Shown: positions 1 to 32,000 of the stretch, one piece after another
Layout of the letters: each line of letters starts with the position of its first letter
How positions within the stretch are numbered: the stretch's first letter is position 1
From: Nitrosococcus oceani ATCC 19707
GTDB lineage: Bacteria > Pseudomonadota > Gammaproteobacteria > Nitrosococcales > Nitrosococcaceae
Reading direction: 5' to 3'
Assembly (NCBI RefSeq): GCF_000012805.1
Contig: NC_007484.1
Location: forward strand, 630,001 to 662,000
DNA: 32,000 bases
The notes under the pieces: generated by a model
What the model saw: the letters and a program-made list of their open reading frames with translations, nothing else
Told to the model about the DNA's origin: nothing
The model's database searches: none
Position numbers and translations under genes: made by a program

Positions 1-242
1 TCATCCCAGCTCTTGCTGCGCAAAACCCTGTCCTCGGGCAGGCTCAACCGGCTGATCTGTTCCAGCGCCAAAGGGTTTACCTTGCCTGTTGGGCAACTGC
101 CCGCACTGAACCCCTCAAACAACGGCGCGCCCACCGTATTGAAGATGGCCTCGGCCATAATGGAGCGCGCGGAATTACCGGTGCAGAGTACTAGAACTCG
201 CAGGCGCGATGTGGTTGCAGCGTGTTGGGTCGTGCTATTCAT
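1..242 (-). CDS. arsC: arsenate reductase, LMW-phosphatase (thioredoxin-coupled) type; only the N-terminal part is in the window
   Basis: Hand translation of the minus strand from ATG at 242: [80 protein letters not shown]... CTGNSARS is the CX5R P-loop of LMW-PTP-type ArsC. It starts 8 nt after the arsM stop. It is absent from the ORF track because it is open at the window edge. Confidence 0.75.
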
Positions 243-250
243 GGATTTTG

Positions 251-1291
251 CTAACAGCATGGGATTGCCTCTGTCGTTCCTGCCACAGTGTCGAATGGCA
301 TCACTGAACCACAGCCTTCGAACAGACCAAAATGTCGTTTGAAATCGCCGATAAACTGAAAATGCCCAGCAAATCGTGTCTCGTGCAGCATGCGCCAGGT
401 GTTGCCGCACACTGGAAATACCCGACCTGCCGCAATGGCGTGATGCTTATCCAATACGAATTGGTGTGGGCTGTGGGGAATCGTGCCCTGATAAATAACC
501 GCCTGGCCGTAATCCTCACAGGCGCTTTCCAGCCCATCTAGTTTGAATAAACGGTAAGTTGCCGAGAAAAACTGCAGATTGCCGGTTTGTTGAGCCAGAT
601 TCCTGTCAGTCACCTCAAGGGATCGATCCTCGACCAGCCGTGGATCGGCAAAACCCGCGGCATTGGCCAGACGCAGAAAGTCGTTCCAGTACAAGGCGCC
701 ACCCAGACATTCACCATACAATACCGAATTGTTGCGCACGGCATCCGGCACACGGCGGTCGGAGTAGACATCCGAGAAATAGAGTTCACCGCCGGGTTTC
801 AGAAGGCGGTGCACGCCATCCAATACCGCCGCTTTATCCGGTGACAGGTTTACCACGCAGTTGGAGACAATGACATCAAAGGAGCCGGGTTCCAGGTCCA
901 GTTCATCGAGTTTTTCAATATACCCTTTGATAAAGCTCACGTTATCAAAACCGAAGGATTCGGTATGCCAACCCTGATGGGATTGAGCCACCGCCAGTTG
1001 TTCATCAGTCATATCCACGCCGACAACTTTGCCCTCAGGACCAACCAGCTGTGCCAGGGCATACACATCGCGACCCGACCCACAGCCCAGATCCAGCACT
1101 CGGCATCCTTTCAATAAGGGTGGACAAATCAGCCCGCAGCCATAGTAGCGAAATTGAATCTCCGGATGAATCCGCGCCAGTAGAGGCTTCAGCCAATCAG
1201 GCATAGCGCTGGCATCGCAGCAAGCAGTGGTTTTGAGATCGGCGGAACTTTGCAGCTGCTTACCGTAATAATCTTGAACGACGTCGTGCAT
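251..1291 (-). CDS. arsM: arsenite S-adenosylmethionine methyltransferase (ArsM family)
   Basis: Track ORF 251..1306. It has the SAM-binding motif [11 protein letters not shown], an N-terminal Cys pair (TTACCD), YYGCG, and later conserved Cys ([14 protein letters not shown]) typical of ArsM. I place the start at ATG 1291 (MHDVV...) with GGAG 9 nt upstream, because the 1306 start is a TTG. Confidence 0.8.
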
Positions 1292-1306
1292 GATAAAAAA
1301 CTCCAA

Positions 1307-1678
1307 TCAGGATGACTTGACTTTTGGAACCCGTTTAGATTTGCCTATTGCAGATACGCTTTGCCTCCAGGCGAATTGCCGAATCCGCTTAAAATCCAGA
1401 TGATCTCCCTCGTCCTTCCCCTAATAGGCTGCCTGAATAATGCCATTTCTATCTACCAGAAAATTCGCTGGCATGGTGTTCATGTATCCACCAGTAGTGA
1501 TGGGCAAATACCCCTTGCCAAACACAGCATAGAGCAGTGACGGCAAGCGAGGCAACATACCTTTTAGCAGGCCACATCAGGAGTGACGAATGGCATAGCA
1601 TCCGTGAATAATCCCCCCTTCATCAGCCAAAATCGGAAAATGAGCATCATGACGCTGAGCGTAGCGCTGTAATTCAGC
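1307..1678 (-). pseudogene. remnant of a thioredoxin-fold peroxiredoxin-like (AhpC/TSA, PRX-like2 type) gene, lacking its N-terminus and interrupted by two in-frame stops
   Basis: Hand translation: AELQRYAQRHDAHFPILADEGGIIHGCYAIRHS*CGLLKGMLPRLPSLLYAVFGKGYLPITTGGYMNTMPANFLVDRNGIIQAAY*GKDEGDHLDFKRIRQF... The FPILAD..., PANFLVDRNGII and GKDEGDH blocks match the C-terminal half of redoxin-family proteins. The catalytic-Cys N-terminal half is absent, and TGA and TAG stops lie inside. Confidence 0.5.
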
Positions 1679-2323
1679 TCAGCTAATGGCTGTGAAACGT
1701 GGCGCCCAGTTTTCAGGCAAATACTGCAAATCCTGTGGTTCGTCGATGTCATGCAAAGGTGCCAGTTGCTTGAACGTCCAACATTCCGCCAGCATTCGCT
1801 GCCGCGTCAGCCGTGCGACGGCGGTGGAACTCCAGGGCATGTCGCTGAATACCTCGGGAAGGTGCCGATTCAAGCCCAGCAGGGCATAACCACCATCACT
1901 TACTGGTACCATACAGGCATCGTGGCGCTCCAGCGCTTGCGCTGCTTCACGCAGCTTTTTTGCATTCAGGCTGGGGCAATCAGTGCCGATCAAAATAATT
2001 GCTTGCCCGTTATTGGTAATTCGGCGTGTCGCCCTAGCCAGGCGTTCGCCTAAATCTCCTTCGCCCTGTTCGGACCATTCGAGTGAAACGGGTAGCGTTA
2101 ATTCCTTCCAGATCGAATGCAGACGAGTCGGTGACACGCACAGCTCTACTGGTCCGGTATCTGCCAATACCGCCTGTTTGACCGCATGTTCCAGCAGCTT
2201 AACGGCAAGGTGTGCTGAGCCTTCTGCTCCAAGGGCAGGAATCAACCGAGTCTTGGCTAGTCCGGGTAAAGGTGCCTTGGCAAAAATGACTATGCGAATA
2301 GCTCTTTGGGGCATTGTATTCAT
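1679..2323 (-). CDS. DUF2064-type glycosyltransferase-like protein (TIGR04282-like, the rSAM/selenodomain-associated or arsenosugar cluster transferase 1)
   Basis: 214-aa ORF. N-terminus RIVIFAKAPLPGLAKTRLIPALGAEGSA is the DUF2064 signature (AKAP.PG..KTRL). It starts 4 nt after the upstream GT2 gene stop. Confidence 0.7.
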   Translation of the reverse strand: MNTMPQRAIRIVIFAKAPLPGLAKTRLIPALGAEGSAHLAVKLLEHAVKQAVLADTGPVELCVSPTRLHSIWKELTLPVSLEWSEQGEGDLGERLARATRRITNNGQAIILIGTDCPSLNAKKLREAAQALERHDACMVPVSDGGYALLGLNRHLPEVFSDMPWSSTAVARLTRQRMLAECWTFKQLAPLHDIDEPQDLQYLPENWAPRFTAIS

Positions 2324-2327
2324 GGTT

Positions 2328-3077
2328 TCATTGTTTCACCGATTGCTCATAGCGTTTGACTAGCTGTTCAGGCGGCACACCTCGCCAATAGGCCCAGCGT
2401 AGCCGCCACATCAGCCCGATCGTGCGCCAGATTCCTCGTTGTAGCCACCGACGCCCGGATGTAACGACTTTTGCTGAAAGACAGGCAGGGCGTTCAATGC
2501 ACAGCAATCGCTTGGATAGTTCAATGTCTTCCATGAGAGGTTGCTCTGGATAACCCTGTATGTGTTCGAACAAGGTTCTTTCCACAAAAATAGCTTGATC
2601 ACCGGTTGCTATGCCCGTTAACCGGGAACGCCCATTCATAAAAAAGGCCACCATGTTGAGCATCGCCGTATCGCCACTGATGTGGACATCAAAGCGTCCC
2701 CAGCGGCGCTTGTAAATAGCTCGGGAAATGCGCTCCAACCCATCTTTGGGTAAGCGAGTATCCGCATGCAAAAATACCAGAACCGAGCCGTTGGCCTGTG
2801 TCGCACCGGCATTCATTTGCACGGCGCGCCCACGGGCGGAGCGAATAACTTTGAAACCAATGCTTTCAGCCACTTTGGCGGAGCCATCCTGGCTGCCACC
2901 ATCGACCAGTAGCACTTCGCAACCCTGTCGCTGCCAGTACTGTAAATGCGCCAGCAGATCCGGCAGCAACTCAATTTCATTCAACATCGGCACGATGATG
3001 CTGAACGCCGATCGTGAGTGCCACCGCCCCTGGTCAGCGCTTTTGGTTGAGTTGCCAGTCATAATCAAGAAACTCAA
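2328..3077 (-). CDS. family-2 glycosyltransferase (TIGR04283-like, cluster transferase 2)
   Basis: 249-aa ORF. FSIIVPMLNE...VLLVDGGSQDGS...VFLHADTRLP is a GT-A/GT2 fold with a DxD-like motif. The start is ambiguous: TTG 3077 with GGAG 6 nt upstream, or ATG 3062. Confidence 0.7.
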   Translation of the reverse strand: MSFLIMTGNSTKSADQGRWHSRSAFSIIVPMLNEIELLPDLLAHLQYWQRQGCEVLLVDGGSQDGSAKVAESIGFKVIRSARGRAVQMNAGATQANGSVLVFLHADTRLPKDGLERISRAIYKRRWGRFDVHISGDTAMLNMVAFFMNGRSRLTGIATGDQAIFVERTLFEHIQGYPEQPLMEDIELSKRLLCIERPACLSAKVVTSGRRWLQRGIWRTIGLMWRLRWAYWRGVPPEQLVKRYEQSVKQ

Positions 3078-3099
3078 TGTCCACTCCGGCTTCGGTCGC

Positions 3100-3309
3100 T
3101 CAGAAACAAGTTGCTCTGTTCATCAAGCTGCTCACGATCCCGGGCCCTCCCTTTTGATAGTCTACGACCGTGGCAGCCCCACCGTTGACCGGTGATACAT
3201 GCGCCATGAGCAAGTTATTCCAGGTGTTGTGATTGAAACTCTCAGCCCAGGCGGTCTGAAGCGTCAGAATGCTTAGTAGCAGGCCCATCAGCAGGTGATG
3301 TTTTTGCAT
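3100..3309 (-). pseudogene. 69-codon stub resembling the signal peptide plus first conserved block of DUF547 proteins; probably a truncated gene
   Basis: ATG 3309 preceded by GGAGAAGAGG. Translation: MQKHHLLMGLLLSILTLQTAWAESFNHNTWNNLLMAHVSPVNGGAATVVDYQ... (signal peptide, then the F.H..W..LL..HV....VDY pattern), stopping after 69 codons. The core DUF547 domain is missing, and only 22 nt remain before the next gene. Confidence 0.35.
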
Positions 3310-5458
3310 TACCTCTTCTCCATTGGTGATATTTCTCAAGCCAGATAAGAACCCGCTCTGGCGCATGAGCACGTTTCCACTCGCCGGCGGCATATTTGTT
3401 GGCTTCCGCCCAGGTGGGATAGGCGTGGATGGTGCCGAGAATTTTGCTCAGACCAAGCCCATGCTTCATCGCTAGCACGAATTCCGCCATCAGGTCGCCA
3501 CCATGCTTACCGACGATGGTGACACCGAGGATACGGTCCTTGCCGGGTTCGGTGAGTACCTTGACGAATCCATGAGCGGCTCCGTCGGTGATAGCCCGAT
3601 CCAGATCCTCCAGTCCGTAGCGGGTTACCTCAAAAGCAATGCCTTTTTTCTTGGCCTCCTGTTCGTTAAGGCCTACCTGAGCCACTTCAGGATCAATAAA
3701 GGTCGTCCAAGGTATGATGCGATAATCAACCTTGAACCTTTTGAATTGGCTGAACAGGGCGTTGACGGCGGCATACCAGGCTTGGTGAGCGGCAGTATGG
3801 GTGAACTGGTAGGGGCCTGCTACATCGCCGGCGGCGTAAATATTCGGATACAGCGTCTCCAGATAGTCGTTGGTCACGATGGTGCGGTTAGTTTCGATGC
3901 CTAGCTCTTCAAGGCCATACCCCTGCAATCTGGCCACACGGCCCACCGCGCAGAGGAGGGTATCGAATTCAATGATCTTTTCTACGCCTTCGTATTCCAT
4001 AATCAGGCGTTTTGTACCACCTTGCTTTTCACAGCGGAGTGCTTTGTGGTTGGTAAGCACGGCGACACCATCACCTTGCAGCGATGCCTTGGCGAATTCA
4101 GAGACCTCCTCATCCTCACGGATCAGGATACGCGGGGCCATTTCCACCTGAGTTACTTGAGAGCCCAGGCGGGTAAAACTCTGTGCCAGTTCGCATCCAA
4201 TCGGACCACCACCCAACACAACAAGGCGCTTTGGCGCTTCATCCAGTTTGGCAAACTCATCCCATAGGGTATCGCTGGTGACATAGCCCACCTCTTTAAT
4301 ACCGGGTAGAGGGGGAATAAAGGGGCGTGCGCCGGTGGCTAGGACGATGGAACGACTGGTTAATTGTTGCACGGAACCATCATTGCGCTTGATTTCCACA
4401 GTCCAGGGATCGACCAACCTGGCATAACCCTGAATGATCTCCACCCCCAACCCTTCGTACCGCTCGATACTGTCGTGGGGCTCAACCTGACGAATCACCT
4501 CATGGACGCGGGCCATTACTTTGCGGAAGGAAAAATGGGGGGAGGTGGCTTCCAATCCGTAGTGGTCGGCCTGGCGCATCTGGTGTGCCAGCTTGGCGCT
4601 TTTGATCAGTGCCTTACTGGGAACACAGCCATAATTCAAACAGTCACCGCCCATTTTGTGGGCTTCGATCAGTGTGACTTTAGCCTTCACCGCCGCTGCG
4701 ATATAGGCGGTGACCAGGCCGCCAGCACCGGCGCCAATTACGATCAGATTACGATCAAAGTGACTGGGTTTTTGATAGCCTGCATACACACGGCGTGCCT
4801 TAATGACCGCCAGTAGTTTTTTGGCCAGCAGGGGAAAAACACCCAATAATGCAAACGACAGTAGCAGGGACGGCGACAAGATGCCTGATAGGCTGTCCAG
4901 TTGGGCTAACTGCGTGCCAGCATTCACGTAGACCAGCGTGCCAGCCAACATGCCGACCTGACTGACCCAAAAGAAAGTAAGCGCCCGAATGGGAGTGAGC
5001 CCCATCAAGAGATTGATGAGAAAAAACGGAAATACCGGAACCAGGCGCAGGGTGAACAGGTAGAAAGCACCATCCTTTTTGATGCCTTCATTAATGGGTT
5101 TCAGGCGATCACCAAAACGTTTTTGGACGGTGTCATGGAGCAGATACCGGGATATCAAAAAGGCGAGAGTAGCACCGACCGTGCTGGCAAAGGACACAAT
5201 GATCGTTCCCCACAGCAGTCCAAACAAGGCCCCAGCAGCCAATGTCATCACTGCGGCGCCTGGCAGGGAGAGCGCGGTCACCAGCACATACAGCAGTAAA
5301 AAGGCCCCGCCAATCACCATGGGTTGGTCCGTACGCCATGCTTCGAATTGTGCCAGTCCCTGCTTTAGGCCTTCCAGTGTCAGTAGGCGGTCGAGATCGA
5401 AAAAGAAAAAGCCAACGACCAGCGCTGTTATGACCATCAATAAGTATGCTTTCTTCAT
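3242..5458 (-). CDS. fusion protein: N-terminal DedA/TVP38/TMEM64 membrane domain plus C-terminal FAD-dependent class-I pyridine-nucleotide-disulfide oxidoreductase (mercuric/glutathione-reductase-like)
   Basis: 738-aa ORF. Roughly the first 225 aa are multi-span hydrophobic with the SNARE-associated/DedA pattern (...FLISRYL...FTLRLVPVFPF...). Then comes the FAD dinucleotide motif VIGAGAGG, the redox-active pair GGDCLNYGCVPSK (CxxxxC), a second Rossmann motif VVLGGGPIGCE, and an HAYPT dimerisation-domain motif. There is no MerA-type C-terminal CC pair. Confidence 0.8.
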   Translation of the reverse strand: MKKAYLLMVITALVVGFFFFDLDRLLTLEGLKQGLAQFEAWRTDQPMVIGGAFLLLYVLVTALSLPGAAVMTLAAGALFGLLWGTIIVSFASTVGATLAFLISRYLLHDTVQKRFGDRLKPINEGIKKDGAFYLFTLRLVPVFPFFLINLLMGLTPIRALTFFWVSQVGMLAGTLVYVNAGTQLAQLDSLSGILSPSLLLSFALLGVFPLLAKKLLAVIKARRVYAGYQKPSHFDRNLIVIGAGAGGLVTAYIAAAVKAKVTLIEAHKMGGDCLNYGCVPSKALIKSAKLAHQMRQADHYGLEATSPHFSFRKVMARVHEVIRQVEPHDSIERYEGLGVEIIQGYARLVDPWTVEIKRNDGSVQQLTSRSIVLATGARPFIPPLPGIKEVGYVTSDTLWDEFAKLDEAPKRLVVLGGGPIGCELAQSFTRLGSQVTQVEMAPRILIREDEEVSEFAKASLQGDGVAVLTNHKALRCEKQGGTKRLIMEYEGVEKIIEFDTLLCAVGRVARLQGYGLEELGIETNRTIVTNDYLETLYPNIYAAGDVAGPYQFTHTAAHQAWYAAVNALFSQFKRFKVDYRIIPWTTFIDPEVAQVGLNEQEAKKKGIAFEVTRYGLEDLDRAITDGAAHGFVKVLTEPGKDRILGVTIVGKHGGDLMAEFVLAMKHGLGLSKILGTIHAYPTWAEANKYAAGEWKRAHAPERVLIWLEKYHQWRRGNAKTSPADGPATKHSDASDRLG

Positions 5459-5511
5459 TATGGGTATGCTCTGTCGTTGAAATATTTCGTCACAACTAGC
5501 CTTTCAGGTTG

Positions 5512-6465
5512 TTAAAAGGAACCACCACAACTGCTCCCCTGACCAGCGGTGCAGCCATAGCAATGGTCCGCTATACGGATGGGGTAATCGTTCAAGCTCT
5601 CTTCCAGGAGATCCCGTAAGTGCTTGCGTTTTACGCCTCCTAATGGCAGTGCCAATTGTTGATTGAAATCGCAGTCGTATAAGTAGCCCTGCCAATCCAC
5701 GCTCACCAGGGATCGGCACATTACCTGTTCAAGGTTATTTGGCTGGTAGCTGTCTTTCAGCAACTGCATGTAGCCCTGAAATTTTCCTTTGGAAATCAGG
5801 GTAGAACCAAAACGCTTAATGGGCATATTAGCCAACGCATACAATTGGTTGAACTCAATACCAAAGTGCTGGCGCAGCTCGCGTTTGTAATCGGCTTCCA
5901 ATGATTGCTGGTCGGGTGGCAAGGTCGGCCCCTGCGGGTTGTAAACTAGGTTTAGCGCCAGATCGCTGCCTGGCTGTCCGTATCCTAGAGTATTGAGCTT
6001 TTGCAATCCGGCAATGCTTTTATCAAAGACACCTTTACCGCGTTGTTTGTCAACATTTTCCAGGGAGTAGCAGGGCAGTGACGCTACAACCTCCACTTGA
6101 TACTTTGCCAGAAACTCGGCCAAGTTTTCCTGCCCGGGCTCAAACAGAATTGTCAGATTGCACCGGTCAATTACATGTACGCCAGTAGCGCGGGCCTTGG
6201 ATACCAGGTAACGAAAGTCGCTGTGCAGTTCTGGCGCTCCACCGGTCAGATCCAAGGTCTTGATGGGGCGCGATTTAAGTACCGGAAAGATCAATTCTAG
6301 GGTGTCCCGGTCCATCATCTCCTTGCGATTTGGACCCGCGTTGACATGGCAATGCAGGCAGCTTTGGTTGCATTTGTAGCCAAGATTGACTTGCAGGGTC
6401 TCCAGACTTTTTCGCCGAATAGGGGGAAAGTCAGTGACTTCCAAAAGGGGTAAGGTTGCATGCAT
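5512..6465 (-). CDS. arsS: radical SAM / Cys-rich-domain protein of the arsenosugar biosynthesis ArsS family (TIGR04167-like)
   Basis: Track ORF 5512..6543. It has the CX3CX2C motif (KCNQSCLHC) and the C-terminal Cys-rich tail HCYGCTAGQGSSCGG. I prefer ATG 6465 (MHATLPLL...) with GGAG 7 nt upstream over the longer form. Confidence 0.75.
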   Translation of the reverse strand: MHATLPLLEVTDFPPIRRKSLETLQVNLGYKCNQSCLHCHVNAGPNRKEMMDRDTLELIFPVLKSRPIKTLDLTGGAPELHSDFRYLVSKARATGVHVIDRCNLTILFEPGQENLAEFLAKYQVEVVASLPCYSLENVDKQRGKGVFDKSIAGLQKLNTLGYGQPGSDLALNLVYNPQGPTLPPDQQSLEADYKRELRQHFGIEFNQLYALANMPIKRFGSTLISKGKFQGYMQLLKDSYQPNNLEQVMCRSLVSVDWQGYLYDCDFNQQLALPLGGVKRKHLRDLLEESLNDYPIRIADHCYGCTAGQGSSCGGSF

Positions 6466-6548
6466 CGTGATCTCCAGAGTCCGGTTGCATATTTCAGAAT
6501 TTGAACCTTGGTCGTGCCAAATCGTTGATTTCTTACAAGGCATCTTTA

Positions 6549-6562
6549 ATACTAGCTAGTAT
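6549..6562. promoter_or_regulatory. perfect 14-bp palindrome ATACTAGCTAGTAT upstream of arsS; candidate operator
   Basis: Read directly from the sequence. It lies 84-97 nt upstream of the preferred arsS start and abuts a TTGTCA -35-like hexamer on the minus strand. Confidence 0.3.
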
Positions 6563-7379
6563 GACAACCGCCATAGTTGTTTTTTTAATAGGATACTTCA
6601 ACCATGGTGTTATATCCGGTCTTAGCAGCTCCACATCGGTCTATCTATTGTCATCATGACTGGAGCTGGATTATGCGTGTAAGAATCCGCCGCCCCGATG
6701 CGACCAAGGTGTTATTAATGGCTGTTTGTGGGGCTGCCTTGATGAAAACCTGTCACCTGGGAAATAGGCTGTTCGACATCCTGGACAAGTCAAGGAGAAT
6801 TGACTTTCTCGGCTCCCTTGGCGCTACGCATTTATGATGACGCTGCCCGCCGAGTTGGTCGAATTCATGGATGGAGTGGCGTTGGTGCTTGGATTGGATT
6901 TACGCCTGATGGCCATCCCAATGAAGCTCACAATGGCCGTCGGCACCGCTTCACCGGCACCGAGCTACAGTAGCATGGATGACTGGATTGCTCGAAAATT
7001 TCGGACTAGCCCGGCAGCTTCGGGTCAGTGGCATTAGCTAAAAAACAACAGAGGAAACGTTGGAATTAAACATGGATGTTTAATGCCTTCCAGCGAGAGT
7101 GCGAAATGAAGTCGCGCATCGACCCGCCTGCGCCAAGGGCGGTGCGGCAGGCAGGGCGGGAGGACCAGGTTACTTGCGTTTTGCCATGAATTAGCGCTAT
7201 GATTTTCTCGTTGCCACAAGCGCGACCTATCCTCGGGAGGAGGAGAAGTGATGCGCGTGGAGGGTGATACCCAACCGAGGGCCTTGCGCGCTAAGTCGTG
7301 GCCAGCCCGAGGTACCCGTTGAAGCGCGAATTCTCCAGGCGGATGAGGTTTTGTAATAGGAACAAAATCGACATCAGTC

Positions 7380-7560
7380 ATGGCGAAACTCCAATCACTC
7401 GCCGGACACCGCTCCGGAAGCAGCAAAGGCTTGCCTGACGGACGCAAAAAAGCAATTGGGATTCGTTCCTCATCTCTATTTCGTCCCTTGCAATGGTGGC
7501 CGACTACGATCGCTGGTATCCACGAGAAGTCCATGTCACTACGGATCTAGCAATCGCTAA
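7380..7560 (+). pseudogene. N-terminal fragment of a carboxymuconolactone-decarboxylase/AhpD-like (CMD family) gene, frameshifted and truncated
   Basis: ATG 7380 gives MAKLQSLAGH... The +1 frame then reads ...PDTAPEAAKACLTDAKKQLGFVPHLYFV..., matching the CMD-family N-terminal pattern (..AP..A..L....K.LGFVPN.....). No intact continuation exists in any frame. Confidence 0.35.
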
Positions 7561-7748
7561 CCTGGTGAGATAGGCTATTTCTCTTGCGCTAATCCTCAGT
7601 ACTGAACATATAAGCAAAAGGGTAAATATATAATTGAGGCGGATTTACACAGAAACCTTCATTAATCTCCTTAGGTATCCGGGGATTTTAGAATTCAGCA
7701 AAGTATATAATAGCCGACTCTTTTTTATTCAAGCCTTTGCTGTAAGCG

Positions 7749-8954
7749 CTATTTCAGTTCCACCTTGATCCAGCCGGATTTGCGCTGGTCGAAGTTTTGG
7801 TAGGCATCGATTACCGCCGTGAGCGGCTCCTGCTGGGTGAGCACCGCAGCGGGATTGACCACCCCGGTGTGCACCAAGTTGACCAGCATGGGAATATATT
7901 TACGGTGATTGCAATTGCCCATCTTGAGGGTAAGGTTCTTGTTCATCGCCTGACCGATGGGAAAAAAGCGATCATTAGGTGGGTAGACTCCGATAATCGA
8001 TAGGGTGCCCGCTTTAGCCAAGCTTTCAACCGCCCAACGCAAGGCCTGGGAGGGAGCATCTCCAGGATGCCAGTGGCCGCCTTGGGGATGGTTCTCGGGA
8101 GCAATTTCCTTGAGTTCCTGCTCAAATTGCGCCTGTTGCGCATCCGTTTGCTTGGCAGCCGGCCCATGGTGCGGGCGCTCAGCATCCACGCCTACAGCGT
8201 CGATGGCGCGATCCACGCCGATGCCGCCGGTCAAATCCCTGATGGTTGCCACCGGATCCTCGGCGTTGAAGTCGATGATTTCCGCGCCTTGGGTTCGAGC
8301 CATTTCGAGACGGGAAGGCACAGAGTCCACGGCGAGTATTCGTCCGGCGCCCAGTAGCTGCGCGCTGGTAATAACAAACTGTCCTACCGGACCGCAGCCA
8401 AATACAGCCACAGTGTCGCCGGCTTTAATCTCGGCCAATTCAGCGCCAAAATAAGCCGTGGGGAAGATATCGGAAACCAGGATGGCCTCATCGTCGCTGA
8501 CTTCATCGGGCAGTTTTACCAAACCGGCATTGGCAAAAGGAATCCGCGCCTTCTCCGCCTGCAGGCCATGGAAGGGGCCGGAGGCTTTCGGCCCGCCGAA
8601 GAAAGCGGTGCCGGCTAATAAGCCTTGCGGGTTGGCATTGTCGCACTGGGCATGATAGCCCGCACGGCAGTAGGCGCAATAGCCGCAAGCAATGGTGGAG
8701 GGTACAACTACACGATCGCCTTCTTTAAGATTGCGTACACCCTTACCGAGGGCTTCCACCACCCCGACAGCTTCGTGCCCGAGAATAGTGCCGTTTTCCA
8801 TGCCGCCCATGGTGCCGCGCACCATGTGCAGATCGGTGCCACAGATAGCGCTGGCAGTAACCCGTATTACCGCATCGGTCGGGTCTTTGATCTGCGGCTC
8901 CGGTACTTCATCGAGGCGAATATCACCAATCCCGTGAAAAACAACCGCTTTCAT
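7749..8954 (-). CDS. zinc-dependent alcohol dehydrogenase family protein (long form, glutathione-independent formaldehyde-dehydrogenase-like)
   Basis: 401-aa ORF. It has the catalytic-Zn motif ICGTDLH...GHE, structural-Zn cysteines (CGYCAYCRAGYHAQC) and the Rossmann motif VFGCGPVG. AAGGAGG sits upstream of the ATG. Confidence 0.85.
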   Translation of the reverse strand: MKAVVFHGIGDIRLDEVPEPQIKDPTDAVIRVTASAICGTDLHMVRGTMGGMENGTILGHEAVGVVEALGKGVRNLKEGDRVVVPSTIACGYCAYCRAGYHAQCDNANPQGLLAGTAFFGGPKASGPFHGLQAEKARIPFANAGLVKLPDEVSDDEAILVSDIFPTAYFGAELAEIKAGDTVAVFGCGPVGQFVITSAQLLGAGRILAVDSVPSRLEMARTQGAEIIDFNAEDPVATIRDLTGGIGVDRAIDAVGVDAERPHHGPAAKQTDAQQAQFEQELKEIAPENHPQGGHWHPGDAPSQALRWAVESLAKAGTLSIIGVYPPNDRFFPIGQAMNKNLTLKMGNCNHRKYIPMLVNLVHTGVVNPAAVLTQQEPLTAVIDAYQNFDQRKSGWIKVELK

Positions 8955-9341
8955 TTCGGCCTCCTTATGAGCGGGTGAGGTTAAGGGTAACGGGGTAATT
9001 CTGAGCTATAAAAGGTGTGTTCTCTGCACCGGAAGCTAACCAAAATTCCGGTGATAAGCAGGGAACATCACCCTGAAACTCCCTGCCTATGAGATTAGAA
9101 GGCCGGGGTGGTTATGTCTACGATTTCCGCCAAATTTTTTTACTTGCCAGGGACTGGGGCGGCTGGCTTATGGAGAGCTTTAGCGATCTAAAATTTATTT
9201 GCGAACCGCGCGGTGGTTTGGTTATGGCCGCTGAAATAGCGCATTTAGCCTAAATTATTCTGAAGTTTTTGGGATTGGATATAGTTTTTGCCCATACTAT
9301 CCTTATTACATGTTGGTAATAAACGGGTAACTAAGAATCAG

Positions 9342-10199
9342 ATGTCTTATTCTACGATCATTAGTCCCGCTGAGCTTGTCGAGGCTCTCGGTCATCCTAA
9401 CTGGGTTATTTTTGACTGTCGTTTTAATCTTATGGATTCATCAGCTGGCTGGTACGCCTATCAAAAAGGCCATATCCCGGGGGCATATTATGTCCACCTG
9501 GAGGAGGATTTGTCATCTCCGGTAACTCCCGGCAGCGGGCGTCATCCTCTCCCCAAGCCGGAGCAGTTGGCAGATAAATTGGGCGGCTGGGGCGTGGACT
9601 CGACGACCCAGGTTGTCGTTTACGATGATGCTTCGGGTGCCTTTGCGGCACGTTTATGGTGGTTGCTGCGCTGGTTGGGTCATAAAGCTGTAGCTGTTTT
9701 AGATGGGGGAGAGCAACGCTGGCGGGAGGAAGGCTATCCGCTGAATAGGGCAACGCCTGAGCCAGCGCCGGCTTGTTTCGAGGCTCGGCTCCAACCCTCC
9801 ATGACGACTACCGTGGAAGATGTAGAGCATGCCTCGTTGCTTGGATATCTTCTCTTGGATGGACGGGCGCCAGAACGTTTCCGGGGTGACTTTGAGCCTG
9901 TCGATAGGGTTGCTGGCCATATCCCGGGGGCAAAGAACCACCCTTTCCAGCAAAATCTGAATAAGCAGGGAAGATTTCTGCCTTCCCAAGAGCTAGCAGG
10001 CGCTTTCCGAAAGCAGATGGGGGAGGTGCCATCTGCGCAAGTGGTGTGCATGTGCGGGTCCGGTGTCACTGCCTGCCACAATTTGCTGGCCATGGAAATT
10101 GCGGGATTTCAGGGGGCACGGTTATATCCTGGGTCCTGGAGCCAATGGATCACTGATGGAACCCGGCCTGTGGCAATGGGGGATGAAACTCATGATTAA
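9342..10199 (+). CDS. sseA: tandem-rhodanese sulfurtransferase (3-mercaptopyruvate sulfurtransferase type)
   Basis: Track ORF 9288..10199. It has two rhodanese domains and the active-site loop CMCGSGVTAC (CGSGVT is the MST-type loop). The 9288 start is a TTG, so I prefer ATG 9342 (MSYSTIISPAEL...). Confidence 0.7.
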   Translation: MSYSTIISPAELVEALGHPNWVIFDCRFNLMDSSAGWYAYQKGHIPGAYYVHLEEDLSSPVTPGSGRHPLPKPEQLADKLGGWGVDSTTQVVVYDDASGAFAARLWWLLRWLGHKAVAVLDGGEQRWREEGYPLNRATPEPAPACFEARLQPSMTTTVEDVEHASLLGYLLLDGRAPERFRGDFEPVDRVAGHIPGAKNHPFQQNLNKQGRFLPSQELAGAFRKQMGEVPSAQVVCMCGSGVTACHNLLAMEIAGFQGARLYPGSWSQWITDGTRPVAMGDETHD

Positions 10200-10251
10200 A
10201 CGTAAACTCATGGAGCTTGCTGTCCTTCAAGGAAAGCAGGCAAAAAACAGC

Positions 10252-10938
10252 TCAGCTTTGCTGGTAAGCCAAAGGTAGAAGGGTTAGTCTAGCGCCGAGA
10301 AAGGTATAGGCAGCTCCGGTATCGATGAAATACACATTACCCACGATTTTAAGGGTGCCACCTTTGATGACGGTATGCCCACAGTAGACTCGCTCGATAC
10401 CCTCAACCGGGGTAGTACACTTGCCGGTAGCGCGACTGCGGCTCCAAAGCGCGTATTTATGGATAGCGGGATTACCCCGCTCAATCTCGGCGACGAATCG
10501 TGTCCAATTGAGATTGGCGGGAACGTCGGCGTGGACGATTCCAACCTTGCCCTGGTCAGTTTCAATTTCCATGGCAAAGGGAAGCTGCTTGAAGCGTTCC
10601 GAAAAAAGATTTCGAGTCGTTAGATCTAGGTCCAGCCACCATTCTCCGCCGTTCACCAGTATCCACCAAGCCGCATCAAACTCAAGGTTTTGGGCGTTAA
10701 TAACAAACTCGTCATGGTTTCCTCGGCAGGAGTGGAACCAGGGGTATTCGAGCCAAGTGAGTGCGTCAGGGGATTCGGGGCCCCGGTCTACCAAATCGCC
10801 AACGGCGAATAACCGATCCTGGCTGGGGTCAAAACCCACGCGTTCTAGCGCTTGCGCCAATAGACTATAGGTGCCGTGTATATCGCCAACCACGTAGTCC
10901 TTGCCAGCCAGATTTTTAGAAAAGCGTTTGAATCGCAC
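10252..10938 (-). CDS. metallophosphoesterase, PP-lambda/PrpA-PrpB-like Ser/Thr protein phosphatase
   Basis: 228-aa ORF with the motifs GDIHG, GDLVDRG and GNHD. It has a GTG start and no obvious SD. Confidence 0.75.
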   Translation of the reverse strand: MRFKRFSKNLAGKDYVVGDIHGTYSLLAQALERVGFDPSQDRLFAVGDLVDRGPESPDALTWLEYPWFHSCRGNHDEFVINAQNLEFDAAWWILVNGGEWWLDLDLTTRNLFSERFKQLPFAMEIETDQGKVGIVHADVPANLNWTRFVAEIERGNPAIHKYALWSRSRATGKCTTPVEGIERVYCGHTVIKGGTLKIVGNVYFIDTGAAYTFLGARLTLLPLAYQQS

Positions 10939-11056
10939 TGTATTGATATTTCAGAATATTTTGAGGTTAGCAATAAGCCACTCGGCATACCTTCAATAGG
11001 GTTTTCCTCCCCAATAAATGTATAGACTATTTTGCTGAGCGAAATCCTGTCTAAAC

Positions 11057-11076
11057 CCTCGCCCAATCGGGCGAGG
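11057..11076 (-). terminator. 8-bp GC-rich stem-loop (CCTCGCCC-AATC-GGGCGAGG) just downstream of the CDF gene; possible terminator or attenuator
   Basis: Read directly. It lies 6 nt after the CDF stop on the minus strand. The trailing sequence GTTTAGACAGGATTT is only weakly U-rich. Confidence 0.35.
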
Positions 11077-11081
11077 AGCGA

Positions 11082-11978
11082 TCATGAGCTAGGCGTTTTG
11101 TCCACGCAGCGCTGGGTTTCAATTTGGATAGTGGAGTGTTCAATCCCAAATTGTTGGCGAAGACATTCCTTGATAGCCATCAAAGTCTGATCATAGTTGC
11201 CGCCTTGGCAGATGCTTGCATGGAGTGTGAGGAGCGGGCTCTCAGAGGTGAGTAACCAAACGTGGATATGGTGGATATCTTCTACGTCGGGGACGGTTTC
11301 TATCAATTTGCTGCGTAACTCCTCTACATTTAACCATTCTGGACTACCTTCCAGCAGGATATGGGCTGATTTCTTCATCAGTACCCAAGCGCTGCGGAGA
11401 ATGAGCAAGGCGACGAATAATGACAATAAGGGATCGATAAAGGTCCAGCCGCTTATTAGAATCACGGCGGCGGCGGTTAGGGCAGCTACCGAGCCCAGTA
11501 AATCTCCCAATACGTGTAATAGGGCGCCGCGGAGATTAAGATTATGATGATCGCCACCATGGAGAATAGCAAAGGTTAGAATATTGATAACTAAGCCTGC
11601 TACCGCAACCATCAGCATGACACCAGCCAATATCTCGACGGGTTCTAGGAGCCGGGCAATAGCTTCAAGCAAGATCCAGATAACGATAAAAAACAAGGCC
11701 AGCCCATTGATCAAAGCGGCAAGTACTTGGAATCGCTGATATCCATACGAACGGCGAGCATCGGCGGGTTTACGGCTCACTCGAAAAGCAAGCCAAGCTA
11801 GCGTTAGGGCGGCGGTGTCCGCCAACATATGCCCCGCATCGGCTAGTAAAGCGAGGGAGCCAGAGAGTATTCCACCGATGGTCTCTATAATTGTAAAAAC
11901 GCCGGTGACTAGCGCAGCCCAAAAGACGCGCCTCTCGTTTCGCGAAGGCTGTTGCTTAGAAGCGGGGGTAATGGACAT
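11082..11978 (-). CDS. cation diffusion facilitator family metal (Zn/Co/Cd-type) efflux transporter
   Basis: 298-aa ORF with six TM segments, the CDF signatures LLADAGHMLAD and HVLGDLLGS, and a C-terminal cytoplasmic domain (HHIHVW). Confidence 0.85.
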   Translation of the reverse strand: MSITPASKQQPSRNERRVFWAALVTGVFTIIETIGGILSGSLALLADAGHMLADTAALTLAWLAFRVSRKPADARRSYGYQRFQVLAALINGLALFFIVIWILLEAIARLLEPVEILAGVMLMVAVAGLVINILTFAILHGGDHHNLNLRGALLHVLGDLLGSVAALTAAAVILISGWTFIDPLLSLFVALLILRSAWVLMKKSAHILLEGSPEWLNVEELRSKLIETVPDVEDIHHIHVWLLTSESPLLTLHASICQGGNYDQTLMAIKECLRQQFGIEHSTIQIETQRCVDKTPSS

Positions 11979-12220
11979 TCGGTTATTCTGCTACTGTGCT
12001 CCCGGCTCCTGTAAATTGCTTCTCTGAATCTTGCTTCAGATCTGGCCCATTAAATATTGAGTCGCCTATCCTAGATATCAATGACCTAATTGGCTTAACT
12101 AGAAGCCATATCACCCTTACATCTGGTAGAAATTAGGCGTTAGGTAGTTAGAATAAAATCCCACAGATTTTTAGTAACTTAAAAATACAACGGCGTAATT
12201 ACTAAACATTGTTGTTTGAG

Positions 12221-13027
12221 TTACTTAACCTGGAGTGTGCCGCCACGGCCTAAACCCCCTTTCACATCTTGTGCTTCGTAGTTTCTCAGGGCTTGTACCA
12301 TACCGTTGTAGGCATCCATAAAAGCAGCGACAGTTGCTTTTCCTTCCGGTGTTTTTGAAAAGCCACCCAGGCCACCTGCCGCGCTTCCTCCAAATGCACC
12401 CAAGGCCGCGCCATAATTGGTAGCGGTCGAACTCCCCTCGGAGGCTGAAATTTGTACCGCCGAGCGGATATCATATAAGGAAAGGGTTACGACCGATGCT
12501 TTTGTTTCAAGCGCGCCGGCGAGTAATCCCACCGTGCTGTTAACTAATCCGCCGAGTACCCCACCCACTTGGCCCAGGGACGAATCATCAATAATAATTT
12601 GTGGTTCCAGGTAATAATCGGCAGCTACCCGTTGTCCTTTGTGTTGTTTTGAGCCAGCACGATATTCTCCCGAGTTACGCTGTAAATTGGTGACTCGGGT
12701 TAGGCGGCTATCGGTGCGCAGATTGCCTATGGTGGTAATAACAAAACAGTTCGACTGTTGCACTGCAAGCCGGAGTAATGGCTCAATGGAGGTAACGTGG
12801 GTGGTGCTGCCAAAGCGACCATACCAATCCGCCGCTCGACCATCGTCTACCGCCAGTGTTCCTAACGGCTGCTCACATCGTTCTAAAGAGGCGTTAGCAT
12901 CTACGCTAGCGCCTCCCCCCGCAGCTCCGGATACTGCCGTGTGCTGGTCTCCGGTAGTTACACAACCCACAAGGAAAAAACTACAGCCCAAGAAAAGTAG
13001 TTTCTGTAATCTAAGAAAATTTGTCAT
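12221..13027 (-). CDS. CsgG/HfaB-family outer-membrane lipoprotein (curli-type secretion channel family)
   Basis: 268-aa ORF with a lipoprotein signal and lipobox (FFLVGC). The block order resembles CsgG: LAVDD..., ADYYLEPQII (the ADY.L.G.I pattern), a Gly-rich loop, then VVTLSLYDIRSAVQISA... The assignment is from pattern memory, not an alignment. Confidence 0.55.
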   Translation of the reverse strand: MTNFLRLQKLLFLGCSFFLVGCVTTGDQHTAVSGAAGGGASVDANASLERCEQPLGTLAVDDGRAADWYGRFGSTTHVTSIEPLLRLAVQQSNCFVITTIGNLRTDSRLTRVTNLQRNSGEYRAGSKQHKGQRVAADYYLEPQIIIDDSSLGQVGGVLGGLVNSTVGLLAGALETKASVVTLSLYDIRSAVQISASEGSSTATNYGAALGAFGGSAAGGLGGFSKTPEGKATVAAFMDAYNGMVQALRNYEAQDVKGGLGRGGTLQVK

Positions 13028-13103
13028 AATATTTTTATTCTCTAATATTTAAGTTCCGCTGATCATTGATAATGAGGCTGCCATAAATTGGCATAACTTT
13101 ATC

Positions 13104-13763
13104 ATGACGTATCATTCTTTATCTACGTGGAATTTAGCTGTACCGGAGATGGAAAAAATAAGCATTCGAAAGTTAGGCATGAGGCTCTTATGCGGATTGA
13201 TATTTTGCGCGATGCTGATAGCCTGTACCCAGGCTCCCCCCGCTGCAATGATACGTGTTTGTGATTCTAAGGGTTGCTCCTATCGTCCTAGTGATTCCGC
13301 TACCTACGATCCCTCTGCCACGGTACCCGATGAAGACCCAGAGGGGCGTATTGCAGCCCTGGAAGCACTTGCGCAACAAGATCCCCAGGCTGCATACGAT
13401 CTAGGGCTGCGGTTTTTCCGTGGCGACGGGGTGCCGCAAGATAGCTACCGTGCACTCCAATGGATGCGCAGCGCGGCGGAAAGGGGCAATCTCGATGCTC
13501 AAGTGGCCTTGGGACAGCTCTATTTAACGGGTCTTGAAGAGTTAGGCCCGGATCCCCGCGAGGCCGAAAAATGGCTGACTATCGCGGCGGGTCGTGGTAA
13601 TGAAGAGGCGCAAACGCTTTTGGCGGAGGCAAGAGAGGCCCGGCAGGCGGAAGATGCCTATTTCAAATGGCGTAACCGCTGGCGGCCACTATTCTACCGC
13701 CGTTGGTATTACAATTACCCTTACCGGTTCTATTGGCGGAGGGGTGGTTGGCACCATTATTAA
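13104..13763 (+). CDS. Sel1-repeat (TPR-like) lipoprotein with a Trp/Tyr/Arg-rich C-terminal tail
   Basis: 219-aa ORF with signal peptide and lipobox MLIAC. It has Sel1 repeats (AAYDLGLRFFRGDGVPQDSYRALQWMRSAAERGNLDAQVALGQLY...AEKWLTIAAGRGNEEAQ). The start is ambiguous: 13104, 13149 or 13179. Confidence 0.7.
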   Translation: MTYHSLSTWNLAVPEMEKISIRKLGMRLLCGLIFCAMLIACTQAPPAAMIRVCDSKGCSYRPSDSATYDPSATVPDEDPEGRIAALEALAQQDPQAAYDLGLRFFRGDGVPQDSYRALQWMRSAAERGNLDAQVALGQLYLTGLEELGPDPREAEKWLTIAAGRGNEEAQTLLAEAREARQAEDAYFKWRNRWRPLFYRRWYYNYPYRFYWRRGGWHHY

Positions 13764-13807
13764 AGGGTAATATTCAGGAGCTTGCCAAGTTTTGGTCCGG
13801 AAAAGCG

Positions 13808-14911
13808 TTATTTCTCCAACGCACGCTGATAGGCGCGCTCTGAAATAGCATCCCAGGTACTAAATTTTTCCCGAAAAGCACTGTAAGCTTCATAGACTTG
13901 CTTAAATTGGGGGTCACTAGCCGCATGTTCTGCTAGCATTTGCTGGGTAAGCTGGCGTAGCTTGGTGAGCACATCATCGGGGAAAGCTAGAATTCTGGTG
14001 TGCGTCTGTGCTTGCAGCTCCCTCAGTGCTTGTGCGTTCCTCGCTTCCATTTCCGAACTCATTCGCAAGTTTTCAGCTTGGGCGGCTGTGGAAATAATAG
14101 CTTGGAGATCTTCAGGAAGGGACTGCCAGGCTTTTTTATTGATAGTCAGTTCCAGCACCGCGCCTGGTTCATGCCAACCGGGATAATAGTAATACTGGGC
14201 GGCTCGGTTCAAGCCCAAGCGTAAATCATGGAAGGGGGCGATCCATTCGGTGGCATCGATGGTATTACGCTCCAAAGCGGTATAGACTTCCGCCCCTGCT
14301 AGGAGCACAGGATTGCCGCCAGCCTTGGCGAAAACCTTGCCACCGAGACCGGGAATACGCATTTTGAGACCTTCCAAATCTTCGGTGGATTTAATTTTCT
14401 TGTTAAACCAGCCGCCCATTTGGACCCCGGTATTGCCGAGTGGAAAGGGAATAACATGGTAGGGGGCGTAAATTTCCCGCCACAGCTTCAGTCCGCCACC
14501 CTCATAAAGCCAGGTATTCATGCCCTTGACCGTCATACCAAAGGGGACGGTGGAGAAAAATTGCGCGGCGGGAATCCGGCCAGCCCAGTAATAGGCCGAC
14601 CCATGGCCCATATGCACCGCTCCCTGGGAAACCGCTTCAAAGGTTTGCAGTGGTGGAATTAATTCCCCGCCAGCAAAGACTTTGATGTTAAGCCGTCCTC
14701 CGCTCATGGTTTTGATATTGTGGGCGAAGCGTTCTGCTCCTTCCTGGAGAACTGGAAAGCCAGGCGGCCAGGTCGTCACCATTCGCCAGCGAATGATTTG
14801 GGTTGAGGGGCCTTCGATAGTGGTATTTGGGGGTTCGGAGCGGCAGGCGCTAAGGCTGAACAATACTAAGAATAAGAGGAATGTTGAAACCCGTTTCGTC
14901 ATTCGGAGCAT
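13808..14911 (-). CDS. TRAP transporter substrate-binding protein (DctP family, COG4663-like)
   Basis: Track ORF 13808..14926 starts with TTG. ATG 14911 (MLRMTKRVSTFLLF...SAC) has GAAGG upstream. It has a signal peptide and a DctP-type body (WRMVTTWPPGFPVLQEGAERFA...). Confidence 0.75.
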   Translation of the reverse strand: MLRMTKRVSTFLLFLVLFSLSACRSEPPNTTIEGPSTQIIRWRMVTTWPPGFPVLQEGAERFAHNIKTMSGGRLNIKVFAGGELIPPLQTFEAVSQGAVHMGHGSAYYWAGRIPAAQFFSTVPFGMTVKGMNTWLYEGGGLKLWREIYAPYHVIPFPLGNTGVQMGGWFNKKIKSTEDLEGLKMRIPGLGGKVFAKAGGNPVLLAGAEVYTALERNTIDATEWIAPFHDLRLGLNRAAQYYYYPGWHEPGAVLELTINKKAWQSLPEDLQAIISTAAQAENLRMSSEMEARNAQALRELQAQTHTRILAFPDDVLTKLRQLTQQMLAEHAASDPQFKQVYEAYSAFREKFSTWDAISERAYQRALEK

Positions 14912-14990
14912 GCCTGTTACCTTCAAATTTTGAGTGCTCGATTCGCGCCAAGGCCAGAAAGTGGAAAAGCAGCCAATGGTGCTAGGGGCT

Positions 14991-17144
14991 TTAAATGATT
15001 TGGAGGTTAGCGTAGATCACCACCAGCCATTTAGCCCCTCCTTGAATAAAATTGACTTGGACGCGTCTCTGGTTGTCTTTTCCCTCTAAATTTAATACGA
15101 CTCCCTCGCCAAACTTGGGGTGGTTGACCCGTTGGCCGATTCGAAATCCATCTATCGAAGAAACAGGTGCGGTAGGCTGGGGAGCACCGCCGGGATGAAT
15201 AATATCGATGTGGGGCTGCTGCTCGGAGGTGAGCTCGGTGGGAATCTCATGGAGAAAACGGGAAGGCTGGGGATAGCTGTCCGAACCATACAACCAGCGG
15301 CGCGTTGCGTAAATGAGATAGAGGTGGCGCTGAGCTCGAGTCATCCCCACGTAGCAGAGGCGGCGTTCTTCTTCCAGTCGCCCCGGTTCATTGCGGCTTT
15401 GGGGGCTTGGAAATAGCCCTTCTTCCATGCCGATCATAAATACTAGGGGGAATTCCAATCCCTTCGCCGCATGCAAAGTCATCAATTGCACGCAGTCCTC
15501 CCAGCCTTCAGCTTGAGTCCCCCCCGACTCTAGGGCAGCATGGGCTAAAAATTCTGATAGTGTTTCCAGACTTGGATCTTCGGGTTTAAATTGGGAAGCG
15601 GCATTAATGAGCTCTTTCAAGTTATCCAGGCGTGATTGAGATTTTTCACCGCGGTCTTTGCGATAGTGGTTGAGCAAACCACTATGGTCGAGCACGCTCT
15701 CAATTTGTGCGGGAAGGGACAGCCCCATGATATCTGTGGCCATGCGCTCCATAAGCGAGTGAAAGTGCCGCAGAGCGGTAGCGCTGCGCCCAGGGAGGTG
15801 CTGCTGGGCGACAAGCTGGACGGTGGCCTGCCATAGGGAAACCCCTGCCTGCCGGGCGTGTTCCCTGACTTGGGAGAGCGTTCTTTCGCCAATACCCCGT
15901 GGCGGGGTATTGACAATTCGCTCGAAGGCGGAATCATCATTTTGATGGGTCACCAAACGCAGGTAAGCCAGGGCATCCTTAATTTCGGCCCGCTCGAAAA
16001 ACCGCAGCCCCCCATGGACCCGATAGGGTATTCCTGCCTCGACCAAGGCGGCTTCTACTATTCGGGATTGAGCATTGGAGCGGTAGAGTACAGCGGTATC
16101 GGCGCCCATTCCCCCTTGGGCTTTCCAGGCATGGATACGTTCGGTTATAAAATGGGCTTCGTCCCGTTCATTAAAGGCTTGGTAGATTTGAATAGGCTCG
16201 CCATCTTCGCTCTCCGTCCAAAGATTTTTCCCTAAACGCTCTGTATTATTGGCAATGACTGCATTAGCCGCAGCGAGGATAACACCCGTTGAGCGGTAAT
16301 TTTGTTCCAGGCGAAGTGTCCGTATAGCGGGAAAATCCCGGCTTAGCTGCTGAATATTTTCAATCTGCGCTCCCCGCCAGCCATAGATAGATTGATCGTC
16401 ATCACCGACAATAAAGAGTTCTCCCTGATGGCCGGCTAATAATCGCAGCCAAGCGTACTGAATGGCGTTGGTATCTTGGAATTCATCCACTAAAACATGG
16501 GTAAAACGGTTTTGGTAGTGTTGGAGTACATGGGCATGGTCCCGCAATAGTTCGTGAGCCCGCAACAAAAGCTCGGCAAAGTCCACCAAACCGCTGCGCT
16601 CGCAATGGCTTTGGTAATCATGATAGATACGAATTTGCTGCCGAACATGGGGATTAGTGCCCTCTTCAAGGTGCTGGGGGCGGAGCCCTTTATCTTTATG
16701 GCTATTGATAAACCATTGGGCCTGGCGTGGCGGCCAGCGGCTTTCATCCAGATTGAGATTCTGCAAAATCCGGCGGATCAAGCGGTATTGATCCTCGGAG
16801 TCCAGAATTTGAAAGTCCTGGGGAAGCTGGGCTTCTTGCCAATGGGCCCGTAACAAGCGGTGGGCAATGCCATGAAAGGTTCCCACCCACATGCCACCCA
16901 CAGGCGTTTCTAGTAATTCCTCGATGCGCCCCCGCATTTCTCCGGCGGCCTTATTGGTAAAAGTGACGGCCAGGAGATTTACAGGAGCAATCCCTTGACT
17001 GCGGATCAGCCAAGCCATTCGATGGACTAGGACTCGGGTTTTGCCACTGCCTGCTCCGGCAAGCACTAAATGGTGCCCTGGCGGGGCGGCGGCGGCCTCA
17101 CGCTGGGCTTTATTCAGTGGGTTGAGTAAAGAAGAAATATCCAT
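14991..17144 (-). CDS. uvrD: ATP-dependent DNA helicase II (UvrD)
   Basis: 717-aa ORF. N-terminus MDISSLLNPLNKAQREAAAAPPGHHLVLAGAGSGKT is near-collinear with E. coli UvrD. It has the SF1 motifs (DEFQDTN, LEQNYRS, TLHAAKGLEF) and a C-terminal Tudor-like tail. Confidence 0.9.
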   Translation of the reverse strand: MDISSLLNPLNKAQREAAAAPPGHHLVLAGAGSGKTRVLVHRMAWLIRSQGIAPVNLLAVTFTNKAAGEMRGRIEELLETPVGGMWVGTFHGIAHRLLRAHWQEAQLPQDFQILDSEDQYRLIRRILQNLNLDESRWPPRQAQWFINSHKDKGLRPQHLEEGTNPHVRQQIRIYHDYQSHCERSGLVDFAELLLRAHELLRDHAHVLQHYQNRFTHVLVDEFQDTNAIQYAWLRLLAGHQGELFIVGDDDQSIYGWRGAQIENIQQLSRDFPAIRTLRLEQNYRSTGVILAAANAVIANNTERLGKNLWTESEDGEPIQIYQAFNERDEAHFITERIHAWKAQGGMGADTAVLYRSNAQSRIVEAALVEAGIPYRVHGGLRFFERAEIKDALAYLRLVTHQNDDSAFERIVNTPPRGIGERTLSQVREHARQAGVSLWQATVQLVAQQHLPGRSATALRHFHSLMERMATDIMGLSLPAQIESVLDHSGLLNHYRKDRGEKSQSRLDNLKELINAASQFKPEDPSLETLSEFLAHAALESGGTQAEGWEDCVQLMTLHAAKGLEFPLVFMIGMEEGLFPSPQSRNEPGRLEEERRLCYVGMTRAQRHLYLIYATRRWLYGSDSYPQPSRFLHEIPTELTSEQQPHIDIIHPGGAPQPTAPVSSIDGFRIGQRVNHPKFGEGVVLNLEGKDNQRRVQVNFIQGGAKWLVVIYANLQII

Positions 17145-17145
17145 G

Positions 17146-17169
17146 GGCGCAATTTTAACAAATTGCGCC
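17146..17169. promoter_or_regulatory. perfect 10-bp inverted repeat GGCGCAATTT-TAAC-AAATTGCGCC abutting the uvrD start codon
   Basis: Read directly. On the minus strand the 3' arm ends 1 nt before the uvrD ATG. It lies 67 nt downstream of the hemL stop. Confidence 0.4.
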
Positions 17170-17236
17170 TCTACTAGGGGATATAGGCATTAATTTAGGA
17201 GGGGGATAGGCTCGGATTTGCTAATAATTTTGCCTG

Positions 17237-18529
17237 CTAGGAGGATAGTTTAGCCAGCACCCGTTCTGCTGCTTGCAGGGTGGCCGCTATGTGTTCATCG
17301 TTATGGGCACTGGAGACAAAACCTGCTTCAAAGGCAGAGGGAGCAAAGTAAATGCCGTGTTCCAACATGCCATGGTAGAAGGATTTAAAACGATCTAGAT
17401 GGCAGTTGGTTGCTTGTTCGTAGCAGGTGATTTCTTCCTCTCCAGTGAAGAAGAGGCCAAACATACCTCCCACCTGATTGGCCGTCATGGGAATATCCGC
17501 ATCACGGGCTCGGCCTAGGATACCATTAACCAATTTTTGGGTTTGGCGGGATAAATGCTCGTAAAACCCAGGGGCCTGAATCAGTTTGAGAGTGGCCAAT
17601 CCAGCCGCCATGGCCACTGGGTTGCCAGAGAGGGTACCGGCTTGATAGACGGGGCCTAGGGGGGCAATCATCTCCATAATTTTTTGGCGGCCACCAAAGG
17701 CGCCCACCGGCAAGCCGCCACCCACTACCTTGCCTAGGGTGGTTAAATCCGGGGTGACATCATAAAATGCCTGACCGCCTCCCAGGGCGACCCGAAAACC
17801 GGTCATGACCTCATCAAAGATAAGGACACTGCCGTAGTCATCGCAGATAGTCCGTAATCCCTCTAAAAAACCTGGAACAGGTGGGACGCAATTCATATTC
17901 CCAGCAACAGGCTCGACAATGATGGCCGCAATTTGCTCGCCAAAATGGTTAAAAATTTCCTGGACCTCCCCCAGGTTATTGTAGCTGACGGTCAGCGTAT
18001 GTTCGGCTACCGCCAGGGGAATGCCGGGTGATGTGGGTACCCCGAGGGTCAGGGCGCCTGAGCCGGCTTTCACCAGCAGAGAGTCGGCGTGACCGTGATA
18101 GCAACCCTCAAACTTTAATATCTTGTCCCGCCCGGTAAAACCACGGGCGAGCCGGATAGCGCTCATGGTGGCTTCCGTGCCTGAGCTGACCATGCGGACC
18201 AGATCCATGCTAGGGACGAGACGGCACAGAGTTTCAGCCATTTCGATTTCAGTGGCGGTCGGAGCGCCAAAGCCCAGTCCCTGGGCTGCCGCTTCCTGGA
18301 CCGCCGCAACCACTTCCGGATGGGTATGACCGACAATCAAAGGACCCCAGGAGTTGACGTAGTCGATATAACGGTTATCGTCCACATCATAGAGATAAGC
18401 ACCCTCGCCGCGGACGAAAAACACGGGTTCGCCGCCGACGCCCTTGAAGGCACGCACGGGAGAATTGACCCCGCCGGGAATATGAGCTTGGGCCCGTCGA
18501 AATAAGTTATCTGAATGGATCTGGGTCAT
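17237..18529 (-). CDS. hemL: glutamate-1-semialdehyde 2,1-aminomutase
   Basis: 430-aa ORF, a class-III aminotransferase with typical HemL N-terminus ([17 protein letters not shown]) and a PLP-Lys region ([11 protein letters not shown]). Confidence 0.92.
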
Positions 18530-18697
18530 GAGAAAACCTCTGCTATTTGTACCACGGCGTTAGGTAAAAAATGGGTATTTTGTGCACTCGAAATGGCTAA
18601 GGGCGCTTTTTATTTTCCAGGGGCAATATATCATAATCATAAGGTGAGGCTAGACTTCTTCACCAGCCAATAAGGTGCCTGTTGCGCGGGCCCCCCG

Positions 18698-19027
18698 TTA
18701 AGGGGCAATGGATTTTGAAAAAACATTGAGTACCACTACGCCTGCTATGATGAGCGCGAGTCCAAGGAGTGCGGGTGTATCTAGAGTCTGCCCATAAAAA
18801 AGCCATGCAACCAAAGTGATTAAGGCTACGCCAACCCCTGACCAAACCGCATAAGCAACCCCCACAGGGAGGGTGCGCAGGGTAAGCGATAGAAAATAAA
18901 AGGCTGCGCCGTAGCCGAGAATAACGGCCAGTGATGGCCCGAGCCGGGTGAATCCAGCCGCAGCCTTCAGGGACGATGTGGCAATCACTTCCGCCAGGAT
19001 AGCTAGTGACAAAAAAATCCACTGCAT
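18698..19027 (-). CDS. emrE: small multidrug resistance (SMR) transporter, EmrE/Qac subtype
   Basis: 109-aa ORF with four TM segments and the essential Glu in [17 protein letters not shown] and YAVWSGVG are near-identical to E. coli EmrE blocks. Confidence 0.8.
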
Positions 19028-19042
19028 TATTAAAAGCTTTTG

Positions 19043-20749
19043 TTAGTTATAGGTAGCACTTTTGGTGTGTTCAGTTTCTTCAGTTTGTCGGCTTTGAGAA
19101 GGCGTTTTCCAATTTAATGTTCGCTGGGGAAATGGAATCTCAATCCCCAGTTCATCGAAACGGTTTTTCAGCCGCCGCCGGTATTCTCGAGCGATTTCCC
19201 ATTGTTTACCGGCTCTAGTTTTAAAACGACAACGAATAATGATTTCTGATTCTCCAAATTTTTCCACCCCAAACATTTCAAAATCTTTAATAAACCTGGC
19301 GCACATTGGAATTTGCCGCATCTCTTCTACAACTTTTTTCATCACCTCCATGACATGGTCGACATTTTCTTTGTAGGCGACGCCGATATCAAGCACCATC
19401 TGCCCATAACCCTTGGTGAAATTAACGACTTTCTTAATTTCACCGTTGGGGATATAGATAGCTCGACCGTCCAGATCCCGTAATTGGGTATGGCGCAGAT
19501 TCACCACCTCCACAACCCCCGAAAATTCGTCAATCTGAATGATGTCATTAATGCTGTATTGTCCTTCTATCAGAATAAAAATACCGTTGATGATATCTCG
19601 AATCAGATATTGTCCACCAAAGCCCAGGGCGAGGCCCACGATTCCTACACTGGCTAAAATCGGTGCCATATTAATGCCGAATTCATCCAGGACAAGATAG
19701 CTCACAGTGAGCACAATTAGAATGGTGCCAAGCCAATTGAGTAATAGCACCAGGGTTCTTAGTCTGGCGCTGCCTTCCCGGACTTCCTCTCTTTTAACTG
19801 TTACGCTTTCAAATTTATTGACGGCGAGTCTCTTTATAAACCAAATAATAAAGCCCGCTAAAATAATCCAGGCTGCGGTTGTGGCTTGCTCTAGGAAAGT
19901 CCGCTTTGCTGCCCGCTGCTTTCTTAATTCTGCAAACTCTTGTTGAAGTTTTTCAATTTCAGTTTCCGTAGCAGTCGTTTTTTCTTTCGCGGCTTGCTCT
20001 TTAGCTTCGATAGCGGCAAGCCTGCTTTCTTCGGCGGCAGTCGCCTGTTTACGTTTTTCCGCTTCTTCCGCTAATTTTTCAACTTCTTTTTGGTCAGCTG
20101 CATCCCCCGTGGCTTGGGCTTTAGCCTTGGCGGCTTCTAGTTGCTGTTGGGCTGCCCTGGCTGCCTGTGCTGTTTTTTCCACTTGCTGTTGCACCGTGGC
20201 TTTTTTGAGGGCGGTTTGCGCCGCCTCCAGCTTGGCCGCCTCAGCGGTTTCTTTCACCTGTTCTATTTTTTTATCAGTCTCTTCTGCTTTTTTTTCTAGG
20301 GCCTCTACCTCGGCTTTTCTTCCTCGTTCCTCTACTTCTTGTGGTTGTGAGGCAATGGCAGCCGGCGGCTTGACCTCAAAGCTAAAGGGCTTAGTCTTTT
20401 GTCCTTCCGAGTTGCTCACTTGTGCCTGCCAGGTAGCGGGCCCCGTGGAAACATTGACATAGATCTCCAATATTTTGCTGCTTATGAACCGAGTTCGTTC
20501 GGGGGGGATAGGGAAAATTCGCTCTCTAAGGCGCAACATGACTTTTGACTTTGCGTTAAAGCCTTCTCCGATTAGCTTAATCCATTGCCGTTGTTGGGCT
20601 CCTGGAACAGGATTGGGTTTAACCGCCGTTATCGTTGGCGAAGCTGAATTTTTTGTGGTGTTTTCTTGCGGTGTTAACGTTTCTTCGGCGTGGGTATTTC
20701 CGGCGATGAAAATAGCTAAAAAAAGCAATAAGGCGCGCCAATTCGCCAT
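19043..20749 (-). CDS. MscS-family mechanosensitive channel with a large N-terminal exported domain (Ig-like IPT/TIG-type module plus long coiled coil)
   Basis: 568-aa ORF. In order: a signal peptide; PTITAVKPNPVPG...IKLIGEGF...FSFEV (IPT/TIG-like pattern); about 150 aa of Ala/Glu/Lys/Gln coiled coil; TM helices; and the MscS beta-domain (IQIDEFSGVVEVVNLRHTQLRDLDGRAIYIPNGE). Confidence 0.8.
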   Translation of the reverse strand: MANWRALLLFLAIFIAGNTHAEETLTPQENTTKNSASPTITAVKPNPVPGAQQRQWIKLIGEGFNAKSKVMLRLRERIFPIPPERTRFISSKILEIYVNVSTGPATWQAQVSNSEGQKTKPFSFEVKPPAAIASQPQEVEERGRKAEVEALEKKAEETDKKIEQVKETAEAAKLEAAQTALKKATVQQQVEKTAQAARAAQQQLEAAKAKAQATGDAADQKEVEKLAEEAEKRKQATAAEESRLAAIEAKEQAAKEKTTATETEIEKLQQEFAELRKQRAAKRTFLEQATTAAWIILAGFIIWFIKRLAVNKFESVTVKREEVREGSARLRTLVLLLNWLGTILIVLTVSYLVLDEFGINMAPILASVGIVGLALGFGGQYLIRDIINGIFILIEGQYSINDIIQIDEFSGVVEVVNLRHTQLRDLDGRAIYIPNGEIKKVVNFTKGYGQMVLDIGVAYKENVDHVMEVMKKVVEEMRQIPMCARFIKDFEMFGVEKFGESEIIIRCRFKTRAGKQWEIAREYRRRLKNRFDELGIEIPFPQRTLNWKTPSQSRQTEETEHTKSATYN

Positions 20750-20809
20750 TGAAAAACCTCTCTTTAATTATCTTAGATTTTGACTTATGCGGGGAAATTT
20801 TCGTTTGGT

Positions 20810-21673
20810 TTAGTGCAGACAACGAAACATTTGCCGCCGATAAAGGGGAACGAGTTCATGATCAGAACCGAGAATGCTAAACACGGCTAGCAGAGCTTTG
20901 CGGGCAGCGCTATCTCCATATTTGGGATCCCGTTTGAGCAGATCCAGGAATTGTTCCAAGGCGCCCTGGTAATCCCTAGAAAACGCTTGCTGTACGCCAA
21001 GGAGATAACGGGCCTCGGAATCCTCCGGATTTGTTTTGAGGCGCTGCTTTAGAAGCGCGATATCTGGAGCACGGCTGGCAAAGGCAGTAAATTCGATTTG
21101 CGCCAGTAGGCCGCTTGCGGGTTCTTCCTCCCGTATTTCGCGGGGTAGTGTCGTTAGAATTTGTTCGGCTTCTGCTATTTCTCCTTGTTTGAGGAGGGTT
21201 TCTGCTAGGGTTAGAGAGATGCGGTGGTTTTTCGGGTCTATTTCCGCAGCCCTATGCAAGAGCTCAAGGCTCCGCTCTTCTTGTCCAGTTGCCCGTGCTG
21301 TTTGAGCCTGCTCCAACAGCAGATCGGATTCGCGGATGAGATGTCGATCAATGGCAGCGCGGATAGCCGATTCCGGTTGGACACCCACCAATTCTTCAAC
21401 GACTTCGCTATGGCGGAATAGTTTCAAAGTGGGCAGGCCGCGCACTCCGTACTGATGCGTTAAGCTTTGCGCTTCGTCGGCATTTACCTTGGCCAGCCAA
21501 AATTGGCCCTGGTAGCTTTCGGCTAACTGCTTTAAAAGAGGCATGAGCATTTGGCAAGGCTGACACCAAGCCGCCCAGAAATCCACAAGAACAGGGGTTT
21601 GGTAGGATTTTGTCAGAACCTGTTCGGCAAAGTTGGCTTCAGTGATATCAAGAATATAATTGTTTTCGCTCAT
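20810..21673 (-). CDS. thioredoxin-domain plus TPR-domain protein (YbbN/CnoX-like architecture, but with an intact WCQPC motif)
   Basis: Track ORF extends to 21805 and would overlap thiE. ATG 21673 gives MSENNYILDITEANFAEQVL...VDFWAAWCQPCQ, followed by TPR-like helices. Confidence 0.75.
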   Translation of the reverse strand: MSENNYILDITEANFAEQVLTKSYQTPVLVDFWAAWCQPCQMLMPLLKQLAESYQGQFWLAKVNADEAQSLTHQYGVRGLPTLKLFRHSEVVEELVGVQPESAIRAAIDRHLIRESDLLLEQAQTARATGQEERSLELLHRAAEIDPKNHRISLTLAETLLKQGEIAEAEQILTTLPREIREEEPASGLLAQIEFTAFASRAPDIALLKQRLKTNPEDSEARYLLGVQQAFSRDYQGALEQFLDLLKRDPKYGDSAARKALLAVFSILGSDHELVPLYRRQMFRCLH

Positions 21674-21710
21674 TGTTAAATTTGGAGTGTTCAAGACATT
21701 ACGGAAAAGG

Positions 21711-22364
21711 TTAAAAAAGACGGGGTTTAGGCAAATTCCAGCTTGGGAAATGTTGCCGGTAGGCAGCCGCTGCCGCACGGATATCCCTGCTTTTGAAGAG
21801 TCCACCGATTACAGCCACCGCGCTGGCGCCCGCTTCGATAACTTGCAGTGCGTTTTCTGGCGTGATGCCGCCAATGGCTACAATCGGCAGGTTTAAATTC
21901 TTTCGAGCTTCTCTCAGCAACGCCAGGGAAGCCCAAATGGGTTCTGGTTTAGTGATGGATGGAAATAAACGACCGAAGGCCACATAATCAGCGCCGGCTT
22001 GTTCCGCCGCAATCGCCCGCGCCAAGTCATTATAGCAGGAGATGCCAATAATCGCTTTGGCGCCCAGGATCTTTCGGGCTGAAGTAATAGAAGAATCATC
22101 TTGTCCCAGGTGAACACCCTCTGCGCCAATTTCAGCGGCAAGCAAAGCATCGTCATTAATAATCAGCGGCGCCTGATATTGGTGGCAGATTCGCTGCAAG
22201 GACTCGGCCTCTTTATAGCGCCGCGTTATCTCTTGGCTTTTGTCCCGATATTGGATTAGAGAGGCGCCACCCTGTAATGCTAGGGCAACGGCATTACCCA
22301 AATCTTGACGGGGTAATAGGTGGGTGTCAGCAATGGCATAAAGGCCGCGAATGGAACTGCTCAT
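21711..22364 (-). CDS. thiE: thiamine-phosphate synthase
   Basis: 217-aa ORF with a TIM-barrel ThiE pattern (LYAIAD..., IQYRDK, LIINDD, GVHLGQDD, IGISC, ADYVAFG, PIVAIGGI). Confidence 0.88.
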   Translation of the reverse strand: MSSSIRGLYAIADTHLLPRQDLGNAVALALQGGASLIQYRDKSQEITRRYKEAESLQRICHQYQAPLIINDDALLAAEIGAEGVHLGQDDSSITSARKILGAKAIIGISCYNDLARAIAAEQAGADYVAFGRLFPSITKPEPIWASLALLREARKNLNLPIVAIGGITPENALQVIEAGASAVAVIGGLFKSRDIRAAAAAYRQHFPSWNLPKPRLF

Positions 22365-22515
22365 GGGTATGCGTGGATAACTAATGATATAAATTAATAT
22401 AGAAAGTTTATCAATCTCCTAGCTGAGATGCGATTTTCCCCTGCTGAAAAAACATGCGAGAATCCGCCTCATCGCACCCCATGGATTTCATAATAATAGG
22501 TTGAGTGAACGGCTT

Positions 22516-22680
22516 ATGAAGCGCTATATGTGTATTATTTGTGGCTTTATTTATGATGAGGCGGAAGGCTGGCCCGAGGATGGCATTGCCCCCGGCACCA
22601 AATGGGAAGATGTTCCTGAAACTTGGCTTTGCCCCGATTGTGGCGCGGGTAAGGACGATTTTGAAATGGTGGAGATTTAG
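22516..22680 (+). CDS. rubredoxin (54 aa)
   Basis: Hand translation: [54 protein letters not shown]. It has two CxxCG knuckles and conserved aromatic positions. It falls below the ORF-track length cut-off. Confidence 0.9.
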
Positions 22681-22772
22681 AATTTTTAGGGGCCAAATCG
22701 GAGAATAGCAGCGGTTGGTATGGGTGCCATGGGCGATATGAGGCTTTAGTAAAGGATTCTCTCATAAATTTA

Positions 22773-22801
22773 TTGAGAATAATTTGTATTTAAATTATTA
22801 T
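22773..22801 (+). promoter_or_regulatory. candidate sigma70 promoter (TTGAGA-17 nt-TATTAT) overlapped by an AT-rich Fur-box-like sequence
   Basis: Read directly. GAGAATAATTTGTATTTAA (22775-22793) matches 11 of 19 positions of GATAATGATTATCATTATC by hand alignment. It is upstream of the TonB-type operon. Confidence 0.3.
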
Positions 22802-22811
22802 ATGCCCCCCT

Positions 22812-22839
22812 TTGTCAAGGAAGAAATTATCTTTAGAAT
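22812..22839 (+). promoter_or_regulatory. candidate sigma70 promoter TTGTCA-16 nt-TAGAAT for the TonB2-type operon
   Basis: Read directly. Each hexamer matches its consensus at 5 of 6 positions. It lies 119 nt upstream of the first ORF start (22958). Confidence 0.4.
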
Positions 22840-22957
22840 CCGGGTTTTTGGAATGGTGTTTTTTCGCCGTTAGTGGACCCAGAATGCTGTAGCGCTTTTT
22901 TGCGAATCTTTGCAGGACAGTAAAGAGGTTTGTTTATTCGAGAGTTGAAGAAAATTT

Positions 22958-23731
22958 ATGCCTCAGAAGTTAGTCAAATTAAGCCTCTATATAGTGTTGA
23001 CCTTTGTTATGGGGGCTACCATGCAGGGGATAGGGGCTCCATTGGAGAGCGCTATCGATGCTCAGGTCAAGGCAGATCAGGCGGCCGCGAGATCACAGCG
23101 CAAAATCGATGCCTTGTCCGAGGAGACGGCGGAGCTTTTGGCGGAATATCGCCAGGTGACAACCCAGCTTGACAGTTTCCGTACCTATAACCGCCAACTG
23201 GAGAACTTAATTCGCTCTCAAAAGGAAGAGTTTGCTTCTCTGCAACAACAGCTTACCGATATTGAAATTACCCAGCGGGAAATTGTACCTTTGATGCTGC
23301 GCATGGTTTCATCCTTGAAGCAATTTGTGGCATTGGATATTCCTTTTCTTCCGCGAGAGCGCCAGACTCGTATCGAGCAGCTTCAGATTCTTATGGATCG
23401 AGCGGACGTAAGCTTGTCGGAGAAATACCGGCGCCTTATAGAAGCCTATCAAGTAGAAGTGGAATATGGGCGGACCATTGAAGCCTACCGGGGAACTTTG
23501 GATATGGATGGAAAGCCTCATACGGTGGATTTTCTCCGGGTTGGGCGCACGGCCCTGTTTTTTTACACCCTGGACGGCAAGACTTCTGGGCGCTGGAATG
23601 CTCATGGGCAAAGCTGGGTGGTTTTGCCCGATCACTACCGGGCTGCCATAGCTGAGGGTCTCCTCATTGCCCGCAAGCAGGCCCCGCCGGATCTATTACT
23701 GCTCCCTATTCAAGCGCCGGAGGCTAGATAG
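22958..23731 (+). CDS. DUF3450-family periplasmic coiled-coil protein (TtpB-like first gene of TonB2-type systems)
   Basis: 257-aa ORF with a signal or anchor segment, a coiled coil, then REIVPLMLRMVSSLKQFVALDIPFLPRER...YRRLIEAYQVEVEYGRTIEAY, which is characteristic of DUF3450. Confidence 0.7.
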   Translation: MPQKLVKLSLYIVLTFVMGATMQGIGAPLESAIDAQVKADQAAARSQRKIDALSEETAELLAEYRQVTTQLDSFRTYNRQLENLIRSQKEEFASLQQQLTDIEITQREIVPLMLRMVSSLKQFVALDIPFLPRERQTRIEQLQILMDRADVSLSEKYRRLIEAYQVEVEYGRTIEAYRGTLDMDGKPHTVDFLRVGRTALFFYTLDGKTSGRWNAHGQSWVVLPDHYRAAIAEGLLIARKQAPPDLLLLPIQAPEAR

Positions 23732-25167
23732 TGGTAACGGCCAAGTTTTATGCCCTGCATAAGGGCAAGCAGGTATTTCTGGGGGTGAAAGGTTTAATAT
23801 TTCTCCTTGGCCTGATCGCATGGTGGACTCCGCTAAATTCTTGGGGTGCTCAGGCGCCGAAAACGTTGGATCAGCTCTTAGAACAGGTCCGCCAGGACAG
23901 CCTTCAAGATCGCAAGTTAAATGCGAAGCGGGAAGCACGCTTTCTCGCTGCCCGCAACCAACAAAAGGAACTGCTAGCAAAGGCAAAAGCAGACCTTCAG
24001 GCCGCCGAGCAACGAGAAGAAAAACTGAGGCAAGCTTTTGAACAAAATGAAAAAGCTTTGGCATCAAGGGAGGCCCAGCTCAAGGAGCATTCTGCCTCCC
24101 TGGGAGAGCTATTCGGGGTAGCCCGGCAAGCAACCAATGACCTCCTGCAAATTATTAATAATTCTCTCGTATCAGCTCAACTTCCTGGACGTGCCGAGGA
24201 GTTGTCAGCCATTGTGGCGCACAAGGCATTACCGACTATCGGTGAACTGCGTCAATTGTGGCTGAGTTTGCAGGAGCAGATGACGGAATCGGGGAAAGTC
24301 GTCACTTTTTCGGCTCCCGTGATCACGGCGGGCGGGGCAGTTGAAAAACGGGAAGTTTCCCGGATAGGGGCCTTTACCGCTGTTTCTGAGGGTAAATACC
24401 TGCGCTATCTTGCCGAGCCTGTTGCTGGGCTGGTGGAACTCAACCGGCAGCCCCCCTCCCGCTTTCTTGAGGCCGCGGCTGAGTTCGAGAGGGCGGAAAG
24501 CGGCGAGGTTGTGCCTATGGCGGTGGACCCGAGCCGGGGCGCTATCCTTTCTCTGTTGGTGCGGAATCCCAGCTTGCTAGAGCGAATCCAGCAGGGCGGA
24601 TGGATTGGCTATTTAATACTGGGTCTCGGGGTGATTGCTCTGCTGATTGCCCTGCAACGGTTTATTTCCCTCCTGATTATCGGGCGGCGCATTGACCGCC
24701 AGCGCCAGCAAAAAACGCCTAGTGAAAATAACCCTCTAGGCCGGATACTAGGGGTCTATACCGGTGGCAGAGAGGATGTAGAAACCCTGAGTCTCAAGCT
24801 GGATGAAGCTATTCTAAGAGAGATTCCAAGTATTGAGCGAGGGTTGCCGGTTTTAGCAATCCTTGCGGCTATTGCGCCGCTTTTGGGCCTTTTGGGGACG
24901 GTCACGGGCATGATTGAAACTTTCCAGTCGATTACACTGTTTGGAACGGGTGATCCCAAGTTGATGTCCGGAGGTATTTCCCAAGCGTTAGTGACAACGG
25001 AATTAGGGCTGGCAGTGGCTATTCCCGTGTTACTGATTCATAGCAGTCTTTCCAGTAAGAGTAATCGGCTAGTACAAGTGCTGGATGAGGAAAGCGCGGC
25101 TATTGTTGCCCGGTTGGCGGAAGAAAAACAGGGGCTACTGGAGAAAAGGGATGGGAGTGCTGTCTGA
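23731..25167 (+). CDS. long MotA/TolQ/ExbB-family proton-channel protein with an extended N-terminal periplasmic coiled-coil domain (TtpC-like)
   Basis: 478-aa ORF. The C-terminal third carries the MotA/ExbB channel signature (APLLGLLGTVTGMIETF...GISQALVTTELGL). The GTG start overlaps the upstream TAG by 1 nt (TAGTG). Confidence 0.75.
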   Translation: MVTAKFYALHKGKQVFLGVKGLIFLLGLIAWWTPLNSWGAQAPKTLDQLLEQVRQDSLQDRKLNAKREARFLAARNQQKELLAKAKADLQAAEQREEKLRQAFEQNEKALASREAQLKEHSASLGELFGVARQATNDLLQIINNSLVSAQLPGRAEELSAIVAHKALPTIGELRQLWLSLQEQMTESGKVVTFSAPVITAGGAVEKREVSRIGAFTAVSEGKYLRYLAEPVAGLVELNRQPPSRFLEAAAEFERAESGEVVPMAVDPSRGAILSLLVRNPSLLERIQQGGWIGYLILGLGVIALLIALQRFISLLIIGRRIDRQRQQKTPSENNPLGRILGVYTGGREDVETLSLKLDEAILREIPSIERGLPVLAILAAIAPLLGLLGTVTGMIETFQSITLFGTGDPKLMSGGISQALVTTELGLAVAIPVLLIHSSLSSKSNRLVQVLDEESAAIVARLAEEKQGLLEKRDGSAV

Positions 25168-25675
25168 GAGCTTATTCCGCATTGAGCTATTGCTGGAGAA
25201 GGGCGGTATTGTTTTGTGGCTCATTCTTATGGCCTCTTTATTAATGTGGGCGTTGATTGTTGAACGGTATTATTTTTTACTTTTGATTTATCCTGCGCGT
25301 TTGCAGCAATTTCTCAAGCAATGGCAGCAACGGCAAGATCGTCAGTCCTGGTATGCCCAGCGCATTCGGGAAGGAATGGTTGCCGAGATCTCCGCTAGCC
25401 TGCACCGGTTCCTCCTGCCCATAAAGACTTTGGCGGCGGTGCTGCCCATGCTGGGTTTATTAGGTACGGTGATGGGGATGATTCAGGTTTTTGATGTAAT
25501 GACAGTCTTTGGTACGGGTAATGCTCGCGGGTTTGCGGGAGGTATTTCTATTGCCTTGATCACAACGATGGCCGGTTTGGTGACCGCTCTGTCGGGACTT
25601 TATTTTAGCGCTAACCTGGAGCACCGGGCCCAGCGGGCTATTCAGCACACTAGAGACTCGCTGCGCCGGGAATAG
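25151..25675 (+). CDS. exbB: ExbB/TolQ-family proton channel
   Basis: The ATG 25151 form (MGVLSESLF..., 174 aa) overlaps the upstream gene by 17 nt. Signature: LPMLGLLGTVMGMIQVF...GISIALITTMAGL. Confidence 0.8.
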   Translation: MGVLSESLFRIELLLEKGGIVLWLILMASLLMWALIVERYYFLLLIYPARLQQFLKQWQQRQDRQSWYAQRIREGMVAEISASLHRFLLPIKTLAAVLPMLGLLGTVMGMIQVFDVMTVFGTGNARGFAGGISIALITTMAGLVTALSGLYFSANLEHRAQRAIQHTRDSLRRE

Positions 25676-25680
25676 AAACG

Positions 25681-26091
25681 ATGAGAGAACAGTATAGCCA
25701 ACGCCAAAGCGGATCGGCAGTGAATATCAATCTTACTCCTTTGATTGATATGGTGTTTATTCTGTTGATTTTTTTTATTGTGACCACTTCCTTCGTGAAG
25801 GAAACGGGGGTTGAGGTCAATCGGCCTTCAGCAGAGACAGCGGTACGCAAGGAACGGAGTAATATTCTTATTGCCATCCGCGCTAATGATGAGATCTGGA
25901 TGGATCAGCGGCAGATCGATATTCGTGCGGTGCGGGCCAATGTGGAACGCTTGTATGCCGAGAACCCGGAGGGGGCCGTGGTTATCGTCGCCGATGAGGA
26001 TTCCAAAACCGGGCTGGTGATCAATGTGATGGATCAGGCCAGGTTGGCTGGGGTGACGGACGTCTCTATCGCTGCTGCTAAAGATCAGTGA
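25681..26091 (+). CDS. exbD: ExbD/TolR-family biopolymer transport protein
   Basis: 136-aa ORF. INLTPLIDMVFILLIFFIV contains the conserved Asp-containing TM, followed by a periplasmic domain. Confidence 0.85.
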   Translation: MREQYSQRQSGSAVNINLTPLIDMVFILLIFFIVTTSFVKETGVEVNRPSAETAVRKERSNILIAIRANDEIWMDQRQIDIRAVRANVERLYAENPEGAVVIVADEDSKTGLVINVMDQARLAGVTDVSIAAAKDQ

Positions 26092-26741
26092 GATTCTTAA
26101 TTGCTATCGCTATTGCCGGGCTGGTCAATCTGGGATTGTTTTTGCTTATGTCGTTTATGGCGGCCGGGCAGCAACGGGGTCCGGAAGGGATCGAAACAGC
26201 AACCATGGTGGATTTTGTGCGCTTAAAGCGCGAGTCGGCGCCCCCCGAACCTAAGGAGCGCCAACTGCCTAAAAAGCCCCCGCCACCAGAAGAACCCCCA
26301 TCCATGATGATGCCTCGGCCTCAAGCGCCTCAGCCTAAGCCGTCGGCTTTAGCCAAGGTAACTCCCCATATTGAACTTCCTCTTAGTCTTAAGAGCGATG
26401 GCCCCTATTTAGGGGACTATGGACAAACGCCGGGAACGTCTTTAGGGTCCGGCATCGTGCCAGCGGGCGAGGGCGATCTGCTTCCTCTGGTAAGGATTTC
26501 TCCTCAATACCCACGGCGTGCGGCTCGCCGCGGCCTGGAGGGATCAGTCACCGTTGCGTTTATTATTACGAAGGAGGGCTCGGTCCGGGATCCGAAGGTG
26601 ATTGAATCCCATCCCTCAGGTATTTTTGAGCAGGCTGCCCTGCAGGCCATTAAGCGCTGGAAGTTCAAGCCTAAACAGATAGAGGGACAATTGGTAGAGC
26701 AACGAGCCACGCAGGAAATTGAGTTTAACCTGGCAAGATGA
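26088..26741 (+). CDS. tonB: TonB-family energy transducer
   Basis: 217-aa ORF with an N-terminal anchor, a Pro-rich spacer (PKKPPPPEEPPSMMMPRPQAPQPKP), and a C-terminal TonB domain (PQYPRRAARRGLEGSVTVAFIITKEGSV...ALQAIKRWKFKP). The GTG start overlaps the exbD TGA (GTGA). Confidence 0.85.
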   Translation: MRFLIAIAIAGLVNLGLFLLMSFMAAGQQRGPEGIETATMVDFVRLKRESAPPEPKERQLPKKPPPPEEPPSMMMPRPQAPQPKPSALAKVTPHIELPLSLKSDGPYLGDYGQTPGTSLGSGIVPAGEGDLLPLVRISPQYPRRAARRGLEGSVTVAFIITKEGSVRDPKVIESHPSGIFEQAALQAIKRWKFKPKQIEGQLVEQRATQEIEFNLAR

Positions 26742-28042
26742 GGGAGTTGCAAAGCGTGGAAGGTTTTTTTCAGTGCTTAAGAGGGCACGGCCGTACGCTT
26801 GTGGGAATATGGGCTAGGCGGTTACCGCTTTTTATGCTAGCAAAGGTATTGCTCTTAGGGGGAGGATTATTGGTGAATGCCCAAGCGGCTGAGCAGTACC
26901 TTCTGACCCCTTCTACCTATGAATCCCTGAGCGCTGTCCATAAGCTCATGGACAAGCAGCAGTATACATCTGCCCTTAAACAACTCACCGCACTACAAGA
27001 CGAGGTGAATGGTAAGGCTTACGAGCAGGCGGTTGTGCTCCAAACCCTCGGCTATGTGTATTCTTCTTTAGAAAAATATCCCAAGGCGATCCAGGCATTT
27101 AAAGCTAGCCTAGCCCTAGATGCGCTGCCTGCCCGGGTCACTCATGATTTGCGTTATGGTCTGGCGCAGCTTTACATGGCTACGGAGCAGTATGGAAAAG
27201 CTCTCCAGTTGCTAGAGGCATGGTTTAAGGCTGCGGAATCTCCCCCGGCGGAAGCCCATGTATTGGCTGCTAGTGCCTACTACCATCTGAAGCGGTATGC
27301 CGAAGTCATTCCTCATATTGAGGTAGCCATTGAGCTTGCCCAAGCGCCGCAAGAGGAGTGGTATCAACTGCACCTTGCCGCCCGTTTAGAGTTGAAGCAA
27401 TATTCCCAGGCGGCCCAAATATTAGAAACCTTGATAGGCCACTTCCCTAACAAGGAGCAGTATTGGAAGCAGCTGGGAGCGGTGTACATGGAGATGAATA
27501 AAGAGCATCGGGCCTTAGCCGTGGAAGCGCTAGTAGCACATATGGAGCCTCTTGATAGTAAAAGCCTCATTCACCTTGCTAATCTTTATCGTTACCTCCA
27601 TATTCCCTATAAAGCCGCGCAAGTTTTGCAGCAGGGTTTAAGGGATGAAACTATTCAAACAAGCAGCAAGCATTGGGAATTTCTTGCCGATGCCTGGCTC
27701 GCCGCCCGGGAATGGGAACGCGCCGCTGCTGCTTTTAAGGAGGCAGGGCGGTTGAGGCAGGATGGCAAAATGGCCCTTCGCCGCGGTCAGGTTCTCATCG
27801 AGCTGCAAGACTGGAAGCAAGCAGAGAAAGCCTTTGCGCAAAGTTTGCGCAAAGGGGGACTGGATGATCCTGGGCAAGCCCGTTTTTTCTTGAGTCAGGC
27901 GAGATATGAGCAGGGGCACTTTGCAGAAGCTATTCAGGCGTTAAAGTTAATTCAGGCTTCCTCAGCTTATAGCAAACAGGCCGCCCAATGGTTAAAGCAT
28001 TTACAGGTAGTCCGGAAGCAGGGAGCTGACGGCAAAGGTTAA
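26738..28042 (+). CDS. TPR-repeat protein (TtpD-like terminal gene of TonB2-type systems)
   Basis: 434-aa ORF with a signal or anchor segment followed by multiple TPR-like helical pairs. Its ATG overlaps the tonB stop (ATGA). Confidence 0.7.
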   Translation: MRELQSVEGFFQCLRGHGRTLVGIWARRLPLFMLAKVLLLGGGLLVNAQAAEQYLLTPSTYESLSAVHKLMDKQQYTSALKQLTALQDEVNGKAYEQAVVLQTLGYVYSSLEKYPKAIQAFKASLALDALPARVTHDLRYGLAQLYMATEQYGKALQLLEAWFKAAESPPAEAHVLAASAYYHLKRYAEVIPHIEVAIELAQAPQEEWYQLHLAARLELKQYSQAAQILETLIGHFPNKEQYWKQLGAVYMEMNKEHRALAVEALVAHMEPLDSKSLIHLANLYRYLHIPYKAAQVLQQGLRDETIQTSSKHWEFLADAWLAAREWERAAAAFKEAGRLRQDGKMALRRGQVLIELQDWKQAEKAFAQSLRKGGLDDPGQARFFLSQARYEQGHFAEAIQALKLIQASSAYSKQAAQWLKHLQVVRKQGADGKG

Positions 28043-28316
28043 GTTATTCTCTTTGCTTGGAAACTTATTCCTTGTTCCCTTAACTTCGTGAATGCTTTAG
28101 GGAAAAGGTTTATGGGCTAAGAGGGCTTGCTTTCTGCCAGAATTTTGCTTATATATTGATTTAAGGGAATTAAAAATAATATGACGGGGAGTCATGAAAT
28201 TTTTCCTGCCCTAGAGGGCGGAGATCATTTTTACGTTGGGTCGCAGGAAGCTCATGCCAGTTTGGATTTGCAGGAAGTGCTTCTAGCTGATGTAAATATC
28301 AAAGGAGAAAAAATTT

Positions 28317-28448
28317 ATGAAACTAACGAGCCGTTGCCTGCTATTGCTATGTACCCTGGCCTTTATGCTGGGAGTAGCGGGATGCGATCTGCCAAAGTCA
28401 GATATGGCGCCAGATGAAACAACTTTTTTGGAGCAGCTTAACCGTTAG
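28317..28448 (+). CDS. 43-aa predicted lipoprotein (small ORF below the track cut-off)
   Basis: AGGAGA lies 8 nt upstream of ATG 28317. Translation: MKLTSRCLLLLCTLAFMLGVAGCDLPKSDMAPDETTFLEQLNR*. It has a basic n-region, a hydrophobic core and the lipobox VAG-C. Confidence 0.5.
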   Translation: MKLTSRCLLLLCTLAFMLGVAGCDLPKSDMAPDETTFLEQLNR

Positions 28449-28633
28449 GATGTTACCAAATAGCGCGTAAAGGATCGCCCAATGGGGGCGGTGATATAAG
28501 CGCCTTGCAGAGCTATGGGCATCATCGTAAAATCCATTTTAAACTGCCGGACGGGCGGGGTTAGCCTGTGGAGCGACCGGAACGGGGGCAGCGGCCAGCG
28601 CCGATGTCTAGGGAAGGCGCGTTGAAGCAGGAA

Positions 28634-28675
28634 GGTTCCTGGGGCGACCCAAGAACCTCCGCCCATCGGGCGGAG
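28634..28675 (+). other. two adjacent GC-rich stem-loops, the first GNRA-capped
   Basis: GGTTCCTGGG-GCGA-CCCAAGAACC pairs at 9 of 10 positions with a GCGA loop. It is followed by CTCCGCCC-ATC-GGGCGGAG (8 bp). Both were read directly. Confidence 0.45.
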
Positions 28676-28713
28676 AGTGTCAGCTCTCTTAGGAGAACTT
28701 TCTTAAGCTAACA

Positions 28714-28757
28714 GGGAGTCTAGAATTTCAAACTAGGCTCCCTCTCTTTACGATTTT
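28714..28757 (+). terminator. rho-independent-terminator-like element on the plus strand
   Basis: GGGAGTCTAG-AATTTCAAA-CTAGGCTCCC forms 10 bp including one G-U, followed by TCTCTTTACGATTTT. The minus-strand reading lacks a U-tail. Confidence 0.45.
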
Positions 28758-28834
28758 CCACGGGGCCATCCCCCCTACTCCTTACAAAAGTACCTCGCGG
28801 CAGCCTATGCTAAGGGCCGTTTTTAAAACGGCTT

Positions 28835-30193
28835 CTAAGGTTTATCCAGAATTTCTGTTACTTCACCACGAATATGACCCTCTGCAAGTCTGGCCTCGAT
28901 TTTTGCTCCAGGTTGTACTTGGCTGGCTTTACGTAGCACGATTCCCTTGGGTCCGGTAACAATGGCATACCCCCTCTCCAAGGTTGCTTGGGGGCTGACC
29001 GCATGGAGGGCCCGCTGGACCATCTCAAGCCGCATCTGCTGCTGCCCCAGGCGCTGTTGCTGGCAAGTAGGGAGACGCCGGTTAAGTTCCCTTAAGCGCA
29101 AGTGGTAGGCTTTTAAATGCTGTGCTGGATTTAATCTTTGTAACTGGATCGACAGCCCGCCTAGCTGATGGAACCGCTCTCTGTTCAGGTGAGTCCAGGC
29201 CCGCTCGAGGCGTTGCTCTAACTCATCAACCTGCTGGATTCCTTCTTGTAGCCGGATATGGGGGTGACGGAGACGTTTGGTTAGGTTTTCCAGCAACTGC
29301 CGCCGGTGGCGCAAATGCTGCTGAAATAGAAGCTTTAACCGTTGTTCAAGGTTTAGGAAATTTCGATACCATTCACGGCTATCAGGAACCGCCATTTCGG
29401 CTGCTGCCGAGGGCGTAGGCGCCCGTTGATCGGCAGTAAAATCGGCGATGGTGAAGTCTATTTCATGACCGACACCACAGATAATCGGGAGAGGGCAATG
29501 GTAGATGACGCGGGCTAGCGCTTCTTCGTTAAAGGCCCAGAGATCTTCTAGGGAACCTCCGCCCCGGGCCAGGATTAGCAGATCGCAAGCGCGGTGTTGT
29601 TCAGCCTTGGCAATTGCCGCGGCAATTCTTTGGAAGGCTCCTTCCCCCTGGACGGGGGTGGGGTAAATAAGTACTGGAACAGCAGGAAAACGCCGTTTAA
29701 GGACGCTGAGAATATCCCGGATAGCAGCCCCCGAGGGTGAAGTAATAATTCCAATCCGCTGCGGCAAGATAGGCAGGGAGCGTTTATGGGCCGCAGCGAA
29801 TAGCCCCTCAGCGGAGAGGCGTTGCTTGAGTGCTTCAAAGGCCCGGCGTAAAGCCCCATCTCCCGCTTCCTCCAGGTATTCGACGATTAATTGGAACTCG
29901 CCCCGGGCTTCGTAGAGTCCTACTTGGACCCGGGCTAGGACTTGCGTTCCCTCCTCAAGGGAAAACCCCAATAAACGGTTACGGTTACGGAACATGGCGC
30001 AGCGTATCTGCGCTATTTTATCCTTAAGCGTAAAGTAGAAATGCCCGGAAGAAGGGCGCGATAAATTGGATATTTCCCCTTCGATCCAGAGCAGGGGAAA
30101 ACTGCCTTCCAGGATGTGGCGAGCTTCGCGTGTTAAGCGTGATATGGTGTAGATTTCCCGGGTGGGATTTAGATTGTGGGAGGGGCTTTCCAT
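28835..30193 (-). CDS. xseA: exodeoxyribonuclease VII large subunit
   Basis: Track ORF 28835..30208 starts with GTG, and ATG 30193 (MESPSHNL...) is an alternative. It has the OB-fold N-terminus (IYTISRLTREARHILEGSFPLLWIEGEISN..SGHFYFTLKD), a catalytic core and a C-terminal coiled coil. Confidence 0.88.
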   Translation of the reverse strand: MESPSHNLNPTREIYTISRLTREARHILEGSFPLLWIEGEISNLSRPSSGHFYFTLKDKIAQIRCAMFRNRNRLLGFSLEEGTQVLARVQVGLYEARGEFQLIVEYLEEAGDGALRRAFEALKQRLSAEGLFAAAHKRSLPILPQRIGIITSPSGAAIRDILSVLKRRFPAVPVLIYPTPVQGEGAFQRIAAAIAKAEQHRACDLLILARGGGSLEDLWAFNEEALARVIYHCPLPIICGVGHEIDFTIADFTADQRAPTPSAAAEMAVPDSREWYRNFLNLEQRLKLLFQQHLRHRRQLLENLTKRLRHPHIRLQEGIQQVDELEQRLERAWTHLNRERFHQLGGLSIQLQRLNPAQHLKAYHLRLRELNRRLPTCQQQRLGQQQMRLEMVQRALHAVSPQATLERGYAIVTGPKGIVLRKASQVQPGAKIEARLAEGHIRGEVTEILDKP

Positions 30194-30232
30194 ACTTTTA
30201 TAATACACTGTGCATTTGTGGATGAAAATTCG

Positions 30233-31740
<1,508 letters not shown>

Positions 31741-31741
31741 G

Positions 31742-32000
31742 ATGAGCGATCTTTACGCCCACCGTATCCTGATTCTTGATTTTGGTTCCCAGTATACCCA
31801 GCTGATTGCCCGCCGGGTCCGGGAAGCAGGAGTCTACTGCGAAATCCACCCCTATGATATGGCCGAGTCGACCCTGCGGGATTTTGCCCCACGGGGTATT
31901 ATCCTTTCCGGCGGACCAGCTTCTACGGTAGGGGAAACCGCGCCCCGACTCTCCCCACTGATTTTTGAGTTGGGCGTGCCGTTGCTGGGCATTTGCTATG
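31742..32000 (+). CDS. guaA: GMP synthase (glutamine-hydrolysing), N-terminal part only (runs off the window end)
   Basis: Hand translation: [40 protein letters not shown]...[10 protein letters not shown]...GVPLLGICY. This is the GATase-1 domain up to the catalytic Cys. It starts 1 nt after the guaB stop. Confidence 0.9.

Follow-up and report, generated by a model that had tools for sequence, protein, structure and literature searches.

The left end of the 32,000-nucleotide stretch of Nitrosococcus oceani ATCC 19707 DNA analyzed here (hereafter the window) carries five intact genes, all on the minus strand and running in the same direction: arsS (5512-6465), encoding a radical-SAM enzyme of 317 aa; a gene (3242-5458, 738 aa) in which a DedA/VTT domain is fused to a pyridine-nucleotide-disulfide oxidoreductase; a TIGR04283 GT2-family glycosyltransferase gene (2328-3062, 244 aa); a TIGR04282/DUF2064 gene (1679-2323, 214 aa), whose product is a predicted CofC/FbiD-like nucleotidyltransferase; and arsM (251-1291, 346 aa), encoding an As(III) S-adenosylmethionine methyltransferase. 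The first-pass annotation had counted six intact co-directional genes; the sixth, arsC, runs off the left edge and only its 5' part (1-257, minus strand) is present. The three spacers then reported are correct (53 nt between arsS and the fusion gene, 4 nt between the GT2 and DUF2064 genes, 8 nt between arsM and arsC), and all six of the diagnostic motifs quoted with them were found in the sequence. Left unmentioned were the two remaining junctions, which are long (fusion gene to GT2, 179 nt; DUF2064 to arsM, 387 nt) and both hold pseudogene remnants. Nor is the cluster in the window complete, as had been claimed, because pstS-pstC-pstA-pstB-like genes continue the putative operon outside the window, arsC is cut and accessory genes of relatives have been lost here, making this an eroded copy. 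An arsS start at 6543 was rejected, as homologues and public gene calls begin at the ATG at 6465. The same gene order is seen again in most of 79 related loci, and the arrangement is therefore not due to chance; 57 of these loci are well flanked and were used for synteny counts. The arsenosugar cluster of N. oceani is not new, its genes being already labeled in RefSeq as arsenosugar biosynthesis.

ArsS scores 478.5 bits against the NCBIfam equivalog TIGR04167 (cut-off 300), covering profile positions 2-302 of 303, and consists of the Pfam domains Radical_SAM and DUF3641, the latter at 195 bits. Its CX3CX2C motif, CNQSCLHC at residue 32, and the CYGCTAGQGSSCGG of the Cys-rich tail at residue 302 are invariant among 12 homologues. 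The C-terminal DUF3641 tail has a cysteine at the site where some homologues have selenocysteine; a Sec motif, GxxU, is listed for the ArsS family (PMC13188914). Homologues across the gamma- and beta-proteobacteria are 70-84% identical, and the exact protein is already on record for N. oceani. That ArsS adds a 5'-deoxyadenosyl group, as the first-pass annotation had stated, is established chemistry: DMAs(III) and the 5'-deoxyadenosyl radical yield DDMAA (PMC13598754; bioRxiv 10.64898/2026.04.29.721666; see also PMC8552651). In Synechocystis sp. PCC 6803, the arsM-arsS pair performs these steps, ArsM giving DMAs(III) and ArsS giving DDMAA (Xue et al. 2019; Cheng et al. 2021). The window ArsS falls in the same equivalog family as the Synechocystis enzyme and arsM lies in the same gene string. 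Unlike the Synechocystis pair, however, arsS and arsM are here separated by four genes and a pseudogene, the system is known from sequence alone, and the proteobacterial cluster adds the DedA-reductase fusion, the CofC-like nucleotidyltransferase, the GT2, arsC and pst.

The window ArsM also belongs to a lineage other than the cyanobacterial 'AsSugarArsM' (NF038099, 88.2 against a cut-off of 400). It lies below every curated NCBIfam cut-off (NF008823, 176 vs 263; NF040538, 135.6 vs 500), which is why RefSeq names it only 'methyltransferase domain-containing protein'. Despite these failed cut-offs the protein is clearly an ArsM, as judged by homology and four catalytic cysteines. Residues 2-329 match crystallized ArsM enzymes (PDB 5EVJ, E 8.7e-103; CmArsM 4FR0, E 6.3e-86), and Cys24, Cys52, Cys145 and Cys195 align with Cys44, Cys72, Cys174 and Cys224, the conserved cysteines of CmArsM. 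It is a member of a proteobacterial, ArsS-linked lineage with copies in 35 of the 79 related loci.

Approximately 80 of the 177 codons of arsC lie within the window, the rest being beyond the left edge; the length is that of the full-length copy at locus L001. Two ATGs could serve as its start, one at 242, which leaves 8 nt to the arsM stop, and one at 257, which would make the two genes overlap. The encoded protein is an arsenate reductase of the low-molecular-weight-phosphatase, thioredoxin-coupled type, named 'arsenate reductase ArsC' in RefSeq. Its P-loop, CTGNSARS (CX5R), is inside the window and the downstream redox cysteines are outside. The 80-aa fragment gives 26.7 bits with Pfam LMWPc, and the full-length L001 protein scores below the TIGR02691 cut-off (60.7 vs 174.3). 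Matches in the PDB include 8P5N and the pI258 ArsC, with the cysteines of TVCDN...VCP aligned, and TVCDNAASEVCP lines up with the 1LJU segment TLCSDA..NNCP. The redox cysteines of pI258 ArsC are C10, C82 and C89. Homology and this pI258-type triad indicate a genuine LMWP-type ArsC. Thus, of the assignments that the first-pass annotation proposed to check against curated models, ArsS, TIGR04283 and TIGR04282 exceed their trusted cut-offs, whereas ArsM and ArsC fall short of theirs and owe their identification to homology and catalytic cysteines.

Of the two proteins first described as glycosyltransferases, the TIGR04283 protein keeps that description. It scores 282.4 bits (NCBIfam cut-off 182), carries the Pfam domain Glycos_transf_2 and retains the invariant motifs VDGGSxD, FLHAD, TGDQ, MEDIE and SGRRW. 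Its AF2 model (pLDDT 90.3) has a GT-A fold with donor-binding motifs, and Foldseek places membrane or inverting enzymes of the GT2 family at the top (PcManGT 6YV7, WrtF, TarS, GtrB and BcsA); sequence matches to ArnC are weak. The C-terminal amphipathic helices are rich in Trp and Arg.

The TIGR04282 protein, although labeled a glycosyltransferase in databases and scoring 202.1 bits against its family (NCBIfam cut-off 134), is predicted from fold and motifs to be a CofC/FbiD-like nucleotidyltransferase. Pfam assigns it DUF2064 (122.9 bits) and NTP_transf_3. Its AF2 model (pLDDT 95.5) retrieves with Foldseek a member of its own family first (3CGX), followed directly by nucleotidyltransferases (CofC 2I5E, FbiD 6BWG, 7P97, KdsB, GlmU and IspD), a 3PG-guanylyltransferase among them; the first glycosyltransferase appears at rank 39 with a TM score of 0.49, and the glycosyltransferase label was rejected on these grounds and because the CofC-type motifs are conserved. 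The invariant residues K16/K24-T-R-L, D115, D192 and D194 align with the AKTRL and D...DxD motifs of CofC. In FbiD, D116, D188 and D190 hold the substrate phosphate via two Mg ions (PMC6450877). The likeness to these coenzyme F420 enzymes thus comprises a MobA-like fold (TM 0.70-0.73), an AK(T/S)RL motif and a three-aspartate phosphate/Mg site and, as with CofC, the gene invariably comes with one for a transferase, which would use the probably labile NDP-activated product. The sequence similarity is nevertheless remote (TIGR03552, E 1.6e-14; 54 bits vs a cut-off of 105), the partner is a GT2 rather than a CofD-type transferase (CofD/FbiA), and no F420 genes lie nearby. In agreement with the earlier statement that neither transferase has demonstrated chemistry, our literature search found no paper assigning chemistry to TIGR04282 or TIGR04283 members.

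The fusion protein combines an N-terminal DedA/VTT membrane domain of the COG0398 subfamily (about 4913-5254; Pfam VTT_dom 86.3) with a C-terminal class I flavoprotein disulfide reductase (about 3389-4750; Pyr_redox_2 211, Pyr_redox_dim 101), in which the redox center CLNYGC is at residue 273 and HAYPTWAE at residue 678. It is below all NCBIfam cut-offs; PDB matches are LipDH 2EQ6 and MerA 5X1Y, its COG assignment is COG0398+COG1249, and RefSeq names it 'bifunctional TVP38/TMEM64 family protein/FAD-dependent oxidoreductase'. Identification as MerA was rejected, given a TIGR02053 score of 370.1 against a cut-off of 454.45 and a C-terminus, ...KHSDASDRLG, lacking the Cys pair; no mer genes occur within the window. 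COG0398 DedA proteins, a subfamily of putative phospholipid flippases, are reported to include fusions with PNDR (Todor et al. 2023, PMC10127716). The window fusion shares domain architecture and COG assignment with those proteins, for which neither function nor arsenic context was given, whereas here both halves are detected near ArsS in 49-51 of the 57 well-flanked loci (86-89%).

Comparison with the closest full cluster, an unbroken string of 13 genes (L007), reveals what has been lost in N. oceani: DUF547, DUF3047, a periplasmic methyltransferase, a small membrane protein, a redoxin, an AhpD-like gene and an MTA phosphorylase (MTAP). Between DUF2064 and arsM lies a redoxin pseudogene (1352-1678, minus strand), corresponding to the C-terminal half of a thioredoxin-fold protein that belongs to the CPFC type in relatives; two in-frame stops interrupt it, its 5' half is missing, and tblastn gives 73% identity with the 209-aa L007 gene (residues 96-204). 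By blastn, colinearity with L007 starts again at L007 position 17570 in the redoxin region. A DUF547 gene remnant (3100-3393, minus strand), a 97-aa ORF with the signal-peptide/N-terminal part only, spans the 3' end of the fusion gene; it matches DUF547 genes of 14 loci by tblastn (best E 1.7e-22), and its intact relatives are assigned to Pfam DUF547. Here blastn finds no window counterpart for a 765-bp L007 segment (13054-13818). Upstream of arsS, a gene graveyard on the plus strand (6834-7621) retains the order of the intact L007 genes, with tblastn-detected fragments of the membrane protein (c47; 6834-6977), the AhpD-like gene (7396-7479) and, ending in a stop, the MTAP (7472-7570). This last is a 33-codon relic that, compared with the L007 MTAP, translates as ISISSLAMVADYDRWYPREVHVTTDLAIANLVR before its stop. 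A 166-aa ORF at 7034-7534 has no Pfam domain. The N. oceani copy is hence streamlined or eroded, with an intact core and with seven or more of the accessory genes deleted or pseudogenized.

Such erosion invites the view that the whole cluster is a decaying remnant whose pathway ends at methylated arsenic, or at most at DDMAA, or which is unexpressed, the transferase and fusion genes being intact only for want of time to decay. The loss of accessory genes, including a cluster-linked MTAP, is in keeping with it, as are one N. oceani strain (L004) that is also without arsC and most of pst, and five non-synonymous differences against one synonymous in the fusion gene between strains, although these counts are tiny. 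We nevertheless regard this as unlikely. None of the five core ORFs is shortened, all residues that are invariant in 30-sequence family alignments are retained, and ArsS is 100% identical across four assemblies. Furthermore, reduced sets occur elsewhere, with arsS-arsM only in Zhongshania and arsS plus the fusion gene only in Halieaceae, so that a reduced set is not by itself non-functional.

Around arsS in the 57 well-flanked loci, the GT2 gene is found in 81% and DUF2064 in 79%. An arsM within 10 kb is present in only 46%, so that genomic context does not bind the downstream module strictly to arsenic. It could accordingly be argued that in proteobacteria the arsS/TIGR04282/TIGR04283/DedA-reductase module handles selenium or another soft element, or builds an unrelated membrane glycoconjugate, its adjacency to arsM and arsC being a facultative association. 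The 'N-terminal-to-SelD' oxidoreductase TIGR03169 recurs in 42% of these loci, some family members are selenoproteins, and in the literature found ArsS activity has been demonstrated only for the cyanobacterial system. The two transferase families were, moreover, first named 'rSAM/selenodomain-associated transferases 1 and 2', NCBI now calling them arsenosugar biosynthesis proteins. We find this decidedly improbable, since ArsS exceeds its equivalog cut-off by far, arsM, arsC and a phosphate/arsenate-type transporter here share one gene string, and the arsS-adjacent arsM lineage is highly conserved (69-84% identity). In several other lineages, too, Pst or PiT phosphate transporters come after arsM, which fits with arsenate entering the cell with phosphate. 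That ArsC and ArsM merely detoxify arsenic by methylation and volatilization, the genes from arsS to DUF2064 being a separate and unrelated unit, is scarcely credible: the gap between DUF2064 and arsM does hold a dead gene, and a search for promoters and terminators found none recognizable and yielded no operon structure, but in relatives the order is the same and the genes overlap or nearly touch, leaving no such gap, as in the L007 string, and the product of ArsM is the known substrate of ArsS.

In 53% of the well-flanked loci an MTAP gene is found no more than 10 kb from arsS. It accompanies 30 of the 45 loci with both GT2 and DUF2064 and none of the 11 with neither (Fisher p 5e-5, a value that ignores phylogeny, many loci being from Polaromonas). 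In approximately 21 loci it is directly upstream of arsS on the same strand, at 9-69 nt, and it turns up in 12 named genera and in no fewer than four arrangements. The closest known chemistry is that of MTAP in methionine salvage, as DDMAA, like MTA, is a 5'-substituted 5'-deoxyadenosine. The cluster-linked enzymes of relatives pass the MTAP equivalog cut-off (TIGR01694, 307.7 vs 274.85), whereas the window holds just the relic described above. Alternatively, an MTAP beside a radical-SAM gene might clear inhibitory 5'-deoxyadenosine.

With respect to the TIGR04167 neighborhood at large, the window has all three TIGR families in the usual order and with the same RefSeq names; it differs in the cysteine of its ArsS and in being without four genes found in many of the members, those for MTAP, DUF547, DUF3047 and a redoxin. 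The arsinothricin cluster arsQML of Burkholderia gladioli likewise unites an ArsM with a radical-SAM enzyme forming a C-As bond in an arsenic-resistance context (PMC8552651). Its ArsL, however, belongs to another family and transfers a 3-amino-3-carboxypropyl rather than a 5'-deoxyadenosyl group, and neither transferase nor DedA genes occur alongside it.

We therefore return to the reading that positions 1-6465 represent, in N. oceani, an operon that is widespread in proteobacteria and centered on ArsS, to which, with the mechanism included, we assign a probability of about 0.7. The conversion of arsenite to arsenosugars proposed by the first-pass annotation stands in part, with the ArsS, TIGR04282 and TIGR04283 families in its favor; what falls away is the completeness of the cluster and the role of TIGR04282 as a glycosyltransferase. 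By homology to characterized enzymes, ArsC would reduce As(V) to As(III) and ArsM would convert As(III) to dimethylarsenite. The order we infer thereafter leads from DDMAA through dimethylarsinoyl-ribose-1-phosphate and an NDP-sugar to a beta-riboside that is probably attached to a membrane lipid. An MTAP-type enzyme may strip adenine to leave 5-deoxy-5-dimethylarsinoyl-ribose-1-phosphate; because the dedicated MTAP is only a relic in N. oceani, a housekeeping enzyme encoded outside the window would have to act. The TIGR04282 nucleotidyltransferase would then turn the sugar phosphate into an NDP-sugar, from which the presumably inverting TIGR04283 GT2 may transfer the sugar to a putative glycerol-type acceptor, giving the beta-riboside typical of arsenosugars. 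This acceptor probably resides in the membrane; were it phosphatidylglycerol, for instance, the product would be a putative arsenosugar phospholipid. It is tempting to speculate that the COG0398 domain of the fusion redistributes such an arsenosugar lipid across the membrane, while its flavoprotein domain is a putative source of thiol reductant keeping the arsenicals, or ArsM and ArsC, reduced. The operon would in this way turn arsenate, entering with phosphate, into organoarsenicals.

The later steps of arsenosugar synthesis may follow a Leloir-type salvage route encoded beside arsS, in which a paralogue of MTA phosphorylase (MTAP), a TIGR04282 protein and a TIGR04283 protein would act in turn to bring the arsenosugar onto the glycerol of a lipid head group, with a DedA domain flipping the product; we hold this proposal tentatively, at a probability of roughly 0.3. 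The minus-strand gene string runs, in order of transcription, from arsS (5512-6465) through a gene for a 738-aa fusion protein (3242-5458), a GT2 gene of the TIGR04283 family (2328-3062), a DUF2064 gene of the TIGR04282 family (1679-2323) and arsM (251-1291) to arsC, of which the first ~80 codons lie between an ATG at 242 or 257 and the window edge. The first-pass annotation had described a complete cluster of six intact genes with short spacers. The spacers it quoted (53, 4 and 8 nt) are right and 6/6 of its diagnostic motifs were found in the sequence, whereas the fusion-GT2 and DUF2064-arsM gaps measure 179 and 387 nt. Nor is arsC intact, since the window edge cuts it (the full protein in public assemblies has 177 aa), and the cluster does not end there: in the same genome, L001, the string goes on past arsC without a gap into pstS-, pstC-, pstA- and pstB-like genes (L001 16739-20110, just left of window position 1), giving a PstS-like binding protein, two permeases and an ABC ATPase. 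The PstS-like protein scores under the PstS-family cut-off (179.4 against 206.6). An alternative ArsS start at 6543 (343-aa ORF) was rejected; that form is absent from public records, whereas the ATG at 6465 gives a 317-aa protein that is recorded and agrees with all homologues.

Identical proteins are recorded for N. oceani ATCC 19707 (ABA57104-ABA57109) and for three other N. oceani assemblies. RefSeq names the arsS product 'arsenosugar biosynthesis radical SAM (seleno)protein ArsS', the GT2 and DUF2064 products 'TIGR04283 family' and 'TIGR04282 family arsenosugar biosynthesis glycosyltransferase', the fusion 'bifunctional TVP38/TMEM64 family protein/FAD-dependent oxidoreductase' and the arsC product 'arsenate reductase ArsC'. 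The locus belongs to the known ArsS/TIGR04282/TIGR04283 neighbourhood and, being already annotated, does not represent a system of a new kind. Its ArsM lineage, its added genes and its eroded state set it apart from the cyanobacterial arsM-arsS pair that has been characterised. The first-pass annotation is partly confirmed in its observation and partly supported in its interpretation. A literature search returned nothing relevant on Noc_0585-0590, on the TIGR family names or on an enzyme assigned after DDMAA, the product of ArsS. Scanning 1-7800 for promoters and terminators gave counts at or below shuffled expectation and no sites in the minus-strand gaps. Elsewhere the window holds ordinary chromosomal genes (UvrD, IMP dehydrogenase, XseA, ExbBD, ThiE, a CDF transporter and others), and tRNA and Rfam scans of the window gave no matches. 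The 268-aa ORF at 12221-13027 (minus strand) is also a gene call in public assemblies and has no Pfam domain. On the plus strand, 22958-28042 holds a DUF3450 gene, two MotA/ExbB-family genes, an ExbD gene, an ORF at 26088-26741 and a TPR protein, and looks like an ordinary TonB-type energy-transduction cluster.

Family models, the check proposed in the first-pass annotation, placed ArsS (TIGR04167, 478.5 against a cut-off of 300), GT2 (TIGR04283, 282.4 against 182) and the DUF2064 protein (TIGR04282, 202.1 against 134) within their families, and left ArsM and ArsC below theirs. ArsM failed all curated ArsM models, scoring 176 on NF008823 (cut-off 263) and 88 on NF038099, the model for cyanobacterial arsenosugar ArsM (cut-off 400). 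Nevertheless, along its full length it aligns with crystallised arsenite methyltransferases (5EVJ, E 8.7e-103; CmArsM 4FR0, E 6e-86), and its Cys24, Cys52, Cys145 and Cys195 line up with the four catalytic cysteines of CmArsM; judged from its sequence, the identity of ArsM is not in doubt despite the failed models. Full-length ArsC scores 60.7 on TIGR02691 (cut-off 174.3), and it carries the features of the thioredoxin-coupled pI258 type: a CX5R loop and, downstream, the two cysteines.

By alignment with its closest full counterpart, the N. oceani copy is an eroded, trimmed version of the cluster. That counterpart, the L007 locus of an uncultured gammaproteobacterium, carries an unbroken string of arsS, fusion, DUF547, GT2, DUF2064, a small membrane protein, a periplasmic SAM methyltransferase, DUF3047, a redoxin, arsM, arsC and pstS; upstream of its arsS, on the other strand, lie a membrane protein, an AhpD-like gene and, farther off, MTAP. 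DNA alignment yields three colinear blocks (window 6478-3307, 3081-1830 and 1682-52, matching L007 9851-13053, 13819-15054 and 17570-19182, respectively) and gives no window counterpart for the L007 DUF547 gene or for a 2.5-kb segment encoding the small membrane protein, the periplasmic SAM methyltransferase, DUF3047 and the 5' half of the redoxin. Two relics persist on the minus strand: at 3100-3393 a 97-codon stub from the N-terminal end of DUF547, and at 1352-1678 a redoxin remnant that keeps the C-terminal half and is broken by two in-frame stops. On the upstream side of arsS, a seemingly 'empty' stretch of 1.2 kb (6834-7621, plus strand) contains three gene fragments in the order of the intact L007 genes: 6834-6977 from a membrane protein, 7396-7479 from an AhpD-like protein related to peroxidases, and 7472-7570 from MTAP, the last followed by a stop. 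An ORF at 7034-7534 (166 aa), considered as a regulator or other gene, has no Pfam match and spans relic fragments, and is treated as non-coding debris. A further N. oceani assembly, L004 (GCA_000740735.1), lacks arsC, pstS, pstC, pstA and the 5' part of pstB at 7013-7451 and has a 132-aa ABC ATPase fragment directly after arsM; thus, the locus is still losing genes within the species. Such strain-level deletions, together with the heavy loss of accessory genes, lend weight to the strongest rival explanation, that what N. oceani carries is a decaying remnant whose pathway ends at methylated arsenic or DDMAA. Against this, every family-invariant residue is kept in all core ORFs. Compared for signs of selection, N. 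oceani strains differ by very few substitutions, the GT2 comparison being misaligned by an indel.

ArsS homologues form at least 8000 clusters at 90% identity. A scan with one genome per species, which reaches only the nearest relatives, gave 80 loci with ArsS 70-83% identical, all from gamma- and beta-proteobacteria, and gene content was counted in the 57 with enough flanking DNA. Near arsS, the DedA-reductase fusion occurs in 86-89% of these, GT2 in 81%, DUF2064 in 79%, MTAP in 53%, ArsM (69-84% identical to that of the window) in 46%, a TIGR03169 oxidoreductase in 42%, DUF3047 in 40%, DUF547 in 26%, a PiT phosphate transporter in 12% and a Pst-like binding protein in 7%. Pst or PiT transporters come after arsM in several other lineages too, and ECF sigma/anti-sigma pairs recur in about one third of well-flanked loci. 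Since minimal versions exist, with arsS-arsM only in Zhongshania and arsS plus fusion only in Halieaceae, the transferase pair behaves as an add-on module to ArsS. This downstream module might, as a second and less probable rival explanation, lack arsenic specificity. The presence of arsM in just 46% of loci would fit, as would the selenoproteins among family members and the recurrence near arsS of a SelD-associated oxidoreductase family; the window's own context, arsM-arsC-pst, speaks against it. The TIGR03169 family is known for its position N-terminal to SelD, and examples lie at L026 3869-5032 and L064 7057-8166, both in related ArsS loci.

DDMAA, like MTA, is a 5'-substituted 5'-deoxyadenosine. 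Cluster-linked MTAP scores above the equivalog cut-off of TIGR01694 (307.7 against 274.85) and occurs in 12 named genera. In many genera, and in several arrangements, it adjoins arsS, for example at L016 9084-9992 and L071 14561-15406. In about 21 loci it lies on the same strand, 9-69 nt upstream of arsS; elsewhere it is transcribed divergently from arsS, lies several kb upstream or, as in Cupriavidus, follows DUF2064. By our own estimate, chance alone would place the sole MTAP gene of a ~4-Mb genome no more than 10 kb from a given gene in ~0.5% of cases. Within the well-flanked set, MTAP is confined to loci that also have GT2 and DUF2064, being present in 30 of 45 loci with both and 0 of 11 with neither (p 5e-5, uncorrected for phylogeny). 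MTAP might merely clear 5'-deoxyadenosine, but the fact that it keeps to loci with the transferase pair speaks for a role in the pathway, without proving one. The least probable rival, plain detoxification by methylation beside an unrelated unit, is at odds with the contiguity of the gene strings in relatives.

An AlphaFold model of the DUF2064 protein, built with 30 homologues as input (pLDDT 95.5), had as its top structural match 3CGX, an uncharacterised member of the same family, followed by CofC 2I5E (TM 0.73), FbiD 6BWG (0.70) and 3-phosphoglycerate guanylyltransferase 7P97 (0.71). CMP-Kdo synthetases, glucose-1-phosphate cytidylyltransferase, GlmU and IspD also matched; 3CGX aside, the best matches are all nucleotidyltransferases, with the earliest glycosyltransferase at rank 39. 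The invariant GTDCP and HDIDEPxDL of the family profile align with the aDlP and tDiDepeDL segments of CofC, and AKTRL lines up with AKSRL of CofC and AKTRL of FbiD. In FbiD, the three equivalent aspartates bind the substrate phosphate via two Mg ions (PMC6450877). Because of this fold ranking, the motif alignment and the aspartate role in FbiD, we conclude that TIGR04282 is a predicted nucleotidyltransferase acting on a phosphorylated substrate; on this model, the database label 'glycosyltransferase' is apparently a mislabel.

TIGR04283 is an ordinary GT-A GT2 protein with conserved donor-binding motifs and C-terminal helices rich in Trp and Arg; its top fold match is a membrane mannosyltransferase, and its matches are generic. 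In the fusion protein, a COG0398 DedA/VTT membrane domain is joined to a flavoprotein disulfide reductase of class I that carries the motifs CLNYGC and HAYPTWAE. The protein scores under the MerA cut-off and lacks the C-terminal cysteine pair of MerA, and is therefore not a mercuric reductase. COG0398 is a DedA subfamily proposed to comprise phospholipid flippases, with PNDR fusions noted and their function unexplained (PMC10127716); in that 2023 survey, the commonest COG0398 fusion is to pyridine-nucleotide-disulfide oxidoreductases, with no function given. The placement of such fusions beside arsS, regular here, seemingly is not discussed there. An undecaprenyl-phosphate-linked intermediate, raised by weak matches of GT2 to ArnC, was dropped because the fused DedA belongs to COG0398 and not to the UndP-flippase COG0586 (PMC10127716), and because the GT2 fold matches are generic.

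By homology to characterised enzymes, ArsC would reduce arsenate, ArsM would form DMAs(III) and ArsS would form DDMAA. Phosphorolysis of DDMAA by MTAP could then give 5-deoxy-5-dimethylarsinoyl-alpha-ribose-1-phosphate, a sugar phosphate that TIGR04282 may convert to an NDP-sugar (NDP-arsenoribose) and from which the inverting TIGR04283 GT2 would make a beta-riboside, the configuration of natural arsenosugars. A membrane lipid such as phosphatidylglycerol is the acceptor suggested by the amphipathic tail of GT2 and by the COG0398 DedA domain of the fusion; the arsenosugar phospholipid so formed would be flipped by the DedA domain. Thiol reducing power for ArsM, ArsC or arsenicals may come from the reductase domain and from the redoxin of the cluster, which is dead in N. 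oceani. The Pst/PiT genes that close the string are in keeping with entry of arsenate together with phosphate. In N. oceani, the removal of adenine would fall to a housekeeping enzyme.

Arsenic occurs in marine food webs chiefly as arsenosugars and arsenolipids, and the enzymes acting after DDMAA have been a gap since the pathway was first proposed. Comparison with 79 related loci names MTAP as a candidate adenine-removing enzyme at this point, ties the so far unexplained DedA-reductase fusions to the arsenosugar pathway, and accompanies a predicted re-assignment of TIGR04282 from glycosyltransferase to nucleotidyltransferase. The main value of follow-up lies in this testable assignment of the missing steps and in the label correction. 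By the same comparison, an ammonia-oxidising marine bacterium has a trimmed version of the pathway joined to a phosphate-type transporter, a result relevant to the handling of arsenate stress in the ocean when phosphate is scarce. If true, the Leloir-type route would, for the first time, assign a function to two large families so far uncharacterised and to the DedA-reductase fusions, and would mean that many heterotrophic and nitrifying proteobacteria, beyond algae and cyanobacteria, make arsenosugar lipids when their phosphate transporters import arsenate.

What the first reader, a model, noticed from the sequence alone, without database searches (positions are those of the whole stretch)
3242..5458. 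DedA/TVP38 membrane domain fused to a CxxxxC flavoprotein disulfide reductase, embedded in the arsenic cluster
**Seen in sequence:** one 738-aa ORF.
- About 225 aa of multi-span DedA-like membrane domain come first.
- A full class-I pyridine-nucleotide-disulfide oxidoreductase follows: VIGAGAGG, GGDCLNYGCVPSK, a second Rossmann fold and an HAYPT interface domain.
- It lacks the MerA C-terminal Cys pair and NmerA.

**Established knowledge:**
- DedA proteins are implicated in membrane and lipid-linked substrate handling and in selenite or toxic-ion phenotypes.
- Class-I PNDORs reduce disulfides or metal(loid) thiolates.

**Inference:** a membrane-tethered reductase located between arsS and the transferases could reduce a pentavalent arsenical or a thiol-arsenic (or selenium) intermediate at the membrane. 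That function has not been shown for this fusion family.
Basis: partly seen in the sequence, partly recalled or inferred. Interest (0 to 1): 0.6.

Follow-up and report, generated by a model that had tools for sequence, protein, structure and literature searches.

The report
Membrane-anchored MerA-like reductase beside arsS
This intact gene fuses a DedA-type membrane domain to a mercuric-reductase-like flavoenzyme; the uncharacterised family often sits next to the arsenic-sugar gene arsS, but just as often occurs in bacteria with no arsenic genes, so it is probably not an arsenic-only enzyme.

Summary
A 738-aa ORF on the minus strand (3242-5458) joins a YdjX/YdjZ-type (COG0398) DedA/VTT membrane domain to a complete class-I flavoprotein reductase, between arsS and the TIGR04283/TIGR04282 transferases.

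- **Active site.** The catalytic His of lipoamide dehydrogenase and glutathione reductase is an invariant Tyr (Y680, 115/115). With Y334, C273 and C278, that gives three of the four MerA signature features. The C-terminal Cys pair is absent.
- **Two gene contexts.** Among 115 fusion loci, 36 lie next to ArsS and 42 next to orthologues of E. coli ynjBCD/ynjF. No locus has both. The two contexts are interleaved on the protein tree.
- **No arsenic genes needed.** Five Ynj-context genomes have neither ArsS nor ArsM. In 401 sampled genomes, 22 of 47 fusion carriers lack ArsS.
- **The ArsS link is still real.** Adjacency recurs in seven families. Unfused copies of each half lie next to ArsS in 8 of 30 fusion-less ArsS loci.

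Best reading: a cytoplasm-facing two-electron reductase coupled to a membrane translocator, shared by two alternative pathways and serving the arsenosugar-type pathway here. The substrate is unknown.

The architecture is already published (mBio 2023), and this scan found the fusion before on other DNA.

The parts
3242..5458 (-). The whole fusion gene, 738 aa (P0001): a DedA/VTT membrane domain followed by a class-I flavoprotein reductase.
   Evidence: ORF. Pfam and NCBIfam hits. AF2 model with pLDDT 83.6 and pTM 0.74.
4787..5458 (-). Residues 1-224: the COG0398 (YdjX/YdjZ/TVP38-type) DedA domain. It has about six membrane helices and two re-entrant-loop motifs, P66-G-A...G76..F79-G80 and R138..P141..P144-F-F..N149.
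   Evidence: PF09335 at 69-182. 35% identity to E. coli YdjZ. Invariant motifs. Helices in the AF2 model. Basic loops at 104-131 and 213-237 point to the cytoplasm.
3308..4750 (-). Residues 237-717: the cytoplasmic FAD/NAD(P)H reductase. It carries redox Cys273 and Cys278, Tyr334, Tyr680 in place of the catalytic His, Glu685, and a conserved amphipathic C-terminal helix at 701-714.
   Evidence: PF07992 and PF02852. Invariant residues. Alignments to lipoamide dehydrogenases and to a true MerA. Foldseek ranks LipDH and MerA equally close.
3242..3307 (-). Residues 718-738 and the stop codon: a lineage-specific, disordered tail. It arose by read-through into the start of the decayed DUF547 gene, in a different frame.
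   Evidence: pLDDT is about 30. Relatives end at ...WRRG. Sequence.
3100..3309 (-). A 69-codon remnant of the secreted DUF547 gene that follows the fusion in relatives. It keeps the signal peptide and about 90 residues of similarity.
   Evidence: tblastn gives 57% identity to residues 5-95 of a 310-aa DUF547 protein. Sequence. A full-length DUF547 gene is present in 29 of 76 full-flank loci.
5512..6543 (-). arsS, the radical SAM arsenosugar enzyme. It lies directly upstream with a 53-nt gap.
   Evidence: TIGR04167 at 478.5 bits against a cut-off of 300. Gap seen.
2328..3077 (-). The TIGR04283 family-2 glycosyltransferase.
   Evidence: 282 bits against a cut-off of 182.
1679..2323 (-). The TIGR04282 / DUF2064 CofC-like nucleotidyl- or glycosyl-transferase.
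   Evidence: 202 bits against a cut-off of 134.
251..1306 (-). An ArsM-type arsenite methyltransferase.
   Evidence: Methyltransf_31. NF008823 at 176 bits, which is below its cut-off of 263.

Best explanation
**What it is.** The gene encodes an inner-membrane protein. Its N-terminal YdjX/YdjZ-class DedA domain is a putative lipid or small-molecule translocator. It holds a homodimer-type, cytoplasm-facing FAD/NAD(P)H reductase at the membrane.

**The active site.** It is MerA-like rather than lipoamide-dehydrogenase-like. It has the redox Cys pair plus two Tyr residues, and it lacks the acid-base His that disulfide reductases use. I therefore infer that it passes two electrons to a substrate that binds the Cys273/Cys278 thiolates directly. 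Candidates are a thiol-reactive metalloid or chalcogen centre, or an electrophilic head group. A glutathione-type disulfide is less likely.

**How it works with its partners.**
- The DedA domain moves the substrate or product across or within the membrane.
- Conserved periplasmic partners (DUF547, DUF3047) could act on it there.
- The protein is a shared accessory of two alternative input pathways.
  - In one, ArsM and ArsS plus the TIGR04282/TIGR04283 transferases build the compound inside the cell.
  - In the other, a YnjBCD ABC importer plus the YnjF CDP-alcohol phosphatidyltransferase handle an imported compound.
- In this window it serves the first pathway, in a trimmed form: DUF547 has decayed, and DUF3047 and TIGR03169 are absent.

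**Shown.** Architecture, active-site residues, cytoplasmic orientation by charge, the two gene contexts and their interleaving on the tree.

**Inferred.** The nature of the substrate, the coupling of reduction to translocation, and the role of the periplasmic partners.
For: - Domains and motifs.
- Tyr680 is invariant (115/115). It aligns with E. coli-type LipDH H-x-H-P-T and with the MerA motif P-Y-L-T. Y334 aligns with MerA 'KYEGIL'.
- MerA criteria come from PMC8261052.
- Orientation: the basic loops at 104-131 and 213-237 and the acidic or neutral loops at 21-46 and 181-196 place the reductase in the cytoplasm. The AF2 model has pTM 0.74.
- Contexts: ArsS in 36 loci, Ynj in 42, both in 0. 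DUF547, DUF3047 and TIGR03169 occur in both contexts.
- The Ynj genes are true orthologues of the E. coli genes: YnjB 42-51% identity and YnjF 50-58%. E. coli itself links the COG0398 DedA genes ydjX and ydjZ with ynjA-F.
- The tree shows at least 6 ArsS/Ynj switches, and L044 (Ynj) and L057 (ArsS) are near-identical sisters.
- Unfused DedA or an unfused PNDOR of the same Tyr subtype lies next to ArsS in 8 of 30 fusion-less ArsS loci examined.
- DUF547 and DUF3047 carry signal peptides.
- A second DedA fusion in this genome is joined to a phospholipase-D-like enzyme, which fits a lipid head-group theme.
Against: - No biochemical or genetic data exist for any member.
- The DedA domain has no Cys, so no electron relay through the membrane is possible. 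Coupling of reduction to transport is pure inference.
- 16 of 76 full-flank loci show none of the partner genes.
- 133 of 158 ArsS genomes in the sample lack the fusion, so neither pathway strictly needs it.
- Tyr at the His position does not by itself prove a non-disulfide substrate.
- The monomer AF2 model cannot show the dimeric active site or its distance from the DedA cavity.
Confidence: 0.45

Rival explanations
1. The protein is a dedicated membrane-tethered arsenical reductase. It reduces pentavalent methylarsenicals, such as DMAs(V), or As-thiol adducts, so that ArsS receives trivalent DMAs(III).
For: - The gene lies directly downstream of arsS here, and next to ArsS in 36 of 115 loci and in seven families of the phylum sample.
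- Unfused PNDOR of the same subtype, or unfused DedA, flanks ArsS in other lineages.
- The MerA-like Tyr/Cys active site suits a soft metal(loid).
- The genome has a separate true MerA, so mercury is already covered.
Against: - 42 of 115 loci have ynjBCD/ynjF and no ArsS.
- 22 of 47 fusion genomes lack ArsS.
- Five Ynj-context genomes lack both ArsS and ArsM.
- Orthologues more than 90% identical sit in either context.
- 84% of the ArsS genomes sampled have no fusion.
Confidence: 0.2
2. The protein is a general envelope or lipid homeostasis factor. A COG0398 DedA phospholipid scramblase carries its own reductase, for example for quinones, lipid-derived oxidants or membrane thiol stress. It is merely co-located with stress or detoxification islands, without a shared substrate.
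For: - COG0398 DedAs are proposed to be phospholipid scramblases, and PF07992/PF02852 is their commonest fusion partner (PMC10127716).
- 16 of 76 full-flank loci have no partner genes.
- MerA, glutathione-reductase-like and bufferin-type (MbnB/DUF2063) genes are frequent neighbours.
- The same genome has a PLD-DedA fusion.
Against: - Specific partners (DUF547, DUF3047, TIGR03169, the transferase pair, YnjBCDF, ArsS) recur across classes.
- The DedA-YnjBCDF link is conserved as far as E. coli.
- Both points argue for a defined pathway.
Confidence: 0.2
3. The protein handles selenium. The DedA domain takes up selenite and the flavoprotein reduces it. This would feed SelD-linked functions, since ArsS is often a selenoprotein.
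For: - The frequent neighbour TIGR03169 is the PNDOR family that is fused to SelD in other organisms.
- A DedA protein has been linked to selenite resistance. That reference is cited in PMC10127716.
- NCBIfam lists selenoprotein forms of ArsS and ArsM.
Against: - This genome has no SelD above cut-off.
- Its ArsS has no in-frame TGA.
- TIGR03169 is absent from this genome.
Confidence: 0.07

Closest known systems
COG0398 DedA proteins fused to PF07992/PF02852. RefSeq and GenBank call members of this family 'FAD-dependent oxidoreductase' or 'mercuric reductase'. Todor et al., mBio 2023 (PMC10127716), report this as the commonest COG0398 fusion.
   Same: The architecture is identical. Hundreds of members share 50-87% identity across Gamma-, Beta-, Alpha- and Zetaproteobacteria and Nitrospinae.
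   Different: Nothing differs in kind; this is one more member. The N. oceani-type copy has a 21-residue disordered tail, and its downstream DUF547 gene has decayed.
Mercuric reductase MerA (TIGR02053; Tn501 and Bacillus RC607).
   Same: - The fold is the same.
- It shares the redox CxxxxC pair.
- It has Tyr at both MerA signature positions (Y334 and Y680).
- It has Glu five residues after the Tyr.

   Different: - It has no vicinal C-terminal Cys pair and no NmerA domain.
- It scores below the MerA cut-off (370 against 454 bits).
- A conserved amphipathic C-terminal helix stands where MerA has its Cys tail.
- It has an N-terminal membrane domain.
- A genuine MerA exists elsewhere in this genome.

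Dihydrolipoamide dehydrogenase and glutathione reductase (class-I disulfide reductases).
   Same: It is about 35% identical to LipDH (2eq6). It has the same three-domain layout and the VEM motif after the NAD-binding strand.
   Different: - The catalytic His (E. coli Lpd His444 by my recollection of the numbering) is Tyr in all 115 members.
- It scores below the LipDH cut-off (391 against 409 bits).

The E. coli ydjX-ydjY-ydjZ-ynjA-ynjB-ynjC-ynjD-ynjE / ynjF locus, whose function is unknown.
   Same: It shows the same linkage of COG0398 DedA genes with the YnjBCD ABC importer and the YnjF CDP-alcohol phosphatidyltransferase that is seen in 42 of 115 fusion loci.
   Different: - In E. coli the DedA proteins are unfused.
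- The redox partners there are YnjA (AhpD-like) and YdjY, not a flavoprotein.
- This window has no ynjBCD or ynjF.
The cyanobacterial ArsM-ArsS arsenosugar pathway. The attribution to Synechocystis and Xue et al. 2019 is from my own knowledge; I did not read that paper here.
   Same: ArsM and ArsS are present and adjacent.
   Different: I found no paper that assigns a DedA-reductase fusion to that pathway. The role of the fusion and of the two transferases is inferred from neighbourhood alone.

Membership tests
DedA superfamily, COG0398 / VTT domain (PF09335) | A match to the VTT/DedA profile above the gathering score. | tested here: met
   PF09335 at 86.3 bits against a cut-off of 33.9, residues 69-182.
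DedA superfamily, COG0398 / VTT domain (PF09335) | It belongs to the YdjX/YdjZ (COG0398) branch rather than the YqjA/YghB (COG0586) branch. | tested here: inconclusive
   The best E. coli match is YdjZ, at 35% identity over 133 residues. The PF07992 fusion is described for COG0398. I did not build a tree against COG0586 or COG1238.
Class-I pyridine nucleotide-disulfide oxidoreductases | FAD and NAD(P)H Rossmann domains, an interface domain and a redox-active CxxxxC pair. | tested here: met
   PF07992, PF00070 and PF02852 all match. C273 and C278 are invariant.
Class-I pyridine nucleotide-disulfide oxidoreductases | The His-Glu acid-base dyad of true disulfide reductases (H-P-T-x-x-E). | tested here: not met
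   The motif reads Y680-P-T-W-A-E685. Tyr is invariant in 115/115 members and Glu is kept.
Mercuric reductase MerA | A redox-active Cys pair (207/212 in RC607 numbering). | tested here: met
   C273 and C278. The criterion comes from PMC8261052.
Mercuric reductase MerA | Tyr264 and Tyr605 (RC607 numbering). | tested here: met
   Y334 aligns with the MerA motif KYEGIL, and Y680 with PYLTMVE. I mapped the numbering by offset from the Cys pair, which is inference.
Mercuric reductase MerA | A vicinal Cys pair at the C-terminus. | tested here: not met
   There is no Cys after residue 503. The family ends ...WLEKYHxWRRG.
Mercuric reductase MerA | A score above the TIGR02053 cut-off. | tested here: not met
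   370.1 bits against 454.45.
Dihydrolipoyl dehydrogenase (TIGR01350) | A score above the cut-off and the catalytic His. | tested here: not met
   390.9 bits against 408.8. The His is replaced by Tyr.
NF004991 (PRK06370.1-3) 'FAD-containing oxidoreductase' subfamily | A score above the curated cut-off. | tested here: not met
   484 bits against 620. It is the best-scoring NCBIfam model but falls below threshold.
Arsenosugar (ArsS-centred) gene cassette | The gene is an obligate, ArsS-dependent component of the cassette. | tested here: not met
   - 22 of 47 fusion genomes lack ArsS.
- 133 of 158 ArsS genomes lack the fusion.
- 42 of 115 loci are in the Ynj context.

Arsenosugar (ArsS-centred) gene cassette | Adjacency to ArsS recurs beyond chance. 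| tested here: met
   Ten of 25 co-occurring genomes have the two genes within 10 kb, in seven families. By my rough estimate chance would give about 0.15. 36 of 115 loci have ArsS nearby.

The most novel reading that the evidence does not exclude
The fusion, with the secreted DUF547 and DUF3047 proteins and the TIGR03169 flavoprotein, is the core of an undescribed envelope pathway.
- The pathway would reduce a metalloid- or chalcogen-bearing sugar or alcohol head group and translocate it.
- It would then attach that group to a lipid or carrier: by YnjF where the compound is imported by YnjBCD, or by TIGR04282/TIGR04283 where it is made by ArsM and ArsS.
- That would amount to a bacterial route to arsenosugar-type (phospho)lipids.
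- It would also give the E. coli ydjXYZ-ynjABCDEF locus its first function.
Probability: 0.12. Interest if true: 0.8.

Novelty: new member of a known kind. Interest (0 to 1): 0.45.

Why it matters
- The family is large and strongly conserved: 70-87% identity across bacterial classes. No member has been characterised.
- Two leads make it testable.
  - The His-to-Tyr, MerA-like active site predicts a substrate that is not a disulfide.
  - The alternation between ArsS/ArsM and YnjBCD/YnjF contexts ties it to the unexplained late steps of bacterial arsenosugar-type metabolism. It also ties it to an E. coli locus of unknown function, ydjXYZ-ynjABCDEF, where genetics is easy.
- The data also caution against reading the NCBIfam names 'arsenosugar biosynthesis glycosyltransferase' (TIGR04282/TIGR04283) as arsenic-specific. 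That pair also occurs with YnjBCD in genomes where ArsS was not found.

Tried and rejected
- **Frameshift artefact.** Rejected: the fused ORF is intact in more than 110 genomes.
- **True MerA.** Rejected: there is no C-terminal Cys pair, the score is below cut-off, and a genuine MerA lies elsewhere in the genome.
- **True lipoamide dehydrogenase or glutathione reductase.** Rejected: the catalytic His is missing.
- **Selenium role in this genome.** Weakened: no SelD.
- **Electron relay through the membrane, DsbD-like.** Rejected: the DedA domain has no Cys.
- **Promoter and terminator scan of 1-7800.** It found nothing above chance.
- **RNA evidence.** No RNA holder was listed.
- **Literature.** Searches for ynj/ydj function, a DedA-MerA fusion and arsenosugar-cluster partners found no functional study. 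The Synechocystis MerA-like paper (PMC3754753) is not held.
- **ESM Atlas search with DUF547.** It returned only DUF547 clusters.
- **Foldseek.** It cannot separate LipDH from MerA as the nearest fold.
- **Coenzyme preference.** Undecided: Glu439 is LipDH/NADH-like, while R443 and R447 are GR/MerA-like.
Full report
**1. Observation**

The ORF at 3242-5458 is real. It lies on the minus strand and encodes 738 residues without a stop.

- Pfam finds a VTT/DedA domain (69-182), Pyr_redox_2 (237-560), Pyr_redox (411-482) and the dimerisation domain (582-690).
- The best NCBIfam models all score below their curated cut-offs: NF004991 'FAD-containing oxidoreductase' (484 against 620), lipoamide dehydrogenase (391 against 409) and MerA (370 against 454).
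- The neighbours on the same strand are ArsS (TIGR04167, 478 bits), TIGR04283, TIGR04282 and an ArsM-type methyltransferase.
- ArsS ends 53 nt before the fusion's ATG.
- The fused reading frame is intact in more than 110 other genomes, so it is not a sequencing artefact.

**2. Anatomy**

*Model and topology.* An AlphaFold2 model built on 48 diverse family members has mean pLDDT 83.6 and pTM 0.74.
- Residues 2-224 are helical, with helices at 2-19, 28-44, 46-62, 68-106, 108-129, 131-139, 145-152, 159-185 and 196-224.
- Loop charges follow the positive-inside rule. Loops 104-131 and 213-237 carry seven basic residues each. Loops 21-46 and 181-196 are acidic or neutral.
- The flavoprotein, which begins at 237, is therefore cytoplasmic, as its need for NAD(P)H requires.

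*Invariant positions.* The family is invariant at P66-G67-A68, G76, F79-G80, R138, P141, P144-F145-F146 and N149 in the membrane domain. In the reductase it is invariant at C273, C278, H678, Y680 and E685, and Y334 is nearly invariant, conserved in at least 90% of the 48 diverse members and at least 98% of the 115. The membrane domain contains no cysteine, so it cannot relay electrons.

*C-terminus.* Residues 718-738 are disordered and specific to this lineage. They arise because the frame reads on into the start of a decayed DUF547 gene.

**3.

- 'HAYPT' aligns with H-A-H-P-T of lipoamide dehydrogenases. The acid-base His is therefore replaced by Tyr680, in 115 of 115 family members.
- Against a genuine MerA (L035, NF010311 at 949 bits), Tyr680 aligns with the Tyr of P-Y-L-T-M-V-E, and Tyr334 with the Tyr of K-Y-E-G-I-L.
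- Christakis et al. (PMC8261052) define MerA by the redox Cys pair, Tyr264, Tyr605 and the vicinal C-terminal Cys pair. The fusion meets the first three and fails the last.
- Where MerA has its Cys tail, the family carries a conserved amphipathic helix (701-714, pLDDT about 90).
- Foldseek ranks LipDH and MerA structures equally.
- The genome has its own MerA ending SCCAG.

**4. Distribution and gene context**

*Conservation.* The family is very conserved: 70-87% identity to relatives in Gamma-, Beta-, Alpha- and Zetaproteobacteria and Nitrospinae.

*Two contexts.* I collected 115 full-length fusion loci. Within ±11 kb:
- 36 have ArsS.
- 42 have orthologues of E. coli YnjB, YnjC or YnjF.
- None has both.
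- 10 have only the transferase pair.
- 16 have none of the markers.

*Partners.* Among the 76 loci with at least 6 kb on both sides:
- The TIGR04283/TIGR04282 pair accompanies ArsS in 17 of 18 loci, and the Ynj set in 5 of 33.
- YnjF accompanies the Ynj set in 27 of 33 loci, and ArsS in 0 of 18.
- DUF547, DUF3047 and the TIGR03169 flavoprotein ('N-terminal to SelD') occur in both contexts.
- DUF547 and DUF3047 carry signal peptides.

*Link to E. coli.* The Ynj genes are true orthologues: YnjB 42-51%, YnjD about 50% and YnjF 50-58% identity. E. coli K-12 itself places its two COG0398 DedA genes, ydjX and ydjZ, in one block with ynjA-ynjE and ynjF. The DedA-Ynj linkage is therefore old and independent of the fusion.

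*Tree.* On a tree of the 115 proteins the ArsS and Ynj contexts are interleaved, with at least six switches. L044 (Ynj) and L057 (ArsS) are sisters with branch lengths up to 0.06. The same orthologue therefore serves both contexts.

**5.

In 401 genomes drawn across the phylum:
- ArsS is present in 158.
- The fused protein is present in 47, after removing two unfused hits.
- Both are present in 25.
- The fusion occurs without ArsS in 22, and ArsS without the fusion in 133.

Of the 25 genomes with both, the two genes lie within 10 kb in 10, spread over seven families. By my rough estimate chance would give about 0.15. Five Ynj-context genomes have no ArsS above cut-off and no ArsM-type match at E ≤ 1e-20.

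The link to ArsS is therefore real but facultative. The protein works in cells that can neither methylate nor adenosylate arsenic.

**6. Split forms**

I examined 30 ArsS loci from genomes without the fusion.
- Five have a standalone class-I reductase next to ArsS, and three have a standalone DedA protein 56-58% identical to the fusion's membrane domain.
- The standalone reductases share the fusion's signatures: GGDCLNxGCVPSK, P-Y-P-T..E, no Cys tail and an amphipathic C-terminal helix.
- A search of 1.84 billion cluster representatives with the DedA domain alone returns a mixture of fused (about 700 aa) and free (about 230 aa) close relatives.

This is Rosetta-stone evidence that the two halves work together, and that each is tied to ArsS in some lineages.

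**7. This genome's version**

- The window has a trimmed cassette. DUF547 survives only as a 69-codon stub (window 3100-3309).
- DUF3047, TIGR03169, YnjB and YnjC are not found anywhere in the genome.
- There is no SelD. Together with an ArsS that has no in-frame TGA, this weakens a selenium reading here.
- Elsewhere, the genome encodes a phospholipase-D-like protein fused to another COG0398 DedA domain. That fits a lipid head-group theme for this DedA class.

**8. Interpretation**

*Shown.* A cytoplasm-facing, MerA-like two-electron flavoprotein is tethered to a YdjX/YdjZ-class DedA domain. The family is a shared accessory of two mutually exclusive gene sets.

*Inferred.*
- The missing acid-base His points to a substrate that binds the active-site thiolates directly, rather than a disulfide that needs protonation.
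- The DedA domain moves that compound or its product at the membrane, where the secreted DUF547 and DUF3047 proteins could act on it.
- ArsM and ArsS with the transferase pair, or YnjBCD with YnjF, are alternative ways of supplying and attaching the compound.

I put this at 0.45. The remainder is unassigned.

**9. Novelty**

- The architecture is already in the literature as the commonest COG0398 fusion (PMC10127716).
- It is routinely annotated, under names such as 'FAD-dependent oxidoreductase' and 'mercuric reductase'.
- This scan has met it on other DNA. Earlier follow-ups e1-2573393, e1-4613911 and e1-5275022 reached compatible conclusions.
- I found no experimental study.
- This copy is a new member of a known but uncharacterised kind. 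The Tyr-for-His signature and the quantified ArsS/Ynj alternation are the useful additions.

Noticed in passing
window 3100-3309 (-): A 69-codon stub of the secreted DUF547 gene. It keeps the signal peptide and shows 57% identity to residues 5-95 of a 310-aa relative. Relatives have a full DUF547 gene translationally coupled to the fusion.
   Followed up: yes
G000:C1:2188359-2190503 (+), outside the window: A second DedA fusion in the same genome: a phospholipase-D / cardiolipin-synthase-like protein with two HKD motifs and a C-terminal COG0398 DedA domain. I read it by eye from the translation and did not run Pfam on it.
   Followed up: partly
G000:C1:3130494-3131834 (-), outside the window: A genuine MerA (GGTCVNTGCVPSK, PYLTMVE, C-terminal SCCAG) in a 492-aa frame. 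The genome's mercury reductase is therefore a different gene.
   Followed up: partly
window 9288-10199 (+): A two-domain rhodanese (3-mercaptopyruvate sulfurtransferase-like). It is 28% identical to the C-terminal two rhodanese domains of E. coli YnjE, the sulfurtransferase of the ydj/ynj locus. The similarity is weak and may be coincidental.
   Followed up: partly
L033:7578-8885 (-), also L045, L046, L058, L068, L078: TIGR04283 and TIGR04282 are fused into one 435-aa protein, transcribed divergently from the DedA-reductase gene. ArsS is absent from these loci, so the 'arsenosugar' transferase pair is not arsenic-specific.
   Followed up: partly
L099 and L117 (G084, G267): The gene order is TIGR03169 ... 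fusion - TIGR04282 - TIGR04283 - YnjD - YnjC - YnjB, in genomes where the phylum search found no ArsS. This is a hybrid of the two contexts.
   Followed up: no
L038:15095-16462, L040:3858-5219, L052:13634-14992: A glutathione-reductase-type PNDOR (GGTCVNLGCIPKK, IHPT..EE) lies between the arsenosugar-type genes and ArsM in several Burkholderiales loci. L035 and L119 carry a full MerA there instead.
   Followed up: no
L014-L016, L019, L027, L035, L047, L048, L050, L051, L055, L056: Pairs of MbnB/TglH/ChrH (PF05114) and DUF2063 genes, typical of copper-binding RiPP (bufferin-type) clusters, lie within a few kb of the fusion in many Betaproteobacteria. This suggests a metal-stress island setting.
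   Followed up: no
L127:8281-9366 (+): In an ArsS-plus-standalone-DedA locus, the gene upstream of ArsS is a beta-carbonic anhydrase fused to an NTF2-like (Cds6_C) domain.
   Followed up: no
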